Both the position numbers and the translations under genes were made by a program. Positions 1 to 64,000 of a DNA stretch of 64,000 bases are shown here, piece after piece; positions within the stretch are counted from its first letter, which is position 1, and the number at the start of each line of letters is the position of its first letter. The stretch is from Clostridia bacterium (lineage in GTDB: Bacteria > Bacillota > Clostridia > UBA1381 > UMGS1253). Under the pieces are notes generated by a model. It had not been told where the DNA came from. It ran no database searches and was given only the letters and a program-made list of their open reading frames with translations. Location: positions 59,479 through 123,478 of the forward strand of contig JAZTXH010000009.1 of assembly GCA_045636325.1 (NCBI GenBank), in the 5' to 3' direction.

Positions 1-23
1 CTAGCCAACTGAGCTACACCGCC
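1..23 (-). tRNA. 5' part of a tRNA gene (acceptor stem and D-arm); the rest lies off-window
   Basis: The reverse complement of 1-23 reads GGCGGTGTAGCTCAGTTGGCTAG, a canonical tRNA 5' end with a TAGCTCAGTTGG D-loop. The anticodon is not visible, so no isotype is called. A consensus promoter lies just upstream. Confidence 0.75.
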
Positions 24-53
24 ACATTTAATCGCTTATTAGCGACGGATATT

Positions 54-82
54 AGTATACTATAATTTTATCCGTTTGTCAA
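54..82 (-). promoter_or_regulatory. sigma-A promoter for the tRNA gene
   Basis: Minus strand reads TTGACA (77-82), a 17-nt spacer, then TATACT (54-59), about 30 nt upstream of the tRNA 5' end. Confidence 0.6.
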
Positions 83-140
83 GCATTTTTTCAAATTTTT
101 TTAATTTTTTTCTTTTTTCGCCGCTTTACTTTACCAAATC

Positions 141-1319
141 TTATTCTTCATCTTCATGTACCTCCTCAGAATAAGCCTCAATTGACAAATATACACCTAG
201 TACATGACACAAATTCTGATATTCTTCAAGCACCTTTTCATCGCCGTTTGATTTTTTTATCGCTTTAATCATAAGATTTTTCGGTGTTTCAAGGGGGGAA
301 ATATATTCAAGTGGCGTAACCTCATAGCCTTTTGCTTTTAAGTAAAGGGCACGCATGGCATCGGTAAGGGTATCAGCAAGACGTGCTTTAAAAACAGGGA
401 ATTCCGTCAGGGGTTTGAAAGGTTCATAATTATATCTTGCAAGCATCTCCTTATGACAGCATGGCACACAGATAATTGCGCCTACATTACTTCTTATACC
501 AAGTCCAAGGCTCATATCAGTAGCGGTGTCGCAGGCATGAAGTGATATAAGCAAGTCAATCTTAACCGGCGGTGTATATGTGTTCATATCGGCACAAACA
601 AATTTCATATTGTTATAGCCTAAATTCTTTGCCATCTTTTTTGATTCATCAACTACATTCTGCTTTATATCAACACCGATAAAGCTGCAGTCAAGCTTTA
701 AACACTCTCTCATGTAATAATTCATAACAAAAGAAAGGTAAGATTTACCGCAAGCGCAGTCAAGCACATAGATTTTTTTGTTTCTTGAGAGACTTTCAAT
801 AACCGGCTTTGCAAGCTCAATAAAATGGTCTATCTGATTATACTTTCGTATCATATCATTTTTAAGCTTGCCTTCCTTTGTTAAAATTCCGATTTCACGT
901 AAAAGCTCGTCTGCCTCGCCTATTTTTATAAAATAATCTCTTTTACCCTGATTAATCACATTTGCACGGGGCATCTTTTTGTTTTTCGGTTTATTTTTCA
1001 CCTGACGCTGACTTACCCTTCTGTCAGATACATCAAGCTCTATTGTCGCACCACGCTCATAGTATGTAACCAAGAGGGCATCATAATTTTCACCGCCTAA
1101 AAGGATTTTTTCCGCTAAATTCTGCACCTGCACCTTTTCGCTTCTACCGTTAAAACGATATATAAATTCACTTTCTTCATAGCTTACGTCACCTTCAAAG
1201 CTTTTTGTGCCTGACTTATATAAAACATCAATGCCTGAAAAAAATTCTTCGTTTTTTTCAAGCCTTGCAAATATAGCTGAAAGCAACATATCAGCTTTCA
1301 TAAGTGTTTGTTTTTTCAT
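141..1319 (-). CDS. class I SAM-dependent methyltransferase with an extra N-terminal domain
   Basis: 392-aa ORF. VLDCACGKSYLSF resembles SAM-binding motif I. The substrate is unknown. Confidence 0.6.
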   Translation of the reverse strand: MKKQTLMKADMLLSAIFARLEKNEEFFSGIDVLYKSGTKSFEGDVSYEESEFIYRFNGRSEKVQVQNLAEKILLGGENYDALLVTYYERGATIELDVSDRRVSQRQVKNKPKNKKMPRANVINQGKRDYFIKIGEADELLREIGILTKEGKLKNDMIRKYNQIDHFIELAKPVIESLSRNKKIYVLDCACGKSYLSFVMNYYMRECLKLDCSFIGVDIKQNVVDESKKMAKNLGYNNMKFVCADMNTYTPPVKIDLLISLHACDTATDMSLGLGIRSNVGAIICVPCCHKEMLARYNYEPFKPLTEFPVFKARLADTLTDAMRALYLKAKGYEVTPLEYISPLETPKNLMIKAIKKSNGDEKVLEEYQNLCHVLGVYLSIEAYSEEVHEDEE

Positions 1320-1339
1320 AAATATGCTCCTTTAATCTA

Positions 1340-2995
1340 CTAAAGCCTTATTTCCTTTTGGTTAAAATAGTCAAACAAAACGACGCAGTTTTCTTTTTCA
1401 AGCCCACCCAAAACGTTATATTCAAAAGGATATACCCGAACGTTTTTTAATATATCAACTAACTTCTCATTCTGTAAATTTTCGGGTAAAACATTTCGGT
1501 TTTCTGATAAATATTCAGAAACCCTTTTTGTAAAATCTTTACCATAAAACTTTGCCCAGTAAGGCAGAGGCACCCCTTTATTATATTTTAAACAGTCAAA
1601 CAAAAGAATTGATGCAAATTTTTCATCCTTCTTGTTATATTCATAAAAAATATCATAAAGCTCACGGCGGCTTTTTAATAAGTCAGCATAACCCCTCTTT
1701 TTAAAGTAATCTGCCAAATCCGAAAAAAATTCAAAGGCATCACTGCGCACTTTTATCATATATTCAACCGAATTTTTAAATGCCCCTGAGTTATAGTATT
1801 TTTCAAGCACATCCTCAATTTCTTTAAGCTTTAAAATATCTTTATAAGAAATATAGTCGTTTGAAATAATCTCATAGGGCGGATATGGCAAAAATTTATA
1901 GTTATGCATCTCTTTTTCATCTCTTATTTTTGTGCCCTTTAAAAGTTTTAAAAATCCAAGCTGAAGCATATCGGGTCTTAAAGCAAAAACTTCATTGAAT
2001 GAGTTTTTAAAGCTGTTTAAATTCTCATAAGGAAGGCCTGCAATCAAATCAAGATGAATATGCATATTGCCATTTCCTTTAAGACTTATAACATTTTCCT
2101 TAAGAGCTTTCAAATCAGGTGTTCTGTTAATTAATTCAAGTGTTTTTACATTGGTTGACTGCACACCTATTTCAAGCTGAATTTTGCCTTTCGGCGAACT
2201 TTTTAAAAGCTTTATTGTGCTTTCCTTTAAGGTGTGTGCCGAAATTTCAAAATGAAACGATGTTTCTTTTGTATTATTTAAAATAAACTCTATTATTTTA
2301 TTTGTTCGCTCTTCTGATATATTAAATGTTCTGTCAACAAGCTTTACAAGCCTTACGCCGCAATCGGAAAAAAGCTTAAAATCTTCAAATACACGGTCAA
2401 GCGAGAAAAACCTTACTCCCCTTGATACAGATGAAAGGCAAAAGCTGCAATTATACGGACAACCCCTTGATGTTTCGTAGTATATAATTTTTTTGTCCAG
2501 CTCTTTAAGTTCAGATAAAGTGTATAGCCTTGGAAGTAAATCAAGGTTTTCAATTACCTTTATTTTGTTTTCTTTAATTTCCTCTTCCCCGCGCCACACA
2601 AGGCCCGATATATTTTCAAAAGGCTCTCCGTCTGCAAATGCTTTTATGCTTTCTTCACCTTCTCCGCAAAGAATAAAATCAACAAATTCATTGTTTTCAA
2701 GCACACTTTTTGCATCGTAGCTTACCTCAGGGCCGCCAAGCACAATTTTTATATGTGGTATAATACACTTTAAACTTTCTGCAATTTTTAAAATAAACTC
2801 AATATTCCATATGTAGCAAGAAAATCCGTAAACATCTGCTGAAGCACTGTATAACTTTTTTATAATCCGCTCAGGCGAATCATTTAATGTAAACTCATAC
2901 ACATCTGCCACATCACCCGTAGCTTTTTTCAGACACCGACATGAAAGCGACGTATGAGTATAGCTTGCATTAATTCCAACAAGACACAGTTTCAT
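1340..2995 (-). CDS. B12-binding-domain radical SAM protein (DUF4080-like C-terminus)
   Basis: 551-aa ORF with the radical SAM CxxxCxxC motif (SRGCPYNCSFC) following an N-terminal Rossmann-like region. Confidence 0.7.
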   Translation of the reverse strand: MKLCLVGINASYTHTSLSCRCLKKATGDVADVYEFTLNDSPERIIKKLYSASADVYGFSCYIWNIEFILKIAESLKCIIPHIKIVLGGPEVSYDAKSVLENNEFVDFILCGEGEESIKAFADGEPFENISGLVWRGEEEIKENKIKVIENLDLLPRLYTLSELKELDKKIIYYETSRGCPYNCSFCLSSVSRGVRFFSLDRVFEDFKLFSDCGVRLVKLVDRTFNISEERTNKIIEFILNNTKETSFHFEISAHTLKESTIKLLKSSPKGKIQLEIGVQSTNVKTLELINRTPDLKALKENVISLKGNGNMHIHLDLIAGLPYENLNSFKNSFNEVFALRPDMLQLGFLKLLKGTKIRDEKEMHNYKFLPYPPYEIISNDYISYKDILKLKEIEDVLEKYYNSGAFKNSVEYMIKVRSDAFEFFSDLADYFKKRGYADLLKSRRELYDIFYEYNKKDEKFASILLFDCLKYNKGVPLPYWAKFYGKDFTKRVSEYLSENRNVLPENLQNEKLVDILKNVRVYPFEYNVLGGLEKENCVVLFDYFNQKEIRL

Positions 2996-3007
2996 TTCAT
3001 TATCCCC

Positions 3008-4180
3008 TTATTTTAGCGCCTCGTAAGTGCCGCACGCAAGCATCAGCGCACCGACCGCAAGGCTGTCTTCGTCTATGTTAAATCTTGCATTGTGAAGTGA
3101 ATATACGCAGTCCTTTTCTTCATTTCTGCAGCCGACATTTATAAATGCACCATCTGTCAGCTGTGAAAAATATGAAAAATCGTCACCGCCCATAAATGGT
3201 TTTTGAAGCCACACTATATCAAAGCCGTTGTCGTTTGCGGTATTTTCCATAATTTTTATTGCTTTTTCACTGTTTTCAAGAGGCGGGAATAAAAATCTGA
3301 AATCAAGCTCGGATTTTACACCCAACTCGGCTGACATACGACGGGTAATCTCTGTTACCCCATCGCAAAGGCTTTGGCGCATTTTTGAATTTACTGCCCT
3401 TGCAGTGCCCTTGATTTCCACACTGTCAGGAATTATATTATAAAATATTCCGCCCGAAATCTTTCCTATTGATATTACGCAAGGGTCTTCGGGTGTGTTT
3501 TTATTTTGTGCAAACTCTATTAATTCTGAGGCAATCTTTGATGCTGCATAAATAGGGTCTATGCAGCGGTATCTGTATGCCCCGTGGCCTCCTTTACCGG
3601 TAATCTTTAAATCAAATTCATCAGGCGACGCCATCATACCGCCTGATTTAAAGGCTACGCTTCCGGTGTCGAAATCTGCCTCCATATGAACTGCAAAGGC
3701 AAAATCCACCTTTTCACCATCAATGATGCCTTCATCAATCATAGGCTTTGCGCCGCCTGCTCCCTCTTCTGCCGGCTGAAAAATTACTATAACCCTACCG
3801 CAAAGTTCATCTTTCATTTCATTTAACACCTTACATACGCCAAGAGCGATTGCAGTATGCGCATCGTGACCGCAGGCATGCATTTTTCCTTCGTGCGTTG
3901 ATTTATATTCCACATCATTTAATTCTGTTATGGGAAGAGCGTCAATATCAGCACGCAAAAGAACGCATTTACCCCCGCTTTTGCCTTCGATAACCGCCTT
4001 TATTCCCGTTACTGCAATTTTATCTTTATAGGGAATATTCATTTTATCAAGCTCACGCTTTATAATTTCGGCGGTTTTAAATTCTTCAAACTCCGTTTCA
4101 GGATACATATGAAGCTCCCGCCTTATTTTTATCATATAATCTTTATTTTCTTTAACAAGCTGTTTTATTTTACTTAGCAT
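3008..4180 (-). CDS. M20 family amidohydrolase (N-acyl-amino-acid amidohydrolase type)
   Basis: 390-aa ORF with the HACGHDAH metal-ligand block typical of M20D peptidases. Confidence 0.75.
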   Translation of the reverse strand: MLSKIKQLVKENKDYMIKIRRELHMYPETEFEEFKTAEIIKRELDKMNIPYKDKIAVTGIKAVIEGKSGGKCVLLRADIDALPITELNDVEYKSTHEGKMHACGHDAHTAIALGVCKVLNEMKDELCGRVIVIFQPAEEGAGGAKPMIDEGIIDGEKVDFAFAVHMEADFDTGSVAFKSGGMMASPDEFDLKITGKGGHGAYRYRCIDPIYAASKIASELIEFAQNKNTPEDPCVISIGKISGGIFYNIIPDSVEIKGTARAVNSKMRQSLCDGVTEITRRMSAELGVKSELDFRFLFPPLENSEKAIKIMENTANDNGFDIVWLQKPFMGGDDFSYFSQLTDGAFINVGCRNEEKDCVYSLHNARFNIDEDSLAVGALMLACGTYEALK

Positions 4181-4215
4181 AATTATCTTTCCTTTTTTAT
4201 TAAATCAACACAGTC

Positions 4216-6237
<2,022 letters not shown>

Positions 6238-6246
6238 TTACTTAAA

Positions 6247-6275
6247 ATTATATCATTAAAAAGTATTATAGTCAA
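6247..6275 (-). promoter_or_regulatory. sigma-A promoter of ligA
   Basis: Minus strand reads TTGACT (6270-6275), a 17-nt spacer, then TGaTATAAT (-10 at 6247-6252). Confidence 0.6.
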
Positions 6276-6603
6276 ATATTTTAAATCAAGCCATAGTTTA
6301 ATTTTATTTTTTAATTTTTTAAAAAATTTTATAGATTTTTTTACAATTTATAATATAATTTGTCTATCGCGGTAACTATTTATTATTAAATATACAAATG
6401 AGATATATGATGAAAAACGTAAATTTTACGACGTAAAAAATGTAAAACTCATAGCCTGCGAATTTTTAGACGCAGCTGATGTGGAGTCAAATTTAAAGGA
6501 TGTTAAAAGCATTGAACTTGAAGGATGCAGATTTCTTTTAAGATATCCCCTCTGGCATGCAACCAATGTAAAATAAAAGAAAAATAAATCAAATAAAAGA
6601 TAC

Positions 6604-6636
6604 AAAAAATGGCTTGCAGATTGGCAAGCCATTTTT
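6604..6636. terminator. bidirectional rho-independent terminator (ends the ispH-S1 transcript)
   Basis: AAAAAATGGCTTGC-agattg-GCAAGCCATTTTT: a perfect 9-bp stem flanked by an A-run and a T-run, 20 nt past the stop at 6656. Confidence 0.8.
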
Positions 6637-6655
6637 GTTTATTAAATTATGCTAA

Positions 6656-8635
6656 TTATTCCTCAACAGGAGCTGCTGCTTGTTCAACAACTTCAGCGGG
6701 CATTTCCTCTGCAGACGCTTCTTCTACAGGAAGAAGTGCTCTTATGCTAAGGCTGATTCTCTTCTTTTCCCAGTCAAGCTCCGTAATCTTAGCTTCAACT
6801 TCCTGACCAAGTGTAAGCTCATCTGCAGGCTCTTTAATTCTCTTGTTTGCAATCTGAGAAATATGGATAAGGCCGTCAACTCCTGGGATAAGCTCAACAA
6901 ATGCACCAAAGGGCATAAAACGAACTACCTTACAGCTAACAACGTCTTCTAAGTTAAACTTATTCTGAGCAATAACCCATGGATTGTCTTCCGCTTTCTT
7001 AAAACCAAGAGAAATCTTCTTTGTATCCTCAGCGATTTCCTTAATGTAAACTTCAATTGAATCTCCTTCGTTAACAACTTCAGTAGGAGTCTTAATTCTC
7101 TTCCAGCTAAGCTCGCTGATGTGAAGTAAACCTTCAACACCGCCAATATCAACAAATACACCGAAAGGCATTACAGACTTAACAACACCTGTATACTTCT
7201 TGCCAACTTCACAGTCAGCCCAGAATTTTTCTGCCAAAGCTTTCTTCTGCTCAACCAACACATCGCGAATTGAACCTAAGATACGCTTACGTCTCTGATT
7301 AATTTCTGTGATACGAAGTTTGACTTCCTGATTAACAAAAACAGATAAATCCTCTGTGTATCTGTCAGATACTTTTCTTGCAGGAACAAACACGCGGCTA
7401 CCCTCAACCAAAACAATAATACCGCCGTTTACTACACTTATTACTTTACCTGTTAAAATTTCTTTGCTTTCCAAAGCATCCTCAATCTTTTTCCAGCCTG
7501 CAATAGAATCAAGCTTTTTCTTGGAAAGAACAGTTTTGCCTTCGCCGTCATTAACGCCTACAACAAACACAGAAATAACGTCGCCTACTTTTACAATGTC
7601 TTTAGGATTTACATCCGGATCGTCTGTAAGCTCGTCTGCTGCAATTATACCGTCTGACTTAAATCCAAGGTCAACAATAACCTCAGTAGGTCTAACGTCT
7701 ACAACTGTACCTTCAACCACGTCTCCTGTATTTAAAGTCTTTAGAGTTTGCTCCATAGCCTCCTCAAAGCTTAATTCTGCGCCATTTTTAATTTCTTCCA
7801 TTGCTTTCGCTACCTCCTCGATAATACCGGCCGGAGTTGAGGCACCGGCAGTAATACCTATTTTTTTGTTTTTATAATTTATATCCTGAGGAATTTCCTC
7901 AAAATTTTCAATATGAAAAGTGTCTTTGCAGTTCTTTTTGCAAATATCGTATAATTTTACGGTGTTTGAACTGCTTTTTCCGCCTACAACAAACATAACA
8001 TCACACTTTTTTGAAATCTCGCCTGCTTCTGCCTGACGATTCTTTGTTGCATTGCAAATGGTGTCGCAAATAAGAGCATCAGTGCTTTTTTCTTTAAGTA
8101 TGCGGCATATGTTTTCGAAGTTTTCACGGCTTCCGGTGGTTTGTGAAACCACGCATATTTTTTCATTATCAATTTTTTCTGCTTCACGGGGAGTATTGAT
8201 AATTATATGCCTGCCTTCTTTGCACCAACCTGCAATACCAATAACCTCAGGATGATTCCTGTTACCCACTATTACAACAAATCTGCCGTCATCGGTCTGT
8301 TCTCTTACAATATCGTGAATTTTTTTAACATAAGGGCATGTAAGGTCAATCATTTCAAGACCAAGGGATTTAATCTTATCTTCAACCGCTTTGCTGACAC
8401 CGTGAGCTCTTATAACAACACACGCATCCTTCGCGCTTTCATCAACAGACTCGATTTTTCGGACTCCCTTTGAATATAAATCACTGTTAACCTGAGGGTT
8501 ATGAATAAGCTCACCAAGCAAAGCAATTTTTCTTTTCTCATCAAGCAAACTGTAAACCCCGTCAACCGCACGCTTAACGCCAAAGCAAAAGCCTGCGCTT
8601 TTAACAACTGTAATATCTTTTATAATACTTTCCAT
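6656..8635 (-). CDS. ispH: bifunctional IspH (HMBPP reductase) / ribosomal protein S1-like fusion
   Basis: 659 aa. The N-terminal ~280 aa is LytB/IspH. The C-terminal part has four S1 OB-fold repeats (GxVxxVxxFGAFVxL-type blocks). Confidence 0.9.
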   Translation of the reverse strand: MESIIKDITVVKSAGFCFGVKRAVDGVYSLLDEKRKIALLGELIHNPQVNSDLYSKGVRKIESVDESAKDACVVIRAHGVSKAVEDKIKSLGLEMIDLTCPYVKKIHDIVREQTDDGRFVVIVGNRNHPEVIGIAGWCKEGRHIIINTPREAEKIDNEKICVVSQTTGSRENFENICRILKEKSTDALICDTICNATKNRQAEAGEISKKCDVMFVVGGKSSSNTVKLYDICKKNCKDTFHIENFEEIPQDINYKNKKIGITAGASTPAGIIEEVAKAMEEIKNGAELSFEEAMEQTLKTLNTGDVVEGTVVDVRPTEVIVDLGFKSDGIIAADELTDDPDVNPKDIVKVGDVISVFVVGVNDGEGKTVLSKKKLDSIAGWKKIEDALESKEILTGKVISVVNGGIIVLVEGSRVFVPARKVSDRYTEDLSVFVNQEVKLRITEINQRRKRILGSIRDVLVEQKKALAEKFWADCEVGKKYTGVVKSVMPFGVFVDIGGVEGLLHISELSWKRIKTPTEVVNEGDSIEVYIKEIAEDTKKISLGFKKAEDNPWVIAQNKFNLEDVVSCKVVRFMPFGAFVELIPGVDGLIHISQIANKRIKEPADELTLGQEVEAKITELDWEKKRISLSIRALLPVEEASAEEMPAEVVEQAAAPVEE

Positions 8636-8685
8636 TATGCCATCTCCAGTTTTTCAGACCGCCAAACTCTATTTTACAACATTTT

Positions 8686-9303
8686 TTACTTTTTTGCAAG
8701 ACTTTTTTTTGTTTCTTCCCTTATTTTTCGGATTTCACTCAAAACTTCACTGCTGATTTTGTGCATTGTGTCCGAATCCAGTTTACATCCGTAGTACTCG
8801 TCAAGATAAACAGGCTTGCCGAATTTTACATAAATAGTTGAAAAAATTCTGCAATTTCCAACGATTGCTACAGGCACAACCGGCACCTTTGAGCGGTGTG
8901 CAAGCATTATCATACCATCTTTTGCATCATCAGCGGTCTGGTTCTCCTCTTTAAGGCGTGTGCCCTCTGGAAAAATAAGAAGCGGCTTTGCTGATTTCAA
9001 AAGACCTAATGCAGTTTTTATTGCCTTAATATCGCTTCCGCCCCGGTCAATAGGAAATGCATTTAATATTTTTAAAAGCCATGCAAATGGTTTAAATTTA
9101 AAAAGCTCCTTTTTTGCCATAAAATTAAGCTCATCCGGACAGACAAACGCAAGGCTTATGGGGTCCCATGCACTTATATGGTTAGCCGCTAAGACGTACC
9201 CTGAGTCTTCTGGTATATTTTCCACACCTTTAGCCTTTACTCTGAAAAAAGGATATAAAACTACCTTCGCCATCGGCACTATCGCTTTATACAAATTATT
9301 CAT
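8686..9303 (-). CDS. plsC: 1-acyl-sn-glycerol-3-phosphate acyltransferase
   Basis: NHISAWD (HX4D) and FPEGTR acyltransferase motifs. Confidence 0.8.
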   Translation of the reverse strand: MNNLYKAIVPMAKVVLYPFFRVKAKGVENIPEDSGYVLAANHISAWDPISLAFVCPDELNFMAKKELFKFKPFAWLLKILNAFPIDRGGSDIKAIKTALGLLKSAKPLLIFPEGTRLKEENQTADDAKDGMIMLAHRSKVPVVPVAIVGNCRIFSTIYVKFGKPVYLDEYYGCKLDSDTMHKISSEVLSEIRKIREETKKSLAKK

Positions 9304-9325
9304 TCCTTTCGTTTAAAAAACAATT

Positions 9326-10006
9326 TTATCTGATGCTTTTTTTGATAAAATTATAAATATATTCTTCTGTCTGGCTAAGAGTCATATCGCCGTTATCAAT
9401 AACTGTTGCCGTCTGTGCAATTTTAAGCGGGCTTTCTTTTCTTTTAGAATCGTTTTTATCCCTTGCTTTAACATCAGCCAAAACATCTTCAAAATTAACG
9501 CTCTCACCTTTCAAGATAAGCTCGTCATATCTTCTTTTTGCGCGTTTTTCGGAATCTGCTGTAAGAAAAATTTTAACCTGTGCATTTGGAAGCACACTTG
9601 TGCAGATATCTCTGCCGTCCATAATAACATTTGCTTTTTTCGCCATAAGCCTTTGCAAACTCACAAGCTTTTTTCTTACACTTTTAACCGTTGCCACATT
9701 GGATGCCCCCATGCTTATTTCAGGCGTTCTTATAAGACCCGACACATCTTCGCCGTTTAAAAAAACGTGCTGAGATGAATCTATATATTTAATTTCAATA
9801 TCAATATCATCTAAAATGTCATCAAGCCTGCCATCGGAATTTCTTGTGTCAACTCCGTTTCTTATGGCAAAAAGCGCAACTGCACGATACATTGCACCGG
9901 TATCAATATAAACATATCCGAGCCTTTTTGCAACAGACTTTGCCACACTGCTTTTACCTGCGCCGGCAGGACCGTCAATTGCAACACTGATAAATTTATT
10001 TTCCAT
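9326..10006 (-). CDS. cmk: cytidylate kinase
   Basis: P-loop GPAGAGKSS. The start is moved to MENKF (AGGGAGA SD 7 nt upstream), which also removes the overlap with the upstream gene. Confidence 0.9.
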   Translation of the reverse strand: MENKFISVAIDGPAGAGKSSVAKSVAKRLGYVYIDTGAMYRAVALFAIRNGVDTRNSDGRLDDILDDIDIEIKYIDSSQHVFLNGEDVSGLIRTPEISMGASNVATVKSVRKKLVSLQRLMAKKANVIMDGRDICTSVLPNAQVKIFLTADSEKRAKRRYDELILKGESVNFEDVLADVKARDKNDSKRKESPLKIAQTATVIDNGDMTLSQTEEYIYNFIKKSIR

Positions 10007-10025
10007 ATCCGTTTCTCCCTTTTTC

Positions 10026-10445
10026 TTATACTGCGCGGTGGCCAAGACCAATTGCCACCTCGTTCATATTTAAAAGACCAACTGTGAAAAAAACTGCCAC
10101 GCTGATATGGTCATCGAAGCGAGCAATTCCTATTTTACCGCCAACAGAAAGTCCCATTGCCTTTGCAGCCATTTGCGAAATTGCCTCATGTGCTGCACCT
10201 GCAACAGCCCCTTGTTCAATATGCGACTCTTTTATTACGCCTTCACGCTTTGCGCACACTACCGCTCTTTCAATAATTTTTGTAACCGAGCCGGTAAATT
10301 CGCCGCCGTAATCTGCCGCAGCTGTTTTTATACCCATTTTGCCATAAGCGTCCTTAAGCTTTTTTTCATCTTCTCTGTCTTTTGTCATTGTCATACGAAT
10401 TGCCGCAGCGGCAATCTCTTTACTGCCGTAGCACATAATTTTCAC
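10026..10445 (-). CDS. hutP: HutP-family protein (RNA-binding antiterminator fold)
   Basis: 139 aa. Overall resemblance to HutP (…GAVAGAAHEA…, C-terminal GLGHR). Recognised from memory only. Confidence 0.55.
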   Translation of the reverse strand: MKIMCYGSKEIAAAAIRMTMTKDREDEKKLKDAYGKMGIKTAAADYGGEFTGSVTKIIERAVVCAKREGVIKESHIEQGAVAGAAHEAISQMAAKAMGLSVGGKIGIARFDDHISVAVFFTVGLLNMNEVAIGLGHRAV

Positions 10446-10457
10446 AGCCTTTCAAGT

Positions 10458-11681
10458 TTATGCATTGTCACCTGCAAGATATCCGGTTGAAAATGCAATC
10501 TGCAAATTAAATCCGCCGGTGTATGCATCAACATCTATAACTTCGCCGGCAAAGTATAAATTTTTTATAAGTTTCGATTCCATAGTGGAGGAATTAATCT
10601 CTTTTGTGCAAATTCCGCCTGAGGTTACTATAGCCTCTGATACAGGTCTAAAGCCTTTTACGCTCAGTTTGAAATTTTTTAAAATATTCACTAATCTTTT
10701 TCTTTCTTCCTTTGATATCTGATTTACCGTTTTTCTTTCATCAATTTGGGAAAGTGCAACCACAACCGGAATAAACTTTTTAGGCAAAAGCTCGTCTAAT
10801 GAATTTATAAACTGCTTTTTAGAAAACTTTTCAAAATCCCTTAAAATCCTTGTATCAAGAGTTTTTTCATCCAAAGCGGGTTTTAAATCAATATATATAC
10901 TGTATTTTGAAGTTTCGGGATTTTTCATATGTGCGCTTGCAGAAAGGATAATCGGTCCGCTTACGCCGAAATGGGTAAAAATCATTTCTCCGAAATCATC
11001 ATACACTTTTTTGTTTTTTTCGTTTTTAACTGTTATTTTTATGTTTTTTAATGAAAGCCCCATAAGGTCACGGCATACGCTATCATATATTTCAACCGGC
11101 ACAAGGCTTGCCCTAGGCTGAATTATGTTATGCCCTGACTCCCGAGCCATTTTATACCCTGCCCCGTCAGACCCTGTTTGAGGGTAGCTCATGCCACCGG
11201 TTGCAACAATAACCTTATCACACATAAGATTTTCGCCTGTTTTAAATTTAATACCTTTTACACAGCCCTCTTTTATAATAAGTGATTCAGCTTCCTTTTT
11301 CATAAGGTGAACATTTGATTTTAAGGCATATTTTTTAAGTGCCTCCACCACATCTTTTGCATTGTCCGATACTGGAAAAACACGGCCTCCCCGCTCCACC
11401 TTGGTTTTTACACCGTAACTTTCTAAAAGTGATACCATACTGTCATTAGAAAAGGTATAAAGTGCACTGTATAAAAAGTTTGCGTTGGTAGGTATGTTTT
11501 TAAAAAAGTCTTCAATATCGCAGGCATTGGTGATATTACATCTGCCTTTGCCGGTTATCCTTACCTTTTTTCCAAGAATTGGATTTTTTTCAATTAAGCA
11601 GACCTGTTTTCCCCGTTCTGCCAATCTGCCTGCGGCCATAAGCCCTGCCGCACCGCCGCCGATTACAGCAATTTTTTCCAA
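10458..11681 (-). CDS. HI0933/BaiN-like NAD(P)/FAD-dependent flavoprotein
   Basis: 407 aa with an N-terminal GGGAAGLMAA dinucleotide fold. TTG start. Confidence 0.8.
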   Translation of the reverse strand: MEKIAVIGGGAAGLMAAGRLAERGKQVCLIEKNPILGKKVRITGKGRCNITNACDIEDFFKNIPTNANFLYSALYTFSNDSMVSLLESYGVKTKVERGGRVFPVSDNAKDVVEALKKYALKSNVHLMKKEAESLIIKEGCVKGIKFKTGENLMCDKVIVATGGMSYPQTGSDGAGYKMARESGHNIIQPRASLVPVEIYDSVCRDLMGLSLKNIKITVKNEKNKKVYDDFGEMIFTHFGVSGPIILSASAHMKNPETSKYSIYIDLKPALDEKTLDTRILRDFEKFSKKQFINSLDELLPKKFIPVVVALSQIDERKTVNQISKEERKRLVNILKNFKLSVKGFRPVSEAIVTSGGICTKEINSSTMESKLIKNLYFAGEVIDVDAYTGGFNLQIAFSTGYLAGDNA

Positions 11682-11683
11682 AT

Positions 11684-12562
11684 TTATCCCTGCCTTTCAG
11701 GTTCAGAAGTTTCATACACTTCGTTTTCATCCCATATGCCTTCAAGCCTTTTAAAAGCACTTAGCACTTCATCTTCATTATTCATACAAACCGCCGCCAA
11801 AAGTGCATTTATAACACTCATTGGTGCAACAAGACTGTCAACCACGGAAATCATATCACTTTTTGCCACAAGGCTGAAATCCGCCGCTTGCGCTGCCGGT
11901 GCAGTTTTTGAATCGGTAATACATACAACGGTTGCGTTTCTGCTTTTTGCATAGTTTACCGCCTTTAAGGTACGTTTTGAATATCTCGGAAAGCTCATTC
12001 CGATTAAAACATCGCCCTCACCTATTCTGAAAATCTGCTCAAAAAGCTCACTTGCCGTTGAAGACTGAACAAGCCTCACATTACTTCTTATAAAATTTAA
12101 ATGAAAACTAAAAAACGCTGCCAGCGTCGCTGAGCTTCTTACCCCTACAATATAAACATTTTTTGCCACTGTAATTGCATCTGTAATGGCTTTAAATTCG
12201 TCTTTATCAATATCCTGCAAAGTAGCTTTGATGTTTTCCATATCAGACTCAAGCACTGCATTTACAATATCATCTTTTTCATACATACCTGCTGTTACTT
12301 CAATACGCTGAGCAGAGGTAAGCTTTGTTCTTGCAAGAGCCTTGATTTCCTTTTGCATTGCAGGATATCCGTCAAACCCAAGCTCGCTTGCAAATCTTAC
12401 AACCGTAGACTCACTTACCCCTACGATGTTTCCAAGCTTTGCGGCAGTTATATATGCCGCTTTATCATAATTTTCTTTAATAAAGTTTGCAATTTTTTTC
12501 TTTCCCTTGCTAAAGCTTTTATAATCAGTTTCAATTTTTTCAAGCAAGCTCACGTTTTTCAA
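11684..12562 (-). CDS. MurR/RpiR family transcriptional regulator (HTH + SIS)
   Basis: HTH_6-like N-terminus (ITAAKLGNIVGVSESTVVRFA) plus a SIS domain. The start is set to the TTG preceded by GAAGGGTGA. The longer track ORF upstream looks non-coding. Confidence 0.7.
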   Translation of the reverse strand: MKNVSLLEKIETDYKSFSKGKKKIANFIKENYDKAAYITAAKLGNIVGVSESTVVRFASELGFDGYPAMQKEIKALARTKLTSAQRIEVTAGMYEKDDIVNAVLESDMENIKATLQDIDKDEFKAITDAITVAKNVYIVGVRSSATLAAFFSFHLNFIRSNVRLVQSSTASELFEQIFRIGEGDVLIGMSFPRYSKRTLKAVNYAKSRNATVVCITDSKTAPAAQAADFSLVAKSDMISVVDSLVAPMSVINALLAAVCMNNEDEVLSAFKRLEGIWDENEVYETSEPERQG

Positions 12563-12665
12563 ACGAATCACCCTTCTAACCCAAACTAAGTCATATAACA
12601 ATATAATAATACAAAACTTAAAATTTTGCAAGCATTTATTTTTAAACTTAGCTTTAATTATTATC

Positions 12666-12693
12666 ACCTAAACCTGCATACTTTCATATTATA
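12666..12693 (+). promoter_or_regulatory. candidate sigma-K-type sporulation promoter of dpaAB
   Basis: AC (12666-12667), a 17-nt spacer, then CATAttaTA (12685-12693), matching AC-N16/17-CATAnnnTA. About 50 nt upstream of dpaA. Confidence 0.4.
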
Positions 12694-12743
12694 TAATACA
12701 AAAAGTAAAAATCAGTATTTTTAAAGAAAGGAATGGCATTTAA

Positions 12744-13601
12744 TTGGACAGAAAAAGAATTTTAGTTATTGGCGGCGATTTAAGACTTGTATACCTTGCT
12801 GATGCCTTTTTAAAAAACGGATTTGAAACTTCCGTGTACGGAATTGAATATAACACATCCATTCTTGGAATCACTCCTGAAGAAAGCCTTGAAAATGCCA
12901 TGAGCAGAGCAGATGTTATAATTCTTCCACTGCCAGTAAGCCGTGACAGACGAAACATAAATGCCGGATATTTTAAGGCAGATATTCCTTTAAATCTGTT
13001 TTTAGAAAACCTAAAACCACATCACATAGTTTTCGGCGGAATGATAACAGACGATTTAAAGACAACCATTGAAAGCAAATCCGCAAAATGCTTTGACTAT
13101 TTTAAAGATGAACAGCTTACCTTAAAAAATGCACAGCTGACTGCAGAGGGTGCAATAAGCACCGCAATTGAAAACACACACTTTTCCCTGTTTGAAAGCA
13201 AGGTTGTAATTCTAGGCTTCGGCAGGATTGCGAAATTTTTAGCCAAGTACCTTGCAGGATTCGAGTGTCGGGTAAGTATATGTGCAAGAAATAAAATTGC
13301 CCTTTCTGAAGCTCAGCTTTCAGGCTATGATGTGTGTGAGCTAAAGAATATGCATCCCGTTTTAAACCGAGCAGATATTATATTTAACACTGTCCCTGCC
13401 CTTGTACTTTCAAAACAGGAGCTTGAATGCATAAGAAAACCCACGCTTGTAATTGACCTTGCATCAAAGCCCGGCGGTGTGGATTTAAGTGCCGCCGCAA
13501 GCCTTGGCATAAATCATATTCAGGCACTTTCTCTGCCGGGTAAAACCGCTCCTGCGAGTGCAGGCAGAGCCATTTACAAAACAGTGACGGAAAATCTTTA
13601 A
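12744..13601 (+). CDS. dpaA: dipicolinate synthase subunit A
   Basis: 285 aa. SpoVFA-like N-terminus (RILVIGGDLR) and a second Rossmann block (VVILGFGRIA). Followed directly by dpaB. Confidence 0.8.
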   Translation: MDRKRILVIGGDLRLVYLADAFLKNGFETSVYGIEYNTSILGITPEESLENAMSRADVIILPLPVSRDRRNINAGYFKADIPLNLFLENLKPHHIVFGGMITDDLKTTIESKSAKCFDYFKDEQLTLKNAQLTAEGAISTAIENTHFSLFESKVVILGFGRIAKFLAKYLAGFECRVSICARNKIALSEAQLSGYDVCELKNMHPVLNRADIIFNTVPALVLSKQELECIRKPTLVIDLASKPGGVDLSAAASLGINHIQALSLPGKTAPASAGRAIYKTVTENL

Positions 13602-13641
13602 TTTAAATCTAAGCCGTTAAATCGGCAGCAAGGAGAGTATT

Positions 13642-14220
13642 ATGGAGCTTTACGGCAAAACAGTAGGCTTTGCCCTTACAGGTTCATTTTGCAGCTTTTC
13701 TTCTGCTTTTAATGCCCTTGAAGGCTTAAAACAGCAGGGCGCAAAAATAATACCCGTAATGAGCGATATCGCCTATACCACCGATACACGCTTTGGCACT
13801 GCCGCCGAGCACATAAAAAAAGCAGAAGAAATTTGTGAAAACAAAATTATACACACTATTTCAGGTGCCGAACCCATTGGCCCGAAAAAGCTTTTGGATT
13901 TACTTATAATATGCCCCTGCACGGGAAACACCATGGCAAAGCTTGCAAATGCAATAACCGACACACCGGTTACTATGGCAGCAAAAGCACATTTGAGAAA
14001 CGAACGACCGGTTTTAATCTGCCCTGCAACAAACGATGCTTTGGGCGCAAGCGGAAAAAACATTCTCTCACTTATGGCAATGAAAAATATATTTTTCGCC
14101 CCATTTGGCGAAGATGACCCGTATAAAAAGCCAAAGTCTTTGGTGTGCCTTTGGGATTATGTTATACCGGCGGCAAAAAGCGCTCTTGATTATGTGCAGT
14201 ATCAGCCGGTGATAAAGTAA
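13642..14220 (+). CDS. dpaB: dipicolinate synthase subunit B (flavoprotein)
   Basis: 192 aa, SpoVFB-like (GFALTGSFC…PCTGNTMAKLANAITDTPV). Confidence 0.85.
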   Translation: MELYGKTVGFALTGSFCSFSSAFNALEGLKQQGAKIIPVMSDIAYTTDTRFGTAAEHIKKAEEICENKIIHTISGAEPIGPKKLLDLLIICPCTGNTMAKLANAITDTPVTMAAKAHLRNERPVLICPATNDALGASGKNILSLMAMKNIFFAPFGEDDPYKKPKSLVCLWDYVIPAAKSALDYVQYQPVIK

Positions 14221-14299
14221 AAAGACTTGTCCAAAATGTGCAGAGCGCGCAAAAAATTCAGGCAAAAGTATTTATGAATTTTAATATCTGTTATACAAT

Positions 14300-14338
14300 A
14301 AAAAACCAACGGTTTTCAAAAAAAATCGCTGGTTTTTT
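14300..14338. terminator. weak bidirectional terminator between the convergent dpaB and queH
   Basis: AAAAACCAACG…CGCTGGTTTTTT: an 8-bp stem with one mismatch, a large loop, and flanking A and T runs. Confidence 0.4.
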
Positions 14339-14451
14339 AATATATCTTACGCTATACACAAAGCCTCACCGCTCGATGTACCCATGTACACCTTCGGGTT
14401 CGTTTTATGTATTCTGCACTATTTTGGCTCAAGCCTTTTCAAACATTTACT

Positions 14452-15105
14452 TTATTCATTATTTTTTGAAAATACGCATCCGCAATAATCCTGACGATAA
14501 AGGCCGTATTCTTTTGAAAGCTCGATTGAGCGTTTATACCCGTTTTTCTTTTTAAAATCGGAATAAAGATATTTTATGTTATATTTATTAGAAAGTTCTT
14601 TTCCGATTTGGTTTAGCTTTTCTGCATTTTTTAAGGGGCTTATGGAAAGTGTTGTGCAAAAATAATCAAATCCCTTTTGTTTTGCATACCGCGCCGATTC
14701 TTCAAGGCGAAGCCTGTAGCATATAAAACATCTCTCTCCCCCTTCGGGGCAGTTTTCATATCCTTTAACAGCTGAGTAAAACTCACTTTCGTCAAACTCG
14801 GATACCACAACCTTTATGCCGCCCATTTTTTTGGCTAAGCTTTTTTGTTCTTCTGCACGCTTAAAAAATTCCTCTTTAGGATATATATTAGGGTTATAAT
14901 AAAGCAGGGTTATATCAAAAATTTCTTTTAAATATTCTAATACATAAGACGAACATGGCGCACAACAGCTATGAACAAGAAGGCGTTTTCTTAAACCTGC
15001 CATCTCTTTTGTTATTTTTTCAATCTCTGCTTCAAGCTGTTTTTGATAATTAACTTTATTTATCACACGCTCACCTGTTTTGTAATTGTAATTTATATTT
15101 CCCAA
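14452..15105 (-). CDS. queH: epoxyqueuosine reductase QueH (DUF208)
   Basis: HSCCAPCS cluster motif and overall DUF208 pattern. Confidence 0.8.
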   Translation of the reverse strand: MGNINYNYKTGERVINKVNYQKQLEAEIEKITKEMAGLRKRLLVHSCCAPCSSYVLEYLKEIFDITLLYYNPNIYPKEEFFKRAEEQKSLAKKMGGIKVVVSEFDESEFYSAVKGYENCPEGGERCFICYRLRLEESARYAKQKGFDYFCTTLSISPLKNAEKLNQIGKELSNKYNIKYLYSDFKKKNGYKRSIELSKEYGLYRQDYCGCVFSKNNE

Positions 15106-15641
15106 AGTTCTGCCTTACCGGTTGAAACTGCCGCTGCACCGCATTTAAGAGCGGCTTTAACTTCCGCCTCAGTTTCCACAAGACCGCCCGCAATCACCGG
15201 CACATTAAGGCTTTGACTTAAGCTTTCAATAACCTTGTTTGCAATACCCGGCATAACCTCTATCATATCAGGTTTTGCCGATTTAACCGATTCTACGGTG
15301 GTCAAAACAGAATGTGAATCAACAATAAAGAATCGCTGCACCGTAAAAATTTCAAACTTTCGGGCAAGTTTTATAATATTTTGCCTTGTGGATATAATAC
15401 CGTCTATTCCAATGCTTTTTAAAAAGCGTATTCCGCTTTCGTCTTTACCGATACCATCGGCAAAATCCATATGAACAAAAAGTTTTTTATCCTTTTCATG
15501 AGCAAGACGAATCCGTTTTGTGACTTTTAAAAGGTCTGTATTTAAATCAAATATAATTTCTGCTTTTTTGCAGAGTGCAAGACGGAATTCTTCATCTGAC
15601 CGCACTGCAGCAATAACTACGCCTGAATTTGACAAATCCAT
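15093..15641 (-). CDS. glpP: glycerol-3-phosphate-responsive antiterminator
   Basis: 182 aa. GlpP blocks VIAAVR…FVHMD…DGIISTR…PVIAGGL…AVSTG. Confidence 0.8.
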   Translation of the reverse strand: MDLSNSGVVIAAVRSDEEFRLALCKKAEIIFDLNTDLLKVTKRIRLAHEKDKKLFVHMDFADGIGKDESGIRFLKSIGIDGIISTRQNIIKLARKFEIFTVQRFFIVDSHSVLTTVESVKSAKPDMIEVMPGIANKVIESLSQSLNVPVIAGGLVETEAEVKAALKCGAAAVSTGKAELWEI

Positions 15642-15659
15642 ACAAACCCCCTCCTATAC

Positions 15660-16071
15660 TTACTCTAAAATATTTGATGTGATATAATCAACACCCCACG
15701 AAACAAGCTTTTTTTGCTTCTTCCTTATCATCCACTGTCCAGCAGTTTACCTCAATATTATTTTTATGCAGTTGTTTTATATTCTCCTCCGTTATTGCCT
15801 TATAATAAATATCAATATCACAATTGTTTTCTGTAAGTCTTTTTAAAATTTCTTCGTTATATTCGCTTACAAGACACTGTATTTTTGCATCTGACTTTGT
15901 GTCACACACTCTTTCGATGGTTTCATCGTGAATAATAACAAATTTTTTATAAGGAGTGAGATGAATGTCACATTCAACACCAAAATAGCTTCTGTTACCC
16001 GCAGCTACAAATGCCACCGCAGTGTTTTCAGTTTCAAGGCCTGAAAACCCGCGGTGTACCGCCATTTTCAC
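15660..16071 (-). pseudogene. glycerophosphodiester phosphodiesterase remnant (internal deletion plus homopolymer frameshift)
   Basis: The N-terminus HRGFSG..ENT…ECDIHLT…IIHDE is GDPD-like. The ORF stops at …KKACFVGC*. Shifting one base at the T7 run (15709-15715, A7 on the coding strand) restores …EEAKKLVSWGVDYITSNILE*, a typical GDPD C-terminus. The total is only ~136 aa, versus ~230-250 aa for family members. Confidence 0.7.
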
Positions 16072-16106
16072 ATTTCCTTGTTAATTTTTACACTATCCAT
16101 ATTTAA

Positions 16107-16451
16107 TTACTCTTTTGCCTGCGTTGCAACTATATTTGCACCAAATACATCTTTTATTATAACATCTCCAACGGAAACTGGCAAGGGAGTAATTGTATTA
16201 TTTATAATTTTCATACACTCAAACATTTTATCCTTGGGAATTGTGCGGTCTGTTTTAACTGATAACAGTGAACCGTCTTGGCATTTTACTGTACTTGTTA
16301 TGGTGCGCATTGGATTTGTGCATTCCTCACGGGCATATTTTTCGCCTCTTGGACAGGTGTTACCCACAACCTTTATCACTTCTCCGCCCTCAAGCTCAAT
16401 TTCCATACTGCAACCCATAGGGCATACTATACATGTAAGCTGTCTTTTCAT
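16107..16451 (-). CDS. DUF1667 domain protein (third subunit of the GlpA-like oxidoreductase set)
   Basis: 114 aa. CIVCPMGC…GNTCPRG motif typical of DUF1667. Confidence 0.8.
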   Translation of the reverse strand: MKRQLTCIVCPMGCSMEIELEGGEVIKVVGNTCPRGEKYAREECTNPMRTITSTVKCQDGSLLSVKTDRTIPKDKMFECMKIINNTITPLPVSVGDVIIKDVFGANIVATQAKE

Positions 16452-16469
16452 TTTTAAACCCCTCCTTAC

Positions 16470-17711
16470 TTATAAAAGTTCAAGCGAAAACGTAAGCTCG
16501 CTTGCATTTTCAAGGCTTTCCTTTTTAAGCTCTACTGCTTCCATTTCACCCGGTGCAAGGGCAATCTTCTTCTTTGAGTATATAACCTCACCGGTATCCG
16601 TTAAAACATTTATTTTCGCATTTTTATAAACATCAGAAACTCTGAAATACACCTTAACATCCTTAAGCTTTGTGATTTTCTGAGGAACTGTGTAACGGAT
16701 TTTTCCGTCTGTTTTAACGTTTATTTCACATTTTTCATCTTCTGATTTATTTAATATGTATTCTGCCGCCGCGCATCCTGCAATTTCAGCCTCGCCTGAT
16801 ACAAAGTCTACAAGGTCGTGCACGTGAAGCACATTACCACAGGCAAAAACACCTTCTACATTTGTCTGTCTGTCCTGGTCAACTATGCCGCCTGATGTTA
16901 CGGCTGAAATTTCAACGCCCGCTTTTTTAGAAAGCTCATTTTCAGGAATAAGACCTACTGATAACAAAAGTGTATCACACGCAATAAATTCTCTTGTGCC
17001 CTCAATGGGACGGCGCTTTTCGTCAACCTGTGCGATTGTAACCCCCTCAAGCCTTTCCTTACCGTGAATTTCAACTACTGTATGACTTAGCTTTAAAGGA
17101 ATATTAAAGTCATTTAAGCACTGCTCAATATTTCTCTTAAGACCGCCTGAATAAGGCATGAGTTCACACACTGCATGAACCTTTGCACCCTCCAGGGTCA
17201 TTCTTCTTGCCATTATAAGGCCAATATCGCCTGAGCCTAAAATAACAACATTCCTGCCCGGAAGATAACCTTTCATGTTAACGTATTTCTGCGCAGTACC
17301 GGCAGAAAAAATTCCGGCAGGGCGTGTACCTGAAATATTAAGGGCACCCTTTGCTCTTTCGCGGCAACCCATTGCAAGAATAATTGCCTTTGCCTTAATC
17401 TGAAATATACCATCCTCTGTATTTGTTGCTGTTACAACCTTGTCTTCTGTTATATCTAAAACCATTGTATTAAGCTTATAAGCAATCCCAAGCTCTTTAA
17501 CCCTTTTTTCATAGCGGTAAGCATACTCAGGGCCGCAAAGCTCTTCTGAAAACTTGTGAAGTCCAAATCCATTATGGATACACTGCCTTAAAATACCGCC
17601 TAATGCATCGTCCCTTTCAAGGATTAAAATATCTTTAATTCCGCTTTCATACGCCGCAATTGCCGCACTCATGCCCGCAGGGCCACCGCCTATTATAACT
17701 AAATCTGTCAT
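16470..17711 (-). CDS. pyridine nucleotide-disulfide family FAD/NAD(P) oxidoreductase
   Basis: 413 aa. IIGGGPAGMSAA and VILGSGDIGL dinucleotide motifs. Confidence 0.8.
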   Translation of the reverse strand: MTDLVIIGGGPAGMSAAIAAYESGIKDILILERDDALGGILRQCIHNGFGLHKFSEELCGPEYAYRYEKRVKELGIAYKLNTMVLDITEDKVVTATNTEDGIFQIKAKAIILAMGCRERAKGALNISGTRPAGIFSAGTAQKYVNMKGYLPGRNVVILGSGDIGLIMARRMTLEGAKVHAVCELMPYSGGLKRNIEQCLNDFNIPLKLSHTVVEIHGKERLEGVTIAQVDEKRRPIEGTREFIACDTLLLSVGLIPENELSKKAGVEISAVTSGGIVDQDRQTNVEGVFACGNVLHVHDLVDFVSGEAEIAGCAAAEYILNKSEDEKCEINVKTDGKIRYTVPQKITKLKDVKVYFRVSDVYKNAKINVLTDTGEVIYSKKKIALAPGEMEAVELKKESLENASELTFSLELL

Positions 17712-17712
17712 C

Positions 17713-19143
17713 TTAATCCTCCTTTGTTTTTCCTAAATTGATTTTTGAGTTTCCGCCGAATTTTGTTACATCGCCAAATTCAATATTAATTTCGCGGCTT
17801 AAAAGCTCTGCTATATAAGGACCGCAAAATCCACCCTGACATCTGCCCATCTGTGCACGGGTACGTCTTTTAACGCCGTCTAAATCGCGGGCCTTGGGGT
17901 TATTTCTTATAGCGTCTAAAATCTCGCCCTCGGTAACGGTTTCGCATCTGCAAACGATTTTGCCGTAAGCAGGATTCTTTCTTATCATTTCGTTCTTTTC
18001 TTCAATTGAAGCATCTTTAAAATAATGCATAGCGCGCCTTTTTGGATTAAAGCCTTTGTTTTCTTCAAGCTTAAGACCGATTTTTTCTAAAATTTCAATT
18101 ACATACACTGCAATCGCAGGTGCACTTGAAAGGCCGGGAGATTCAATAGCGCCGACATTTACAAAGCTGTCTCCAAAAGCATTTATTACAAAGTCCCCCT
18201 TATCACCAACGGCACGAAGACCGCAGAAGGATGTGATTGACTTATTAAGAGGAAGTGTTTTAACACTTCTTTTTGCTTCATCTATAATCTTTTTAAAGCC
18301 TTTATCTGTTACAGATGTATCTTCTTTATCTTCAATATCTTCTGCTGTGGGACCTAAGATGATATTGCAGTCAACAGTAGGTGAAACCAAAATGCCCTTA
18401 CCCATTTTGCTTGGTGTCTGGAAAATGGTGTGCTTTGCAAGGTATTCACATTCGTTATCTAAAAGTATGTATTCACCGCGTCTTGGTGTGATTTTAAATG
18501 AATTATCGCCAACCATGCCTGCAATTTTATCTGAATAAAGGCCTGCCGCATTTACAATATAGCGACTTTCAATACATTTATCACCTGATAAAATTTTATA
18601 TCCTTTATCGGTTTTGTTTATGTTTTCGACCTCAAAATCCAAAACAAGCTCCGCTCCGTTATCCATAGCATTACCAACTGCGGCAATTGCAAGCTCATAA
18701 GGGCATACTATAGCACTTGTGGGCGCATAAAGAGCACAGGTAACATTATCTGAAATTTCAGACTCAATTTTTCTTATCTGCTCAGTTTTTAAAATTTCAA
18801 GGCCGGCAACTCCGTTTGCCTTACCTCTTTTTAAAAGCATTTGAAGGTGCTCTTCATCTTCAGAATTAAAGCCAACAACTAAGGCGCCGTTCTTTTTATA
18901 TTTTACGCCAAGCTCGCATGTTACTTTTTCCATCATTTCAGAGCCTTTAACATTCATTTTTGCTTTAAGGCTGCCTTCTTTTGCATCAAAGCCTGCGTGA
19001 ACAATGGCAGAATTTGCCTTTGTTGTGCCCATTGCAACGTCGCCGGCTTTTTCAATGATTACAACCTTTAAGTTATAACGCATAAGCTCTCTTGCAATCA
19101 TACCGCCGATTACGCCTGCACCGATTACCGCTACATCATACAT
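17713..19143 (-). CDS. FAD-dependent glycerol-3-phosphate dehydrogenase-like oxidoreductase with a BFD-like [2Fe-2S] domain
   Basis: 476 aa. VIGAGVIGG at the N-terminus and CRCETVTEGEI…C..GFC at the C-terminus. Confidence 0.85.
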   Translation of the reverse strand: MYDVAVIGAGVIGGMIARELMRYNLKVVIIEKAGDVAMGTTKANSAIVHAGFDAKEGSLKAKMNVKGSEMMEKVTCELGVKYKKNGALVVGFNSEDEEHLQMLLKRGKANGVAGLEILKTEQIRKIESEISDNVTCALYAPTSAIVCPYELAIAAVGNAMDNGAELVLDFEVENINKTDKGYKILSGDKCIESRYIVNAAGLYSDKIAGMVGDNSFKITPRRGEYILLDNECEYLAKHTIFQTPSKMGKGILVSPTVDCNIILGPTAEDIEDKEDTSVTDKGFKKIIDEAKRSVKTLPLNKSITSFCGLRAVGDKGDFVINAFGDSFVNVGAIESPGLSSAPAIAVYVIEILEKIGLKLEENKGFNPKRRAMHYFKDASIEEKNEMIRKNPAYGKIVCRCETVTEGEILDAIRNNPKARDLDGVKRRTRAQMGRCQGGFCGPYIAELLSREINIEFGDVTKFGGNSKINLGKTKED

Positions 19144-19174
19144 AACTACAAAACCTCACTTATAAATTTTATTT

Positions 19175-19226
19175 TAAAAAAAGACGCACCAAAACAGAGC
19201 CATAAGACTCTGATTTGACACGTCTC
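19175..19226 (-). terminator. leader terminator (attenuator) between the promoter and the glp-like operon; candidate GlpP target
   Basis: Minus-strand RNA reads AGACGUGUCAAAUCAGAG-ucuuaugg-CUCUGUUUUGGUGCGUCU followed by a U7 run. It lies between the -10 at 19247 and the start codon at 19143. Confidence 0.6.
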
Positions 19227-19246
19227 CAAATCTCTGTATCAAAAAC

Positions 19247-19275
19247 ATTATATTACTTTTTTTAATCTTTGTCAA
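19247..19275 (-). promoter_or_regulatory. sigma-A promoter of the glp-like operon
   Basis: Minus strand reads TTGACA (19270-19275), a 17-nt spacer, then TATAAT (19247-19252). Confidence 0.7.
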
Positions 19276-19333
19276 CAACTTATTGAAAATTATTTCAAAT
19301 ATTTTTCTGTCAATTAAAGTTTTTATTTTTATC

Positions 19334-19366
19334 AAAAAAGCCGCTAATGCAAAAAAGCATAGCGAC
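19334..19366 (-). terminator. terminator downstream of the madM-like gene (copy A of a duplicated terminator)
   Basis: Minus RNA reads GUCGCUAUGC-UUUUUU-GCAUUAGCGGC followed by a U6 run. Confidence 0.6.
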
Positions 19367-19395
19367 TCTTATTATTTTATTTGTTTTATGTATTT

Positions 19396-20169
19396 TTACG
19401 GTAAAAATATTTTTACTAAGAAAAACAATACTGACGGGCAAAGCAGGCACCCAAGCCCCGTGTAGAATGTAGCTGTCATGGCCCCATACGGCACCAACTT
19501 GGGATCAGTTGCCGCAAGACCTGCACTTGTTCCGCTGGTAGTTCCCATAAGTCCACCGAAAATCATTGCCGAACCAGGAGTTGTAAGCCCTATTCTCTTC
19601 GCAACTAAAGGCGTAACAAGCATTACTGCAATAGATTTAAACACACCTGCTGCAATCGAAATTGCAATAACAGCCGACTCAGCTCCAACCGCCGCACCAG
19701 TGACAGGCCCTACCACAAAAGTAACAGTTCCCGCTGCGATTGTCGTAACGCTCGCAGCATCATTGTAACCAAATGCAACTGCAATTAAAGCTCCTACAAT
19801 AAATGTGACAATAACACCAATTAAAAGCGCAATCACACCAGCAATACCACATTTTTTAATTTCAGAAAACTTTGCCCCATAAGATGTTGCCACAATTGTG
19901 AAATCACGAAGTGTGGAGCTACCCAAAATACCAATACCTGTAAAAACAGTAATATCTGCCAAACCCTTGGAGCCACCCGTTAATTTTCCACCAATATACG
20001 CAAGAATAAGACCTAAGAAAATCGCAATTGCAGAGGCATGAATTCTCCTCTTTGCAATCTTGGCAGAAACAAAATTTGAAAACATAGCAATAATTCCAAC
20101 AATCAAAAACGACATAACAAATGCGTTATCAACAAAAATCTCTACAAAAATATTTAATATCTCTTTCAT
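19396..20169 (-). CDS. MadM-like membrane transporter subunit
   Basis: 257-aa polytopic membrane protein overlapping a 127-aa membrane partner by 4 nt. The size and pairing match the MadL/MadM Na+/malonate symporter family. Family recalled from memory. Confidence 0.5.
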   Translation of the reverse strand: MKEILNIFVEIFVDNAFVMSFLIVGIIAMFSNFVSAKIAKRRIHASAIAIFLGLILAYIGGKLTGGSKGLADITVFTGIGILGSSTLRDFTIVATSYGAKFSEIKKCGIAGVIALLIGVIVTFIVGALIAVAFGYNDAASVTTIAAGTVTFVVGPVTGAAVGAESAVIAISIAAGVFKSIAVMLVTPLVAKRIGLTTPGSAMIFGGLMGTTSGTSAGLAATDPKLVPYGAMTATFYTGLGCLLCPSVLFFLVKIFLP

Positions 20170-20549
20170 TTCTCTGCCTCCGTTTTATTTTCTCCTTTTG
20201 CCTTTGTAAACTTATTAAAAAGAGGCAATATAAGAAACATCGCTACCACAACGCCAAGCCCCGCAACCAACGCAAGCACTCCGCCCTCCAAAGCTCTGAT
20301 AACATTCTGTGATGCAGACATTGCAATAATGACAGGAATAAACATTTCCTTCCAAAAATCAAGACCCTTAGTATAATCCTTGGGTAAAAACTTATTTATC
20401 TTTTTGGAATTGGTCGCCATTAAAAGCAAAATCATCGCAAAACCTACTCCGCCGATATCAGAATTAAGTCCTGTTAAAAGCCCCAGTAGATTTCCTACAA
20501 ATGAACCTATCAGCATACATCCGGCTAATAAAGCCACACCATAAATCAT
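20166..20549 (-). CDS. MadL-like membrane transporter subunit
   Basis: 127 aa with four predicted TM helices, translationally coupled to the MadM-like gene. Confidence 0.5.
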   Translation of the reverse strand: MIYGVALLAGCMLIGSFVGNLLGLLTGLNSDIGGVGFAMILLLMATNSKKINKFLPKDYTKGLDFWKEMFIPVIIAMSASQNVIRALEGGVLALVAGLGVVVAMFLILPLFNKFTKAKGENKTEAEK

Positions 20550-20691
20550 AACCTATTACTCCTTTGTTTAATTGATATATACTCCAATAACGGAATATTA
20601 TTCCTTGTGTTGTATTATAACATATTATCTATTCTCCGTCAATACAATATTGCATTGTTTTTTTAATCCACATTATAAAACACTTTTTACC

Positions 20692-20723
20692 AAAAAGCCG
20701 ACAATGCAAAAAAGCATATCGGC
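20692..20723 (-). terminator. rnc terminator (copy B of the duplicated terminator)
   Basis: Minus RNA reads GCCGAUAUGC-UUUUUU-GCAUUGUCGGC followed by UUUUUGG, 44 nt past the rnc stop. Confidence 0.7.
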
Positions 20724-20766
20724 TCTGTGTTATATTTATTTCAGATTTGTGTTAGTGCATGCAAAA

Positions 20767-21459
20767 TCAGCTAATCTGTCCGAATTTTACAAGTGCCTTT
20801 CTGGCAGCATCCTGCTCCGCTTCTTTCTTGCTTTTACCCACACCGCGGCACAGGGGTTCGTCGTTTTTAAACGCTATAACATCAAACACCTTATCATGCT
20901 CAGGACCCGACTCGCCAGCAGTTTCATATCTTACATAATGACCATCTTTTTGAATATATTCCTGAAGTATGGTTTTAAAATCTTTAGTGTATTTTCCCTT
21001 TGATGCCATTTCAATCGATTTCTCAAGCTGATTTAATACCCATTTTTTAACAGCCTCAAAGCCTGAATCAAGATAAATTGATGCAATAACCGCCTCAAAC
21101 GCATCCGATACAACAGATGCTCTGTTTCTGCCGCCCGTCATTTCTTCACCCTTACCAAGCAGAATATAATTTCCAAGGCCTATTCTGTCAGCCGCTTCTT
21201 TTAAAGACTGCTCGCAAACAATTGCCGCACGCATTTTACTAAGCTCACCTTCAGGCTTAGTCGGACATCTCTCAAACAAACTGTGACCTATTATGAAATC
21301 TACAATAGCATCGCCCAAAAACTCAAGTCTCTCATTTGACAATTCTTTTTTAATTCGCTTTTCATTTGCATAAGATGTATGAGTAAGCGCAGTTTTTAAA
21401 AGCTGCTTGTCTTTATAAACATAGCCCATACTTTTTTCCAAAGCTTCAAAATCCTTCAT
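20767..21459 (-). CDS. rnc: ribonuclease III
   Basis: ERLEFLGDA signature and a C-terminal dsRBD. Confidence 0.95.
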   Translation of the reverse strand: MKDFEALEKSMGYVYKDKQLLKTALTHTSYANEKRIKKELSNERLEFLGDAIVDFIIGHSLFERCPTKPEGELSKMRAAIVCEQSLKEAADRIGLGNYILLGKGEEMTGGRNRASVVSDAFEAVIASIYLDSGFEAVKKWVLNQLEKSIEMASKGKYTKDFKTILQEYIQKDGHYVRYETAGESGPEHDKVFDVIAFKNDEPLCRGVGKSKKEAEQDAARKALVKFGQIS

Positions 21460-21556
21460 ATTTCATCAACCTTTCAAAGATTGATTTAAATAATAAAAAC
21501 CACCTTAAAATCAGATTTACTTTATTACTTAAATCAATATATAATTATATTTTTAT

Positions 21557-21589
21557 ATAAAAAAAGACTTTCTTATGCAGAAAAGTCTT
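21557..21589 (-). terminator. acpP terminator
   Basis: Minus RNA reads AAGACUUUUC-ugcauaa-GAAAGUCUU followed by a U-run. Confidence 0.7.
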
Positions 21590-21610
21590 GCATCGTAAGA
21601 ATAATCAAGC

Positions 21611-21636
21611 GGCATGGAGATATATATCTCCATACC
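21611..21636. repeat. perfect 26-nt palindrome immediately after the acpP stop
   Basis: GGCATGGAGATATATATCTCCATACC; core ATGGAGATATATATCTCCAT. No U-run follows. Confidence 0.5.
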
Positions 21637-21652
21637 GATTTATTCCTATGAC

Positions 21653-21883
21653 TTAAATCTGGCTGTTAATGTAATTAACTGCATCAGCAACTGTTACAAT
21701 GCCTTCTGTATCCTCATCAGGGAATTCAACATCAAACTCTTCCTCAACTGCCATAACAAGCTCAACAACATCCAAAGAATCAGCACCAAGATCATCTTTA
21801 AAAGAAGAATCCATTGTGATAATATCTTCATCAACACCAAGCTGTTCAGAAATTATGTTTTTAATTTTTTCAAACACCATCAA
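21653..21883 (-). CDS. acpP: acyl carrier protein
   Basis: 76 aa. [19 protein letters not shown] phosphopantetheine-attachment motif. Confidence 0.95.
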
Positions 21884-21943
21884 AGCACACCTCCAAAATA
21901 AAATCTCCCCTTCAGGGCGATACTTAAATTAAGTATCATAAAT

Positions 21944-21972
21944 ATTATGTATTATTACTTCCACGTTGTCAA
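21944..21972 (-). promoter_or_regulatory. sigma-A promoter of acpP
   Basis: Minus strand reads TTGACA (21967-21972), a 17-nt spacer, then CATAAT (21944-21949). Confidence 0.55.
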
Positions 21973-22053
21973 GCAATTTTTATATCTAAATAAAATTTTT
22001 GGTGTTTTACACAATTATGTAACAAAAACATATACAATTTATATATTTTTCTT

Positions 22054-23043
22054 CTACATTTCTTTTATGTTTTCTTCAATTTTTGCAAGCATTCCGCTTT
22101 CTATACATTTCTTAGCCTGAAGAATAGCATAATACACAGCCTTTTCCTTTGATGCCCCGTGACACTTTATAACGGGTGCCTTACATCCCAACAAAAGAGC
22201 GCCGCCATGCTCCTCATAATCCATACGCTTTTTTAAATTCTTTATCTCACCTTTAATCAAAAGGGCAGCAAGCTTTGTTTTAATATTTGATAAAAGCATA
22301 TCTCGCACGAGATTCATTGTCTGCATAGAAACGCCCTCTGTAAGCTTTAAAATCATATTTCCCGTAAACCCGTCAGCAACCACAACATCTGTGTTACCGT
22401 CAAACATTTCTCTGCCTTCCACATTTCCGGTAAAATTAATATCAAGCTCTTTTATTTCTTCATATGCCTTTTTTACAAGCTCATTTCCTTTATGAGCTTC
22501 TGCACCTATATTTGCAAGTGCAACCTTAGGATTTTTTCTGCCTAAAACATTTTCCATATAAATGCTTCCCATCATTGCAAACTGTGCAAGATTTTGAGGT
22601 TTACAGTCTGCATTTGCACCGCAGTCTAAAAGTAATGCAGGCTTTTTCATAGTAGGAACAACGGGTGCCAGCGCAGGCCTTATAATGCCTTTCATTCTTC
22701 CAATCAATAAAATTCCCGATGCCAAAACCGCTCCTGTGCTTCCGCAGGCAACAAGTGCATCACCATTTCCCCCGCTTACTTCTTTTGCCGCAACCACGAT
22801 TGATGCATCTTTTTTTCTTCTTATAGCAATTGCGGGCTCTTCATCATTTGTGATAACCTCTGAAGCATTAATAATCTTTATATTACCTTTCTTAACTTCA
22901 AGTAATTTTAACTGCTCATTTATCAGCTTTTCATCACCAACAAGAGTTATGCTGCATTCAAGCTCATTTGCAGCCCTGACCGCCCCTTTAACTTGCTCTG
23001 CCGGTGAAAAATCACCGCCCATTACATCAAGTACAATATTCAT
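22054..23043 (-). CDS. plsX: phosphate acyltransferase
   Basis: The PlsX N-terminus MNIVLDVMGGD is taken as the start. The track ORF extends 7 codons further upstream. Confidence 0.9.
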   Translation of the reverse strand: MNIVLDVMGGDFSPAEQVKGAVRAANELECSITLVGDEKLINEQLKLLEVKKGNIKIINASEVITNDEEPAIAIRRKKDASIVVAAKEVSGGNGDALVACGSTGAVLASGILLIGRMKGIIRPALAPVVPTMKKPALLLDCGANADCKPQNLAQFAMMGSIYMENVLGRKNPKVALANIGAEAHKGNELVKKAYEEIKELDINFTGNVEGREMFDGNTDVVVADGFTGNMILKLTEGVSMQTMNLVRDMLLSNIKTKLAALLIKGEIKNLKKRMDYEEHGGALLLGCKAPVIKCHGASKEKAVYYAILQAKKCIESGMLAKIEENIKEM

Positions 23044-23105
23044 AATATCCTCCCCGCTGCGCAATACTTTTTCATCACACAGTACATATTACTTTTAATA
23101 GATTA

Positions 23106-23134
23106 ATTTTATAACAATTTTTTATATTTGTCAA
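23106..23134 (-). promoter_or_regulatory. sigma-A promoter of plsX
   Basis: Minus strand reads TTGACA (23129-23134), a 17-nt spacer, then TAAAAT (23106-23111). Confidence 0.6.
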
Positions 23135-23164
23135 ATGAAAAGTGTGTTTTTATACTATAATCCA

Positions 23165-23857
23165 TTAAATTCCATCCTGATTCTGATTTTTTTCTCTTTT
23201 CCGCCAGGATATAAATCCGTATGTATCATTTACAAAAAACATAACAAAACATGCAATCATTGGAAAATAAGAAAAATCTTTTATAGTTGCCAAAATCCAG
23301 AGCACTATTATAACTATATCGTTTGCCATATATCCCAAAGCATAGTATGAGCTTCTATAAAACACAAGAAGCGATGCAAAAAGGCTTGTAGCAACCGACA
23401 GCGTTGAAAACAAAAGATTTTCCGTTCCCAGAAATTTAAGTATATAATAAAATGCCCATGTTACAATAACGCTTAAACCACCTACGATGGCTTTTTGTTT
23501 TCGCCTAAGCTTGCTTATTTTAACCTCGTTTCTTTCTTTACTGTATGGATTTTTAAGCCAGCTGACGGTCGCGGCAATCGCCGCCGGCATACTCATGCCA
23601 AGATATGTAATCATTTCGCCGTAATATTTCATTTTAAAAGAAACCACGGCATATAAAAAACAAAACACAATTAGCATAAACTGCCCCAAAACATCGCCTT
23701 TTGCCACAAAAACCAACGCTGATGCACCAAGAACAGTACCAAAGGTTGTTATTATATTTCCGTCTGCCATAACATTTGATACTAAAACAACAACAATTGA
23801 TATCACCAGCAGTATCCATTCCCCTTTTGTCAGATTTTTAAATGATTTTTTTATCAT
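23165..23857 (-). CDS. pnuC: PnuC-like nicotinamide riboside transporter
   Basis: 230-aa membrane protein with ANDIVIIVLW and NDTYGFISW blocks resembling PnuC. Confidence 0.6.
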   Translation of the reverse strand: MIKKSFKNLTKGEWILLVISIVVVLVSNVMADGNIITTFGTVLGASALVFVAKGDVLGQFMLIVFCFLYAVVSFKMKYYGEMITYLGMSMPAAIAATVSWLKNPYSKERNEVKISKLRRKQKAIVGGLSVIVTWAFYYILKFLGTENLLFSTLSVATSLFASLLVFYRSSYYALGYMANDIVIIVLWILATIKDFSYFPMIACFVMFFVNDTYGFISWRKREKNQNQDGI

Positions 23858-23885
23858 ATATACTCTCCCTTTTAAGTTCTATATA

Positions 23886-23931
23886 AAATTAAAAACACCT
23901 CCGACATATAAAAAGATATATGCAGAAGGTG
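23886..23931 (-). terminator. terminator of the amino-acid ABC operon
   Basis: Minus RNA has a ~15-bp imperfect hairpin CACCUUCUGCAUAUAU…AUAUGUCGGAGGUG followed by UUUUUAAUUUU. Confidence 0.75.
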
Positions 23932-23944
23932 ATTTTTGTACTTG

Positions 23945-24685
23945 TTAAAGTATACTTTGCAAGAATTGTTTTGTTCTCGGGCTTTGTGGATTTGTAAATA
24001 TTTCTTCGGGAAGTCCCTGTTCTTCAATTGCGCCGTCACACATAAATATAACTCTGTCACCAACTTCTTTTGCAAAACCCATTTCGTGAGTTACCACAAC
24101 CATTGTCATACCTTCTCTTGCAAGGCTTTTCATAACATCCAAAACCTCGCCAACCATTTCAGGGTCTAAAGCTGATGTAGGCTCATCAAACAGCATAACC
24201 TCAGGATTCATACAAAGAGCTCTTACTATTGCAACTCTCTGTTTCTGACCGCCTGAAAGCTGTGCAGGATAAGCATTAGCTCTGTCTTTTAAGCCAACTC
24301 TTTCCAAAAGCTTAAGCGCTTTTTCCTCAGCTTCTTCTTTTGAAAGCTTTAAAAGCTTCATTGGCGCAACCGTCATATTTTTTAAAATGGTCATATGCGG
24401 AAACAGATTAAACTGCTGAAACACCATTCCCATTTTCTGACGCATTTTGTTTATATCAGTTTTCGGGCTCATTATATCTATATCTTCAAAATAAATATGC
24501 CCGCCTGTAGGTTCCTCCAAGAGATTGAGTGACCTTAAAAATGTTGATTTTCCTGAACCTGACGGTCCGATAATAACAACAACCTCGCCTTTTTTTATTT
24601 CACAATTAACATTGTTAAGAGCATGAATTGTTCCTTTAAAACATTTGGAAAGATTTTCTGTTCTGATTATAACATTATCGCTCAC
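23945..24685 (-). CDS. amino-acid ABC transporter ATP-binding protein
   Basis: Walker [10 protein letters not shown], signature LSGGQKQR and Walker [12 protein letters not shown]. Confidence 0.9.
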
Positions 24686-26063
24686 TGTTTCTCAATCTCC
24701 TTTCCAAAAGACTTACAAGCTTAGAAAGCACCAATACCATTACAAGATAAATTATTGCTGATGCAACAAGAGGCATAAACGGACTATAAGTAGCCGCGCG
24801 TATAGCATTTACAGAATACATCAAATCCCCAAGTCCGATGTAAAAAGCAATTGATGTTTCTTTAAGCAAGACAACAAACTCGTTTGCCAAGGCCGGTAAA
24901 ACCGCTTTAAATGCCTGAGGGAACACAACAAGATACATTGTCTGAATATAATTAAAACCAAGACTTCTGCCTGCCTCTGTCTGACCTTCATCGACACTCA
25001 TAATACCACCACGCACAATTTCTGCTACATATGCACCTGAGTTTAAACCAAAGCACACCACCGCAGAAAGAAATTTATCAACCCCTGCCGGCATAAATAT
25101 TACAAAATATATAATCATTATCTGTACTACAACCGGTGTACCTCTTATTACAGTAAGATAAAGCTCCATTATCCAATTTAAAATATTTAAGATAATTCCT
25201 GGTTTTGATGTTTTTATATGTGTGCAACGAATAAATGCAACAATAAAACCAAGCACAATACCTATAATAAGCGAAAAAAATGTAAGCTTAATTGTGGTCC
25301 ACAAGCCAGTAAGTACAGTTTTCCATCTGTCATACTCGATAAAGTTTCTTATAAAATCACTTTTGATTTTGTTTATAAATCTTCCAAACCAGCCAGAAGT
25401 ATCAGGTTTTTCAGCCTCAAACTTAGCATCTATACACTGAATAAAGCCTTTTTTAATATTGCCTGATTCAAGATGTTTTTCGGTTTGTGCTCCGCTCTCA
25501 TCAGTTACAGTTACGCTTTTAATTTCACTTACCTCATTTTTAACATCTATAATACCGCCATATACCGCATTAACCGCTTCTTCAGATGAATAAACAACAA
25601 GCCCCTGCTTTGTGTCATATAGCACAATCGAAATATTCTCTTTTATTTCTTTTGCACCTCTTAAAAGCTCAACTATCGGCTGTTCAAACTCCATTTTAAA
25701 ATCCAAAGCAGACTTAAACATTGTGCTATTTTTCTTTTTAGCATCGCTTGCCATGAACTTATTGTAATCAGATGACAACGCTTCATGAACATCAATGGTA
25801 GAAACGCTGCAGTCTAAAATAATATCCTTTTCTGTGCCATATTTGACAGAATTAACTGTTATATTATTTTTTTCAGCAATAAGCTTAAGAGCCTTTTTTG
25901 CGCCCGCCATACTGTCAAATGCATTATTTACAAAAATTTCGACATCCTGTTTTGAAATTTCTCCGGCTCGTGTCTGACTTAAAACCGCAAAAATGCATCC
26001 GCCTATAATTGTCAGCACCAAAACAACAGCAACCACAATCGCAGTTATTTTCTTCTTTGTCAT
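24675..26063 (-). CDS. amino-acid ABC transporter permease with a ~240-aa N-terminal extracytoplasmic extension
   Basis: The C-terminal ~220 aa is a His/Glu/Gln/Arg-type permease (…[10 protein letters not shown]…, EAGRSLG). The N-terminus has one TM helix followed by an unrecognised soluble domain. Confidence 0.8.
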
Positions 26064-26168
26064 TTTTATATAAACCTACCTCTCTTTTTTATACCTAAAA
26101 AGTATCAAGCAGTTATTTTAACCGCAAATTTTTTTACATCTAAAATAACAGCTTGATAAATACAGTGT

Positions 26169-26197
26169 AAAAGCAGGCGAATGCTCGCCTGCTTTTA
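26169..26197 (-). terminator. intra-operon terminator/attenuator after the binding-protein gene
   Basis: AGCAGGCGA-atgc-TCGCCTGCT: a 9-bp GC-rich stem with a short U-run on the minus strand. Confidence 0.6.
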
Positions 26198-26216
26198 CGG
26201 CCGTATATATCCGTTA

Positions 26217-27020
26217 TTATTCAGCTTTAATGTATTTTGCGATAATTTCGTCAATTATGCCTTCAGCCGTAAGCTTTTCAAGCGCTTTGTTAACGTCAGC
26301 CAAAAGATCAGCGTTATCCTTTGAAATTGCGATAGCGTAGTCTTCTACTGCATATTCTGTTTCAAGAATCTTTAGACCTTCATTTTCAGCAACAAATGCT
26401 TTTGCAGGCTCATTATCAATGATAACTGCGTCAACGTCGCCGCCCTTAAGCGCTATAACAGCATCTGCACCCTTGCCATAACTTGTAACGTTTTCTTCGC
26501 CAAAATCATCCTTTGAGTACATATCGCCTGTTGTGCCAAGCTGTGTACCAATCTTTTTACCTGCTAAATCGTCAATAGATGCGATTTCGGAATCTTCAGG
26601 CACGATAACAACCTGTACACCTGTAGCATAGCTTGAAGAGAAATCAACTTCCTTCAAACGCTCTTCATTAACAGTCATACCTGCGATACCCATATTAACT
26701 TCGCCCTGAACAACGGAAGTGATGATTGAATCAAATTCCATATCAACAATTTCCAATGTAGCGCCAAGCTCAGAAGCAATAGCGTTAGCAATCTCAACAT
26801 CAATACCTACAAACTTTTCGCCCTCTTTGTATTCATAGGGAGGGAAAGCAGCATTTGTACCCATCTTCAACACATCGTAAGTACCAATGTAACCATTAGC
26901 GTCTGCTTCAGGAGCAGGAGTCTCTATAACAGGAGCCTCAGTCTCACCGCAAGCAGTAAAGCAGCAAACTGACATTACAACTGCCAATACCAATGCACAT
27001 ACCTTTAAAAACTTTTTCAT
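26217..27020 (-). CDS. amino-acid ABC transporter substrate-binding lipoprotein
   Basis: Signal peptide with a lipobox (CCFTAC-G) and a type 2 periplasmic binding fold. Confidence 0.85.
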   Translation of the reverse strand: MKKFLKVCALVLAVVMSVCCFTACGETEAPVIETPAPEADANGYIGTYDVLKMGTNAAFPPYEYKEGEKFVGIDVEIANAIASELGATLEIVDMEFDSIITSVVQGEVNMGIAGMTVNEERLKEVDFSSSYATGVQVVIVPEDSEIASIDDLAGKKIGTQLGTTGDMYSKDDFGEENVTSYGKGADAVIALKGGDVDAVIIDNEPAKAFVAENEGLKILETEYAVEDYAIAISKDNADLLADVNKALEKLTAEGIIDEIIAKYIKAE

Positions 27021-27077
27021 TTTAAAAACGCCTCCGTTTTAATAAAATTTTTAGGATAAATATTTTATCCGACTGCG

Positions 27078-27101
27078 ATTAGTTTATCATAATAAACTAA
27101 T
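27078..27101. promoter_or_regulatory. 24-bp palindromic operator candidate overlapping the -10 and spacer
   Basis: ATTAGTTTAT-cata-ATAAACTAAT: perfect 10-bp arms. Confidence 0.45.
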
Positions 27102-27109
27102 TATGTCAA
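27081..27109 (-). promoter_or_regulatory. sigma-A promoter of the ABC transporter operon
   Basis: Minus strand reads TTGACA (27104-27109), a 17-nt spacer, then TAAACT (27081-27086). Confidence 0.5.
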
Positions 27110-27196
27110 TATCTTATCTGAAATAATTATTCATAAATTTTGTATAACTATTCATTTTTTATTTCTATCGAACAGGCTGTTACATTTTGCATTATA

Positions 27197-28000
27197 TTAA
27201 TCTTTTATATTAAGAAACCTGTAAGCATTTTTATAAAAAACATTTTCCGTTTCTTCTTTTGTAAGGTTTAATCGGTCAAAATAAGAAAATTCAAGCTCAT
27301 AATCAGACAACGGGTAATCAGTGCCGAAAAGCACCTTATCTGACCCATGGGCACGAAGCAACCTTAAAAACCTTTCATCTCCTATCTCAAAGAGGGCGCT
27401 TGAGGTGTCAAAATAAACATCCCTGCCAACTAAATATTCTTCTGCCAAGTCCCACATAAACACTCCGCCCATATGAGCCGCAACAGCTCGCATCTCAGGC
27501 ATTTTATCAAGCACCCTTGCAAGTCTTTTCGGACTTGAAGAATCAACATTTCTGTCACCCATATGGAAAAGTATTGGAAGGTCGTTTTTCACAATTTCTT
27601 CATACACAAACATCATTTTATCATCATCAATATTAAAGCCCTGAAAATCGTTGTGCAGTTTTATTCCACGAAGACCAAGCTCTTTTATTCTTTTTATTTC
27701 TTCTTTATAATTATCAAAATCCCTGTGCATTGCACCAAATCCGATTAATCTTTCAGGTGCGGTGTCTACTGTTTTTTTTACATAAGTGTTAATATCTTCA
27801 ACCTGAGTCGGCTTTGTTGCCACTGCGTGAATTACCATTTTATCAATATCTGCCAAAATCGCCTTTTTATAAATCACATCAAATGTGCCGTTTGAAATTG
27901 CCGGCATTGAATAATACCTTACCAGATTTTCAGTTGCTTTAACTGCAATTTTATCTGCAAATGCATGCACATGAAAATCCACAACCTTACTGCCTCTCAT
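27197..28000 (-). CDS. amidohydrolase-2 family (TIM-barrel metal-dependent hydrolase)
   Basis: N-terminal DFHVH metal motif. The start is set to the ATG with a GAAGGAAA SD; the track start is an upstream TTG. Confidence 0.6.
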   Translation of the reverse strand: MRGSKVVDFHVHAFADKIAVKATENLVRYYSMPAISNGTFDVIYKKAILADIDKMVIHAVATKPTQVEDINTYVKKTVDTAPERLIGFGAMHRDFDNYKEEIKRIKELGLRGIKLHNDFQGFNIDDDKMMFVYEEIVKNDLPILFHMGDRNVDSSSPKRLARVLDKMPEMRAVAAHMGGVFMWDLAEEYLVGRDVYFDTSSALFEIGDERFLRLLRAHGSDKVLFGTDYPLSDYELEFSYFDRLNLTKEETENVFYKNAYRFLNIKD

Positions 28001-28034
28001 TTTCTTATTTCCTTCTTTCAATTACATAAACCTT

Positions 28035-29129
28035 TTATATAAACATACACAAAATCTGATTTGAAACTCTTATACCCTCTTCGGTAAAAAAAACCCGACC
28101 GTCTTCCTCTTTCATAAAGCCGCCGTCTGTATATTTTTGTATATCATAAAGATTTAAAAAATCATTGCTGAATTTTTCTTTAAATTCGCTTAAAACAATT
28201 CCTTTTGTTCTGCGAAGGGAGGTTATGATATATTCCTTAATAAGCTCTTTTTGGCTAAGTACATATTTTTCAGCCCCTTTTCCTTGAAGATACTCCCCCA
28301 TATCATTTGTGTTTTCATATCTTACATTTGATAAAAAGCCAACCGCTCCAAGGCCAAAGCCGTAATACTCCCCTCCGCTCCAGTATTTTAAATTATGTCT
28401 TGACTCAAAACCCGACTTTGCAAAATTTGAAATTTCATAGCGGTCATATCCGTTATCTTCTAAAAAATTACCTGCAATAGAAAACATATCTACATACAAA
28501 TCTTCATCAGCCTGAGATATAAGCCCTTCTTCTTCCATTTTACAAAAAGGTGTTCCTTCCTCAATAATAAGGCTGTATGCACTTATATGCTCCGGTGAAA
28601 GTGTTGCCGTTTCCTTAAGGCTTTGAAAAAAGCTTTCCTTTGTCTGAAGCGGTATTGCAAACATCAAATCAAGATTAATATTTTCAAAACCCGCTTGTCT
28701 TAAAAGATAAAAGCTTTCCTTTGCCTGCTTTGCATTATGCATCCTACCTAAAATTTTAAGCTCAGAATCACAAAAGCTTTGCACGCCCATGCTTATTCTG
28801 TTAATTCCTGCCTTCCTGTAAAGGTAAAGCTTTTCTTTGGTAACTGTTGCGGGGTTTATTTCAATTGTTGTTTCGCAGTCCCACTCAATTTCAAAAGTTT
28901 TTCTGACAGACTCCATTAGAGAAACAACATCACTGCCATCAAGTACACTTGGCGTACCGCCGCCTATAAAAACACTGTCAATTTTACTTTTTGGTGAATT
29001 TTCAATTTGACTTTTCAATGCCGATATATACTGTTTTTTTGCATCGTCATCTACAGGAAAGCTCAAAAAATCACAGTATGCACATTTTTTTATGCAAAAT
29101 GGAATGTGAATATATATACCTAAACTCAT
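28035..29129 (-). CDS. hemW: radical SAM heme chaperone HemW
   Basis: HIPFCIKKCAYCDF cluster motif and HemN-like length. Confidence 0.85.
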   Translation of the reverse strand: MSLGIYIHIPFCIKKCAYCDFLSFPVDDDAKKQYISALKSQIENSPKSKIDSVFIGGGTPSVLDGSDVVSLMESVRKTFEIEWDCETTIEINPATVTKEKLYLYRKAGINRISMGVQSFCDSELKILGRMHNAKQAKESFYLLRQAGFENINLDLMFAIPLQTKESFFQSLKETATLSPEHISAYSLIIEEGTPFCKMEEEGLISQADEDLYVDMFSIAGNFLEDNGYDRYEISNFAKSGFESRHNLKYWSGGEYYGFGLGAVGFLSNVRYENTNDMGEYLQGKGAEKYVLSQKELIKEYIITSLRRTKGIVLSEFKEKFSNDFLNLYDIQKYTDGGFMKEEDGRVFFTEEGIRVSNQILCMFI

Positions 29130-29135
29130 TTTTTT

Positions 29136-30935
29136 CTACTCATCAAGCTTTAAAACAGACATAAACGCCTCCTGTGGCACTTCTACACTGCCTACCTGAC
29201 GCATACGTTTTTTACCTTCCTTCTGTTTTTCCAAAAGCTTTTTCTTTCTTGTAATATCGCCGCCGTAACACTTTGCCAATACGTCTTTACGCATTGCTTT
29301 AACTGTTTCTCTTGCAATAATTTTTCCGCCAATTGCCGCCTGAATGGGAACTTCAAACAGCTGTCTCGGGATTGCTTCTTTAAGCTTTTCTGCAATTCGT
29401 CTTCCCCGCGCATAGCTTTTTTCACGATGAACAATAAATGAAAGCGCATCTACCACTTCGCCGTTTAACATCATATCAAGTTTAACCAAATCAGATTTCT
29501 GATACCCCACAAGCTCATAATCGAAAGAAGCGTATCCCCTTGTTCTTGACTTTAATGCATCAAAAAAGTCATATATAATTTCATTAAGCGGCATCATATA
29601 ATGAAGCGAAACTCTGTTTTCGTCGATATACTGCATATCCTTGTATGTTCCTCGTCTATCTTGACAAAGCTCCATAATTGCGCCTACATATTCTTTGGGA
29701 ACCATAATGTTTGAAGAAACAACAGGCTCCTCCATATAATCAATTTCCGATACAGGCGGCAGATTTGTAGGGTTATCAATGTTTAAAATATCTTTGTTTG
29801 TTTTTATAACCTTATATACAACGCTCGGCGCAGTGGTAACCAAATCTAAATTAAACTCACGCTCCAAACGTTCCTGAATGATTTCCATGTGCAAAAGCCC
29901 TAAAAATCCGCATCTGAAGCCAAAACCCAATGCAATTGAGGTTTCAGGCTCAAAAATAAGTGCCGCATCGTTTAACTGCAGCTTCAAAAGTGCATCATTT
30001 AAATCGTTATATTTTGCACCATCTGCCGGATATATACCACAAAACACCATGGGCTGAACATCACGATACCCCTGAAGAGGCTCTTTTGCAGGATTATCCA
30101 CAGTTGTAACCGTATCTCCCACCTTTGCATCACGCATACTTTTAATGCTTGCGGCAATATAGCCAACCTCACCTGCAGACAAGCTTTTTGCAGGTTGCAT
30201 ATCAGACGGCTTTAAATATCCCACTTCAACAACGTCATAACGTGCTTTTGTTGCCATCATTTCAATGGTGTCGCCGGCTTTTACGGACCCTTCCTTAACT
30301 CTTACATATATAATAACACCTCTGTAGCTGTCATAATATGAGTCAAAAATAAGTGCCTGAAGAGGTGCTGATTTATCACCCTTTGGTGCAGGTATTTTTT
30401 CAACTATAGCTTCTAAAACAGATTCAATATTAATATTGTTTTTTGCAGAAACAAGCGGTGCATCCTGAGCTTCGATACCAATAACATCTTCGATTTCGTC
30501 TTTAATCACATCAGGTCTTGCTGACGGTAGGTCAATCTTATTTACAACCGGAACGATTTCCAAATCGTGCTCAATAGCAAGATATGTGTTTGCAAGGGTC
30601 TGGGCTTCAATTCCCTGAGATGCATCCACAACTAAAATTGCACCCTCACATGCCGCAAGGCTTCTTGAAACCTCATAATTAAAGTCAACATGACCAGGGG
30701 TGTCAATCAAATTAAGAACGTAATCCTTGCCGTCTTTTGCTTTATAATTAAGCCTTACCGCTCTTGCCTTAATAGTTATACCACGCTCTTTTTCAAGCTC
30801 CATATTGTCAAGCAACTGACTTTCCATATCACGGCTTTCAACCTCACCTGTGTTTTCCAAAAGCCTGTCAGCAAGGGTTGATTTACCATGGTCTATATGT
30901 GCAATAATCGAAAAATTTCTTATATTATCCTGCAT
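29136..30935 (-). CDS. lepA: translation elongation factor 4
   Basis: [17 protein letters not shown]1 motif, DTPGH, NKID, and a LepA-specific C-terminus. Confidence 0.95.
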
Positions 30936-30976
30936 ATTATCCTCCTGTTAAATACAAAAATTCCATAATAACATAT

Positions 30977-31005
30977 ATTATATCACATTTTTTAAAGTTT
31001 GTCAG
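30977..31005 (-). promoter_or_regulatory. sigma-A promoter of lepA
   Basis: Minus strand reads CTGACA (31000-31005), a 17-nt spacer, then TGaTATAAT (-10 at 30977-30982). Confidence 0.55.
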
Positions 31006-31108
31006 CACTTTTTTTATTTTTGTAAAAAATATTTGAAATTAAATAGGCTGTAGTAAAACCGATTTTAAAAATCGTTTTGCTACAACCCATCATCTTAATT
31101 AATGATTT

Positions 31109-31867
31109 TTATATTTCTTTTTTCATTTCGGTAATATTGTGCCAGTATTTTTTCGGCATATGCTGTCGGCGCAGCTTCTCATTTTTTCTGCCCTTAATGC
31201 CGACTGTATTGTAAAACTTAAGCCACAGCTTCTCATAATATTCTTCGTCCTCGCTTTTTTCAAAGTTTGCCGCCATATCGCTGTCCACCTGATAAATCGC
31301 CCATTTTTTAGTGTCATACACTGCGGCAAGATGGCGGTTTTCATCATATATCATCCAGGCTGTGTTTGAAAGTCTGTCAGAAAAATAGCTTGCAAGGCGG
31401 GCAAGAACATTATTTTCCGGATTAATTTTAGCATACATAATGCCGTTTTTCGTTTTTACAAATCTTAAAAATCCGCTAAGGCGGTTTATTTCGTAAGTAA
31501 CATATTTATTAATTCTTACTGCTTTTATAATCCATGGGTCAGCTAAGTGATTTCCGACTGTTGCCCCCACCTCATACCCTATTTTTAAATAATTATATAT
31601 AACGGTTTCTTTTTCCTTGTCACTAGACAGATAAACATTGTAAACCACATTTTGTGCCCTCCGTGAAATTTTTACACCTATAGAGCGGTAAACTGCGTTA
31701 AACTTATCCATATCGGTTTTAATATTTATCATTTCGCTGAAAAGCCGCATCTGAGCATCCTTTTGCTCAATAATTTCCTCCGGATTTTCTTTTTTGTAAT
31801 ACGCTCGGTGCACGGCACACAAAAGCCCTTCAAAGCTTCCGTCATATACATATATAATACTGTTCAT
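31109..31867 (-). CDS. TIGR03915-type putative DNA metabolism protein (DUF4130)
   Basis: N-terminus IYVYDGSFEGLLCAV, paired with the radical SAM gene upstream. Start at the ATG with a GGAGTGA SD. Confidence 0.65.
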   Translation of the reverse strand: MNSIIYVYDGSFEGLLCAVHRAYYKKENPEEIIEQKDAQMRLFSEMINIKTDMDKFNAVYRSIGVKISRRAQNVVYNVYLSSDKEKETVIYNYLKIGYEVGATVGNHLADPWIIKAVRINKYVTYEINRLSGFLRFVKTKNGIMYAKINPENNVLARLASYFSDRLSNTAWMIYDENRHLAAVYDTKKWAIYQVDSDMAANFEKSEDEEYYEKLWLKFYNTVGIKGRKNEKLRRQHMPKKYWHNITEMKKEI

Positions 31868-31887
31868 TTTTATCACTCCATTATTTT

Positions 31888-33174
31888 TTATATAGCCATA
31901 ACTTCACACTTTTGTTCTGATTCAAACAAGGGCAACTGCGTAAATTTTTCCTCCATGAGCCTTGGCAGAAAACTTTTATCACATATAATGTTTGCTAAAA
32001 TAAATTCCTTTGAAAAAATCATTCCCTTTTCATATTTTCCGTTACATGTTATAAAATATTTTGCACGCTTTAACACGATTCCCATTCTCTTTAAATCTTC
32101 ATACTGTATGCTTCTTACCTTTCTTGCCCTGCAAATTCGAAATGCACTTTGAGTACCAATGCCCGGCACGCGAAGAAGCATACTGTAATCTGCGGTGTTA
32201 ATTTCAACAGGGAAACGATTGAGATTTCTTATAGCCCAATTACATTTCGGGTCAAGAGCAGGCGAAAAATTAGGCTCCCTGGGTGTAAGAATTTCATCAG
32301 CTTCAAAGCCGTAAAATCTCATCAGCCAGTCTGCCTGATACAATCTGTGTTCACGAAGAAGCGGCGGAGTTGTCAGCTGCGGCAGATTATTCCCCTGACG
32401 CGCAGGAATATAAGCAGAAAAAAACACACGCTTTAGTGAATATTTATTATACATCCCTTGCGTAAGCTTTAAAATCTGATAATCGCTTTCACCACTCGCA
32501 CCAATAATCATTTGCGTGCTTTGACCTGCCTGAGCAAACTTTTTTGCACTCCTGTGTTTTACAATTTCGCCCCTTGCTTCGATAATGGAATTTTTTATCT
32601 GACCCATAGGCGCTAAAATTGCGTTTTTGCTTTTCTGCGGTGCAAGCTTTTTTAAGCTTTGCTCACTTGGAAGCTCAATATTAACGCTTAATCGGTCAAC
32701 AAGAAAACCAAGCCTTTGCACAAGTGCCGGGTCTGACCCAGGAATCACCTTGGCGTGAATATAGCCGTTAAACCAGTAATGATAGCGAAGTTTTTCTATG
32801 GCACTGCACATAAGCTCCATTGTGTAATCAGGATTTTTATAAACAGCTGAGCTTAAAAACAAACCTTCAATATAATTTCTAATATAAAAATTAATTGTTA
32901 AATCAGCAACCTCATCTGGCGTAAAGCTTGCCCTTGGTGTATCACAGGATATGGCATTCACACAATATTTACAATCATAAACACATTCATTTGATAAAAG
33001 AATTTTTAATAAAGAAATACATCTTCCGTCAGATGCAAAACTATGACAAATACCCGCACAGCTTGTATTACCCATTCCTTTATCATTTGATTTTCTGTTA
33101 ATTCCGCTTGATGTGCACGCAGCATCATATTTTGCCGCATCCGTTAAAATCTTTAATTTTTCTTCCACATTCAT
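31888..33174 (-). CDS. putative DNA modification/repair radical SAM protein (TIGR03916 type)
   Basis: N-terminal KLKILTDAAKYDAAC, cluster motif CVYDCKYC, and a C-terminal HhH-like LLRVPGIG. Confidence 0.7.
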   Translation of the reverse strand: MNVEEKLKILTDAAKYDAACTSSGINRKSNDKGMGNTSCAGICHSFASDGRCISLLKILLSNECVYDCKYCVNAISCDTPRASFTPDEVADLTINFYIRNYIEGLFLSSAVYKNPDYTMELMCSAIEKLRYHYWFNGYIHAKVIPGSDPALVQRLGFLVDRLSVNIELPSEQSLKKLAPQKSKNAILAPMGQIKNSIIEARGEIVKHRSAKKFAQAGQSTQMIIGASGESDYQILKLTQGMYNKYSLKRVFFSAYIPARQGNNLPQLTTPPLLREHRLYQADWLMRFYGFEADEILTPREPNFSPALDPKCNWAIRNLNRFPVEINTADYSMLLRVPGIGTQSAFRICRARKVRSIQYEDLKRMGIVLKRAKYFITCNGKYEKGMIFSKEFILANIICDKSFLPRLMEEKFTQLPLFESEQKCEVMAI

Positions 33175-33356
33175 CCTTTTATCACCTCAAACATATGTTC
33201 TATTATTTATTATAGCATATCCTATTAAAAATTGCAAACAAAAGTTCGGTTTTTAATAAAATTTTTTTGTATTAAACTTTTTTATAATGTAAATAATAGT
33301 ATTGAAGAAATTTTAAAGCAAGAAAAATTTTTTAAACAAGAAAGGAATAATGACAA

Positions 33357-34163
33357 ATGAAAAAAAACTTTTTCATTGATAAAACAAAAAAGAAAATAAA
33401 GGAAAAAAGATTCTATATTGTGCTTGCATTTTGTCTTTTAACAATAAGCACAATAGCCTTTACAAACTCAATTTTAGAAAAGCCTAATGCCCCTGCAGAA
33501 AACAAAAATTCCGATGTAAAATACGCATTACCCGAGCCTATAGGCGAGCCCGAGAGCGAAAATGAAATTATTACTCAAACATTTCCTCCTCAAAACGAAA
33601 CCCCTGTTGAAGATTACGAGCCTGAAGAAAATCAGGAAAAAGAAAGTGAAATTTCAGTTGAAAACGATACCGATTACAATCAAACCACAGCCGAAAAAGA
33701 AAATGATTCACTTCAACAAAATGAATCCTTCCCCGCTGCCACAGAAGTTCAAAAAACCTTAAGAAAAATTACACCACCTGTCCCCGGTGAAATTCTTCTG
33801 CCCTTCAGCAATACACCGGCTTATCAGAAGACAACCGAAGACTGGCGCACTCATGAAGCCATTGACTATTCAGTGGATACGGGATATGAAATTGCCGCCG
33901 CAGGCTCAGGTAAAATTTTAAAAATATCAGATTCAGGACTTTATGGTGCAAGCATAATAATCGACCACGGAAATACAATGAAAACACTTTATGCAAATGT
34001 ATCCGCTGCAGAGGGCCTTAAAGAAGGAGACTTTGTAACCACAGGCGATATAATTGGTTTTGCCGATAACACTTCCCTATGCGAAAAGTATGATAAACCT
34101 CATATCCATTTTGAAGTTATGATAAATGATAAAAATGTAAACCCCAACGAGTGGCTCGAATAG
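33357..34163 (+). CDS. membrane-anchored M23 family metallopeptidase
   Basis: N-terminal TM helix, an acidic linker, and HEAIDY…HIHFEV LytM-type motifs. Confidence 0.8.
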   Translation: MKKNFFIDKTKKKIKEKRFYIVLAFCLLTISTIAFTNSILEKPNAPAENKNSDVKYALPEPIGEPESENEIITQTFPPQNETPVEDYEPEENQEKESEISVENDTDYNQTTAEKENDSLQQNESFPAATEVQKTLRKITPPVPGEILLPFSNTPAYQKTTEDWRTHEAIDYSVDTGYEIAAAGSGKILKISDSGLYGASIIIDHGNTMKTLYANVSAAEGLKEGDFVTTGDIIGFADNTSLCEKYDKPHIHFEVMINDKNVNPNEWLE

Positions 34164-34208
34164 AAAAGAAAAAATCAGCAGAAGTTTATAAAAAATTTCT
34201 GCTGATTT
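34161..34208. terminator. terminator between the convergent M23 and carD genes (better on the minus strand)
   Basis: AAATCAGCAGAA-13 nt-TTCTGCTGATTT. An A-rich run on the plus side gives a U-run for carD. Confidence 0.7.
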
Positions 34209-34220
34209 CTTATGTAAATT

Positions 34221-34718
34221 TTATTTATTTGCTTCTTTACTGCAAGCACAATCCAAAAGCATTTCAAGTTCATCAAAACTTTTACCTGAAGCTAAAATAA
34301 GCTCGCTGAAAAGAATCTGCTTTGAATTATTAAGCATTTTTCGCTCACCAGTGGAAAGCCCTTTCTGCTTGTCCCTTATAACAAGACTTTTAACTACTGC
34401 TAAAACCTCAAAAATATCACCGGTTTTTATACGCGACATATTATCTCTGTAACGCTTATTCCAGTTATTCTCTCTTACATTATCAAAAACAGTATTAAAT
34501 TCAGAAATGACCTTTTTTGCATATTCATCGTCTATAATATCACGCACACCAATTTCTTCAAGCTTCGAAGTTGAAAGCATAACCTTCATGTCGCCTGCAG
34601 GCAATTTTAAAACGTAATAGCTTTGCATTTCGCCTAAAATTTCTCTTTCTTCAATTCCGATAATTTCTCCCGCGCCGTGCATAGGATATAAAATTTTGTC
34701 ACCTATTTGATACTCCAT
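34221..34718 (-). CDS. carD: CarD family transcriptional regulator
   Basis: 165 aa with the CarD_CdnL_TRCF N-terminal Tudor-like block (GDKILYPMHGAGEI). Confidence 0.85.
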   Translation of the reverse strand: MEYQIGDKILYPMHGAGEIIGIEEREILGEMQSYYVLKLPAGDMKVMLSTSKLEEIGVRDIIDDEYAKKVISEFNTVFDNVRENNWNKRYRDNMSRIKTGDIFEVLAVVKSLVIRDKQKGLSTGERKMLNNSKQILFSELILASGKSFDELEMLLDCACSKEANK

Positions 34719-35081
34719 AGCTTTAAATCCCCCTGAATGCTATATCCAATACCCATACTTATAATATAATTACAGAATCAGTGAACAATTTAGATGCCGC
34801 AAAATCATTTTACCAGGAGTAAAAATACTTGCTTGCAAGGGCATTTTTGCGACGCCGTCAATTGACACAGCGCTCGAAAGAGCGCAAAAAGCCAAAAGGC
34901 TTTAAGAATTTTATGAAATAAAATTCTGTATGTGTCAATTATACCATATCCTTTATCAAAAGTCAAACCACTATGCAGATTTTTCGTCAAATTGCTTTAA
35001 ATCATTTGCTGCTTTTTGTGCACTTTTTTATTTGTATACTGAGTATATTTATATAATTTTATCAATTATGACACCGTCATG

Positions 35082-35963
35082 TCAAGCAATAGACTTTTCA
35101 CCATCAAATAAAAGTATTCCGTAAGCTATGCCAAAGCTTCCGCCCTGCAAAATCCATTTTTTAAACTTTCTTTGAAGTGATATATTTTCAAGCAAATCAT
35201 TTGCATCTTTTCCCCACTGATTACCAAAAACTCTCCAGCCGTCACAAAATTCATCCTGCTCAATTACTTTAATAATATCAAACATCTCAGCAAACTGCGT
35301 TGTATTTGAATTCTTTCCAAACACCTTTTTATACTCGGGGTACAAAATCCATGAATAGCACATTACAGGCAAAACACCGTTCTTTTTAACAAAAGGCTTA
35401 TGTTTATTAAATTCGTATGCACGCTTTAAACAATCCAATACGCTTTTCCTTGTAAGTTGTCCTGATGAAGGTATATGGCACTCTAGAACCATATCCCCCT
35501 TTTTTATGGTTATATCACATTTTTTATAATCATCAAATTCAAATTCTTTATAATCATACTGAAGTCTTCCGTGGGCAAAACGAGTCATGTCAAACCATCC
35601 GCCAAACCATTGTGCTGCAAATGTGCCGCACACATTATGAACTTTCCTGCATTCTGTAAGCTTATATTTTAAATCATACATAGACTCGATATATTTTTCT
35701 TCACTAAGGTCGGATTTTTTGTATCTGTCCCATGTCTTTTGTGCACATATAAGTGAAAACAGCATCCACACTGTATATTCATGAATACCTTTTAAATCAA
35801 GTGCTCTCACTTTTTCAAATGCAGCATTATATTCAATCTCACCTGCAAAATATTTTCTTGCTATTTTTTCAACTTCAATGCCTAAAACAACCTCAGCATT
35901 AAGGATGCACGCAATATCATCCTCCGGGAAAGATATTTTTTTCATTAATTCTGTGATTTCCAT
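35082..35963 (-). CDS. conserved hypothetical protein (possibly acyltransferase-like; family not recognised with confidence)
   Basis: ~293-aa ORF. ATG start with a GGGTGA SD. No diagnostic motif identified. Confidence 0.5.
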   Translation of the reverse strand: MEITELMKKISFPEDDIACILNAEVVLGIEVEKIARKYFAGEIEYNAAFEKVRALDLKGIHEYTVWMLFSLICAQKTWDRYKKSDLSEEKYIESMYDLKYKLTECRKVHNVCGTFAAQWFGGWFDMTRFAHGRLQYDYKEFEFDDYKKCDITIKKGDMVLECHIPSSGQLTRKSVLDCLKRAYEFNKHKPFVKKNGVLPVMCYSWILYPEYKKVFGKNSNTTQFAEMFDIIKVIEQDEFCDGWRVFGNQWGKDANDLLENISLQRKFKKWILQGGSFGIAYGILLFDGEKSIA

Positions 35964-35982
35964 AATCTTCACCCGCCTATAT

Positions 35983-36020
35983 AAAAAGGATTAAAAGGGA
36001 CCGCAAATGCAGTCCCTTTT
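35983..36020 (-). terminator. terminator after carB::dapF
   Basis: AAAAGGGAC-10 nt-GTCCCTTTT, followed on the minus strand by AAUCCUUUUU. Confidence 0.65.
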
Positions 36021-36027
36021 CGTTTAA

Positions 36028-39000
36028 TTAAAGCTCAACATATCCGTCAAACACTTTGACTGCCTCACCGGTCATAAATACATCCTCATCAGTATATTTT
36101 ATGTGAAGCTCACCGCCGCGAAGTTTAACCTTAATATCTTCGTTTTTGGGGCAATATCCATTTTCAACTGCCGCCACAACCGCCGCACATGCACCGGTTC
36201 CGCATGCCCATGTTTCGCCGTTGCCGCGCTCCCACACACGCATTCTTATGGATTTGTCATCCATAACACAAACAAACTCAACATTTACTCTTTCTGGAAA
36301 CAACTCGCAATTTTCAATTTCAGGACCAATTTTTTCAATGTCCATTTTTTCAATGTCATTACTGAATATAACGCAATGGGGATTTCCCATTGAAACGCAT
36401 GTAATATCGTAGTGTTTTCCTGCGATTTCTACACTGTGGCAAACAACTTTTTCTCCATCAATATTTACCGGAACATCTTCCGGCTTAACAGAAGCTTGAC
36501 CCATATCCACAGCTGCCATAAACACACTGTCATTCTTTAAAAACACCTTAAGTGTTTTTATGCCGCTCATTGTTTCTATCTTCATAACATCCTTTTTAAC
36601 AATGCCTTTATCATAAAGGAATTTTGCCACACAACGTATAGCATTGCCACCCATCTTGCCTTCGCTGCCGTCAACATTGAATATGCGCATTTTTGCATCT
36701 GCCGCATCGGAAGAATAAATAAGCACCACGCCGTCTGCACCCACAGAAAATCTTCTGTCACACAAACGAATAGCAAGTCCTTCAGGATTATCTATCTTTT
36801 GCTCCATACAGTTAATATAAATATAGTCATTACCACAGGTATGCATCTTTGTAAACTGAATCTTAAGCTTATCTTCACGCATACTGTTTATATCAACAAT
36901 CTCAGTTGTATGCTCCGAATAACGGCTCATCAGACTGTCTGCTATTGCATTGGCAGTATCAATAGAAGTAAGACACGGAATATTTCTTTCTACTGCCTTT
37001 CTTCTTATCTTAACACTGTCACGTGTGGGAATTCTTCCCTTTGTAGATGTTGAAATAACATAGCTTAGCTTACCACTTTCAATAAGCTCGAGAGTGTTAT
37101 TATCACCCTCATGAATTTTATTTACAACGCTTACTTCAAGACCTGCATCTCTTAAAACCTTTGCTGTTCCCCTTGTAGAGTAAAGCTCAAATCCCATATC
37201 AGAGAATTTCTTTGCTAGGTCAAATACTTCGCTTTTATCAGAATCACGAACAGTTATAAATACTCCGCCTGTTTTATTGAGTTTATATCCGCTTGCTGCA
37301 AGACCTTTATAAAGCGCCTCCTGAAGATTCTGAGCAACACCCAAAACCTCACCGGTAGATTTCATTTCAGGGCCTAACTGGTTATCCACATTAATAAGCT
37401 TTTCAAAACTGAATACAGGCACCTTAACCGCCACATAAGACGAAAGCTTATAAAGACCTGTTCCATAACCCATATCCTTAAGCTTTTCGCCAAGCATAGC
37501 ACGGGTAGCAAGGTCAACCATGGGAATTCCCGTTACCTTACTGATATAAGGAATTGTTCTTGATGCTCTGGGGTTAACCTCAATAACATAAAGCTCGTCA
37601 TCATATATAACATACTGAATGTTAACAAGCCCATAGGTTTTCATTTCGACCGCAAGGTTTTTAGTACATTCAATAATTCTGTCACGCATTTTGTCATCAA
37701 GATTAAATGCAGGATATACCGCAATTGAGTCTCCCGAGTGAACACCCGCGCGCTCAATATGCTCCATAATGCCGGGAATTAATATTTCTTCACCATCACA
37801 TATAGCGTCAACCTCAATTTCCGTACCCATAAGATATTTATCAATAAGCACCGGATTTTTAATGTTCTGTGCAAGAATAATTGACATATATTCTCTTACA
37901 TCTTCATCGGAAAATGCGATAATCATATTCTGTCCGCCAAGAACGTATGAAGGACGCAAAAGCACCGGATAACCAAGCTTATGAGCAACATCCAGCGCTT
38001 CACATGCCGCCATTACAGTGTAACCGCTGGGACGTTCAATATGAAGCTTTTCCAAAAGCGCATCAAAACGTTCTCTGTCTTCTGCCATATCAATACTGTC
38101 AGCAGATGTACCAAGAATGTTCATTCCTATTTCATCAAGATAATTTGTAAGTTTGATTGCAGTCTGACCGCCAAATGCTACAACAACTCCAAAAGGATTT
38201 TCTGTTTTTATAATATCTGTTACATCTTCTTTTGTAAGCGGCTCAAAATAGAGTCTATCTGATGTATCAAAGTCTGTTGAAACAGTCTCAGGGTTATTAT
38301 TTACTATAACAACATCATATCCAAGCTCTTTAAGTGCCCATACACAATGAACAGATGCATAGTCAAATTCTATACCCTGACCAATTCTTATAGGACCTGA
38401 ACCAAATACTATAATTGTCTTCTTTTTATCTTTTTTATTTTTCAAAAATTCTTCTGCTTCGTTTTCATCATCAAATGTTGAGTAGAAATACGGTGTCTGT
38501 GCTTCAAACTCAGCCGCACAAGTGTCAACCATTTTAAACACTGCGCTTCTCTTGTTTATAATCTTCTGACCTGAAAGTCTTTCAATAACACTATCCATAT
38601 ATCCAAGCTTCTTTGCTTCAATATAAAGCTCGTCTGTAAGCGTTTCACTTTCAAGACGCTTCTGCATATTAGAAAGATTCAAAAGCTTGTATAAGAACCA
38701 GTTATCAATTTTTGTTATATCATTTATTTCTTCACAGCTTACCCCACGATACAGCGCTTCATATACCATGAACAAACGAAGGTCATTACAATCATAAAGT
38801 GCTTCATGAAGTTCTTCATCTGTCTTTGATTTTGCACCCTTATAGCTTAAAGTATCAAGTGAAATTTCAGCGCCGCGAACAGCCTTCATCATTGCAGCTT
38901 CAAAATTATCAGCAATACTCATAACCTCACCGGTAGCTTTCATCTGTGTTCCAAGAGCACGCTTTGCATATACAAACTTATCAAATGGCCATTTGGGGAA

Positions 39001-40068
39001 TTTAACAACAACATAATCGATAGAAGGCTCAAAACAAGCATATGTTGTTCCCGTAACGGCATTTTTAATTTCGCTTAATTCATAACCGATAGCAATTTTT
39101 GCTGCAACCTTCGCAATCGGGTAACCTGTCGCCTTTGAAGCCAACGCTGATGAACGTGAAACTCTGGGGTTAACCTCAATAACTGCATATTCAAAGCTGT
39201 CAGGCTTTAGTGCAAACTGACAGTTACATCCGCCTTCAATTCCAAGCTCGTTAACAATTGCCAAAGCTGCACTTCTTAACATCTGATATTCTTTATCAGA
39301 AAGTGTAACTGCCGGTGCAACAACTATTGAGTCCCCTGTGTGCACACCAACAGGGTCAAAGTTTTCCATGCTGCAGACAGTAATTGCATTTCCCTTACTG
39401 TCACGGATAACTTCAAACTCTATTTCTTTCCAGCCAGAAATACATTTTTCAACCAATACCTGATGTATGGGCGAAAGGTCAAGCCCATTCTGGCAGATTT
39501 CTTTCATTTCTTCATCGTTATTTACAATACCGCCGCCAGTACCTCCAAGGGTAAATGCAGGTCTTATAATAACGGGATATTCAATCTCATGAGCAAAAGC
39601 CATACCGCTTTCCAAATCATTTACAACAGTTGACGGGATACACGGCTGATTAATTTTATCCATCATATCCTTAAACATCTGTCGGTCTTCAGCGCGGTCA
39701 ATTGTTTCAACTCGTGCACCCAAAAGTTTTACACCATGTTCTTCTAAAAAGCCTTCTTTTGCGAGTTTCATAGACATTGTAAGACCTGTCTGACCGCCAA
39801 GAGTTGACAAAAGGCTGTCAGGCTTCTCTTTTTCAATAATTCTTTTAAGTGTTGTAATATCAAGGGATTCAATATATATTTTATCCGCCATTTTATTATC
39901 TGTCATAATTGTTGCAGGATTTGAGTTTACCAAAACAACCTCAAGCCCATCTTCTTTTAAAGCACGACATGCCTGAGTTCCCGCATAGTCAAATTCAGCT
40001 GCCTGACCAATGACAATAGGTCCAGAGCCAATAACCATTACTTTCTTTATATCCTTATTAAGTGGCAT
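36028..40068 (-). CDS. carB: carbamoyl-phosphate synthase large subunit fused in frame to a DapF-like (diaminopimelate epimerase fold) domain
   Basis: 1346 aa. Residues 1 to ~1062 are canonical CarB (two ATP-grasp halves plus an MGS-like domain). The last ~284 aa carry DapF blocks FTKMHTCGNDYI, NVDGSEGKMGGNAIRC, SMGNPH and ERGNGETWACGTGACA. Confidence 0.9.
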   Translation of the reverse strand: MPLNKDIKKVMVIGSGPIVIGQAAEFDYAGTQACRALKEDGLEVVLVNSNPATIMTDNKMADKIYIESLDITTLKRIIEKEKPDSLLSTLGGQTGLTMSMKLAKEGFLEEHGVKLLGARVETIDRAEDRQMFKDMMDKINQPCIPSTVVNDLESGMAFAHEIEYPVIIRPAFTLGGTGGGIVNNDEEMKEICQNGLDLSPIHQVLVEKCISGWKEIEFEVIRDSKGNAITVCSMENFDPVGVHTGDSIVVAPAVTLSDKEYQMLRSAALAIVNELGIEGGCNCQFALKPDSFEYAVIEVNPRVSRSSALASKATGYPIAKVAAKIAIGYELSEIKNAVTGTTYACFEPSIDYVVVKFPKWPFDKFVYAKRALGTQMKATGEVMSIADNFEAAMMKAVRGAEISLDTLSYKGAKSKTDEELHEALYDCNDLRLFMVYEALYRGVSCEEINDITKIDNWFLYKLLNLSNMQKRLESETLTDELYIEAKKLGYMDSVIERLSGQKIINKRSAVFKMVDTCAAEFEAQTPYFYSTFDDENEAEEFLKNKKDKKKTIIVFGSGPIRIGQGIEFDYASVHCVWALKELGYDVVIVNNNPETVSTDFDTSDRLYFEPLTKEDVTDIIKTENPFGVVVAFGGQTAIKLTNYLDEIGMNILGTSADSIDMAEDRERFDALLEKLHIERPSGYTVMAACEALDVAHKLGYPVLLRPSYVLGGQNMIIAFSDEDVREYMSIILAQNIKNPVLIDKYLMGTEIEVDAICDGEEILIPGIMEHIERAGVHSGDSIAVYPAFNLDDKMRDRIIECTKNLAVEMKTYGLVNIQYVIYDDELYVIEVNPRASRTIPYISKVTGIPMVDLATRAMLGEKLKDMGYGTGLYKLSSYVAVKVPVFSFEKLINVDNQLGPEMKSTGEVLGVAQNLQEALYKGLAASGYKLNKTGGVFITVRDSDKSEVFDLAKKFSDMGFELYSTRGTAKVLRDAGLEVSVVNKIHEGDNNTLELIESGKLSYVISTSTKGRIPTRDSVKIRRKAVERNIPCLTSIDTANAIADSLMSRYSEHTTEIVDINSMREDKLKIQFTKMHTCGNDYIYINCMEQKIDNPEGLAIRLCDRRFSVGADGVVLIYSSDAADAKMRIFNVDGSEGKMGGNAIRCVAKFLYDKGIVKKDVMKIETMSGIKTLKVFLKNDSVFMAAVDMGQASVKPEDVPVNIDGEKVVCHSVEIAGKHYDITCVSMGNPHCVIFSNDIEKMDIEKIGPEIENCELFPERVNVEFVCVMDDKSIRMRVWERGNGETWACGTGACAAVVAAVENGYCPKNEDIKVKLRGGELHIKYTDEDVFMTGEAVKVFDGYVEL

Positions 40069-41153
40069 TATTCTGCTCCTCCTTCTACTATCATTTTAAC
40101 AAATTTATCAAATAAAAATTCTGTATCCAACGGACCTGCCGCACCTTCCGGATGGAATTCAACAGAAAATGCAGGTGCGTTAGTTAAGCTTATACCCTCA
40201 CAAGCGCCATCGTTTGCATTTTCAAAGCTTACTTTCACATTTTCAGGAAAACTTTCCGGAACAAGAGCATATCCGTGGCTCTGACATGTTATATATATTC
40301 TGCCTGTTTTAACATCCTTTGCAGGCTGATTTTCACCTCTGTGACCATACTTTAATTTCTCACTTTTTGCCCCCTGAGAAAGGCCTAAAAGCTGATGGCC
40401 CATACTTATACCGAACATAGGAATCTTTTCATCGCAAAGTTTTTTAACCTCTGCTATAATACTTTTGTTTTCGCCCGGGTCTCCGGGTCCTCCTGATAAA
40501 ACAACGCCGTCAGCCTTATATGACATAATAGCTTTCGCTGTTGTATCCGCCGGCACTCTTATAACAGTTACATCGCGTTTTAAAAGTTGACGGATAACTG
40601 CCTCTTTTGTGCCAAGGTCTAATAAAACTATCTTGCGTTTTTCCTTTTCAGCTCTGTAAATCTTTACTTCTTTACAAGTAACTTCGCTGACAGGATTTAC
40701 TATCTTATGGCTTTTTATTTCTTCAATCTCTTTTTCATTTATCTTGTCGGAATATGCAATTCTCCCGTTCATAACACCATATTCACGAACGATTTTAGTA
40801 AGTCGCCTCGTGTCTATATCGTAAAGTCCCGGAATTTTATTTTCCTTCAAGTATGAATCAATGTCACCTTCACATCTGAAATTAGATGGATGCTCGCACC
40901 AACTTTTAACAATATATGCACCAATATACGGTTTATCGCTTTCAAAATCCGAACTTATAACCCCGTAATTTCCAAGGCTTGGAAATGTCTGAGTGACAAT
41001 CTGACCGTAAAGGCTTGGGTCCGTAATTGTTTCAAGATATCCCGACATGGAAGTAGTAAAAACAACTTCACCAGTTACCTCTTTTTCATAACCAAAGCTT
41101 TTACCTTTGAAAACAGTTCCATTTTCAAGAATAAGATAAGCTTCTTTTGCCAT
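40068..41153 (-). CDS. carA: carbamoyl-phosphate synthase small subunit with Ser at the glutaminase nucleophile position
   Basis: 361 aa. The class I GATase block reads FGISMGHQLL where the family has GICLGHQ. The His/Glu of the triad is retained (EFHPE). TAATG overlap with carB. Confidence 0.9.
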   Translation of the reverse strand: MAKEAYLILENGTVFKGKSFGYEKEVTGEVVFTTSMSGYLETITDPSLYGQIVTQTFPSLGNYGVISSDFESDKPYIGAYIVKSWCEHPSNFRCEGDIDSYLKENKIPGLYDIDTRRLTKIVREYGVMNGRIAYSDKINEKEIEEIKSHKIVNPVSEVTCKEVKIYRAEKEKRKIVLLDLGTKEAVIRQLLKRDVTVIRVPADTTAKAIMSYKADGVVLSGGPGDPGENKSIIAEVKKLCDEKIPMFGISMGHQLLGLSQGAKSEKLKYGHRGENQPAKDVKTGRIYITCQSHGYALVPESFPENVKVSFENANDGACEGISLTNAPAFSVEFHPEGAAGPLDTEFLFDKFVKMIVEGGAE

Positions 41154-41293
41154 AATATATTTCCTCCTGTACGTAATTTATATATTTCACTTATATTTTT
41201 CCGCATTATTCGCCGTATTAATATTTTAGCCATACGGTATATGTATTTTTATAAACTTGATATATTTTTGTTTTTTATTGGCTTTATATACAC

Positions 41294-41326
41294 AAAGAGC
41301 AGAGTGAATACCATCCTCTGCTCTTT
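41294..41326 (-). other. stem-loop at the predicted 5' end of the carA transcript
   Basis: AAAGAGCAGAG-11 nt-CTCTGCTCTTT: perfect 11-bp arms starting a few nt downstream of the -10. Confidence 0.5.
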
Positions 41327-41327
41327 T

Positions 41328-41356
41328 ATTATACACTATTTCTAAAAAAATGTAAA
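41328..41356 (-). promoter_or_regulatory. sigma-A promoter of carA-carB::dapF
   Basis: Minus strand reads TTTACA (41351-41356), a 17-nt spacer, then TATAAT (41328-41333). Confidence 0.6.
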
Positions 41357-41367
41357 GCAATTTAACA
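41351..41367. promoter_or_regulatory. TnrA/GlnR-type box overlapping the carA -35
   Basis: TGTAA-AGCAATT-TAACA matches TGTNA-N7-TNACA at all fixed positions. Confidence 0.55.
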
Positions 41368-41464
41368 GGTCTTTTTTAATGTATAATAAAAGTTTTTTAA
41401 GTTGTTGTCATTTTGCACTTTTTTCAAAAGCATCAAATAAAAATACAATTGCACAATGACTAAA

Positions 41465-41728
41465 CTAAATACATATCCTGTAATAGATAATCGGATTTTT
41501 AAAAAATGCATCCGCTCTCTTTTGCTTTATTTCCATTTTTAAATCAAAAACACTGTCTTTCAAACCATTTCTAATCATATCTTTGCTTTTTATTTTTAAA
41601 ATAAAAGGTGAAAAATATTTAAAATCCGCACACACATAATAACATCCGTCAAATAATGCTGACATCTTATACTTCACAGCTGTTATTCCATTTTTAATTT
41701 TGCTGTTATAAAATTTTTCAGCAAGCAT
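41465..41728 (-). CDS. small hypothetical protein (87 aa)
   Basis: ATG preceded by GAAAGGAGA 8 nt upstream, plus a consensus promoter ~100 nt further upstream. No recognisable domain. Confidence 0.5.
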   Translation of the reverse strand: MLAEKFYNSKIKNGITAVKYKMSALFDGCYYVCADFKYFSPFILKIKSKDMIRNGLKDSVFDLKMEIKQKRADAFFKNPIIYYRICI

Positions 41729-41843
41729 AAAAAATCTCCTTTCAAAAAAAAACGCGAAATCCATACTTTTACATAAAAAAAGACATCCGGATACAATAAC
41801 CTAATGTCTGTGTATGCAAATTTTCATCACACATATTTATTAT

Positions 41844-41872
41844 AGTATATATTACACTAACATATTTGTCAA
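41844..41872 (-). promoter_or_regulatory. sigma-A promoter of the 87-aa ORF
   Basis: Minus strand reads TTGACA (41867-41872), a 17-nt spacer, then TATACT (41844-41849). Confidence 0.6.
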
Positions 41873-42139
41873 TAGCTTTATCCTAATTTTGGCGAAAAAA
41901 AGCAATTTTTAATAAGTTTTTTAAAATTTTTTATAGATTTTTTTATTCCTTGGAATTTGAATTCTTTTTAATTTTGTTTCTTAAATTATAAAATTATAAT
42001 TTATAACACACCTTAACATATTTTTTAATCAAGCTTGTCCCTCAAGCTTAATATAGCCAAGCTTTTACTTAATAAAATTAAGTTTACTGTGCTTTTTATT
42101 TGTTTTAAAAAGACATTTACTCACCTTTTTAAAAATCCG

Positions 42140-42168
42140 TTGACTTTTTATATGAATCCGTGTATACT
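42140..42168 (+). promoter_or_regulatory. sigma-A promoter of the type III glutamine synthetase gene
   Basis: TTGACT (42140-42145), a 17-nt spacer, then TATACT (42163-42168). Confidence 0.7.
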
Positions 42169-42192
42169 GTAAAATGTAAAATTGTTAAACGC

Positions 42193-42209
42193 TGTGATTG
42201 GTGTTCACA
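42193..42209. promoter_or_regulatory. TnrA/GlnR-type box in the glnN leader (also the stem of a terminator-like hairpin)
   Basis: TGTGA-TTGGTGT-TCACA is a perfect match to TGTNA-N7-TNACA. The extended 9-bp stem at 42189-42213 is followed by a T7 run ending at 42219, 25 nt before the ATG. Confidence 0.6.
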
Positions 42210-42244
42210 GTGTTTTTTTAATCATTTGAAAGGGGCATTGATAA

Positions 42245-44341
42245 ATGAAAAATATTCCCGATTTATTTGGCTCAATGGTTTTTAACACTCACGTTATGCG
42301 TGAGCGTCTGCCTAAATCAACATATGATGAGCTTCTCAAAGCGATAGATGAAGGTCTTCCTTTAGAGCCGGAAGTTGCAAACGTTGTTGCAAATGCAATG
42401 AAAGACTGGGCTATAGAAAAAGGTGTAACTCATTATACTCACTGGTTTCAGCCTATGACTGGTATTACTGCAGAAAAGCACGACAGCTTTATATCACCCT
42501 ATGGTGAAGATTCCGTTATAATGGAATTTTCCGGAAAAGAATTAATTAAAGGCGAGCCTGATGCATCAAGCTTTCCTTCCGGTGGTCTTCGTGCAACATT
42601 TGAAGCAAGAGGCTACACTGCATGGGACCCCACATCCTTTGCTTTTATAAAAGATAACACCCTTTGTATTCCCACTGCTTTTTGCTCATACACCGGCGAA
42701 GCACTTGACAAAAAGACTCCTCTTCTGCGTTCAATAGAGGTTATTGATAAGCAGGCAATGAGAATTCTGCGTCTTTTTGGAAATACAACCGCAAAAAAAG
42801 TTATTACAACCGTTGGTCCTGAGCAGGAATATTTCCTTATAGATAAAAAGCTTTATGATGAAAGAAAAGACCTTATTTATACCGGCAGAACTCTTTTCGG
42901 TGCTCCTGCACCAAAAGGTCAGCAGCTTGATGACCATTATTTCGGAACAATAAAACCTAGAGTTGCCGCGTATATGAAAGAGCTTGATGAGGAGCTCTGG
43001 AAGCTTGGTGTTCTGGCAAAAACAAAGCATAACGAGGCAGCTCCTGCACAGCATGAGCTTGCACCCATATTTGCTACAACAAATATTGCAACCGATCACA
43101 ATCAGCTTACAATGGAAATAATGAAAAGAGTTGCCACAAAACATGGTCTTGTATGTCTTCTTCATGAAAAACCGTTTCAGAGCGTAACCGGCAGTGGCAA
43201 GCACAATAACTGGTCACTTTCCACCGATACTGGCGAAAACCTTTTAAAACCCACAAGTAAGCCCCATGAAAACAAGCAATTTTTACTTTTCCTTTGCGCT
43301 GTTATCAAAGCAGTTTATGAACATCAAGATTTACTCAGAATTTCAATTGCCAGCGCAGGGAATGATCATCGTCTTGGTGCTGACGAGGCTCCGCCCGCTA
43401 TAGTTTCTATGTTTATAGGCGATGATTTGGAAGAAGTTTTGAATGCAATTGCAAACGATAAAGAATACATAAAGAACGCAACAAAATATATTGACAGCGG
43501 CACACATGCATTGCCAGATTTGAAAAAGGACACAACAGATCGTAACCGCACATCTCCATTTGCATTCACCGGAAACAAATTTGAGTTTCGTATGCTTGGC
43601 TCTTCTTTCTCTGTTGCCGCTCCCAATACAATTTTAAACACCATAGTTGCAAGTGTATTGGACGAATTTGCAACAGAGCTTGAATCAGCAAATGATTTTT
43701 CATCTGCGGTCGACGCCCTCATCAAGAAAACTGCAAAAAAATACAAAGATATTATTATTTTCAACGGCAACAACTATTCTGATGAATGGGTAAAAGAAGC
43801 TGAAAGACGCGGCCTTTACAACTTAAAAACTACTCCTGATGCAATTCCTCTTCTTACAAGCAAAAAGAATGTTGATTTGTTCACAAAATACGGTGTTTAT
43901 TCTGAAATTGAACTTCATTCAAGATGTGACATACTTTTGGAAAACTACTCAAAAATACTAAACATCGAAGCAAACACGATGCTTGAAATGGCCAAGAAAG
44001 ATATTCTGCCTGCAGTTATCAGCTTTACAAAAGAGCTTGCTGAAACATTAAATGCAAAAAAGACTCTTTCTTTAGATGTTTCATGCTTTGCAGAAGAAGA
44101 ACTTTTAAAGAGAGTTTCTCTTCTTTCTGAAAATCTCTACCGCAGAATCCAGACTCTTGAAAAAGCGGTTTCGGGCGCAAAAAATGTATCCGATACAGAA
44201 AAACTTGCCGTATATTATAAAGACAAAGTTCTTTCGGCAATGAATTACCTTCGCGAAAGCGCAGATACTTTAGAAACCATCGTTGGTGAAAAATACTGGC
44301 CATTCCCCTCTTACGGAAAGCTTTTGTTCTCAGTCAACTGA
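42245..44341 (+). CDS. glnN: glutamine synthetase type III
   Basis: 698 aa. GSIII-type N-terminus (FGSMVFN…[12 protein letters not shown]) and length. Confidence 0.9.
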
Positions 44342-44354
44342 TTTAAAGATAAAA

Positions 44355-44393
44355 CAAAAAATCAACTTCAAATTAATGAAGTTGATTTTTTTT
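44355..44393. terminator. bidirectional terminator between glnN and pgsA
   Basis: AAAAAATCAACTTC-aaattaat-GAAGTTGATTTTTTTT. Confidence 0.85.
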
Positions 44394-44395
44394 AA

Positions 44396-44965
44396 TTATT
44401 TCTTAAAATCAATAATGCTCCAATTATGTATTATGTATTCAGCTCCTGAATAAACAGTTATAAATACCATTACCCATATTCCGATTTCAATTGCGATGCT
44501 TACAAGGGTTATATCGTAAACATTAAAACATTTTGCCGCCATAATCGCAACAATAACAACAATCTGAATAACTGTTTTAAGCTTGCCTGAAAAACCTGCA
44601 GCAATAACCTTACCTGAGCCCATTGCAACAGTTCTTAATCCCGTAACCATAAATTCTCTTGCAATAATTATTATTACCGCCACAGAGTAAATCCAACCGA
44701 ATTCTATCATGCATAAAAGGGCGGAAATAACTAAAATCTTATCTGCCAAAGGGTCAATAAATTTACCAAAGTCCGTTACCTGATTATAATGCCTTGCAAT
44801 ATAGCCATCAACTCCGTCAGTTGCTGCCGCTACAATAAAGATTATCATTGCAATAAAGTCTGCACAACCTATCACCTTGGGCATATAATACCCCAACATA
44901 AAAAACACAATAAAAACCGGAATCATAAAAATTCTTACCATTGTTACCTTACTTGCTGTTGTCAT
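44396..44965 (-). CDS. pgsA: CDP-diacylglycerol--glycerol-3-phosphate 3-phosphatidyltransferase
   Basis: CDP-alcohol phosphatidyltransferase motif DGYIAR…G…DPLADK. Confidence 0.9.
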   Translation of the reverse strand: MTTASKVTMVRIFMIPVFIVFFMLGYYMPKVIGCADFIAMIIFIVAAATDGVDGYIARHYNQVTDFGKFIDPLADKILVISALLCMIEFGWIYSVAVIIIIAREFMVTGLRTVAMGSGKVIAAGFSGKLKTVIQIVVIVAIMAAKCFNVYDITLVSIAIEIGIWVMVFITVYSGAEYIIHNWSIIDFKK

Positions 44966-46320
44966 TTAACATCTTCCTTTCCGTACAAATCATATTCATC
45001 GCAATCAAGAATTGTAACCTTTAAAATCTCACCGGGCTCAACTTCTCTTTCAGCTCCGAAATATACAACCGAATCAATATCCGGACTGTCTGCCATGGTA
45101 CGACCCAGATAAAGCATATTTTCTTCATCAAATCCATCGCATATAACACTAAAAGTTTTTCCAATTTTTTCTTTGTTTAACTGCTCTGAAATTTGCATGC
45201 TGATGCGCATTGCCGCATCCCGTCTGTTTTCTTTTATTTCTTCATCAATCTGATTGTCTAAAAGATACGCCGGTGTGTCTTCTTCTTTTGAATATGCAAA
45301 AATTCCTACACGCTCCAGCTTATATTCTTTTAAAAACTCTAAAAGCTCTTGGAATTCTTCTTCGGTTTCACCGGGAAAACCTGCAATAAGGGAAGTTCTT
45401 ATGGTTGCATCAGGCATATACTTTCTTATTTTGCCAATAAGCGTTTTTATCTGCTCTGTATTGCTTTTTCTTCCCATTCTTTTTAAAACATTATTGTTTA
45501 TATGCTGAATGGGTATATCAAGATAATGACATATTTTTTTGCTTTCTGCCATTACTTTTAAAAGCCCGTCAGTTATAGATTCAGGATAACAATAATGAAT
45601 TCGTATCCATTTAATGCCCACAATTTTTTCAAGCTCACACAAAAGCTTATCTAAAGAAAACTCTCCAAAAATATCTATTCCGTATCTTGATGTGTCCTGA
45701 GCTATAACAATAATTTCCCGAACACCGCTTTCTGCCATCTGCTTTGCTTCAGCTATAATATCCTCCATAGCTCTTGAACGGTATTTACCCCGAAGTTTCG
45801 GTATAATACAGTAAGTACAATGGTTATCACAACCTTCAGAAATTTTAAGATACCCTATATGTGGACTTCCGCTTAAAATTCTTGGTAAATTTTCGGGAAT
45901 CTGCTCGTTTGCATTTCCATAAAGGCAAACTTCCTTTCCTTTCTCCAGCTCTTCTATAACTTCACAGATTTTATAAAAATCGCCCGTTCCAACAACTGCA
46001 TCAACCTCAGGAAGCTCTTTTTTAATATCACTGTGATATCTTTCTGCAAGACAACCTGCCATTATTAAAAACTTACATCCACCCTCATTTTTATATTCAG
46101 CCATATCTAAAACAGTTTGTATACTTTCTTCCTTCGCATCACCTATAAAACCGCAGGTGTTTACTATTATAATCTCCGCTTCCGAAGCATCAGACGCAAT
46201 CTCATATCCCTCTCCAGCCAAAATGCCAAGCATATTTTCACTGTCCACCAGATTTTTAGGACACCCCAAAGATGCAATGGCAACACTGAGTTTTTTATTA
46301 CTCAAATTCATCATCTCCAA
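44962..46320 (-). CDS. rimO: ribosomal protein S12 methylthiotransferase
   Basis: MTTase N-terminal cysteines (GCPKN…NTCGF), radical SAM CDNHCTYC, and a C-terminal TRAM domain. Confidence 0.85.
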   Translation of the reverse strand: MEMMNLSNKKLSVAIASLGCPKNLVDSENMLGILAGEGYEIASDASEAEIIIVNTCGFIGDAKEESIQTVLDMAEYKNEGGCKFLIMAGCLAERYHSDIKKELPEVDAVVGTGDFYKICEVIEELEKGKEVCLYGNANEQIPENLPRILSGSPHIGYLKISEGCDNHCTYCIIPKLRGKYRSRAMEDIIAEAKQMAESGVREIIVIAQDTSRYGIDIFGEFSLDKLLCELEKIVGIKWIRIHYCYPESITDGLLKVMAESKKICHYLDIPIQHINNNVLKRMGRKSNTEQIKTLIGKIRKYMPDATIRTSLIAGFPGETEEEFQELLEFLKEYKLERVGIFAYSKEEDTPAYLLDNQIDEEIKENRRDAAMRISMQISEQLNKEKIGKTFSVICDGFDEENMLYLGRTMADSPDIDSVVYFGAEREVEPGEILKVTILDCDEYDLYGKEDVK

Positions 46321-46774
46321 ACTCTATGTCACTTACGTATTCGTTAAGGCGCTTTTTTATATCAGAAAATCTATACCCGCGCGAAACTAAAAACCTTATA
46401 ACCTTGTCAGTCTTCTTTCTGTCGGATACATCATCAAGTCTTTTTGCTATTATATCCTTTATGGCTTTTGTTTCATCAATTTCGTCCATTTCAAAAAGCA
46501 CATCGTCAATGATAAAATCGTCTATTCCCTTATTTTTAAGGTCAAACCTTATTTTTCTCATCCCGTGCTTTTTAATATGTACAGCATCTGAAATATAGCT
46601 TTTTGCATATTCAAAATCATTTAAAAATCCATATTCTTCTGCCCACAAAATAACTTTTCCGACCGTTTCATCACTAAAGCTTGCTTTTGTAAGCTTATCT
46701 GAAAGCTCTTTTTTTGAAAGTCTGCGCCTTGAAATAAAACCTATGGCCTTTTCCTTTGCTTTTTCAAAATCCAT
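46298..46774 (-). CDS. recX: RecX family regulatory protein
   Basis: 158 aa. Repeated three-helix RecX pattern (…ISRRRLSKKELSDKL…). Confidence 0.75.
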   Translation of the reverse strand: MDFEKAKEKAIGFISRRRLSKKELSDKLTKASFSDETVGKVILWAEEYGFLNDFEYAKSYISDAVHIKKHGMRKIRFDLKNKGIDDFIIDDVLFEMDEIDETKAIKDIIAKRLDDVSDRKKTDKVIRFLVSRGYRFSDIKKRLNEYVSDIEFGDDEFE

Positions 46775-46790
46775 TTTTATATCTCCAAAA

Positions 46791-47633
46791 TCATAAAGAC
46801 TCTGTCTGCCCTTTTATGTAATCAATAAGGAGCTCATGAACATTTACGTCTGTCAGCTCATAAAGCATTCTTGCTCCCACAACATCCTCAATTTCATTAA
46901 GCTTCATTTCATCACCATCAAATATAAAATCTATACCTGCATATGTAAAATCAAAGTAGCCTATAACCTTTTCAATAAGTTTTCTTTCATTTGGTGATAT
47001 ATTGTAAAGCTCTGCTTTGCCACCAAGTGAAAAATTACTTCGAAAGTCAATATCCGAGCTTCTTAGTATCCCTGCAAGGATTTTGTTTCCTAATACATAA
47101 ACCCTTAAATCTCTGCCTGTTGTGCCTGCAATTTTCTGCACAAGAAAACAATCTGTCCCGTAACTTTTTACTGCCGCTTCAAGCTCATATTTATTGTTTG
47201 CAATGAATACGCCCTCTCCGCCGTGGCCGTCAGCCGGCTTTACAACACAAGGATATCTTATATCTTCTGCATCATATGAAAAAAAACGTCTGTCAAAAAA
47301 AAGCGTGTCCATCATAGGAATACCTTTATCAGCAAGATAAAAATGAGTTTTCCTTTTATCGTTGCATACATTAGAAATAAACGAATTATTAAAAACTCTT
47401 ACTCCCGCTTTTTCAAAAAATTCACTTAAAAACGGGAAGATACTTCTGTTAATAACAAACTGCGGAAATCCCCCGTTTACTTTTAATCCATCTTTATTTA
47501 TTCCAAACACAATATCCTGTGCATATTTAAGTTTTAAATCAATTCCACACGTGTGCGCATATTCAATAAGAGTGTGAATAAACCAGCGGTTTTTCTCCGC
47601 TTCAACTTTTCCGTATATAATCCATCCGGTCAT
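46791..47633 (-). CDS. divergent RimK-type ATP-grasp ligase (paralogue 2)
   Basis: 280 aa. YPCVVKPADGHGGEGV ATP-grasp block. The C-terminal metal-ligand block reads DFIF…NEIED instead of D…E-x-N. Confidence 0.7.
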   Translation of the reverse strand: MTGWIIYGKVEAEKNRWFIHTLIEYAHTCGIDLKLKYAQDIVFGINKDGLKVNGGFPQFVINRSIFPFLSEFFEKAGVRVFNNSFISNVCNDKRKTHFYLADKGIPMMDTLFFDRRFFSYDAEDIRYPCVVKPADGHGGEGVFIANNKYELEAAVKSYGTDCFLVQKIAGTTGRDLRVYVLGNKILAGILRSSDIDFRSNFSLGGKAELYNISPNERKLIEKVIGYFDFTYAGIDFIFDGDEMKLNEIEDVVGARMLYELTDVNVHELLIDYIKGQTESL

Positions 47634-47637
47634 ATTA

Positions 47638-48498
47638 TCATAGCCTGTCTTTAATATATTTTATAATCTCTTCACTTAAATCAATACCAGTGCAATGAAG
47701 AGTGCTTTTAAAATGAGGATTTGAATTCACTTCGCATATAATGCTTTCACCGTTTTTACCAAAAAGCACATCCACTCCTGCAAATTCAAGGCCAACAGCC
47801 TCGCATGCCGCAATCGCAATCTGTTTTTGCTCAACCGTTGCTTCTTCAGCTTTCATTTTGCCACCGTTTGAAATATTAGAGCGAAAATCGCCGCTTGTAT
47901 TATAGCGCAGCATTGATGCCACTGCCCTGCCGCCAACAACATTAACTCTTATATCTCTCCCTTTGCTTTCTTCTATAAATTCCTGCATTATAAACTCTTT
48001 TGCGCCAATTTTTTCTGCAATTTCTTTTGCTTCTTCAAAATTATTTGCAAGATAAACCTGCTGACCGAAAGAGCCGTAGCTTTCTTTAATTACCATAGGA
48101 TATCCCAAATCATCCCCGGCTTTTTTTAAAAAACCAAGATTATTATATCCAAAGGTCTCAAAGGTTTTAGGTGCAATATATGTTTTTGGCACTTTTATAC
48201 CCTTTTTCGCAAGGTATATTGCGCTAAGACTTTTACTGTCAGATATTTCAATCGCCCTTGCACTGTTAAACACCCGCACTCCCATATCCTCAAGAAGCAT
48301 GGCAAGCTTTACATCCTTGTCCCAGAAAAGCACAAAATCAGGTAAATCAACTTTTTCGCCGACCGCAAAAAACACATCACATGTTTTTTTAAGTTCAAGA
48401 GTAATTCCATACCTTTTTGATGCATCTAAGAGATATGCATATATCTCATTAAACTTTTTAATTTCTATAAAACTGTTAACAATAAGCCATCCGGTCAT
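47638..48498 (-). CDS. RimK-type ATP-grasp alpha-L-glutamate-ligase-like protein (paralogue 1)
   Basis: 286 aa. YPMVIKESYGSFGQQV, RSNISNGG and GVDVLF…ICEVNSNP motifs. Confidence 0.75.
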   Translation of the reverse strand: MTGWLIVNSFIEIKKFNEIYAYLLDASKRYGITLELKKTCDVFFAVGEKVDLPDFVLFWDKDVKLAMLLEDMGVRVFNSARAIEISDSKSLSAIYLAKKGIKVPKTYIAPKTFETFGYNNLGFLKKAGDDLGYPMVIKESYGSFGQQVYLANNFEEAKEIAEKIGAKEFIMQEFIEESKGRDIRVNVVGGRAVASMLRYNTSGDFRSNISNGGKMKAEEATVEQKQIAIAACEAVGLEFAGVDVLFGKNGESIICEVNSNPHFKSTLHCTGIDLSEEIIKYIKDRL

Positions 48499-48540
48499 AA
48501 GTCATTCCCCTGTTTTTTATACGATTAAAATTCTCAAATA

Positions 48541-48569
48541 ATTTTATCACATTACACAATTTAAGTCAA
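48541..48569 (-). promoter_or_regulatory. sigma-A promoter of the ATP-grasp pair
   Basis: Minus strand reads TTGACT (48564-48569), a 17-nt spacer, then TGaTAAAAT (-10 at 48541-48546). Confidence 0.65.
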
Positions 48570-48581
48570 TAAAAAGCATTG

Positions 48582-50039
48582 TCAAATTTCATCAAAACAA
48601 ACACTTATTTCCTTTTTCATTCCATGTGAGCCAAACACCTGCCATCTACCCTCACCAAACCTTTGAAATATAGCTTTTCTTTCATCGCGGCAAAGCGCAG
48701 AATCAGTATCAACCGAATTCATAAGCTTCGGTGCATACTGATTGTATTTCTTCTGTTCAGGCGTCATATCCTTTAAATTAATATAAATATCTCCTGTAAA
48801 AGATATTCGGTTTTTATAATCTATCAAAACGGTTTCACCTTGCAGATGACCACCGCTGCACTCATATACTTCAAAGCAAAATTCTCCGAAATTAAAAAAG
48901 CCGATTTGCCACATTAATGCGTTTTCTTGTTTATCTTCCCATAAAAATTGCAACTTTTCAGGATTCGGTGGCTTATATTCCGTAAGTGCCTTGCATATTT
49001 TCACATAAGGCTTATGATATCTGTTTCGCTCTCTAAATCCGTTTTTCCCTTCGTATTCATTTTTTAAACATTCACCGGTTTTATAGCTCACAAAAATTTC
49101 ATCAAACATATAAGCAAGCCCACAATGGTCCACATCAGCATGGGTTAAAACAATTTGCTTTTTTATCTGCTCAAATCCCTGCACAAGCTCATTATAAATC
49201 TTCGTCATTTCCTCTTTATAATACGTATATCCGCAATCTATAAAAAGGTATTTATCTTCGCTTTTTATAATAGCAGTATTACTGCCGCAAGGCGGCTCAA
49301 TTAAAATTATTTCGCTTTTTTCGCCTGCTGCGTGATGTGTTATACGGGGCTTGAAAGCATCTTTTCTGCTATTTGCAAGCATGCTTGCAAACTTACTTAT
49401 ATTATCAAATGTTTTATAAGGCAGTCGCCCCTGCTCATCTAAAATCTGCATAGCAAGATTTGAATTTATCAAAATTTCTTGCTTTGCCTCAGGATTAATT
49501 TGCCCCGCTTTAATAAGACTGTCCGTAAATGAATTATAAAAAATACTGTTATCAAAAATCTTTTCGGCATGGTTATAGTCTATAATATTTACGGGGCAAA
49601 TCTGCTTGGCTTTCTTAATAAAATTCAAAAATACAGACTTATCTTCCGTTAAAACTCCTACTTTAAATGCCTGTGTTTTTTTATCTGCTGCCTGATAACT
49701 TATATATGAGATATTAAAGTTATAATTATAAATAAGCCTTGCAATCTCTTTAGCGCTGCCGGGCCTGTTTTCAAGTAAAAATTCTATTAAAAAAACCTCT
49801 GCTGTTTTATTATTTTTTTGAAAATATCCGTTTTTTGAAAGTATTTCATCCGCTTTTTCAAGCTTATCTTGCTTTCCCTCTACATCTATAAACAAGGTAT
49901 TGGTATCTACTGCTTTATTATAGCTTACCCTTGTTATATTCACTCCAAGTTTTGCAAAACATTCACTCGCCTTAAAAAAGGCACTTGCATCATCAGACAT
50001 ATTTGCAATGTACGTTTTTTTCAAGCCAACCGCTCCCAA
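48582..50039 (-). CDS. tandem ACT-like domains fused to an MBL-fold metallo-hydrolase
   Basis: 485 aa. Two ~70-aa beta-alpha-beta-beta-alpha-beta-like N-terminal modules, then the MBL motif LTHADVDHCG. Confidence 0.6.
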   Translation of the reverse strand: MGAVGLKKTYIANMSDDASAFFKASECFAKLGVNITRVSYNKAVDTNTLFIDVEGKQDKLEKADEILSKNGYFQKNNKTAEVFLIEFLLENRPGSAKEIARLIYNYNFNISYISYQAADKKTQAFKVGVLTEDKSVFLNFIKKAKQICPVNIIDYNHAEKIFDNSIFYNSFTDSLIKAGQINPEAKQEILINSNLAMQILDEQGRLPYKTFDNISKFASMLANSRKDAFKPRITHHAAGEKSEIILIEPPCGSNTAIIKSEDKYLFIDCGYTYYKEEMTKIYNELVQGFEQIKKQIVLTHADVDHCGLAYMFDEIFVSYKTGECLKNEYEGKNGFRERNRYHKPYVKICKALTEYKPPNPEKLQFLWEDKQENALMWQIGFFNFGEFCFEVYECSGGHLQGETVLIDYKNRISFTGDIYINLKDMTPEQKKYNQYAPKLMNSVDTDSALCRDERKAIFQRFGEGRWQVFGSHGMKKEISVCFDEI

Positions 50040-50684
50040 TTACACATTTAAAAACAGGTAAATACCTATAAGGTTTATGCCTAGATTCGCCCCTGCATGA
50101 AGAAAATATCCACCCCAGATATTACCGCATTTTTCATCGACATAGCAAAAACAAATTCCTCCCGCAAAAAGCCCTATCATACAAAGAATAAATATAAACG
50201 GATTAAACCAGCCCGAAAGCATTGTAACATGATAAAGGGCAAAAATTGCAGAAGATATTATATATGCCGCCTTTTTATTTTTCTCCTTTAACGAAAAGAA
50301 TATGTAACCGCGGAAAAACAATTCTTCTATAAACGCATTTATAAAAATTATATTTGTAAACACAAAAATAAAATTTGATTTTGTGATGCTTTGATTTTCA
50401 AGTGAGCCTAAAATCATATCCGGGTCAAACTGTGCTTTTAAAACATTATATCCGATTATAATAATCGCCGCAATTAAAAACGCACCAACTCCGCACATAA
50501 GCATTGATTTTTTACTTTTTGTTTTTACAAACACATTCTTAAAATTATGTCTTATCAATAAAGGTCCACCCACAAAAAGCAAAATTTTTACGATTGATGT
50601 AAAAAGATAGGTGTTATAAGGCGAAAGATGCAAGAGAGAATAAAGTGCAGGTATTAGTGCTCCGATTAAAAAAGTTTTTATCAT
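50040..50684 (-). CDS. CPBP family intramembrane glutamic endopeptidase
   Basis: Polytopic protein with EELFFRG and FALYH motifs. Confidence 0.75.
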   Translation of the reverse strand: MIKTFLIGALIPALYSLLHLSPYNTYLFTSIVKILLFVGGPLLIRHNFKNVFVKTKSKKSMLMCGVGAFLIAAIIIIGYNVLKAQFDPDMILGSLENQSITKSNFIFVFTNIIFINAFIEELFFRGYIFFSLKEKNKKAAYIISSAIFALYHVTMLSGWFNPFIFILCMIGLFAGGICFCYVDEKCGNIWGGYFLHAGANLGINLIGIYLFLNV

Positions 50685-51226
50685 AGGCTAGCACCCTTTT
50701 CTTCTTTTGCATAGTTAATTAGCGAAACAATTGCATTTTTATCCGTAAAATCACCGTCAGCATCACAAAGGTCAATTAACATTTTTTCCATTTCGCTGGG
50801 ATTTTTTTTATTCCGCATTATCAGCTTTAATGCCTTTATTGCATTCCTGTGCGGTATGGAAAGTTCAGAAAGAATCATTTTTCCAAGAAAATTAAATGTT
50901 TTTATATTTTCAGGCAAGCCGTTTTTAAAGTTTTTTTGGATAACCATTTTATTATAATATTCACTGCACTCAACAGGCGTAAGCCCCGTTGTAAAAATAA
51001 TAATTTTTTTATTTTTTAAAAGCTCAATATTTTTTGTAATAAGACTTATTCCTGCAATAACCTCAGCATAAAGCCCTCCGCCGTAAATAATGGTGTCGTA
51101 TTCTTCAAGGTCGTTTATCTTTACATTTTTTGCATCCTTTGCTTCACACTCAAGAGCCCCCGCAATCCATTCTGCATAAGCTTTTGTTGAGCCGTATTTT
51201 GATTTATATACCACAATTGCATTCAT
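50681..51226 (-). CDS. flavodoxin-domain protein (HemG-like fold)
   Basis: 181 aa. N-terminal IVVYKSKYGSTK flavodoxin-like motif. 4-nt overlap with the CPBP gene. Confidence 0.6.
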   Translation of the reverse strand: MNAIVVYKSKYGSTKAYAEWIAGALECEAKDAKNVKINDLEEYDTIIYGGGLYAEVIAGISLITKNIELLKNKKIIIFTTGLTPVECSEYYNKMVIQKNFKNGLPENIKTFNFLGKMILSELSIPHRNAIKALKLIMRNKKNPSEMEKMLIDLCDADGDFTDKNAIVSLINYAKEEKGASL

Positions 51227-51297
51227 TTTTTTATTTTCTCCTTTTTGCTACAGTATACTATATGACAACTCTTTTTTCCTGTTTCTGTAAAAACTAT

Positions 51298-52686
51298 TTA
51301 TAAATTTTTGTTTCTATTTTCTTCTCGACATAGCAGTGCAACCGCCTCGACGTGTGTCGTATGTGGAAACATATCAACGGGCTGAACCTTTAAAAGTTTA
51401 TATCCGCCGTTTTCATAAAGATATTTTAAATCCCTTGCCAAAGTGGCAGGATTACACGAAACATAAACAATTTTTTCCGGTGCCATTTTTAAAATAGTGT
51501 TTAATGCAAGCTCGTCTGCACCCTTTCGTGGCGGGTCAAACACAACCACATCCGCCCTTTCCCCGTTTGAATATAAATAATCTGTGATTTTTCCTGCATC
51601 GCCTGCATAAAATGACAGATTTTCAAGACCGTTGTTTTTTGCATTCAGCTTTGCATTTTCTATAGCCTTTTCAACAATTTCAATTCCGATAACCCTTTTT
51701 GCCTGCTTTGCCATAAATATTGATATTGTGCCCGCTCCACAATAAAGGTCAAAAACTGTTTCATTTCCTTTAAGACCGGCAAAATCCACCGCTGTTTTAT
51801 ATAAAACTTCGGTCTGGTCATGATTTATCTGATAAAAGCTTTCAGCTGATATTTCAAACACATAATCTTCCAAAGTGTCTTTTATGGTTTTTGAACCGTA
51901 AAGGCTTATATATCTGTCACCTAAAATAAGATTTGTTTTTTTGTTGTTTATATTAACAAGAATTGATGTAACAGACGGTGCATTTTCCAAAATAAGCTTA
52001 ACAAGTAAATCGGAATCCTTAAGCTCTTTTGTTGCCACCACAACGACCATCAAATCATTTGATGTTTTTCTTACAAAAATATGCCTCACCTCACCGATGT
52101 GCATTTTTTCATCATAAGCACGGCTTTGGGTAAATCGCATATATTCTTTAACTGCAAAAATAATATTTTTGCATTCTAAAGGACCCGTGATACAGTCATC
52201 AATTGCAACAACATCGTGGCTTCTTTGTTTAAAAAATCCGCACACAACCGCACCGTTTTCACCTGTCGACACCGGAAACTGCATCTTGTTTCTGTAATTA
52301 TAAGGATTTTTCATTCCTGCTACATTGTAAACTTCGACATCTGAAAAGCCGCCTATTCTTTCAAGTGCATCAACTACAACCCTTTTTTTCATCTCAAGCT
52401 GATATGAATAATCAATGTGCATCAGCTGGCAACCACCGCATTTTTTAAATGCATCGCAAGCAGGCCTGGCTCTGTAGGGTGACTTTGTTTTAAAACTTAA
52501 GATTTTTCCGTATGCAAAACTTTTATTTACCTTAACAATTTTTATTTCGCACACATCACCAACTACGCCGCCATGCACAAACACAGTAAATCCGTCTATT
52601 TTACATATGCCTTCGCCACTGCTTCCAAATGCAGTAATTTCGGCTGTGTATATCAGATTTTTCTTTACAGAAAGTATCTGTGTCAC
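51298..52686 (-). CDS. rlmD: 23S rRNA (uracil-5)-methyltransferase RlmD/RumA family
   Basis: N-terminal TRAM, cysteine cluster C..C..GGC, SAM motif DLYCGAGT and the nucleophile block YVSCNP. GTG start with a GGAGGAA SD. Confidence 0.85.
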   Translation of the reverse strand: MTQILSVKKNLIYTAEITAFGSSGEGICKIDGFTVFVHGGVVGDVCEIKIVKVNKSFAYGKILSFKTKSPYRARPACDAFKKCGGCQLMHIDYSYQLEMKKRVVVDALERIGGFSDVEVYNVAGMKNPYNYRNKMQFPVSTGENGAVVCGFFKQRSHDVVAIDDCITGPLECKNIIFAVKEYMRFTQSRAYDEKMHIGEVRHIFVRKTSNDLMVVVVATKELKDSDLLVKLILENAPSVTSILVNINNKKTNLILGDRYISLYGSKTIKDTLEDYVFEISAESFYQINHDQTEVLYKTAVDFAGLKGNETVFDLYCGAGTISIFMAKQAKRVIGIEIVEKAIENAKLNAKNNGLENLSFYAGDAGKITDYLYSNGERADVVVFDPPRKGADELALNTILKMAPEKIVYVSCNPATLARDLKYLYENGGYKLLKVQPVDMFPHTTHVEAVALLCREENRNKNL

Positions 52687-52722
52687 CGTTTATTCCTCCA
52701 ATCTACATAACAATTCATTTTA

Positions 52723-52751
52723 AGTATATCACAAACACCTTAAATAGTCAA
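52723..52751 (-). promoter_or_regulatory. sigma-A promoter of rlmD
   Basis: Minus strand reads TTGACT (52746-52751), a 17-nt spacer, then TGaTATACT (-10 at 52723-52728). Confidence 0.6.
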
Positions 52752-52850
52752 TTTGTATTAAATGTCTTTCAAATTATACATCTATTTTTTTCTTGTATTT
52801 TGTCAAATTATATGATAAAATTAAGTATATAACAAAAAGGGGGTGTGTTT

Positions 52851-53705
52851 ATGGGTTTTAAGGAGGGGAGACGCATAAAAAGCGGTGCACCAATGGATTC
52901 TGTAGCACCGTTTATTATGCCTACAAGAGGAGGTGCCTCCAATTATTTTTCCGCTTCTGTTGATATTGAAAGATGCGAACAACTTATTCGTGAAAAGCGC
53001 AAAGAAGGCTTAAAAGGTCTTGGTATGATTCATATATTTATGGCAGCTTATGTAAGACTCATTTCTCAGGTTCCGGGTGTAAACCGCTTTCTTCGCGGTC
53101 AACGGGTTTATGCAAGAAATAATATTGAAATATGCATGGCAATTAAAAAGGAAATGAAACTTAATGCGCCGGAAACAGTTATAAAGCTGCTGCCAAAACA
53201 CGATGATACTTTAATAGATATTTATAATCAGTTAAGCAAAGAATTAATCGAAAACAAGCAGATGGGTGACCATAATAATATGGATGGAGTTGCAAGGCTT
53301 TTAACAAAAATTCCAGGTGTATTTTTAAAATTTACCGTATGGTTTTTAAAGCTTTTGGATTATTTCGGGCTACTTCCCCGTTTTCTTACGAAGCTTAGCC
53401 CATTCCATGGTTCAATGTTTATAACTGATATGGGCTCGTTAGGTCTGCCGCCGATTTACCACCATTTATATGAATTTGGCAATCTTCCGGTATTTATTGC
53501 AATGGGCTCAAAAAGAACAGAATATGTAACAACTGCCGAAGGCGAGGTTAAAAAGCGTCGTTTAATTGACTTTACAATAGTTTGCGATGAAAGAATATGT
53601 GACGGACATTATTATGCAACTGCATTTAAAACACTTAAACGTCTTTTGGAAAAACCAGAGCAGCTTTTATCACCACCTGAAAAAGTAGTTGAAGATATAA
53701 AATAA
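52851..53705 (+). CDS. stand-alone 2-oxoacid dehydrogenase E2-type acyltransferase catalytic-domain protein (atypical active site)
   Basis: ~284 aa with no lipoyl or PSBD domains. The C-terminal block reads CDERICDGHYYA where E2/CAT enzymes have DHRxxDG. ATG with an AAGGGGGTG SD. Confidence 0.6.
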   Translation: MGFKEGRRIKSGAPMDSVAPFIMPTRGGASNYFSASVDIERCEQLIREKRKEGLKGLGMIHIFMAAYVRLISQVPGVNRFLRGQRVYARNNIEICMAIKKEMKLNAPETVIKLLPKHDDTLIDIYNQLSKELIENKQMGDHNNMDGVARLLTKIPGVFLKFTVWFLKLLDYFGLLPRFLTKLSPFHGSMFITDMGSLGLPPIYHHLYEFGNLPVFIAMGSKRTEYVTTAEGEVKKRRLIDFTIVCDERICDGHYYATAFKTLKRLLEKPEQLLSPPEKVVEDIK

Positions 53706-53714
53706 ATTGCATAT

Positions 53715-53760
53715 TAAAAAACGAAGAAATCATAATAAAAAATGATTCCTTCGTTTTTTG
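53715..53760. terminator. bidirectional terminator between the convergent E2-like and nagB genes
   Basis: AAAAAACGAAGAAATCAT-8 nt-ATGATTCCTTCGTTTTTT. Confidence 0.85.
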
Positions 53761-53766
53761 TTTATA

Positions 53767-54477
53767 TTAATTTTCAGAATATATAACTATAAGATCCGGA
53801 TGAAGCTGAAGAATTGAAGCCGGCACTTCGGGAGTTATAGGACCGAAAAATGCCTTGTTTACGATTTCTTCTTTACTTTTGCCGTTTGCAATCAATAACA
53901 CTTTTTTAGCCTGCATTATAGCACCCATACCCATTGTTATTGCTTCCTTTGGCACATCATCTATCGAATCAAAGAAGCGTGCATTTGCCTCAATTGTTGA
54001 CGGATCAAGCTTTACAACGTGAGTTTCCTTTGTAAAAAATTCCTCTGGCTCATTAAAACCTATATGACCATCAAAACCGATGCCCAAAAGCTGAAGGTCT
54101 ATTCCGCCAAGCGCCTTAATACGCTCATCATATTTTTCGCCTTCTTTTTTCAAATCTTCTGCACAACCATCAGGTACAAATGTAAAATCGCGGCGAATAT
54201 TAATTTTCGAAAACAGATTTGTATCCATAAAATAACGATAGCTCTGGTCATTATCGCCTGTAAGACCAACATACTCATCCAAATTTACGGAAGTAACCTC
54301 TGAAAAGTCAACATCACCAGCCTCATATTTTTCAATAAGCTTTTCGTATGTTCCAAGAGGACTTGAGCCTGTTGCAAGACCGAGCACACTCTCAGGCTTT
54401 GAAATAACCTGTGCTGCTATAATTTCAGCTGCCTTACGGCTTAACTTTTCATAACTGTCTACTTTAATAAATCTCAC
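53767..54477 (-). CDS. nagB: glucosamine-6-phosphate deaminase
   Basis: 236 aa. NagB blocks LGLATGSSP and GIGFDGHIGFNEP. Confidence 0.85.
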   Translation of the reverse strand: MRFIKVDSYEKLSRKAAEIIAAQVISKPESVLGLATGSSPLGTYEKLIEKYEAGDVDFSEVTSVNLDEYVGLTGDNDQSYRYFMDTNLFSKINIRRDFTFVPDGCAEDLKKEGEKYDERIKALGGIDLQLLGIGFDGHIGFNEPEEFFTKETHVVKLDPSTIEANARFFDSIDDVPKEAITMGMGAIMQAKKVLLIANGKSKEEIVNKAFFGPITPEVPASILQLHPDLIVIYSEN

Positions 54478-54504
54478 TTAAATCGACACTCCTTGTATAT
54501 ATTT

Positions 54505-55173
54505 TTATTTTCTTTTTACTATATTGTCCATACTTTTAACAATACAGCCTGCTGCAAAAACGCCCCTGAGTGAATTAAGAGGGTAAACAGTTGTGTTCTT
54601 TCCTATCACTGTTCCGGGATTAAGCACACATGAGCATCCAACATCTGCCCCGTCTGCCAATACACCGCCAATTTTTCTTATTCCGGTTTTATAATCAATA
54701 TCCCCATGAATAACAACCGGCTTGCCGTCAGCCTTAAGATTAGAACAAATAGACCCTGCACCCATATGAGCGTGATTGCCCAATATAGAATCTCCTATAT
54801 AATTATAATGCGGAACTTGCACTTTGTCAAGTAAAATACAATTTTTTAACTCCGATGAATTTCCGATAACACAATTTTCACCGGTTATGACACTGCCTCT
54901 TATGAATGCGCCCGGCCTCACTTCACAGTAATGACCTATAATCGTGGGTCCTTCAATTACTGCATTTGGATATATTTTTACATTTTTTCCGACCCATACG
55001 CCTTTTTCTATTTCGAAAAAACCGTCCAAACCATTTTCAATAAGATTTTCAATATACCCTTTTATCTTTTCTAACATCTGCCAGGGATATTCGCTTTTTT
55101 CAAAAAGCTCTTTTAAATAGGGTGTTCTACATTCAAAAAGCTCGTTTGTTTTAACCTGCTTATTCAACACCAT
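54505..55173 (-). CDS. left-handed beta-helix (hexapeptide) acyltransferase resembling the GlmU C-terminal domain
   Basis: ~222 aa. Hexapeptide repeats with HYNYIGDSILGNHAHMGAGSICSN, similar to GlmU LbH. No nucleotidyltransferase domain. Confidence 0.6.
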   Translation of the reverse strand: MVLNKQVKTNELFECRTPYLKELFEKSEYPWQMLEKIKGYIENLIENGLDGFFEIEKGVWVGKNVKIYPNAVIEGPTIIGHYCEVRPGAFIRGSVITGENCVIGNSSELKNCILLDKVQVPHYNYIGDSILGNHAHMGAGSICSNLKADGKPVVIHGDIDYKTGIRKIGGVLADGADVGCSCVLNPGTVIGKNTTVYPLNSLRGVFAAGCIVKSMDNIVKRK

Positions 55174-56782
55174 GTCCCCTTTCAATAATTTTGTCTGAAA
55201 CAATCTGTGCATATTCTATGCATTTATCTTTACTTTCACACTCAATCATAACTCTTATAACTGGCTCTGTTCCGCTTTGACGCAAAAGCACTCTTCCCTT
55301 TCCTCCAATAAGTTTTTCCACATAAGAAAGCTCTTCAATCACTGCATCATCCGTCATAACTGATTTCTTATCCTTAACGCGAATATTTTTCATATACTGC
55401 GGATACAATTTAACTGGCTCAGCAAGCTCTGACAAAGAACGTTTTCTATCACAAACTTCTTCAGTAAGCATTATAGCTGTAAGTATACCATCACCGGTGG
55501 TCGCATATTTTTTCAAAATTATATGCCCCGATTGTTCACCGCCAAGACAATAATCATTTTGTTGCATGCTCTCATACACAAATCTATCGCCAACATTTGT
55601 TTGTACACATTTTATGCCCTCTTCTTCAAGGCTGGAAAGCAGTCCGCTGTTTGTCATAACTGTTGCAACTATAGTATTGTGGTTAAGCACACCTCTGTTT
55701 TTTAAACGCTTACCTAAAATATAGAGCATTAAATCACCATCTACTACATTTCCGTTTTCATCAACTGCTATACATCTGTCAGCATCTCCATCGAAGGCAA
55801 AACCCATATCAAGGTGCTGTTCACGAACAAGCTTACAAAGATTTTCAATATGAGTTGAGCCACACCCTTCATTTACATTAAGTCCGTTAGGTTCGGCTCC
55901 AATTACAACAGTTTGTGCACCAAGCGCTCCAAATACCGCTTTTGCAATCATCCACGAAGCGCCGTTAGCACAGTCCAATCCAATTTTAAGCGATTTATAT
56001 GAATGTGACGCAATAGAAATCAAATAACCAAGATATCGGTTTCTGCCTGATGCATAGTCTACAATGCAACCAATTTTCTCTCTGCCTGCCAAAGGTAGGT
56101 CATCAGATACAACACCAAATGCCTTTAAATCACCATCAATATAGCTTTCTATAAGTGAAGTTGTAGAATCTTCAAGTTTTTCACCATAGCGGTTTATAAC
56201 CTTTATACCATTATCATAATATGGATTATGAGATGCAGTAATCATTATACCGCAATCAAACTCATCCTGACGGGTAACATAAGAAACACTTGGTGTTGTG
56301 GTAACATGCAGCATATATGCATCCGCACCTGATGCTGTAATTCCTGCAACAATGGAATATTCAAGCATATAACTTGACCTTCTTGTGTCTTTTCCTATAA
56401 CAATTCTTGGTCTGTATCCAGCCTTTGTGTTACCTGAAAGCGCAGAAGAATAATACCACCCCAGAAAACGACCAACCTTATATGCCTGCATAGATGTAAG
56501 CGTAAGGTTTGCCTCACCGCGAAAACCGTCAGTTCCAAAATACTTATTTGAGCCTAATTTCTTCTCAATCTTATGATTTATAGTAATTTTATCCTGTAAT
56601 AATTCGTCTGTTGAAATATCAAACAACTCACAAAGCTGTAAAACCTTATCAATCTGCGGAATTGCCTGATCCATTTCCCATTTTGAAACAGACTGTCTGG
56701 AAACTGAAATCCTTTCTGCCAATTGCTCCTGAGAAATATTAGCGGCGGTTCTAAGTTTTAAAATTTTTTCACCTATAGTCAT
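55160..56782 (-). CDS. glmM: XRE-type HTH domain fused to phosphoglucosamine mutase
   Basis: 540 aa. Residues 1 to ~65 are HTH_3 (LRTAANISQEQLAERISVSRQSVSKWE). The remainder is intact GlmM (TASHNP, FDGDADR, GGEQSGH, RQSGTEP). Confidence 0.85.
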   Translation of the reverse strand: MTIGEKILKLRTAANISQEQLAERISVSRQSVSKWEMDQAIPQIDKVLQLCELFDISTDELLQDKITINHKIEKKLGSNKYFGTDGFRGEANLTLTSMQAYKVGRFLGWYYSSALSGNTKAGYRPRIVIGKDTRRSSYMLEYSIVAGITASGADAYMLHVTTTPSVSYVTRQDEFDCGIMITASHNPYYDNGIKVINRYGEKLEDSTTSLIESYIDGDLKAFGVVSDDLPLAGREKIGCIVDYASGRNRYLGYLISIASHSYKSLKIGLDCANGASWMIAKAVFGALGAQTVVIGAEPNGLNVNEGCGSTHIENLCKLVREQHLDMGFAFDGDADRCIAVDENGNVVDGDLMLYILGKRLKNRGVLNHNTIVATVMTNSGLLSSLEEEGIKCVQTNVGDRFVYESMQQNDYCLGGEQSGHIILKKYATTGDGILTAIMLTEEVCDRKRSLSELAEPVKLYPQYMKNIRVKDKKSVMTDDAVIEELSYVEKLIGGKGRVLLRQSGTEPVIRVMIECESKDKCIEYAQIVSDKIIERGHGVE

Positions 56783-56931
56783 AATAAGTTCACTCCTTAT
56801 TGATTTGCGTGTACAATACCACTATATTCAATAATACCAAAACAAATACTACCATTCAAGCAACTTTACCTTAAATTTCCTGCAACCTTAAGTTGCTAAA
56901 AACTTTTATTTTTCATTTCTTTTTCTTGTTT

Positions 56932-56960
56932 ATTATATAACAATTGGTCATTTCTGTAAA
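56932..56960 (-). promoter_or_regulatory. sigma-A promoter of the HTH-glmM operon
   Basis: Minus strand reads TTTACA (56955-56960), a 17-nt spacer, then TATAAT (56932-56937). Confidence 0.55.
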
Positions 56961-56977
56961 TATTTATTTACAGAAAT
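56950..56977. promoter_or_regulatory. 28-bp perfect palindrome overlapping the -35 (operator candidate)
   Basis: ATTTCTGTAAAT-attt-ATTTACAGAAAT. The core TGTAA-N8-TTACA resembles a TnrA/GlnR box but with one extra spacer base. Confidence 0.5.
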
Positions 56978-57095
56978 TATTAAAATTGCATTATGCAAAT
57001 CATTTAATTTTGTTTCCATATTTTATGTTCCCGCACACTTTTGTTAAATATGCATAATTTCAATAATTATTATAATTTGACCTGTATCCGCTCTC

Positions 57096-57131
57096 AAAAA
57101 CAAATAAAAAGCCCGCCTTATAGCGAGCTTT
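57096..57131 (-). terminator. terminator ending the BMC operon after the DeoR gene
   Basis: Minus RNA reads AAAGCUCGC-uauaa-GGCGGGCUUU followed by UUAUUUGUUUUU. Confidence 0.75.
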
Positions 57132-57135
57132 AATA

Positions 57136-57897
57136 TCATACTTTTACAAGTTCTACCTTGCTTTCTTTTAAAACATTTTCCCAACTTTCGGAAATCGTCG
57201 CATCAGTTATAAGACATTCTATATCTTCAAACCTTGCAAGTTTAGCAAATCCAACTCTGCCAATCTTACTTTTGTCACATAAATAATACGCACTTTTGGA
57301 ATTTTTAAGCATACATTTTTTTATGCCGCACTCCTGCTCATTACTTTCAAGGATTCCCGTTTCTTCCATAATGCCTTTACTGGAAAAAAACATTTTATCA
57401 GCAAAATAATTTTTAGAAATATTATCTTCAGCCAATGTTCCTACAAGGCTCATATTGTGACTAGCAATTCCGCCAACAGCAATAAGCTTAATGTTTTCAC
57501 TACCGGCAAGCTCATTCACAACACGAATGGAATTTGTAATGACAGTAATATTTTTTATATTATTTATTTCCTTTGCCATATAAAAAGTAGTAGTAGACGC
57601 ATCAAGAAAAACTGTGTCACCAGGCAGTATGTATCCTGCTGCCACTGCAGCAAGCTTTTCCTTTGCATCAACATTCGTACGCTTTCTTTTTTCAAGCGAA
57701 AGCTCATATGCAGTTGCATCAATTGGAACAGCTCCGCCATGTGTTCGCATTAAACACTCTTGTTTTTCAAGTTTTTCAAGATCACGTCTTATTGTCTCTT
57801 CTGTAACTCCAAGCTCACTGCTTAATCGGCTTACCCATACTGCACCGTTATCAGCAAGCTTTTGAAGTATAATCTTCTGACGTTCAAGTGCAAACAT
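57136..57897 (-). CDS. DeoR/GlpR family transcriptional regulator
   Basis: N-terminal HTH_DeoR (ERQKIILQKL…VTEETIRRDLEKLE) plus a DeoR C-terminal sensor domain. Starts 11 nt after the pduL stop. Confidence 0.85.
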   Translation of the reverse strand: MFALERQKIILQKLADNGAVWVSRLSSELGVTEETIRRDLEKLEKQECLMRTHGGAVPIDATAYELSLEKRKRTNVDAKEKLAAVAAGYILPGDTVFLDASTTTFYMAKEINNIKNITVITNSIRVVNELAGSENIKLIAVGGIASHNMSLVGTLAEDNISKNYFADKMFFSSKGIMEETGILESNEQECGIKKCMLKNSKSAYYLCDKSKIGRVGFAKLARFEDIECLITDATISESWENVLKESKVELVKV

Positions 57898-57908
57898 ATA
57901 TCTGTCTC

Positions 57909-58583
57909 CTACTTCTGAATTATTCTTACCTTGTTTCCATTCTTGAGGCCGGCTGAGTTTGCATCATCAGTATCAATATGCATCTCAACATTAAAATCAT
58001 CACGAACTCGAACCTGAACACCATAAAATTTTGTAGTTTTTAAGTTTTCGCCTTCTATCATAACGTCAACATAATCATTATCCTTAATGGCGTGCTTTTC
58101 GGCATATTCAGGAGTTAAGTGTATATGGCGGTTGGCAATGATAACGCCTTCCTTTAAATATACGCTACCCTTAGGTCCTACAATAACCAGTTTTTCCGAA
58201 CCCTTAATTTCACCTGAAGGTCTCACCGGAGGGCTAACCTTTAAAACAAACGTATCTGTTCTTGAAATTTCTACTTGAGTATTTTTTCTTACCGGACCCA
58301 AAACCCTTACCTTTTCTATACTTTTCAGTGATGGACCAACCAAAGTAACAAACTCATTTGAAGCATACTCTCTGCCCATAAGAGTTTTAAACTTTGTAAG
58401 CTCATATCCTTTACCGAAAAGAGTGTCTAAATCTTCACGGCTAAGGTGAATGTGTCTTTGTGACACACCTACCTTAATCTCTCCATCATCAGATTCCTTA
58501 TCACTTGCCTGCGGTGCACCGCTTTTATTTATATCAGCAATAACTTCTGCTACTATCTTTTCAATCTGTGCTGCATCGTACAT
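57909..58583 (-). CDS. pduL: phosphate propanoyltransferase (PduL-type phosphotransacylase) with an N-terminal encapsulation peptide
   Basis: Duplicated PduL motifs (GVSQRHIHLS, IIANRHIHLT). An amphipathic N-terminal helix AAQIEKIVAEVIADI. Confidence 0.85.
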   Translation of the reverse strand: MYDAAQIEKIVAEVIADINKSGAPQASDKESDDGEIKVGVSQRHIHLSREDLDTLFGKGYELTKFKTLMGREYASNEFVTLVGPSLKSIEKVRVLGPVRKNTQVEISRTDTFVLKVSPPVRPSGEIKGSEKLVIVGPKGSVYLKEGVIIANRHIHLTPEYAEKHAIKDNDYVDVMIEGENLKTTKFYGVQVRVRDDFNVEMHIDTDDANSAGLKNGNKVRIIQK

Positions 58584-58600
58584 TTATTTCACCTCACAAA

Positions 58601-59248
58601 TTACTCATTCATATCAAAAAACTTAACAATTTCGCCTGATACATTTGCAATAACTTCACAACCGTATACCTTACCAAGCCTTGATGCCGCATTACTGCCG
58701 TTTTCCAAAGCTGATTTAACATCAGAAACTCTGCCCGCAATGATAAATGTACAAAGTCTGCCTCCAAGGCGCTTTTCTGTATGCACAAGGCGTATGTTTG
58801 CCGCCTTAAGCATATTGTCAAGACCTTCTATAGATGCAACAAGCCCCTGAACCTCCAAAAGACCAATGGCACCTGTATAGCTCGGCACAAATTCCCCTTT
58901 TCTTGATTTTTCAAGGTTTTCTTTAAAATGCTTGTTGTATTTATCTTTATTTATATCTGCAAGATACGCCATCTTGTCCACAGTATCCTCAGGTCTTGGA
59001 ATAACATGAGAAACAATAAACTTTCCGCAATCCTTTGCATAAGCGCTTCCTGCTTCAACAGCCGCGTTAACTGCATCGACATTGCCCTCTATCTTTACCA
59101 CCATAACAAGCGGTGCAGGCACATCTGTTCTTATTGGTCTGTTTCTGTCAAAAGCGACAATCTGAACGTCAGCCGCTTTTGCTGCTGTGTCTGCCACACA
59201 AACCGCAGTTGTAAAGCTGTAAACCTCAATCAAACCTAATGCTTTCAT
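58601..59248 (-). CDS. tandem-BMC-domain shell protein (BMC-T)
   Basis: 215 aa. Two non-permuted BMC domains (ALGLIEVYS… and AIGLLEVQG…). Confidence 0.75.
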   Translation of the reverse strand: MKALGLIEVYSFTTAVCVADTAAKAADVQIVAFDRNRPIRTDVPAPLVMVVKIEGNVDAVNAAVEAGSAYAKDCGKFIVSHVIPRPEDTVDKMAYLADINKDKYNKHFKENLEKSRKGEFVPSYTGAIGLLEVQGLVASIEGLDNMLKAANIRLVHTEKRLGGRLCTFIIAGRVSDVKSALENGSNAASRLGKVYGCEVIANVSGEIVKFFDMNE

Positions 59249-59265
59249 TTATAACACTCTCCGTA

Positions 59266-60693
59266 TCAAACAATATGTAGTCCGTCAGCCATTACGCATC
59301 TTCTCTGACGAGTAAAGCTTCTTGCTGATGTAATACCCTCACCGGTAGGTCCTGCAATAGTAAATGTTGTATGACCTTCACCCCCTGCACCGATACCTGC
59401 ATAAGAAGGAGCATTCTTAACAAATATTGTTGTTTCAACTGCACGCGCAAATGCGGTAAGTCTGTCAACATTCTTTGAATGAATATGTGCACTGTGGCGG
59501 TTGCCATGTTCTGCCTTAACTGCCATATTTATAGCTTCTTCAATATCATTAACTCTAACAATAGCAAGAATTGGCATCATCATTTCAACCTGAACAAAAG
59601 GATGATTTTCTTCTGTTTCACAAATAATCAGTTTAGCATCAGCCTCAATTCCAAGCTCTTTTAAGAACTTCTTTGCATCTTTTCCTACCCATTTTTTATT
59701 TATAGAATATTTACCGTCTTTTTCAACAAGACAAAGCTTAACCAAATCATCAATCTGCTTACCCTTAAGAAGATATGCACCTGCATCCTGCATGTAAGCA
59801 ACCAGCTGGTCTGTAATACTTGCAAATGCAAAACATTCTTTTTCTGCAATACAGGGAAGGTTATTGTCAAAGCTTGCACCTGCAACAATATCAGATGCCG
59901 CCTTTTTAATATCAGCAGTATCATCTACTATAACAGGAGGATTGCCTGCACCAGCACCTATTGCCTTCTTGCCTGAAGACAAAAGTGCACGCACAACGCC
60001 TGGGCCACCTGTTGCAACAAGCATCTTTACAAGAGGAGATGCCATCATTTCATCTGAGCTTTCCTTTGTAGGCTGCTCTACTGAAACAACTAAATTTTCA
60101 GGACCGCCTGCTTCAAGAATTGCGCGGTTTACCAAATCAACTGCGTAATTTGCTGTTTTGCACGCATTAGGGTGGGGATTGAAAACAACTGCGTTACCGC
60201 CTGCAATCATACCCATTGAGTTACATAAAACTGTTTCACTGGGATTTGTAGAAGGTGTTATACTTCCAATAACGCCGTAAGGTGCCATCTCTATAAGTGT
60301 AAGACCTGCATCGCCTGTAAATACCTTCGGCTCCAAATCCTCTGTACCAGGAGTCTTTTTTGCCACAAGCTGATGCTTGATAATCTTATCAGGCACATTA
60401 CCCATACCTGTTTCTTCAACACCAAGCTTTGCCATTTCTTCTGCTTCCTGTAATGTAAGCTTTCTAATATTTGAAATCATCTGTTCTCTCTGCTCAACTG
60501 TATATGAGCGGAACTGAGCATATGCCTTACCTACTGCATCCAAAGCTTCGCCCATTGTTTTAAATACACCCTTCTGCGCATGACACTTGCAGTCACCACC
60601 GCAACTGCCGCCACAAGAACATTTGCTCTCGCCATCCATAACGCTCATAACTGCTTCAACAATTTTTGATAACTGTGTTTCATCAATCTTCAT
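59266..60693 (-). CDS. CoA-acylating aldehyde dehydrogenase (PduP/EutE type) with an encapsulation peptide and a Cys-rich linker
   Basis: Catalytic block NNLPCIAEKE. N-terminal helix ETQLSKIVEAVMSVM. Linker CSCGGSCGGDCKCH at residues 25-38. Confidence 0.85.
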   Translation of the reverse strand: MKIDETQLSKIVEAVMSVMDGESKCSCGGSCGGDCKCHAQKGVFKTMGEALDAVGKAYAQFRSYTVEQREQMISNIRKLTLQEAEEMAKLGVEETGMGNVPDKIIKHQLVAKKTPGTEDLEPKVFTGDAGLTLIEMAPYGVIGSITPSTNPSETVLCNSMGMIAGGNAVVFNPHPNACKTANYAVDLVNRAILEAGGPENLVVSVEQPTKESSDEMMASPLVKMLVATGGPGVVRALLSSGKKAIGAGAGNPPVIVDDTADIKKAASDIVAGASFDNNLPCIAEKECFAFASITDQLVAYMQDAGAYLLKGKQIDDLVKLCLVEKDGKYSINKKWVGKDAKKFLKELGIEADAKLIICETEENHPFVQVEMMMPILAIVRVNDIEEAINMAVKAEHGNRHSAHIHSKNVDRLTAFARAVETTIFVKNAPSYAGIGAGGEGHTTFTIAGPTGEGITSARSFTRQRRCVMADGLHIV

Positions 60694-60748
60694 ATCACAT
60701 TGCTCCTGTCTTTAAAAATATCTATCACAAAAAACTTAATTTTCTACT

Positions 60749-61297
60749 TTATAAAATTGCCTGCCATAGCTTTTTATCGGGATTTGCAATAACAGAACTA
60801 TCAAGAAACATTCCTGCTCCGCCTGCTTTTTCTTTTGCACGTTCAATTGCCGCACTTACAGCTGCAATTTCACCTGTTATAAGCATATAGCTCTTACCGC
60901 ACATTCCCCTTGCAAGCCTTAACTCTATAAGCTCAACCATGCTGGTCTTTGCCGCTTCATCTGCTGCAACAATCATACTTGCCGCACTGTATGTTTCCAA
61001 AACACCCAGCGCCTTTGCATTCTCAATCTCACCGGTACCATATATTGCAGGAATAACCGACTCGTGAGGATTACCAAGAACAAAGCTGTCAATCATTTTA
61101 TCACCACATAAGCTTTTAGCCGCATCCACACAAGCACGCACCGCACTTATCTCCCCCGAAAAAAGCATAATATACTTACCCGGACACACCGTCTGAGCTT
61201 CAATAATTTCCACTTCAGCAGTTTTAACAACCATATCAGCAGCATACATACCTGCCGAAACAGTCTGATATTCTATCATTCCAATTGCACTTCTCAT
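60749..61297 (-). CDS. PduT-like tandem BMC shell protein
   Basis: Two BMC domains with QTVCPGKY (the Cys position that ligates a 4Fe-4S cluster in PduT). Start set to the ATG with a GGAGGAGAG SD. Confidence 0.75.
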   Translation of the reverse strand: MRSAIGMIEYQTVSAGMYAADMVVKTAEVEIIEAQTVCPGKYIMLFSGEISAVRACVDAAKSLCGDKMIDSFVLGNPHESVIPAIYGTGEIENAKALGVLETYSAASMIVAADEAAKTSMVELIELRLARGMCGKSYMLITGEIAAVSAAIERAKEKAGGAGMFLDSSVIANPDKKLWQAIL

Positions 61298-61314
61298 ATT
61301 ATTCTCTCCTCCGC

Positions 61315-62646
61315 TCACGCATCAATCACAACAAACCTGTCGCATACTTCTTTTACTTTTCCGCTGACAGATGCATGAATGTCTGTTCCTAAAGCATCTA
61401 AGGGTGCTTTGGCAATAACATCGCCCAAATTCACCTTGTCGCCTTTTTTAACAACCGGCACGCAACCCGCACCGATATTTTGCGCCATTGAAATCTTTAC
61501 TCGTTTGATTTTCAATTCTTCTTCCGTTAATTTTGCTTCTCTATCATATTTTTTAAGATTTAATCTTGCCGTTAATCTTGACATAGACACTCTACGGTAA
61601 GAAAAATCCTTCTTTTCGTCTTTAAGTTCACGTTTTGGTGGCTTTATGCCATTTTTTCTAAGCCCGCTTCTGTACTCATCAATAAGAGTCTTTGGCGAAA
61701 GCATTTGATTACAAGCAAACATCTCACACAAGCCGCACTGCGAACAAAAGAATGTGTCAAGCATTGCGTCTGTATCAAGCACTGTTCCCGAAGACGCTGC
61801 ATGCATAAAAACAGCTGGGTCAATTGGGTATCCCAATGCATTTCTTGGGCATAAATCCGTGCACATTCTGCACTGACAACACGCACTCATTGCCCTTTTC
61901 ATACCGATAGACGGATTAATCAGCCTTTTTGTAACTATATTATGTTCTTTTGGCATAACAAGAATTGCATTGCTTGTTTTAGTTACCGTATCAGTTTCGT
62001 TTACTATTCTGCCCGTCATAGGACCACCGCCTATCAACACACAGTTTTCTATAGTTTTTCCACCACAAAGCTCTATAAGCTCACCATATGTTGTACCAAT
62101 CGGCACTTTTAAGGTTTTTGCCGTTTCTACCTCACCTGTAACAGTTACATATTTATGGGTAACCGGCAATTTTTCCTCTACTGCATTATAAATGTTTAAT
62201 ACTGTTTCAACATTAAATACTATACATCCTATCTGAATAGGAATTCCCCCCGGCGGAACACGTTTCTTTGTTGCCTCATGAATTAAAACAACCTCGTCTC
62301 CGGCAGGATATATTTCAGGCAAAGTGCACACGCTTACACCTTCGAAAGCGTCAATATAACTCATAACTGAATCATAAGCTTCTTTGTATGAGCCTTTAAG
62401 ACAAATTATTACTTCCTTTGCCGAAACCGCTTTTTTTATAAGGTCAAGACCTTTTAAAATTTCCAGGGCATAATTTGCCAGAAGCTGACGGTGAAGTTTT
62501 AAAAGCGGCTCACATTCAGCACAATTCAAAAGGATAGTTTGCGCTCTTTCGTCAAGCTTAGCATAGCTTGGAAAGCCCGCACCACCGGCACCTGCTATTC
62601 CGTTGTCTTTTAAAATTCCTTTTAGCTCTTCAAGCTTCATTTGCAT
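61315..62646 (-). CDS. PduS/RnfC-like flavin- and 4Fe-4S-binding oxidoreductase
   Basis: 443 aa. GAGGAGFPSYAKL, an SLBB-like middle region, and two CxxCxxCxxxCP ferredoxin motifs. Confidence 0.75.
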   Translation of the reverse strand: MQMKLEELKGILKDNGIAGAGGAGFPSYAKLDERAQTILLNCAECEPLLKLHRQLLANYALEILKGLDLIKKAVSAKEVIICLKGSYKEAYDSVMSYIDAFEGVSVCTLPEIYPAGDEVVLIHEATKKRVPPGGIPIQIGCIVFNVETVLNIYNAVEEKLPVTHKYVTVTGEVETAKTLKVPIGTTYGELIELCGGKTIENCVLIGGGPMTGRIVNETDTVTKTSNAILVMPKEHNIVTKRLINPSIGMKRAMSACCQCRMCTDLCPRNALGYPIDPAVFMHAASSGTVLDTDAMLDTFFCSQCGLCEMFACNQMLSPKTLIDEYRSGLRKNGIKPPKRELKDEKKDFSYRRVSMSRLTARLNLKKYDREAKLTEEELKIKRVKISMAQNIGAGCVPVVKKGDKVNLGDVIAKAPLDALGTDIHASVSGKVKEVCDRFVVIDA

Positions 62647-62671
62647 TTACCCCATTTGTCTGATTCTATTA

Positions 62672-62938
62672 TTATAAGTTCACCCAGTCATCAACGATAC
62701 CTACGATAGCGGCATCAACCGGTGAAGTGTCCATACTGCAACCTATTCTTGCTGCGCTTCCAGTTGCAATCAAAACAATTTCACCTATTCCGGCACCAAC
62801 GTTATCAACAGCAACTATTCTGCCTTCGCCCATGCCTTCCATGGGTGAAACTATTAAAAACTTACTTCCAACAAGATTTTCATTTTTTCGTGTCGCAACA
62901 ACACTTCCTACAACCTTACCAACAATCATGAATTTCAC
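62672..62938 (-). CDS. EutN/CcmL-family pentameric vertex protein (BMC-P)
   Basis: 88 aa. (M)IVGKVVGSVVATRK N-terminus. The start could be the GTG at 62938 or the ATG at 62929. Confidence 0.85.
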   Translation of the reverse strand: MKFMIVGKVVGSVVATRKNENLVGSKFLIVSPMEGMGEGRIVAVDNVGAGIGEIVLIATGSAARIGCSMDTSPVDAAIVGIVDDWVNL

Positions 62939-62966
62939 CCGTTTCCTTATAAAGTAAGCCTATATT

Positions 62967-62998
62967 ATGGCAGACGGATTTAAAAGTCCGCCTGCCAT
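62967..62998 (-). other. intercistronic GC-rich hairpin between the BMC-H and BMC-P genes
   Basis: ATGGCAGACGGA-8 nt-TCCGCCTGCCAT: 12-bp arms with one mismatch and no U-run on the coding (minus) strand. Confidence 0.5.
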
Positions 62999-63029
62999 TT
63001 TTAACAGGCACATAAATTTACCTTGCTAA

Positions 63030-63434
63030 TCAAATAGCGGGTAAAATCTTTTCAACGTCACCGTGAGGTCTGGGAATTACGTGTACAGCTACTAATTCAC
63101 CAAGCTTTGATGCAGAGCTGGAACCTGCCTCTACAGCAGCTTTAACCGCACCTACGTCACCTCTTATCATAACGCTTAGAAGACCGCTACCGATTTTCTC
63201 TGTACCAACCAAAGTAACGTTTGCAGCCTTTAACATTGCGTCAGCAGCCTCTACTGCTGCAACTAAACCTCTTGTTTCTACCATACCTAATGCTTCCATT
63301 GCCATTTTTACTTCCTCCTTTATTTTTTCCTTTACTTCATCTTTTATTTCATTAACCGCTGCAGTTGCAGTCGGCTTATCAGCTCTTACGCTTTTTGCAC
63401 GGCTTCTTTTTGCCGGCGTCTTTTTTTCTTCCAT
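63030..63434 (-). CDS. BMC-H shell protein with a 43-aa charged N-terminal extension (alternative internal start at 63305)
   Basis: The C-terminal 91 aa is nearly identical to the neighbouring PduA/EutM-like BMC-H. Both M1 (AGGGGTGA SD) and M44 (AAGGAGG SD 8 nt upstream) have ribosome-binding sites. Confidence 0.8.
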
Positions 63435-63450
63435 TTTAAATCACCCCTGA

Positions 63451-63726
63451 TTAAAATTTGGGTAAAATCTTTTCAACATCAGCGTGGGGTCTGGGGATTA
63501 CATGTACAGCTACTAATTCTCCAAGCTTTGATGCAGCATTTGCACCAACTTCTGTAGCAGCTTTAACTGCGCCAACGTCACCTCTTACCATAACACTTAC
63601 AAGACCGCTACCAATCTTTTCTGTGCCGATTAAAACAACCTCTGCTGCTTTAACCATTGCATCTGCAGCCTCTACTGCTGCTGTTAAACCTCTTGTTTCT
63701 ACCATACCTAATGCTTCCTGTGCCAT
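63451..63726 (-). CDS. BMC-H shell protein (PduA/EutM-like)
   Basis: 91 aa. ALGMVETRG…[20 protein letters not shown]…VHVIPRP. Confidence 0.9.
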
Positions 63727-63765
63727 TTTTAAATTCCTCCTCTAAATATATACTTAATTTTAAAA

Positions 63766-64000
63766 TTATTCATTTATTATAGCAACCTTCAAGCCTTCCA
63801 TCTTGAGGTTAGTCTGAAGTGCTTCATTTATTTTGTCTAAAGGATACTTATGAGTAATAAGATCCTTCATGGGAAGACCTATCCCCTTTGCTCTCTTTAA
63901 GAAATCAAATGTTGTTGCATAGTCTCTTAAAGTGTAAACCCATGAACCTACAACGGTAATCTCTTTTGAACAAATGTCAAAGTGAGGGTTAATTGTTGCG
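63766..64000 (-). CDS. 3' end of a zinc-type medium-chain alcohol/polyol dehydrogenase (5' part off-window)
   Basis: Hand translation of the minus strand gives …ATINPHFDICSKEITVVGSWVYTLRDYATTFDFLKRAKGIGLPMKDLITHKYPLDKINEALQTNLKMEGLKVAIINE*, an MDR-family C-terminus. Stop at 63766-63768. Confidence 0.6.
   Translation of the reverse strand, partial: ATINPHFDICSKEITVVGSWVYTLRDYATTFDFLKRAKGIGLPMKDLITHKYPLDKINEALQTNLKMEGLKVAIINE

What the first reader, a model, noticed from the sequence alone, without database searches (positions are those of the whole stretch)
36028..40068. CarB fused in frame to a complete DapF-like domain
The ORF is 1346 aa, roughly 275-285 aa longer than a canonical CarB. After the MGS-like allosteric domain (…TSIDTANAIADSLMSRYSEHTTEIVDINS) the frame runs on without a stop. 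It continues into MREDKLKIQFTKMHTCGNDYIYIN … SMGNPH … ERGNGETWACGTGACAAVVAA, which are all the diaminopimelate-epimerase signature blocks. I see no Shine-Dalgarno sequence before the internal Met (36880-36882), so the module appears to be made only as part of CarB. I am not aware of a described CPS with this architecture. Because it is appended to the allosteric domain, it could act as a ligand-sensing regulatory add-on. Alternatively it could couple the Arg/pyrimidine branch to the Lys/peptidoglycan/dipicolinate branch.
Basis: partly seen in the sequence, partly recalled or inferred. Interest (0 to 1): 0.8.

Follow-up and report, generated by a model that had tools for sequence, protein, structure and literature searches.

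The report
CarB fused to single-cysteine DapF module
The carbamoyl-phosphate synthetase large subunit really does carry a diaminopimelate-epimerase domain at its end, as in hundreds of related gut Clostridia, but here that domain lacks one of its two catalytic cysteines, so it is probably not an ordinary epimerase.

Summary
The 1346-aa ORF (36028-40068, minus strand) is real. It encodes a full CarB (aa 1-~1062) joined without any added linker to a full-length DapF-fold module (aa ~1070-1346). It is not an assembly error. At least 269 protein clusters or loci from Oscillospirales carry the same single ORF, including isolates (Clostridium leptum DSM 753, Oscillibacter valericigenes, Pusillibacter faecalis, Ruminococcus sp. 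FC2018, Neglectibacter caecimuris). Databases already label it a "multifunctional fusion protein"; I found no paper describing it.

The catalytic Cys73 of DapF is Gly here (aa 1140, codon GGT), while Cys217 and all substrate-binding residues are intact.

- Among 269 fused proteins, 152 have Gly, Ala or Ser at the Cys73 site and none has lost Cys217.
- The change arose at least 13 times.
- It was never seen in 48 stand-alone DapFs (p = 6e-7).
- The binding pocket stays 97-100% conserved in the Cys-less modules.
- For the half where dS is measurable (aa 1191-1346), dN/dS is about 0.08.

My best reading is a selected, ligand-binding module that is impaired as an epimerase and is tethered to the CarB allosteric domain. 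Residual or altered catalysis is a serious rival. I could not test whether this genome has another epimerase.

The parts
40068..41153 (-). carA (glutamine amidotransferase small subunit of CPS), 361 aa. Its stop codon overlaps the carB start (TAATG).
   Evidence: Pfam CPSase_sm_chain + GATase; sequence of the overlap
41328..41356 (-). Promoter-like site TTTACA-17-TATAAT upstream of carA. It is a candidate operon promoter, based on a consensus match only.
   Evidence: 11 of 12 matches; the number of such sites in the region is close to chance expectation
40076..40085 (-). Shine-Dalgarno sequence GAAGGAGGAG for carB::dapF
   Evidence: sequence read directly
36028..40068 (-). Single ORF of 1346 aa: CarB fused to a DapF-like module
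36883..40068 (-). CarB part (aa 1-1062): two ATP-grasp halves, oligomerisation domain and MGS-like allosteric domain (aa 948-1034 = 36967-37227), plus the natural CarB C-terminal tail
   Evidence: NF003671 1497 bits, TIGR01369 1454 bits; Pfam domains; alignment to E. coli CarB up to residue 1066/1073
36862..36921 (-). Junction (aa 1050-1069, ...YSEHTTEIVDINSMREDKLK). The CarB tail runs straight into DapF strand 1 with no added linker. The junction is conserved across the family. The AF2 model has low confidence here.
   Evidence: Met1063 (36880-36882) is Leu in some homologues.
36031..36861 (-). DapF-fold module (aa 1070-1346)
   Evidence: TIGR00652 full length; 2otn E = 2e-73; Foldseek target TM-score 0.85-0.92 to DapF structures
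36649..36651 (-). Codon GGT = Gly1140, at the position of catalytic Cys73 of DapF
   Evidence: the closest homologue P0002 has GGC at this codon
36202..36204 (-). Codon for Cys1289, equivalent to catalytic Cys217 of DapF; retained
   Evidence: 269 of 269 fused proteins keep it
35993..36020 (-). Intrinsic-terminator-like hairpin (12 pairs) with a T-rich tail, 8 nt after the stop codon; it ends the carA-carB::dapF operon

Best explanation
carA and carB::dapF form a two-gene operon. The product is a working CPS large subunit whose C-terminal tail continues directly into a DapF-fold domain. This fusion was inherited within the Oscillospirales.

In this organism the DapF module has lost the Cys73 general base (now Gly) but keeps Cys217 and the whole diaminopimelate-binding pocket. 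It therefore cannot run the canonical two-thiol epimerisation.

I think it most likely persists as a selected, ligand-binding module that is catalytically impaired. In effect it is a pseudoenzyme that still binds DAP or a close analogue. Because it sits on the allosteric domain of CarB, it could influence CPS regulation, stability or oligomerisation. meso-DAP would then be supplied by another enzyme, such as a stand-alone DapF, a PLP-dependent DapF2 or meso-DAP dehydrogenase.

Shown:
- the architecture and its conservation;
- the loss of Cys73;
- retention of the pocket;
- purifying selection;
- restriction of the loss to fused copies.

Inferred:
- ligand binding;
- loss of epimerase activity;
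- any effect on CPS;
- the existence of a substitute epimerase.
For: (1) Cys73 is Gly, shown by alignment to solved DapFs, while Cys217 and N11, N64, G74, N75, N157, H159, N190, E208, R209, G218 and T219 are intact.

(2) The change is recurrent and specific. In 269 fused proteins, 152 are non-Cys at the Cys73 site (131 Ala, 15 Gly, 6 Ser) and none is non-Cys at the Cys217 site. On a tree of 149 fused proteins there are at least 13 state changes and 15 separate non-Cys clades.

(3) The change occurs only in fusions. In species-representative genomes, 14 of 34 fused loci against 0 of 48 stand-alone DapFs lack the Cys (p = 6e-7). The Cys-less sequences of high-scoring 50% representatives that could be traced are fragments of CarB fusions or carry a CarB allosteric-domain tail.

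(4) The module is under selection rather than decaying. Pocket residues are 97-100% conserved in 32 Cys-less modules in which only 17% of DapF columns are invariant. In a comparison of the window with P0002, the whole module has pN = 0.18 and pS = 0.75. dN/dS is about 0.08 for aa 1191-1346, the only part where dS is measurable. The entire Oscillibacter/Dysosmobacter/Pusillibacter clade carries Ala at the site.

(5) A substitute epimerase is plausible. L004 (Neglectibacter isolate) and L011 (Acutalibacter MAG) carry a stand-alone dapF 1.8 kb downstream of the fusion. In L011 the fused copy has lost six pocket or catalytic residues yet stays in frame. DapF2 exists, and an E. coli dapF deletion strain grows.

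(6) There is a precedent for a non-catalytic DapF role: E. coli DapF activates RppH by binding it.

(7) There is no separate expression signal for the module.
Against: - No binding or activity data exist.
- The absolute retention of Cys217 hints that thiol chemistry is still needed, which favours residual or altered catalysis over pure sensing.
- Only small residues (Gly, Ala, Ser) replace Cys73, which could leave room for a water molecule to act as the second acid/base.
- AF2 gives no confident CarB-DapF interface. For aa 930-1346 the pTM is 0.66 and the junction pLDDT is 49-69. The larger construct was poorly modelled.
- I could not show that this genome has another route to meso-DAP. There is none in the 64-kb window.
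- Close relatives such as P0003 (83% identical) keep Cys73, so the loss here is fairly recent.
- The module evolves faster here than usual: 70% identity between the window and P0002, against about 84% for Cys-keeping pairs at the same CarB divergence. This also fits partial relaxation of constraint.
Confidence: 0.45

Rival explanations
1. The protein is a true bifunctional enzyme. The module is still the cell's diaminopimelate epimerase and works with Cys217 plus water or another group in place of Cys73. Activity may be lower but sufficient.
For: - The DAP pocket and Cys217 are intact in all 152 Cys-less modules.
- Replacements are restricted to small residues.
- Selection is strongly purifying.
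- Dysosmobacter, whose fused protein has Ala at the site, has meso-DAP in its wall.
- No second dapF lies within 5 kb of the 12 full-length Cys-less fused loci from the genome scan, nor within the 64-kb window.
Against: - The two-thiol mechanism is the defining chemistry of DapF. From memory of Koo and Blanchard's mutant work (not re-read here), Cys-to-Ala mutants of H. influenzae DapF were reported inactive as epimerases.
- If one thiol sufficed, Cys-less forms should also appear among stand-alone DapFs, but 0 of 48 do.
- Evolution of the module is accelerated in the window's lineage.
Confidence: 0.3
2. The module is an evolutionary relic. It lost its function when another enzyme took over and survives only because it is translated in frame with an essential CarB, or because it is needed passively for folding or solubility.
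For: - L011 shows that a badly degenerate fused copy can persist in frame next to a stand-alone dapF.
- The DapF part of the window protein diverges about twice as fast as in Cys-keeping pairs.
- AF2 predicts no fixed interface.
Against: - For the C-terminal half of the module, where dS is measurable, dN/dS is about 0.08, far below 1.
- The pocket is 97-100% conserved across at least 13 independent losses and across a family-level clade.
- The asymmetry of 152 losses at Cys73 against none at Cys217 is not expected from neutral decay.
- A simple stop codon would remove a useless 280-aa tail, yet all 240 fused homologues retrieved with full-length queries are 1342-1355 aa long.
Confidence: 0.15
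3. The module is a single-base enzyme with a new reaction, such as elimination or isomerisation on a DAP-like or other amino-acid substrate. This would be analogous to Cys/Thr hydroxyproline dehydratases or PhzF within the same fold superfamily.
For: - Cys217 is strictly retained while Cys73 is lost.
- The fold superfamily contains one-base enzymes (PhzF, trans-3-hydroxy-L-proline dehydratase, methylitaconate isomerase) among the structural neighbours.
Against: - The pocket residues are those of DAP binding and are unchanged, so there is no sign of a re-tooled site.
- No candidate substrate or pathway neighbours were found in the operon.
Confidence: 0.08
4. The fusion is an artefact: adjacent carB and dapF genes merged by an assembly or sequencing error.
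For: none found
Against: - The same uninterrupted ORF, 1342-1355 aa long, occurs in 240 protein clusters from independent assemblies, including complete isolate genomes.
- The junction is conserved at the amino-acid level.
- The Gly codon is also present in the nearest relative (GGC).
Confidence: 0.02

Closest known systems
Carbamoyl-phosphate synthetase large subunit CarB (E. coli CarB, PDB 1bxr/1jdb; NCBIfam NF003671)
   Same: It has the full domain set, equivalog-level scores, an adjacent and translationally coupled carA, and an MGS-like allosteric domain. Several nucleotide-site residues look conserved in the alignment; the residue identities come from my memory of the E. coli structure.
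   Different: It carries an extra DapF-fold domain of about 280 aa directly after the natural C-terminal tail. The CPS fusions reviewed in PMC6022934 involve glutaminase and ATCase/DHOase (CAD), not an epimerase.
Diaminopimelate epimerase DapF (B. anthracis 2otn, H. influenzae 1bwz/2gke, E. coli 4ijz; TIGR00652)
   Same: It has the same two-domain fold (target TM-score 0.85-0.92), 42% identity in the structural alignment to 2otn, all substrate-binding residues and Cys217.
   Different: The catalytic Cys73 is replaced by Gly. The module is not a free protein and has no translation start of its own. The engineered C73S mutant (PDB 2q9h) is the closest studied analogue.
CarB-DapF 'multifunctional fusion proteins' of Oscillospirales (C. 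leptum DSM 753, O. valericigenes Sjm18-20, P. faecalis, Ruminococcus sp. FC2018)
   Same: They share the architecture, length and junction, at 73-87% identity (the Oscillibacter clade about 63% in CarB). The window protein is a member of this family.
   Different: The family splits into members that keep Cys73 (for example C. leptum and most close relatives) and members without it (the window with Gly; the Oscillibacter, Dysosmobacter and Pusillibacter clade with Ala). None has been characterised biochemically as far as the searchable literature shows.
E. coli DapF as a protein-binding activator of RppH (PMC6061791)
   Same: It is a precedent for a DapF fold acting on another enzyme through contact rather than through its own catalysis.
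   Different: In E. coli the complex is non-covalent, the partner is unrelated, and DapF remains a fully active epimerase.
One-base members of the DapF/proline-racemase fold (trans-3-hydroxy-L-proline dehydratase, PhzF)
   Same: One of the two catalytic acid/base positions is naturally substituted.
   Different: Those enzymes have re-modelled substrate pockets. Here the DAP pocket is unchanged.

Membership tests
CarB (CPS large subunit) | Two homologous ATP-grasp synthetase halves, each with a pre-ATP-grasp domain | tested here: met
   CPSase_L_D1 and CPSase_L_D2 each match twice; NF003671 1497 bits against a cutoff of 599, aa 1-1050
CarB (CPS large subunit) | Oligomerisation domain and C-terminal MGS-like allosteric domain | tested here: met
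   CPSase_L_D3 aa 423-498 and MGS aa 948-1034; alignment to E. coli CarB 945-1066
CarB (CPS large subunit) | Partner CarA encoded alongside | tested here: met
   carA at 40068-41153 with a TAATG overlap
CarB (CPS large subunit) | Carbamoyl-phosphate synthesis activity | not testable with these tools
   inferred from equivalog-level scores only
DapF (diaminopimelate epimerase, EC 5.1.1.7) | Two-domain DapF fold over the full length | tested here: met
   TIGR00652 290.8 bits against a cutoff of 114.65, profile 1-268/270; AF2 pLDDT of the module mostly 86-97; Foldseek target TM-score 0.85-0.92
DapF (diaminopimelate epimerase, EC 5.1.1.7) | Substrate-binding residues (N11, N64, G74, N75, N157, N190, E208, R209, G218, S/T219; H. 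influenzae/E. coli numbering, recalled from UniProt and structure papers) | tested here: met
   all present in the window protein
DapF (diaminopimelate epimerase, EC 5.1.1.7) | Catalytic thiol Cys217 | tested here: met
   Cys1289 in TWACGTGACA
DapF (diaminopimelate epimerase, EC 5.1.1.7) | Catalytic thiol Cys73 (the Cys in the signature N-x-D-G-S-x4-C-G-N) | tested here: not met
   Gly1140: NVDGSEGKMGGN against 2otn ...SEGKSCGN. For this reason the module is filed as DapF-like, not as a DapF enzyme.
DapF (diaminopimelate epimerase, EC 5.1.1.7) | LL-DAP to meso-DAP epimerase activity | not testable with these tools
   requires an enzyme assay or complementation
Oscillospirales CarB-DapF fusion family | Single ORF of about 1345 aa with the conserved junction ...TELVDINxMRxEK.K..F.KM.. 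| tested here: met
Pseudoenzyme (catalytically dead homologue kept by selection) | Loss of an essential catalytic residue | tested here: met
   Cys73 is Gly
Pseudoenzyme (catalytically dead homologue kept by selection) | Purifying selection and conservation after the loss | tested here: met
   whole module pN = 0.18 and pS = 0.75, with dN/dS about 0.08 for aa 1191-1346; pocket 97-100% conserved in Cys-less modules
Pseudoenzyme (catalytically dead homologue kept by selection) | Demonstrated absence of the ancestral activity | not testable with these tools
   inference only

The most novel reading that the evidence does not exclude
The single-thiol DapF module is a new kind of allosteric or ligand-sensing domain for carbamoyl-phosphate synthetase. 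It would bind diaminopimelate (or a related cell-wall or lysine precursor) without turning it over, and so tie arginine and pyrimidine precursor supply to cell-wall or lysine status. Alternatively, it performs a new one-base reaction. Under either reading, the recurrent and asymmetric loss of Cys73, seen only in fused copies, marks a functional switch and not decay.
Probability: 0.3. Interest if true: 0.8.

Novelty: new variant of a known kind. Interest (0 to 1): 0.55.

Why it matters
CPS is a textbook allosteric enzyme and DapF a textbook two-base racemase and antibiotic target. A large group of gut and rumen Clostridia carries the two as one polypeptide. This group includes Oscillibacter and Dysosmobacter, which are studied as health-associated commensals. 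In more than half of the fused proteins I sampled, the epimerase half has specifically lost one of its two catalytic thiols while keeping its binding pocket.

If the module is inactive, automated annotation and pathway tools that credit these genomes with DapF are wrong. The real source of meso-DAP in these organisms would then need to be found. If the module senses DAP, it would be a previously unknown regulatory input to CPS. If it is still active, it would challenge the strict two-thiol model of DapF. Cultured strains with complete genomes make all three outcomes testable.

Tried and rejected
- **Assembly error.** Rejected, because 240 independent full-length homologues exist and the junction is conserved.
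- **Internal start for a separate DapF.** There is no Shine-Dalgarno sequence. Met1063 belongs to the CarB tail and is Leu in some homologues. Internal promoter-like hits are only at chance level.
- **Second dapF in the window.** tblastn found none.
- **Finding the genome of origin, or a stand-alone dapF or ddh in it.**
  - The exact protein is in NCBI without a name, and no contig look-up was possible.
  - Co-occurrence therefore stayed untested, except for L004 and L011.
- **A migrated catalytic Cys.** No position gains a Cys consistently in the Cys-less forms. The Cys before N11 is variable in them.
- **Structure of the CarB-DapF interface.** The 794-aa construct was poorly modelled (pTM 0.54). 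The 417-aa construct gave two confident domains but an uncertain hinge. No conclusion on packing is possible.
- **RNA elements near the operon.** There are no Rfam or tRNA hits in the window.
- **Literature.** Six searches found no description of the fusion.
- **DapF-domain NJ tree.** It was too weakly resolved to decide whether the fusion arose once. Fused copies mostly cluster together, with four stand-alone copies nested among them.


Full report
**Observation.** The minus-strand ORF 36028-40068 encodes 1346 aa. Pfam and NCBIfam place a complete CarB on aa 1-1050 (NF003671, 1497 bits, cutoff 599). It includes both ATP-grasp halves, the oligomerisation domain and the MGS-like allosteric domain (aa 948-1034). 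A full-length DapF match covers aa 1070-1344 (TIGR00652, 290.8 bits, cutoff 114.65, profile 1-268 of 270). carA lies immediately upstream at 40068-41153, and its TAA stop overlaps the carB ATG. carB has a strong GAAGGAGGAG ribosome-binding site. A 12-pair terminator-like hairpin follows the stop codon at 36020-35993.

**The junction.** Alignment to E. coli CarB runs to '...EIVDIN', which corresponds to residue 1066 of 1073. Residue 2 of a solved DapF aligns eight residues later. The fusion therefore joins the natural end of CarB to the natural start of DapF with no added linker. It is Leu in several homologues and has no Shine-Dalgarno sequence. The module can only be made as part of CarB.

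**Not an artefact, and not new to databases.**
- A search of 5.8 billion proteins returned 120 listed clusters at 73-100% identity. All are 1345-1355 aa long and all carry PF01678.
- A second search, seeded from a distant fused relative, returned 120 more.
- The named members include [Clostridium] leptum DSM 753, Oscillibacter valericigenes, Pusillibacter faecalis (UniRef 'Multifunctional fusion protein') and Dysosmobacter. The O. valericigenes protein is named 'carbamoyl-phosphate synthase large chain/diaminopimelate epimerase' and lies on the complete chromosome AP012044.1.
They include Ruminococcus sp. FC2018 and Neglectibacter caecimuris.
- Six literature searches found no paper that describes or studies the fusion. 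A 2018 review of carbamoyl-phosphate enzymes lists glutaminase and CAD-type fusions but no epimerase.

DapF works with two catalytic cysteines, Cys73 and Cys217. This is established knowledge and is restated in PMC6061791. In the window protein the first signature block reads NVDGSEGKMGGNAIRC. Alignment to B. anthracis DapF (2otn, E = 2e-73) puts Gly1140 opposite the catalytic Cys (...SEGKSCGNGLRC). Cys1289 in TWACGTGACA matches Cys217. The codon is GGT here and GGC in the nearest relative P0002, so this is not a sequencing error. All residues known to bind the substrate are present. The predicted fold is a normal DapF fold, with target TM-scores of 0.85-0.92 to solved DapFs.

**Pattern across the family.**
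- Among the first 120 homologues, 100 keep Cys73 and 20 have Gly, Ser or Ala. Cys217 is invariant.
- I pooled 269 fused proteins or loci. Of these, 152 lack Cys73 (131 Ala, 15 Gly, 6 Ser) and none lacks Cys217.
- On a neighbour-joining tree of the CarB part of 149 fused proteins, parsimony needs at least 13 changes. The non-Cys state falls into 15 separate clades.
- All 120 clusters retrieved from the Oscillibacter/Dysosmobacter/Pusillibacter clade lack Cys73; all but one carry Ala.
- In the genome scan, 14 of 34 fused loci but 0 of 48 stand-alone DapFs lack the Cys (Fisher p = 6e-7).
- Among the 150 best 50%-identity representatives of all DapF relatives, eight lack Cys73. Six of these were examined. 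Three are fragments of CarB fusions, for example one that starts MDINALR. One carries a CarB allosteric-domain tail behind an OTCase N-terminal domain. One (P0226) has an Fe-hydrogenase-like N-terminus with no CarB signature. One is a stand-alone protein with Ser.

**Selection.**
- Pocket residues are 97-100% conserved in the 32 Cys-less modules of the tree set, although only 17% of DapF columns are invariant there.
- Between the window and P0002, the CarB part has dN/dS of about 0.04. The DapF part has dN = 0.21 against 0.063 for CarB. Its dS is saturated; dN/dS is about 0.08 for the half where it is computable.
- The module is therefore under clear purifying selection. It evolves faster than in Cys-keeping lineages: at 90-95% CarB identity, the DapF identity averages 84% for Cys/Cys pairs and 80% for non-Cys pairs. 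It is 70% for the window/P0002 pair.

**Evidence for a substitute epimerase.** In L004 (Neglectibacter caecimuris, an isolate) and L011 (an Acutalibacter MAG), a CarB-DapF fusion is followed 1.8 kb downstream by a stand-alone dapF. In L011 the fused copy has lost C73, G74, N75, H159, E208 and C217 but is still in frame, while the stand-alone copy is canonical. This shows what real decay looks like, and it shows that the fused domain is kept even then. A recent preprint confirms a non-homologous epimerase, DapF2, and reports that an E. coli dapF deletion strain grows. The Dysosmobacter cell wall contains meso-DAP, so organisms with the Ala form still obtain meso-DAP by some route. No second dapF exists in the 64-kb window. 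I could not examine the rest of this genome.

**Interpretation.**
- An assembly artefact is excluded.
- A neutral relic is unlikely, given the conserved pocket, the low dN/dS and the asymmetry of 152 losses at one cysteine against none at the other.
- Two readings remain. In the first, the module is ligand-binding but impaired as an epimerase, and it acts on or with CPS. This is the usual signature of a pseudoenzyme: binding residues kept and one catalytic residue lost. It would also explain why the Cys-less state is seen only where the domain is welded to another enzyme. I rate this reading 0.45.
- In the second, the module is still catalytic with one thiol plus water, or it performs a different one-base reaction. 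I rate these 0.30 and 0.08. The absolute retention of Cys217 and the restriction to small replacement residues keep this reading alive.
- The AF2 models show two confidently folded domains but no confident interface. Structure prediction neither supports nor refutes regulatory coupling.

**Comparison and novelty.** The CarB part is an ordinary member of CarB. The appended module has the DapF fold and pocket but fails one defining feature of the enzyme, so I file it as DapF-like. The protein belongs to an existing but unstudied fusion family that is already visible in databases. What appears new is the natural single-cysteine state, its recurrence, its asymmetry and its restriction to fused copies. 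I therefore rate this a new variant of a known kind, with moderate interest.

**Organism.** The source was not identified. The window has 37% G+C. The nearest relatives are unnamed MAG proteins, or ones labelled Oscillospiraceae or Ruminococcaceae. The presence of spoVFA and spoVFB suggests a spore-former.

Noticed in passing
L004:4-3198 and 4986-5843; L011:2557-4314 and 4986-5846: Neglectibacter caecimuris and an Acutalibacter MAG have both a CarB-DapF fusion and a stand-alone dapF about 1.8 kb downstream, followed by pyrG. In L011 the fused copy has lost six catalytic or pocket residues but remains in frame.
   Followed up: partly
P0290-P0409; L082:10001-14038 = AP012044.1: All 120 listed clusters of the Oscillibacter/Dysosmobacter/Pusillibacter clade lack Cys73, and all but one carry Ala at the site. 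The O. valericigenes protein is named as a bifunctional CarB/DapF and lies on the complete chromosome AP012044.1. The Dysosmobacter wall is reported to contain meso-DAP.
   Followed up: partly
P0132, P0230, P0270 (50% representatives): Other DapF fusions exist: aminotransferase class I/II + DapF (687 aa), GNAT + DapF (427 aa), and an OTCase N-terminal domain joined to a CarB allosteric-domain tail plus a Cys-less DapF. The last may be a chimera or a rearrangement.
   Followed up: partly
window 6656-8635 (-): One 659-aa ORF combines LytB/IspH with four S1 RNA-binding domains.
   Followed up: no
window 55160-56782 (-): A 540-aa ORF has an N-terminal HTH_3 domain (aa 8-61) followed by all four phosphoglucomutase/phosphomannomutase domains. 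This is an unusual pairing, or the ORF start may have been called too far upstream.
   Followed up: no
window 46791-50039 (-): Two tandem RimK-family ATP-grasp ligase genes (280 and 286 aa) lie downstream of a 485-aa ORF that has only a weak ACT-domain hit. Their function is unknown.
   Followed up: no
window 57136-63434 (-): This is a microcompartment-type locus with a DeoR regulator, PduL-type phosphotransacylase, an aldehyde dehydrogenase and a Nuo51/RnfC-like flavoprotein. The small neighbouring ORFs look like shell proteins by eye only.
   Followed up: partly
window 12744-14220 (+): The dipicolinate synthase subunits A and B (spoVFA/spoVFB) are present, so the organism is probably a spore-former that draws on the early DAP pathway.
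   Followed up: partly
window 42187-42215 (+), before 42245-44341: A hairpin with a T run lies just upstream of the type III glutamine synthetase gene, which is transcribed divergently from carA. It could be a leader or attenuator. There is no Rfam match.
   Followed up: no
window 35082-35972 (-): The gene directly downstream of the operon encodes a NAT_N + GNAT_C protein (296 aa) with no NCBIfam match at E <= 1e-8. In the closest relative (L001), CarD follows the fusion directly.
   Followed up: no

Follow-up and report, generated by a model that had tools for sequence, protein, structure and literature searches.

The carAB locus and its DapF-derived module

The 64-kb stretch of DNA analyzed here (the window) carries carA and, immediately downstream, a reading frame in which the large subunit of carbamoyl-phosphate synthetase (CPS), CarB, continues through a linker into a DapF-derived module (Table 1). 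The TAA stop of carA and the ATG of carB overlap by one base (junction sequence TAATG). The CarB part scored 1454 bits against TIGR01369 (cutoff, 1027), and Pfam showed both ATP-grasp halves as well as the oligomerization and MGS-like domains. The C-terminal module scored 295.8 bits against the DapF equivalog TIGR00652, well above the family cutoff of 114.65. A Foldseek search with this module returned DapF structures as the best matches (9MRO, TM 0.92, rmsd 1.8 Å), and the top 26 matches were all DapF or its close homologue DcsC.

Table 1. Features of the carA-carB::dapF region, in window coordinates
Feature	Position	Strand	Remarks
carA (glutamine-hydrolyzing CPS small subunit)	40068..41153	-	TIGR01368, 424 bits
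CarB::DapF fusion ORF	36028..40068	-	single 1346-aa ORF; stop codon 36028-36030; identical to NCBI-sourced protein P0121
CarB module (aa 1-1050)	36919..40068	-	complete CPS large subunit including MGS-like allosteric domain; NF003671, 1497 bits (cutoff 599)
Linker SEHTTEIVDINSMREDKLK	36862..36918	-	motif (T)ELVDINxMR; low predicted pLDDT, 47-64 (AF2 model)
DapF-derived module (aa 1070-1346)	36031..36861	-	two DAP_epimerase half-domains; PF01678 in two stretches
Thr1077 (ACC)	36838..36840	-	column Gly8 (HGxGND loop); co-substitution common to window and P0122
Gly1140 (GGT)	36649..36651	-	first catalytic Cys column (Cys73, H. influenzae numbering); 'acc' on + strand
Ala1143 (GCT)	36640..36642	-	aligned column Gly76 (C-G-N-G to G-G-N-A)
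Asn1283 (AAC)	36220..36222	-	column 211 (ERG-S-GET to ERG-N-GET); domain-closure loop beside E208 and R209
Cys1289 (TGC)	36202..36204	-	second catalytic Cys (Cys217), intact; block WACGTGACAA
N-acyltransferase (NAT_N + GNAT_C), downstream gene	35082..35972	-	candidate member of the same operon

The protein belongs to a clade of fusions from Oscillospirales-type gut Clostridia, and its best 120 matches are all 1345 to 1355 aa long. Such proteins are named by annotation pipelines as "carbamoyl-phosphate synthase large subunit," "diaminopimelate epimerase," or "Multifunctional fusion protein." The linker between the MGS domain and DapF, SEHTTEIVDINSMRED, follows the pattern (T)ELVDINxMR, a motif kept in all fusions in an alignment of 39. 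An AlphaFold (AF2) model of the fusion predicted two confident domains joined by a linker of low confidence, without confident packing of one domain against the other (pTM 0.66), and did not bear out the regulatory link to CarB proposed in the original prediction.

The downstream N-acyltransferase gene may be part of the same operon, and homologues of it also lie 3' of fusions of the glycine type at two other loci (L014 and L028). Within the window, no second dapF, dapL, or ddh was detected by tblastn (an approximate Ddh query served as a rough probe for the last), and Rfam yielded 0 matches anywhere, with no riboswitch or leader found upstream of carA. In a scan of GTDB with the DapF module of the window, the closest match stood at 62%.

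Glycine at the first catalytic cysteine column

In DapF proteins, Cys73 lies at the N-terminus of helix 2. At this column, the window protein carries Gly1140 (context, FNVDGSEGKM-G-GNAIRCVAK), which was aligned to the catalytic cysteine by HMMER against the solved B. anthracis DapF structure 2OTN (…DGSEGKSCGNGLRCVAK), by MAFFT with H. influenzae DapF, and in an alignment with 200 homologues. Agreement among these three independent alignments confirmed the original prediction of a glycine in the first catalytic column next to an intact second-cysteine block. The window protein also retains the DAP-binding residues N11, N64, G74, N75, N157, N190, E208, R209, and S/T219 (here Thr), and all or nearly all relatives lacking Cys73 (non-Cys relatives) do the same. 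Other cysteines were considered as replacements for the missing thiol and rejected; Cys9 (HGCGND), Cys79, and the occasional Cys76 or Cys78 do not occur consistently among non-Cys variants.

Gly1140 is a genuine, old, and inherited replacement. Glycine at this position is specified by GGC in P0122 (locus L083), an orthologue with 87% identity that occurs in two samples (ENA and NCBI), and an 83% relative, P0123 (L084), has Cys, specified by TGC. Between the window and P0122, synonymous sites are saturated (pS 0.65 to 0.75), while pN is 0.18 for DapF and 0.06 for CarB, with a CarB dN/dS of about 0.04. Because the orthologue reaches glycine through a different codon and the window protein is identical to P0121, neither chance nor a read artifact explains the residue. 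The proposal that it reflects a sequencing or assembly error, or a deleterious mutation private to one strain, draws on GGT being one base from TGT; it is effectively refuted by the GGC codon in an orthologue from two samples, by Thr8, Ala76, and Asn211 being common to the window and P0122, and by the many other non-Cys lineages.

Three further columns, grouped near the missing thiol, changed together with Cys73. Position 8 is Gly in 96% of fusions that keep Cys73 (Cys-type) versus 60% of non-Cys fusions, the remainder having S, T, or A; position 76 is Gly in 78% versus 7%; and position 211 is Ser in 96% versus 17% (Fisher p = 9e-23, calculated without phylogenetic correction). We read these substitutions as filling the space vacated by the thiol.

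Recurrent loss of Cys73 among fusions

Column 73 holds Cys in 116 of the 158 full-length fusions, Gly in 20, Ala in 16, and Ser in 6. On a neighbor-joining tree built from CarB only, this distribution required 19 Fitch changes, 15 of them between Cys and non-Cys, which is near the median for a DapF column (13). Cys217 was present in 158/158 fusions, and it, N64, N157, and R209 underwent 0 changes, with 1 each for N190 and E208. At GTDB species-representative loci, stand-alone dapF genes were 33 Cys and 0 non-Cys, compared to 20 Cys and 27 non-Cys for fusions (Fisher p = 7e-9, likewise phylogenetically uncorrected). Among 150 cluster representatives at 50% identity, a single clearly stand-alone protein lacked Cys73, carrying Ser instead. 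Fusion status was scored on DNA loci only, since "stand-alone" calls in the protein database proved unreliable: P0049, P0001, and P0250 are in fact fusions that are broken or start internally. A protein search queried with only the DapF module did not recover the nearest full-length relatives. Overall, switching at Cys73 is recurrent, having occurred about 15 independent times, and is nearly restricted to fusions.

Gene neighborhoods differed between the two types. The dapL gene (TIGR03542, 523 bits) adjoins dapF at 25 Cys-type loci and at 0 non-Cys loci. Many Cys-type fusions at GTDB loci sit directly upstream of (pyrG-)dapL, just as stand-alone dapF does, and from this arrangement the fusion looks like a join of operon neighbors that was bifunctional at its origin and mostly remains so. 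Genes 3' of non-Cys fusions, identified by eye only, vary by lineage and encode a PFL-like enzyme, ClpA, a UTP-glucose-1-phosphate uridylyltransferase-like protein, NAD synthetase, or thymidylate synthase; given these differences, downstream genes were rejected as a clue to function. The original prediction had also held that glycine makes the fusion more likely to be regulatory. Because 116 of the 158 full-length fusions retain both cysteines, the glycine says little about why the fusion exists, and that part of the prediction was not sustained.

Non-Cys modules remain under purifying selection, with an acceleration of only 1.4- to 2-fold. The DapF/CarB divergence ratio rises only from about 2.0 to between 2.7 and 3.9 in non-Cys pairs, the upper value being that of the window versus P0122. 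The polar pocket residues are invariant across non-Cys sequences, and the clade with Ala at position 73 has retained the module over many species. No truncation of the C-terminal domain was seen in any sampled non-Cys lineage, though one stop codon within the linker would suffice to produce it. Loss of an essential catalytic residue under continued selection is one mark of a pseudoenzyme (a catalytically dead homologue kept for binding or regulation), and on this count the module is a candidate, having lost Cys73 with pN at 0.18 against saturated pS and an invariant pocket. Since the glycine is inherited and represents one of about 15 independent losses, nearly all in fused form, the module has probably been retained for a function other than ordinary epimerization.

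Possible roles of the module and relation to known systems

Our preferred reading, held tentatively and at slightly less than even confidence, is that the module, crippled as an epimerase, continues to bind DAP and is kept for a non-epimerase role specific to the fusion. It descends from a true diaminopimelate epimerase, is translationally fused to CarB, and belongs to a set of fused modules in which Cys73 has switched with Gly, Ala, or Ser some 15 times while Cys217, every DAP-contacting residue, the fold, and strong purifying selection were maintained. Two-base epimerization of LL- and meso-DAP would no longer proceed at a useful rate. By analogy, this agrees with the original prediction that a one-cysteine DapF should not epimerize, as the C83A mutant of C. 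glutamicum DapF, altered at the equivalent cysteine, is almost inactive (PMC5296763). DAP binding would persist; residues N11, N64, G74/N75, N157, N190, E208, R209, and S/T219 are each essential in the C. glutamicum enzyme (CgDapF) (PMC5296763). The prediction of a retained role in binding or altered chemistry is likewise a fair inference, because the rest of the pocket is under strong constraint. Selection would then act on a role peculiar to the fused protein, most plausibly ligand-dependent (open/closed) modulation or scaffolding of CPS, in lineages where a DapL-to-DapF route is no longer encoded beside the module and where meso-DAP presumably comes from another source. A non-catalytic role for DapF has precedent, because the catalytically dead E. 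coli DapF(C73A, C217A) still binds and activates RppH (PMC4227774). Several points weigh against this reading. A pure binding role offers no obvious reason why Cys217 was never lost in 158 fusions when Cys73 was lost about 15 times, the linker is modeled as flexible and packing between the two domains is not confidently predicted, and some 73% of fusions have both cysteines. A more specific and rather unlikely version holds that the module is a DAP-sensing domain of CPS in this gut Clostridia clade, linking pyrimidine and arginine precursor supply to the state of the cell wall precursor pool, with the one-sided losses of Cys73 as independent enzyme-to-sensor transitions caught at different stages.

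Invariance of Cys217 and of every substrate-binding residue is also what would be expected if the module were a working, perhaps slower, epimerase, with Cys217 acting on the D-face and a substitute group handling the L-face proton. Candidates for the latter would be Thr/Ser8, Ser73 or Ser76, Asp11, Asn211, or a water held by these. When position 73 is not Cys, it is occupied by small residues only (G, A, or S), and the accompanying substitutions often bring in a hydroxyl, carboxyl, or amide (T8 in the window, S76 and D11 in the Ala clade, and N211). Natural Cys-Thr and Ser-Cys active-site types are found in the proline-racemase superfamily (PMC3958920), and the fused dapF may be the only one in its genome, because it occupies the site of stand-alone dapF in sister lineages. 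Against this stand the near inactivity of the Cys-to-Ala mutant (PMC5296763), variants that gained no new polar group at 8, 11, 76, or 211 (G8/N11/G73/A76/S211; e.g., P0132 and P0206), the 1.4- to 2-fold faster evolution of the module after Cys loss, and the consistent absence of dapL next to non-Cys fusions, and we consider such an epimerase unlikely. The asymmetry of loss among the 158 fusions, always Cys73 and never Cys217, could alternatively point to one-base chemistry, in which Cys217 alone would drive exchange, elimination, or isomerization at the D-center of meso-DAP or a close analogue. This would parallel the Cys-Thr 3-hydroxyproline dehydratases derived from Cys-Cys epimerases of a homologous fold (PMC3958920), and 6R76 and 4K7G are among the fold matches of the module. 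However, the residues that recognize the distal L-center and both DAP carboxylates are all unchanged, which argues for a ligand that remains DAP-like; DAP lacks a beta leaving group; and the lineage-specific downstream genes include no conserved partner that would point to a new pathway. We therefore regard one-base chemistry as very improbable.

The module could also be a functionless relic of an epimerase that became unnecessary, persisting because a misfolded C-terminal domain would harm the essential CarB. Position 73 evolves as an average column, the DapF/CarB rate ratio is moderately raised in non-Cys pairs (3.9 for the window versus P0122), and the tether is predicted to be flexible, all of which a relic would accommodate. 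It would not readily account for N64, N75, N157, N190, E208, R209, and Cys217, polar residues without a structural role that are essentially invariant across the roughly 15 independent non-Cys lineages, nor for the low pN at saturated pS and the absence of truncations, and it seems improbable to us.

No literature was found on a CarB::DapF fusion or on a natural DapF without this cysteine, and the comparative pattern of Cys73 loss is the new result. If the preferred reading of a DAP-binding, epimerase-crippled module is true, these fusions document some 15 natural replicates of one transition, with an essential amino-acid epimerase giving up one of its two catalytic bases and keeping its ligand pocket, essentially only after fusion to another enzyme. 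They would offer a tractable system for studying the origin of pseudoenzymes or sensor domains from enzymes and the nonequivalence of the two "symmetric" cysteines in cofactor-independent racemases, and they could represent an unrecognized DAP input to the control of CPS in abundant gut anaerobes. Metabolic reconstructions that assign DapF activity to these proteins may err for roughly one-quarter to one-half of the fusions.

Compared to canonical DapF (H. influenzae 2GKE/1BWZ, B. anthracis 2OTN, Anabaena 9MRO, and C. glutamicum 5M47), the module has the same fold (TM up to 0.92), equivalog HMM, DAP-binding residues, and second catalytic cysteine, and is clearly orthologous by descent. It differs in the glycine at the first cysteine, in the co-substitutions at positions 8, 76, and 211, and in being the C-terminal portion of a 1346-aa CarB protein, where canonical DapF is a free enzyme of 280 aa. 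The fusion of [Clostridium] leptum DSM 753 (P0239; "Multifunctional fusion protein" in UniRef) is 73% identical overall and has the same architecture, length, and linker, but this and other Cys-type fusions keep CGNG and both cysteines. Cys-type fusions, which at GTDB loci often lie beside pyrG-dapL, are presumably true bifunctional enzymes.

Engineered DapF mutants (CgDapF C83A; H. influenzae C73S, 2Q9H; E. coli C73A/C217A) are altered at the same position and fold normally, and that of E. coli still binds its partner protein. These laboratory mutants are artificial and inactive, whereas the change in the window is natural, recurrent, and co-substituted, in a module retained by selection. The proline-racemase superfamily has a homologous two-lobed fold, in which each lobe contributes one catalytic residue, and comprises Cys-Cys epimerases, a Cys-Thr trans-3-hydroxy-L-proline dehydratase, and a Ser-Cys type of unknown function, so that natural replacement of one cysteine has accompanied a change of function there (PMC3958920). 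Its members are only 13 to 17% identical to the module, and its one-Cys types constitute separate subfamilies of old origin that act on new substrates, unlike the fusions, in which losses are repeated and recent within an orthologous group that keeps its pocket. Finally, E. coli DapF regulates RppH independently of its epimerase activity (PMC4227774; 6D13), showing that a DapF fold can control another protein, but in that case the partner is different, the complex is noncovalent, and the E. coli protein functions as a normal epimerase as well.

A glycine at the first catalytic cysteine of the fused DapF module

The window protein is a CarB::DapF fusion encoded in the order carA, carB::dapF, N-acyltransferase gene, with a one-base overlap between the TAA stop of carA and the ATG of carB. 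HMMER aligned the DapF module (DGSEGKMGGNAIRCVAK) over DGSEGKSCGNGLRCVAK of the solved B. anthracis DapF 2OTN, with Gly1140 in the column of Cys73, the first catalytic cysteine (H. influenzae numbering for all DapF positions), and MAFFT alignment of the module to H. influenzae DapF, together with 200 relatives, placed the glycine identically. The original prediction of a glycine at this position and an intact second cysteine block was thus borne out in full by these alignments, the equivalent of Cys217, the second catalytic cysteine, being Cys1289 (TGC). The module also keeps every DAP contact seen in crystal structures (N11, N64, G74, N75, N157, N190, E208, R209, and T219), whose equivalents are each essential in C. 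glutamicum DapF (PMC5296763).

Features of the window and of the CarB::DapF gene
Feature	Position	Strand	Description
Composite ORF	6656-8635		IspH (LytB) fused to S1 RNA-binding domains
DpaA, DpaB	12744-14220		dipicolinate synthase subunits
Radical-SAM + TIGR03915 pair	31109-33174		TIGR03916/TIGR03915; annotated as putative DNA modification/repair system
N-acyltransferase	35082-35972		NAT_N + GNAT_C; follows Gly-type fusion
CarB::DapF fusion	36028..40068	minus	single long ORF, 1346 aa
CarB module	residues 1-1050		complete carbamoyl-phosphate synthetase large subunit; NF003671 1497 bits (cutoff 599), TIGR01369 1454 bits
DapF module	residues about 1070-1346		DapF equivalog TIGR00652, 296 bits (cutoff 114.65)
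Column 73 codon	36649-36651		acc on plus strand, coding GGT = Gly1140, in FNVDGSEGKM-G-GNAIRC
carA	directly upstream of carB::dapF		TIGR01368, 424 bits
Gap	41154-42244		1.1 kb, carA to glutamine synthetase; no ORF of at least 150 aa
Type III glutamine synthetase	42245-44341	divergent from carA	GSIII_N
Ligase cassette	46791-51226		two adjacent RimK-family ATP-grasp ligases, then 485-aa ACT + metallo-beta-lactamase-fold protein, CPBP intramembrane protease, flavodoxin-like protein; may be a peptide-modification cassette
Composite ORF	55160-56782		HTH_3 domain in frame with phosphoglucomutase; may be an over-extended ORF call
Microcompartment cluster	57136-62646		bacterial; DeoR regulator, phosphate propanoyltransferase (PTAC), two tandem-BMC shell proteins, aldehyde dehydrogenase, RnfC/Nuo51-like flavoprotein

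The exact window protein is present in an NCBI-derived protein collection (P0121). Its relative P0122 (locus L083, on a contig found in two samples), 87% identical over all 1346 residues, also carries glycine at column 73, encoded by GGC; the next relative, P0123 (locus L084, 83%), has cysteine there (TGC). Between the window and L083, synonymous sites are saturated (pS 0.65-0.75), whereas the non-synonymous difference per site is 0.06 for CarB and 0.18 for the DapF module. The GGC codon and saturated synonymous divergence rule out a one-off change or a sequencing error, the latter being excluded for practical purposes; we conclude that the glycine has been long inherited and that the module is under purifying selection.

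AlphaFold2 modeling of residues 930-1346 as a monomer, with an alignment of 40 fusions, was confident for both the MGS-like allosteric domain at the end of CarB and the DapF module (pLDDT about 90), with a linker pLDDT of 47-64, a pTM of 0.66, and no fixed interdomain arrangement. The DapF part superposed best on ligand-bound Anabaena DapF 9MRO (TM 0.92, rmsd 1.8 Å), and the top structural matches were all DapF or its close homologue DcsC. In the model, the DapF fold is intact; the prediction speaks neither for nor against a tight allosteric coupling.

N-acyltransferase genes (NAT_N + GNAT_C) also occur as tandem pairs after Gly-type fusions at two other loci, L014 (4041-5918) and L028 (6908-8800), whose fusions were derived separately from that of the window. 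No Rfam family, tRNA included, matched the gap upstream of carA or the window as a whole. The DpaA and DpaB genes mark the source organism as a probable spore former, which has to retain at least the upper DAP pathway (DapA product).

Recurrence of Cys73 loss among CarB::DapF fusions

A scan of GTDB species representatives, with fusion status and column 73 scored on DNA, returned 80 loci. All 33 stand-alone dapF genes encoded Cys73, whereas the 47 CarB::DapF fusions comprised 20 with Cys and 27 without (16 Ala, 10 Gly, and 1 Ser; Fisher p = 7e-9, ignoring shared ancestry). When the full-length window protein was searched against a collection of 5.8 billion proteins, the best 120 fusions (1345-1355 aa, all at least 73% identical) carried 100 Cys, 11 Gly, 5 Ser, and 4 Ala at this column. 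On a neighbor-joining tree of 158 full-length fusions, built from the CarB part alone with p-distance-derived distances, the Cys73 column changed 19 times, 15 of them between Cys and non-Cys, near the 13 changes of the median DapF column; Cys217, N64, N157, and R209 never changed, and N190 and E208 did so once apiece. These approximately 15 independent switches are a phylogenetic count, unlike the Fisher tests. Cys73 has therefore escaped constraint in fused modules and hardly anywhere else, while the rest of the active site is still constrained.

In a wider sample of 150 representatives of 50%-identity clusters from an exhaustive HMMER search, eight lacked Cys73: four have a CarB-side extension, P0250 begins inside the conserved linker ((T)ELVDINxMR) that joins the MGS domain to DapF, two are fragments, and only P0384 (Ser73) appears truly stand-alone. 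Two stand-alone representatives (P0291 and P0357) have Ser at Cys217 with further pocket changes. "Stand-alone" labels in the protein database are unreliable and were kept out of the main test. Overall, we conclude that the finding is more general than the window gene: DapF has repeatedly lost one of its two catalytic cysteines, almost exclusively in CarB::DapF fusions. No description of such a fusion, or of a natural Cys73-less DapF, was found in the searchable literature.

Three fusions that share about 74-75% identity with the window protein (P0144, P0147, and P0160) combine Ser73 with Cys in place of the near-invariant Arg78 (KMSGNAICCVAK), and loci L077 and L078 pair Ala73 with a cysteine at position 76 (AGNCIR). 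The thiol may have been relocated in these proteins; non-Cys fusions showed no consistent pattern of a relocated Cys. The cluster representative P0254 (512 aa) runs from an ornithine-carbamoyltransferase-like N terminus through the end of the CarB MGS domain and the linker into a DapF module with Gly73 and Asp11, and reflects either an extensive internal deletion or chimeric assembly.

Selection and gene neighborhood

For close pairs (CarB distance 0.02-0.10), the ratio of DapF to CarB amino-acid distance was 2.7-2.8 in non-Cys pairs versus 1.9-2.0 in Cys pairs; it was 3.9 for the window protein and P0122. Acceleration of the non-Cys module is thus measurable but modest. Decay of the Cys-less module is further argued against by the retention of all polar pocket residues in every non-Cys lineage, by a DapF domain kept throughout the many species of the clade with Ala73, and by the lack of truncated non-Cys fusions among the lineages sampled. 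This pattern is consistent with one selected property, catalysis, having been lost while another was kept.

The columns differing most between Cys-type and non-Cys fusions were 211, 76, and 8. Position 211, which follows E208-R209-G210 in a loop that closes onto the N-terminal domain upon substrate binding (PMC5296763), is occupied by Ser in 96% of the Cys-type fusions but mostly by Asn, Thr, or Ile in the non-Cys ones (p = 9e-23 against Cys73 state, Fisher test, ignoring shared ancestry). Among the latter, Gly tends to be replaced by Ala or Ser at position 76, three residues past Cys73 in the same helix, and by Ser, Thr, or Ala at position 8 in the HGxGND loop; N11 is often Asp in the Ala clade. 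The window protein and P0122 both have Thr8, Ala76, and Asn211. Judged from sequence, these substitutions would fill or re-line the space vacated by the thiol.

At Cys-type loci, whether dapF is stand-alone or fused, the next genes are frequently pyrG and dapL (LL-DAP aminotransferase; TIGR03542, 523 bits), or dapL immediately; on the upstream side there is often glnA with an ANTAR regulator and carA, as in L084. By tblastn, dapL was found at 25 loci, all Cys-type (17 stand-alone and 8 fused), and at none of the 27 non-Cys loci; with dapL scored by ORF cluster in fused loci having at least 3.5 kb of downstream sequence, the counts were 7/16 Cys-type versus 0/16 non-Cys (p = 0.007, ignoring shared ancestry). 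Loss of Cys73 is therefore accompanied by loss of physical linkage to the LL-DAP-making enzyme. To our knowledge, no other source of substrate calls for an epimerase. The Ala clade instead shows the order argD, OTC-like, carA, carB::dapF. The carbamoyltransferase upstream of carA in this clade (L060, L063, L064, L050, L053, and others; about 770-1700) scored 207 bits, below the ornithine carbamoyltransferase cutoff of 306, and may be a diverged transcarbamoylase.

In three GTDB loci from Ligaoa and Butyricicoccus-like genomes (L024, L061, and L071), a stand-alone dapF directly follows carA in the order glnA, ANTAR regulator, carA, dapF, then pyrG-dapL in at least L061, with no carB between carA and dapF or within 6 kb. 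This order points to an ancestral carA-carB-dapF-pyrG-dapL operon, with carB relocated in that lineage. Many of L001-L079 (e.g., L041, 6001-9900) share a conserved neighborhood of dapF, either free or fused, with pyrG (CTP synthase) and dapL, so that pyrimidine-nucleotide and DAP cell-wall-precursor genes share one gene cluster in Oscillospirales-type Clostridia.

Role of the Cys-less module

The fusion looks like joined operon neighbors, with the fused module as the positional counterpart of ordinary dapF; therefore, fusion as such is no evidence of regulatory design. The original prediction had favored regulation over a simple bifunctional enzyme, and only part of it stood: a non-epimerase role is our leading reading. 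Specifically, and tentatively, we rank first a module in which loss of Cys73 would cripple epimerase activity, which would still bind DAP, and which would be retained for a function that only the fused protein has. This reading best accounts for the restriction to fusions, for a pocket that stays intact, for an acceleration that is only modest, and for the absence of dapL; restriction to fusions fits such a role because a free-standing gene of no use would just disappear. The reading is weak in one respect, as it leaves the invariance of Cys217 across the 158 fusions unexplained. Replacement of the Cys73 equivalent by alanine almost abolished activity (PMC5296763). The one-sided loss of Cys73 nevertheless keeps alive residual epimerase activity with a substitute proton donor, which we rank second and consider unlikely, as well as one-base chemistry, which is very unlikely. 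A functionless relic is quite unlikely, as the polar pocket residues are invariant.

For the favored DAP-binding, fusion-specific module, E. coli DapF offers a precedent, as its double Cys-to-Ala mutant lacks activity yet can still bind RppH and activate it (PMC4227774); the change in the window is a natural Gly73. The homologous proline-racemase superfamily has natural Cys-Cys, Cys-Thr, and Ser-Cys active-site types, with differing chemistry in the Cys-Thr type (PMC3958920).

Follow-up and report, generated by a model that had tools for sequence, protein, structure and literature searches.

Free NH3 serves Escherichia coli carbamoyl phosphate synthetase (CPS) as a substrate with a high Km, and engineered blockage of the E. 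coli tunnel is said, from work by Huang and Raushel in 2000, to stop the use of glutamine and not that of NH3. The C269S variant of the E. coli small subunit was reportedly found by Rubino et al. in 1986 to be inactive with glutamine, and PDB entry 1c3o is reported to be this variant crystallised with glutamine bound. Bacillus subtilis possesses an arginine-specific CarAB as well as a pyrimidine-specific PyrAA/PyrAB, and peptidase E shares the class I amidotransferase-like fold. The defining feature of glutamine-hydrolysing CPS (CPS II, EC 6.3.5.5) is a Cys-His-Glu triad, formed in E. coli CarA by Cys269, His353 and Glu355. Glutamine is hydrolysed via a thioester, for which Cys269 and His353 are essential (PMC6245113), and residues equivalent to Leu270 and Gln273 govern glutamine binding (PMC4655335; PMC7657897). 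Human CPS1 is unable to use glutamine, a property ascribed to Ser294, and every other type of CPS is described as glutamine-using (PMC4655335); neither of the two experimentally characterised precedents for the same Cys-to-Ser exchange, E. coli C269S and CPS1 Ser294, uses glutamine (PMC6245113; PMC4655335). Bacterial CPS is classed as glutamine-dependent CPS II, and ammonia-only CPS is regarded as a vertebrate invention (PMC6022934; PMC4655335). In the literature searched, the coverage of which was incomplete, no report of a triad-less bacterial CarA was found, and bacterial CPS is classed there as CPS II.

Here, a carA gene is described from a 64-kb stretch of DNA (hereafter the window, meaning the whole stretch analysed), the product of which has Ser250 in place of the triad Cys and belongs to a clade in which this substitution is fixed.

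A carA gene with serine at the nucleophile position

The 361-aa ORF at 40068..41153 on the minus strand is a bona fide and intact carA encoding the CPS small subunit, with TIGR01368 giving 424 bits (cut-off 307) and NF009475 giving 419 bits (cut-off 221). It lies directly upstream of carB, to which it is coupled by a TAATG overlap at 40066-40070.

40068..41153, minus strand: carA, with CPSase_sm_chain (PF00988, 164 bits) at the N-terminus and class I amidotransferase (PF00117, 143 bits) at the C-terminus; its stop and the carB start share one base
40404..40406, minus strand: AGT codon of Ser250, at the position of the nucleophile (E. coli Cys269)
40146..40154, minus strand: His334-Pro-Glu336 in EFHPE (E. 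coli His353/Glu355), kept in all Ser-type sequences

The elbow of the window CarA reads MFGI-S-MGHQLL, with AGT as the reverse complement of 40404-40406, and a phmmer comparison with the PDB places Ser250 opposite E. coli CarA residue 269, and its best match is the engineered C269S mutant itself (1c30/1c3o, FGISLGHQLL). Ser250 is the true homologue of Cys269; both the codon and the PDB alignment confirm the exchange that a first-pass annotation of this DNA had reported, together with the retention of the triad His and Glu, which are His334 and Glu336. The glutamine-binding residues Ser47, Met/Leu270 and Gln273 (E. coli numbering; the latter two are Met251 and Gln254) are likewise retained in the window lineage.

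The window CarA thus resembles E. coli C269S (1c30, 1c3o) in family, position and residue, with His353 and Glu355 intact in both, but that mutant was engineered, whereas the window protein is natural and additionally carries Asn240Gly, Asn311Ser, Gln351Glu and Ala356Gly. The two are 40-45% identical overall, and the CarB partner in the window is fused to DapF. With human CPS1 (Ser294; PDB 5dot) it has in common a natural Cys-to-Ser exchange and a retained glutaminase-like domain, which is under purifying selection in the window. The first-pass statement that mammalian CPS I naturally has Ser at the nucleophile position is borne out by Ser294 (PMC4655335) and by the CPS1 sequence in the PDB (FGISTGN...QNHGY...VQFHPE), in which Ser stands beside retained His and Glu. 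CPS1 keeps QNHG and FHPE, and its glutaminase-like domain is a non-catalytic module (PMC4655335); since CPS1 cannot use glutamine despite its His and Glu, the retention of these residues in the window CarA is no evidence of activity. CPS1, which needs N-acetylglutamate, differs in being a single polypeptide, whereas the window enzyme is encoded by two separate ORFs, and in having changed glutamine-binding residues (GISTGNL; T295, L298), which the window protein keeps (GISMGHQ). A CPS1-like loss of glutamine-binding residues is hence not seen in the window sublineage, and a change of Gln273 to Glu occurs only in the sublineage of the homologue P0003.

Distribution of the Ser-type clade and selection

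A survey of carA orthologues for Ser versus Cys, as proposed in the first-pass annotation, showed that Ser recurs in the clade. In a collection of 5.8 billion proteins, 117 of the 120 closest homologues carry Cys and three carry Ser, namely the window protein, P0002 (89% identity) and P0003 (69%). Cluster members and the GTDB metagenome-assembled genome L007 bring the Ser-type proteins to seven distinct ones in total, none of which deviates from Ser, His and Glu at the three triad positions. In neighbour-joining trees the Ser proteins form a single clade nested within Cys-type sequences, and the relatives stem from MAGs of gut and rumen origin. When metagenomes were scanned for an elbow with Ser (AGY), only three distant CarA-like and 13 non-CarA matches came up, and no new member of the clade.

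The corresponding codon of the Cys-type relatives is TGT or TGC, from which a single transversion leads to the Ser codons, and this single-base difference is what would speak for a base-call or assembly error in which TGT was misread as AGT. However, Ser-type genes were recovered from six independent assemblies, from different samples and from three sublineages at 69-94% protein identity; the five other than the window all have Ser, encoded by AGC and not by the AGT of the window, with flanking codons that differ synonymously. Moreover, the Ser co-varies with substitutions at other invariant positions. Six independent assemblies and the co-varying substitutions lead us to reject an error, the probability of which is negligible.

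For carA as a whole the dN/dS ratio is 0.047, and for its amidotransferase (GATase) domain it is 0.059; dS exceeds 1.3 and is saturated, reaching 1.6 even for the closest two DNA sequences compared. A low dN/dS at saturated dS means that selection maintains the gene as well as each of the residues Ser, His and Glu. The Cys-to-Ser substitution is fixed, and under selection, in the clade. A pseudogene, or a gene in decay, was considered separately and is ruled out by the intact ORF, the dN/dS of about 0.05 and the 92% conservation of CarB between Ser sublineages.

Remodelling of the glutaminase domain

The substitution of the nucleophile is accompanied by further changes in the same domain.

40086..40634, minus strand: class I amidotransferase domain, aa 174-356, with 10/59 invariant positions changed
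40491..40493, minus strand: Gly221 for an invariant Asn (E. coli Asn240), turning SNGPGDP into SGGPGDP
40278..40280, minus strand: Ser292 for the Asn of the QNHG motif (E. coli Asn311), a change common to all Ser-type sequences
40158..40160, minus strand: Glu332 for an invariant Gln (E. coli Gln351, QFHPE motif)

The invariant set comprises the 59 positions of the GATase domain that are identical across the 117 Cys-type homologues, and of these 10 are changed in the window protein, 9 in P0002 and 8 in P0003. Equally deep Cys clades, each left out whole, show at most 3/59 changes, and none of the 88 clades exceeds five. No such excess is seen in the N-terminal domain of the Ser clade (2-4/56 changes, versus up to 6 in the sister clade), and the shift of constraint is specific to the glutaminase domain. 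Among the residues concerned, Asn240 immediately precedes the oxyanion-hole Gly241, and Gln351 and Ala356, the latter being Gly in the window, flank His353/Glu355; Asn311 is 99% conserved and does not belong to the fully invariant set. The P0003 sublineage shows the extra changes Gly267Ala and Gln273Glu, with Ser47Ala in one member, a pattern that suggests an erosion of glutamine binding there. The Glu found at the position of E. coli Gly293 was considered as a CPS1-like block of the tunnel and rejected, as it is not specific to the Ser type and is shared by the Cys-type proteins P0006 and P0010.

CarB and its fused DapF domain

The large subunit encoded downstream carries a C-terminal extension.

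36028..40068, minus strand: carB::dapF in-frame fusion, 1346 aa, with the CarB core at aa 1-1060
36031..36864, minus strand: complete DapF (diaminopimelate epimerase) domain at the CarB C-terminus, TIGR00652 291 bits, cut-off 115
36649..36651, minus strand: Gly (GGT) for the first catalytic Cys of DapF (Cys73), KMGGNAIRC versus SCGNG/MCGNG in 2otn/9mro

CarB scores 1497 bits on NF003671 and keeps Cys232/Ala251/Ala313 (or 314), the residues named as the gate of the ammonia tunnel (PMC8674909). Only 2/1060 CarB positions are specific to the Ser clade, and no coordinated change in CarB or in the tunnel gate was found in the comparison of these 1060 positions and of the gate residues; the CarB of this clade is unchanged.

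Of the two catalytic Cys residues that characterise DapF, the fused domain of the window has only the second (Cys217, 36202-36204), and it is probably a non-working epimerase. Gly takes the place of Cys73 in the window and in L007, the two Ser-type lineages with an available CarB; Cys stands at this position in the nearest Cys-type relatives, and Ser or Ala in other lineages. An association of the CarA triad state with the DapF Cys73 state is suggestive only, as the lineages are not phylogenetically independent. The CarB::DapF fusion is widespread in Clostridia and Synergistaceae, where it occurs with intact or defective CarA, and is absent from pyr-operon CPS loci.

The nitrogen donor of the Ser-type enzyme

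On balance, it is probable that the Ser-type protein is a non-hydrolysing CarA, retained as the partner, structural or allosteric, of an ordinary CarB, and that the CPS works on free NH3. As the nucleophile Cys is replaced by Ser, CarA would not hydrolyse glutamine via a thioester; it would be retained under strong purifying selection as a structural partner that CarB needs, and perhaps also as a glutamine-binding allosteric partner. The unaltered CarB would then produce carbamoyl phosphate from bicarbonate, two ATP and free NH3, with the ammonia-rich gut or rumen habitat as the likely source of the latter. It is in this sense that we infer the loss of glutaminase activity, the use of NH3 and any adaptive value of the change. 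A glutamine-blind, ammonia-dependent CPS had been predicted in the first-pass annotation, and in view of the C269S and CPS1 precedents a non-hydrolysing, NH3-using enzyme is the most likely interpretation. "Glutamine-blind", however, is too strong a term, as Ser47, Met/Leu270 and Gln273 are kept and glutamine may therefore still bind. Some observations stand against an NH3-dependent enzyme with a non-hydrolysing CarA: GISMG is formally a GxSxG serine-hydrolase elbow, and CarB shows no change that would compensate for a high Km for NH3 such as that of E. coli CPS.

The Ser site may still perform chemistry or binding, given that selection preserves Ser, His and Glu alike, whereas most other nucleophile-loss lineages lose His as well. 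This leads to a different reading, which we consider unlikely, in which the Ser-His-Glu triad is competent: Ser250 would attack glutamine or another amide donor via an ester acyl-enzyme in a re-tuned site, for which Asn240Gly, Asn311Ser, Gln351Glu and Ala356Gly are the proposed re-tuning changes, and the CPS would stay amide-dependent. The strictness of the three residues in all seven Ser-type proteins despite saturated dS, the Ser47 and Gln273 kept in the window sublineage, and the contrast with other nucleophile-loss lineages, which mostly drop His too, are what such an enzyme would lead one to expect. A related fold with an elbow Ser plus His and Glu is also found in peptidase E (MEROPS S51), the Ser-His-Glu triad of which hydrolyses amides (PMC11078827), but the window CarA shows no sequence-level membership of that family, which consists of a peptidase and not of a synthetase subunit. 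Furthermore, E. coli C269S is inactive with glutamine, CPS1 is inactive although it has Ser, His and Glu (PMC4655335), and Gln273Glu and Gly267Ala in the P0003 sublineage should disturb glutamine binding.

Triad loss in related CarA proteins and two types of CPS locus

The window CarA is not a singular case. Of 45 full-length CarA proteins from species-representative genomes, which a search with the window protein had yielded, 10 have an incomplete triad; for example, Gly occupies the nucleophile position, with His/Glu lost, in L036, L040, L054, L051 and L037 (the cultured Massiliimalia timonensis), Glu occupies it in L042, and Cys is kept but His lost in L012, L038 and L055. Triad loss was observed across the loci L012, L036, L037, L038, L040, L042, L051, L054, L055 and L072 and the proteins P0136-P0270. 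Cys-His-Glu is present in only 73 of the best 150 representatives of 50%-identity clusters, a clustering that over-counts fast-evolving dead CarA forms, and searches of 90%-identity clusters yielded 3/120 and 11/120 defective proteins. The residues seen at the nucleophile position are Gly, Asp, Asn, Ala, Glu and Ser, often with His lost; most other nucleophile-loss lineages lose His as well, which the Ser clade does not, and Ser with intact His and Glu is the mildest and rarest form of triad loss. In a neighbour-joining tree, the losses appear to go back to four independent events or more. By these sequence counts, triad loss in related CarA is frequent, recurrent and unannotated: all seven Ser-type or triad-dead variants tested (7/7) pass the curated "glutamine-hydrolyzing" equivalog models, and it is a problem of annotation that both Ser-type and triad-dead CarA receive this name.

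Two types of CPS locus are found in related Clostridia, namely pyrR-pyrC-pyrF-carA-carB without DapF (L018, L020, L023, L026-L028, L037, L039, L042, L052 and L072) and a nitrogen cluster (N-cluster) with carA-carB::dapF (L003, L009, L011, L053 and L074), to which the window belongs by type; triad loss is seen in both. This is reminiscent of the dual CPS of Bacillota such as B. subtilis, as a pyr-operon CPS stands beside a separate CPS locus, but this likeness rests on locus types in different relatives and not on one genome. Unlike the arginine CPS of B. subtilis, the second type lies in a nitrogen-assimilation cluster (GS III, GOGAT, GS I, ANTAR) and has CarB::DapF. No second carA or CPS gene is present elsewhere in the 64-kb window. 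With both locus types present among relatives, it would be plausible for the genome of the window to encode a second CPS that is linked to pyr genes.

Such a second enzyme could mean that the loss was merely tolerated in a redundant copy: a pyr-operon CPS with intact CarA would supply carbamoyl phosphate, and Ser would be nearly neutral and have no adaptive link to ammonia. Besides the existence of two distinct locus types in related Clostridia, the fact that triad loss has occurred many times, independently and in both types, is as buffering would predict, and the fused DapF has lost a catalytic Cys in the same clade. Yet the two types have been seen only across relatives and never in one genome, and CarA, with a dN/dS of about 0.05, and CarB, with 92% identity between Ser sublineages, are so strongly conserved that the enzyme must still be in use. 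Ser itself is also conserved and does not drift to Gly or Ala, and we regard a redundant copy as improbable. As a separate observation, the carA/carB/dapF region gives only fragmentary, low-identity matches at 8003-13060 of L050, an Oscillospiraceae chromosome, which may be a decayed CPS locus.

Gene neighbourhood and regulation

The gene order around carA and the putative regulatory elements upstream of it were compared with those of the relatives.

42245..44341, plus strand: type III glutamine synthetase (GS III), PF12437 275 bits, divergent from carA
34221..34718, minus strand: carD-like gene, which anchors the synteny with L074, a Cys-type N-cluster locus, and with L007
41328..41367, minus strand: carA promoter-like site TTTACA-17-TATAAT, 11/12, the -35 of which overlaps the palindrome TGTTAAATTGCTTTACA, of TnrA/GlnR-type consensus
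41292..41330, minus strand: hairpin GAGCAGAG...CTCTGCTC, lying at the 5' end predicted for the carA transcript, with a stem conserved in L006
42187..42215, plus strand: hairpin with T-run, downstream of the GS III promoter-like site and ahead of the start codon, deleted in L006

In the Cys-type N-cluster the order is GS III, asnA, split GOGAT, purA, GS I and ANTAR regulator, followed by carA-carB::dapF-carD, so that the ANTAR regulator lies directly upstream of carA. The window keeps GS III, carA, carB::dapF and carD, and its interval 41154-42244 is without asnA, GOGAT, purA, GS I and ANTAR; in L075 (88% identity) purA alone remains between GS III and carA. GS I and ANTAR are present upstream of carA in L003, L009, L011, L053 and L074 and missing in every Ser-type locus. 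The locus has thus been rearranged, and it is the orthologue of the carA-carB::dapF operon that is linked to nitrogen assimilation and stands behind GS I and the ANTAR regulator in Cys-type relatives.

The first-pass annotation had taken the neighbouring type III glutamine synthetase as part of a coherent arrangement that looked deliberate rather than decayed. The adjacency itself is real; however, GS III also stands beside carA in the Cys-type relatives L003/L005, L074, L053 and L019, where the neighbourhood is richer, and a design specific to Ser was rejected, as the adjacency is ancestral and common to Cys-type relatives. The absence of decay likewise holds (dN/dS of about 0.05), whereas a deliberate arrangement is not upheld, given that GS III is ancestral and the upstream box is weakly conserved.

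This box, described as TnrA/GlnR-like, is an exact TGTNAN7TNACA palindrome at 41351-41367 ahead of carA, and the window contains five such matches versus 1.39 expected. The match is exact and overlaps the -35 element, but conservation is weak: in L006, an 89% relative in which the promoter-like site and the 5' hairpin of carA are conserved, the box has one mismatch, and none of the other 50+ loci has a strict box ahead of carA. Among the window ORFs that were scanned, no MerR-type regulator of the GlnR/TnrA kind was noted. A second match (42193-42209) falls inside the GS III leader hairpin and is deleted in L006; this hairpin is terminator-like and could be a leader attenuator. No riboswitch, T-box or other known RNA was found in the carA and GS III leaders, as Rfam gave no match anywhere in the window. 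Between GS III and carA lies a 99-aa ORF (41465-41764, minus strand) without a Pfam or NCBIfam match, the ribosome-binding site and start of which are conserved in L006, with a fast-diverging coding sequence.

Implications

The importance of these findings lies mainly in the facts that the change is selected, that the glutaminase site is remodelled and that the pattern is broad and unannotated. If the NH3-dependent reading is true, the window would provide a natural and selected Cys-less bacterial CarA, among many triad-less ones in gut Clostridia, which would imply a repeated switch to ammonia in bacteria. Such enzymes would be simple two-subunit systems in which to study the entry of external NH3 into CPS, and models of nitrogen flow in gut and rumen would change, as carbamoyl phosphate would cost no glutamine and no ATP of glutamine synthetase. 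A pyr-linked second CPS, if present, would make the case either a bacterial parallel of the vertebrate split into CPS I and CPS II or a tolerated loss in a redundant copy. A more far-reaching scenario, which we put forward as doubtful, is that gut and rumen Clostridia repeatedly made their CPS a free-ammonia counterpart of CPS I with a pseudo-glutaminase CarA; the CarA of the window clade, by virtue of its preserved Ser-His-Glu site and glutamine-binding residues, would be a glutamine sensor that tunes NH3-dependent synthesis, the DapF without Cys73 would be a second regulatory pseudo-enzyme, and the switch would have coincided with the loss of GS I/ANTAR, a module for nitrogen limitation, upstream of carA.

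Other features of the window

A bacterial microcompartment locus occupies 57136-63434 (minus strand), with three BMC-domain shell genes, a PduL-type phosphotransacylase, an aldehyde dehydrogenase, an RnfC/Nuo51-like protein and a DeoR regulator; in L003, genes for PTAC and DeoR likewise lie close to the carA cluster. A tandem pair of RimK-like ATP-grasp genes (46791-48498, minus strand) adjoins recX and rimO. The ORF at 55160-56782 (minus strand) combines an N-terminal HTH_3 with a full phosphoglucomutase/phosphomannomutase, which is either an unusual fusion or the result of a start called too far upstream, and the IspH (LytB) encoded at 6656-8635 (minus strand) forms a fusion with four S1 RNA-binding domains.

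Follow-up and report, generated by a model that had tools for sequence, protein, structure and literature searches.

A probable relic of an ANTAR-type antitermination leader upstream of a clostridial glnN gene

Introduction

The closest known counterparts of the element discussed here are the RNA targets of ANTAR regulators, represented by EutV, NasR, AmiR and NitR. The hairpins bound by ANTAR proteins follow a hexaloop rule, with A and G as the first and fourth loop nucleotides, and the published motif is defined by two tandem hexaloop hairpins with a short linker (PMC3369931). The eut terminators are overlapped in their 5' portion by a 13-mer, AGCAANGRRGCUY, and predicted ANTAR RNAs upstream of Firmicutes glutamine synthetase genes are already found in the supplement of the same study (PMC3369931). 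For nitrogen metabolism, the ANTAR protein NitR of Clostridium saccharobutylicum is reported to induce the GS/GOGAT genes, acting by antitermination under nitrogen limitation (PMC6316151), and C. thermocellum has a homologous gene cluster that has also received discussion (PMC4676874). Leaders of nitrogen genes under ANTAR control are already a known kind of element, and the element described below is a decayed derivative of this kind. It comes from a window (the whole stretch of DNA that was analysed) of 64 kb, in which the leader of a glutamine synthetase gene occupies the position of an ANTAR-target leader, yet has its hairpin destroyed and the terminator alone left.

The glnN locus and its terminator hairpin

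The glnN gene of the window is preceded by a short leader containing the following features.

42140..42168, + strand: glnN promoter, -35 TTGACT, 17-nt spacer, -10 TATACT (consensus scan, 10/12 matches)
42140-42145, + strand: -35 hexamer TTGACT (direct reading)
42163-42168, + strand: -10 hexamer TATACT (direct reading)
42187..42215, + strand: terminator hairpin, 5' arm AAACGCTGTGA, loop TTGGTGT, 3' arm TCACAGTGTTT (scan)
42189-42197 / 42198-42204 / 42205-42213, + strand: the same hairpin as first written, ACGCTGTGA / loop TTGGTGT / TCACAGTGT (direct reading)
42213..42219, + strand: terminator T-run, U7 (direct reading)
42228..42235, + strand: ribosome-binding site GAAAGGGG (direct reading; also in the relative L161, by alignment)
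42245..44341, + strand: glnN, type III glutamine synthetase (GSIII), 698 aa (Pfam GSIII_N, Gln-synt_C, Gln-synt_C-ter)

The GSIII_N domain is recognized in the open reading frame at 42245-44341 with E = 1.4e-82 (Pfam). The initial annotation had placed a TTGACT-17-TATACT promoter before this gene, and it is found as stated; TTGAC and TATACT are moreover invariant in an alignment of the window with six relatives of 74-87% GSIII identity. Beyond the -10 hexamer the sequence reads directly as GTAAAATGTAAAATTGTTAA, then ACGCTGTGA-TTGGTGT-TCACAGTGT, TTTTTT, the ribosome-binding site and an ATG at 42245. Assuming a transcription start 7 nt past the -10 hexamer, at about 42175, the leader would be about 70 nt in length. 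Such a leader had been considered too small for a riboswitch or T-box, a view upheld by the Rfam searches, in which no family matched the window or 17 relatives at the gathering score, and leader regions searched at E values of up to 5 gave chance-level matches only.

The leader carries the defining feature of an intrinsic terminator, a G-C-containing stem-loop directly before a U-run. The stem at 42187-42215 consists of 11 pairs, four of them G-C, closed by a 7-nt loop (consensus scan), or of 9-11 bp depending on the extent counted. This hairpin is both the minimum free energy and the centroid structure of the 81-nt leader (RNAfold; z = -2.28), and 6 of 200 shuffles of the same 81 nt fold as well as the real sequence. 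Its predicted energy is -14.0 kcal/mol, as against -22 to -28 kcal/mol for the corresponding terminators of relatives. The terminator-like hairpin first noticed in a leader of ~70 nt is thus borne out, both by the stem and T-run themselves and by a homologous, covarying terminator in the leaders of more than 100 relatives. Its T-run needs a small correction: seven T had been counted after the stem, where six follow TCACAGTGT, and seven are obtained only with the last T of the stem included (42213-42219).

Its 9-11 bp G-C-containing stem, 7-nt loop and U7 liken the element to ordinary intrinsic terminators and constitutive attenuators, and it lies ~12-45 nt into the transcript, as in constitutive leader attenuators. 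Unlike ordinary terminators, it is situated between a strong promoter and the only gene of that promoter and, unlike the terminators found at operon ends, it appears to descend from a regulated switch.

Hexaloop hairpins overlapping terminators in related Clostridia

The ancestry of the leader was approached through 168 glnN loci, among the matches listed, which were assembled by scanning genomes and metagenomes and by looking up the nearest proteins in the database. The genome and metagenome scans contributed relatives of at most 69% identity among the matches listed, and closer relatives, with 74-87% GSIII identity, were obtained by protein search and contig look-ups. The closest of the loci collected is L161 (87% GSIII identity to the window), followed by L162 (80%) and L164-L166 (74%).

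Of these 168 loci, 165 have enough upstream sequence to be assessed, and in at least 103 of them a small hairpin of the form NNNC-AAnGGC-GNNN, identified under strict criteria, overlaps a terminator directly upstream of glnN; about 15 further loci fit the design by eye in a looser listing. The commonest form is ACAGC-AAAGGC-GCUGU. The small hairpin occupies the position that the window's own hairpin has, downstream of the same promoter. Its loop and 3' arm double as the 5' arm of a long hairpin, which is followed by a U-run, and the two folds would exclude each other.

Both helices are supported by covariation in the relatives. For the small hairpin, 92.6% of alignment cells are paired, and 50 cells are changed on both sides compared with 14.9 in shuffles, none of 500 shuffles reaching the observed number of double changes; pairing collapses in slid registers. 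As this first set of hairpins had been selected for pairing, the test was repeated on instances picked by the loop motif alone, where 29 of 47 proved fully paired against 11.3 with shuffled partners (maximum 20). For the terminator, 96% of cells are paired and compensatory changes occur in 11 of 13 pairs. The small hairpin folds at about -6.5 kcal/mol in the nascent 5' part of these transcripts.

Several features tie the relatives' leaders to the ANTAR-target RNAs named above. Their motif, AGCAAAGGCGCUG, fits the ANTAR 13-mer at 11 of 13 positions; the hexaloop has A1, G4 and a conserved closing C-G pair; the hairpin overlaps the 5' arm of the terminator; a gene for an ANTAR response regulator is adjacent; and the targets are glnN, amtB-PII and GOGAT/glnA. 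An ANTAR homologue is encoded in the short flanks of 46 glnN loci, 40 of which possess strictly canonical leaders, while most of the remaining six show the leader motif in looser form. In L162 and L164-L166, glnN is divergent from an operon with purA, a GSI-type glnA and a receiver-ANTAR protein of 188-189 aa (ANTAR domain E = 8.8e-16, Pfam), to which GOGAT genes are added in L164-L166; carA and carB lie downstream in the divergent operon of L162, and amtB-PII is located 3' of glnN in L162, L165 and L166. The hairpin-terminator design recurs before amtB-PII (L162, L165) and before the GOGAT-purA-glnA-ANTAR operon (L164, L165), so that the ANTAR-type leaders of L162, L164 and L165 define a local regulon. 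These further leaders are located at L162 8119-8172, L165 9114-9165 and 6641-6589 (- strand), and L164 6632-6583 (- strand), and contain GCAC-AACGGC-GUGC, ACAC-AAAGGC-GUGU and GAAC-AACGGC-GUUC, each overlapping a terminator.

The relatives depart from the published ANTAR motif in one respect: they have a single hairpin a few nt past the transcription start, not a dual one. A second hexaloop hairpin was detected in 4 of 87 unique canonical leaders, where chance alone would give 5.9. Nor could an upstream partner be accommodated in half of the leaders, since a -10-like hexamer there ends 6-15 nt ahead of the hairpin. By analogy with the described systems, these single-hairpin leaders would nevertheless be bound by the ANTAR protein. 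The transcript of related Clostridia would accordingly begin a few nt before the small hexaloop hairpin with its A1 and G4; the ANTAR regulator, encoded beside the GSI-type glnA, would hold this hairpin, thereby blocking the terminator and allowing transcription of glnN, and transcription would stop where the hairpin is not so held.

Loss of the small hairpin in the window

Between the -35 hexamer and the start codon, the leaders of the window and of L161-L165 can be aligned throughout, with CGCTGT invariant and the distance from the -10 hexamer to ...GCTGTGA amounting to 29 nt in window and relatives alike. On this alignment, the window leader is the positional homologue of the relatives' leaders. 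What remains of the small hairpin is the following.

42180..42190, + strand: degenerate remains AATTGTTAAAC of the ANTAR-type hairpin, covering its 5' arm and hexaloop (in-register ungapped alignment; relatives ACAGC-AAAGGC)

In its restored form, the segment corresponding to 42180-42190 would read ACAGCAAAGGC. With ACAGCAAAGG having become AATTGTTAAA in the window, the ANTAR-type hairpin is lost: the sequence AATTG-TTAAAC-GCTGT is unpaired and has U1 and A4 at the loop positions, so the A1/G4 hexaloop feature is absent. The divergence is unevenly distributed, with the hairpin 5' arm and loop identical at 3 of 10 positions between the window and L161 (2/10 with L162), the terminator 5' arm at 6/7 (5/6 with L162), and the terminator 3' arm with its T-run at 20/20 (14/21 with L162). 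The nascent 5' segment of the window transcript is predicted to be unstructured, at 0.0 kcal/mol against the value of about -6.5 in relatives, and folding revealed no alternative antiterminator upstream of the window terminator. The terminator is kept, and of the overlap that is clear in relatives nothing is left to compete with it.

A covariance model built from 40 canonical leaders, which scores those leaders at 40-66 bits, gives the window leader 12.3 bits (E = 2) through terminator positions only, and the leader was accordingly rejected as a detectable member of the family; nothing else in the 64-kb window scored significantly. A scan of the window for AA-type hexaloop hairpins with a T-run found none in a leader or intergenic position. 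The partner genes are missing as well, tblastn of the 64-kb window returning no ANTAR, GSI glnA, amtB-PII or purA. The L161 locus is likewise without glnA-ANTAR; it has a 7-bp upstream hairpin with the non-consensus loop CGAUAC, and its terminator loop carries a 15-nt insertion.

The interpretation favoured here, and considered probable, is that 42187-42219 represents the terminator portion of what was once an ANTAR (NitR-type) leader of glnN, now a relic that probably serves as an unregulated attenuator. The locus would have lost the ANTAR gene along with its other targets (glnA, purA, GOGAT, amtB-PII), whereupon constraint on the sensor hairpin would have been relaxed, substitutions would have erased it, and the terminator would have been retained in a weaker form. 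It is presumed by extension that the regulator is absent from the rest of the genome. In the present-day transcript, starting at ~42175, the hairpin at 42187-42215 would form unopposed, a fraction of polymerases would terminate at 42213-42219, and the rest would reach glnN. On this view, the element is most likely now a partial attenuator without regulation, lying behind a strong promoter and releasing a leader transcript of ~45 nt.

Alternative fates of the terminator

It is unlikely that the terminator is still regulated by some other trans factor, be it an sRNA pairing with the 5' arm, an ANTAR protein that has diverged and is encoded at another locus, or an RNA-binding protein of another kind. 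An ANTAR gene could lie elsewhere in the genome, beyond the 64 kb searched, and a strong terminator without regulation would seem a waste ahead of a gene for nitrogen assimilation; strong termination is conceivable for a predicted -14 kcal/mol hairpin with U7, and would be surprising before a gene that the cell needs if there were no mechanism of read-through. Between the window and L161 there is strict conservation of the terminator arms and U-run alongside divergence of the adjoining 10 nt, and L161 itself retains its 7-bp upstream hairpin with a different loop. The complete identity of the 3' arm and T-run could suggest a terminator still under selection, and hence still regulated, but the intergenic background shared by the window and L161 is itself high (86% upstream of carA), so terminator conservation is weak evidence either way. 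Against a hidden regulator stand the lack of an alternative structure upstream of the window terminator, the lack of an A1/G4 hexaloop hairpin before it, the absence from leader positions throughout the window of AA-type hexaloop hairpins with a T-run, and the failure to find a candidate regulator in the 64 kb; furthermore, where the window and L161 diverge, their sequences have no motif in common.

Less likely again is that the hairpin no longer terminates appreciably, and is either mainly a 5'-proximal stabilizer of glnN mRNA or a functionless structure that has not yet decayed. Stem-loops close to the 5' end can protect Firmicute mRNAs, and this one lies ~12 nt from the predicted 5' end, with a stem that is weaker than those of relatives by the energies given above. 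Its 9-11 bp, four G-C pairs and immediate U7 are nonetheless a good fit to the intrinsic-terminator consensus, and a U-run, needless for stabilization, is fully kept in L161.

The TnrA/GlnR-type box

The nucleotides of the terminator stem and loop can also be read as DNA, in the following form.

42193..42209, no strand assigned: TGTGA-N7-TCACA box TGTGATTGGTGTTCACA (pattern search, perfect TGTNA-N7-TNACA)

The perfect box described in the initial annotation is confirmed at these coordinates, about +18 to +34 with respect to the predicted start, a slight shift from the +20 to +35 first given. It had been taken as a possible DNA operator acting as a repressor roadblock; on this reading a nitrogen repressor of the TnrA/GlnR type (MerR family) would bind it, maybe in concert with a second box at carA and in addition to the terminator function. 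Protein-dependent antitermination of the ANTAR/NitR type, to which the relatives point, is not among the readings of that annotation. The likeness to Bacillus TnrA/GlnR operators is formal but real, there being a 17-bp match before a glutamine synthetase gene and a second match overlapping the carA promoter. TGTNA-N7-TNACA occurs five times in the window against 1.39 expected, a mild enrichment at a count that 0 of 100 shuffles reach. Three of the five are inside long open reading frames (713, 2332, 8260), leaving as the only intergenic boxes those at 41351-41367, before carA, and 42193-42209, both perfect over 17 bp and flanking nitrogen genes at a distance of 842 bp from each other.

Despite this, the operator reading gains no support from the comparison, and it is regarded as very improbable. 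The half-sites belong to the conserved RNA stem GCUGUGA/UCACAG, which covaries in relatives and whose GCUGU also serves the upstream hexaloop hairpin as its 3' arm, TCACA being the complement of TGTGA in the 3' arm of the terminator. What separates the half-sites is the terminator loop, which measures 8, 9 or 10 nt in the five relatives keeping both TGTGA and TCACA; L161 has TGTGT as its left half and a gap of 24 nt. Among the matches listed, 1 of 168 loci has any TGTNA-N7-TNACA in the 300 nt preceding glnN. Unlike Bacillus operators, therefore, the box and its spacing are unconserved in orthologous leaders, and its half-sites are explained by RNA pairing. A perfect match results from the conserved stem sequence GCUGUGA/UCACAG together with a loop that by chance is 7 nt long; on these comparisons, the box before glnN was most likely produced fortuitously by the stem and the length of its loop.

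The centre of the box and the lineage of the window add to this. The Bacillus TnrA/GlnR consensus has an A/T-rich centre, TGTNANAWWWTNTNACA, which the inner positions of TGTGATTGGTGTTCACA, reading TTGGTGT, do not fit. No tblastn match to a MerR-type GlnR/TnrA was obtained in the 64-kb window, a weak test with B. subtilis TnrA and GlnR as queries. Unlike the Bacilli, the lineage of the window is clostridial, with Oscillospirales-like relatives, and it is in such organisms that ANTAR nitrogen control is documented. A CRP-type site (TGTGA-N6-TCACA), whose half-sites are identical to those of the window box, was dropped owing to its wrong spacing, the window spacer being 7 nt and not 6; the argument from non-conservation applies to it also.

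The box near carA must be judged together with the promoter of that gene.

41356..41351, - strand: carA promoter, -35 TTTACA (consensus scan)
41333..41328, - strand: carA promoter, -10 TATAAT (consensus scan)

The claim of a second perfect box in this intergenic region is correct as to its existence, and the box is kept in L161, but it lends little independent support to an operator. It overlaps the carA -35 hexamer, its right half, TTACA, being simply part of TTTACA, and it is kept within a block that is ~86% identical overall. Some protein may bind at this site.

Least credible of all is the proposal that, after loss of a NitR-type ANTAR protein, the terminator stem was taken over as a TnrA/GlnR-like operator, its loop having shrunk to 7 nt, although, if true, this takeover and the carA -35 box would mean that nitrogen control had moved from the RNA to the DNA level with the nucleotides involved staying the same.

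Neighbouring features

A number of observations on the surrounding sequence are recorded in their own right. An ATG-TAA (42174-42179) coincides with the predicted start of transcription in the window glnN leader, with the counterparts TTG-TAA in L162 and GTG-TAG in L163. A start-stop mini-ORF at this position was dropped as inconsistent across more distant relatives, and the ATG-TAA is probably merely the conserved initiating sequence TGTAAA. Upstream of the promoter, the palindrome CTTAATAAAATTAAG at 42068-42082, ~60 nt from the glnN -35 hexamer, is a candidate protein-binding site. CTTAAyAWWATTAAG is also found upstream of glnN in L161, L162 and L167 and within the leader in L164-L166; the 1.17 Mb of loci contain only 10 copies, and those near these glnN genes make up 6 of them. 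Directly 3' of glnN, a bidirectional terminator (44356-44391), whose 15-bp stem is flanked on either side by A- and T-runs, occupies the place of the amtB-PII gene in relatives.

The gap between carA and glnN spans ~1.1 kb and holds a small unannotated ORF. A conserved minus-strand promoter, TTGACA-17-TATACT (41872..41844), is present in this region; in relatives it drives purA, a gene absent from the window. Next comes a terminator-like hairpin with its U-run, AGACAU..AUGUCU (about 41774-41809). An ORF of 87-99 aa (41465-41764, - strand) lies beyond it; this has a good ribosome-binding site but gave no match in Pfam. At the predicted carA transcription start, a hairpin of the form GAGCAGAG-N11-CUCUGCUC (41297-41323) precedes UUUGUGU in the carA sense; the block is kept in L161 with changes in the loop only, and has no Rfam match. 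The possibility that the carA leader contains a PyrR site was set aside for want of an Rfam match. Finally, carB (36028-40068, - strand) encodes a protein of 1346 aa with a C-terminal fusion to a diaminopimelate epimerase (DapF) domain, an arrangement also present in L162.

Concluding remarks

Two points of wider relevance emerge from the comparison. An operator match located inside a leader can come wholly from a conserved RNA stem, and comparative spacing separates the two readings. In addition, the more than 100 single-hairpin ANTAR-type leaders make up a large class without an Rfam family in gut and rumen Clostridia, one that precedes glnN, amtB-PII and GOGAT/glnA operons. Under the favoured interpretation, that of a relic terminator, the locus described here would be an antitermination switch caught in decay, with the regulator gene and the sensor hairpin gone from it while the terminator persists before a nitrogen-assimilation gene.
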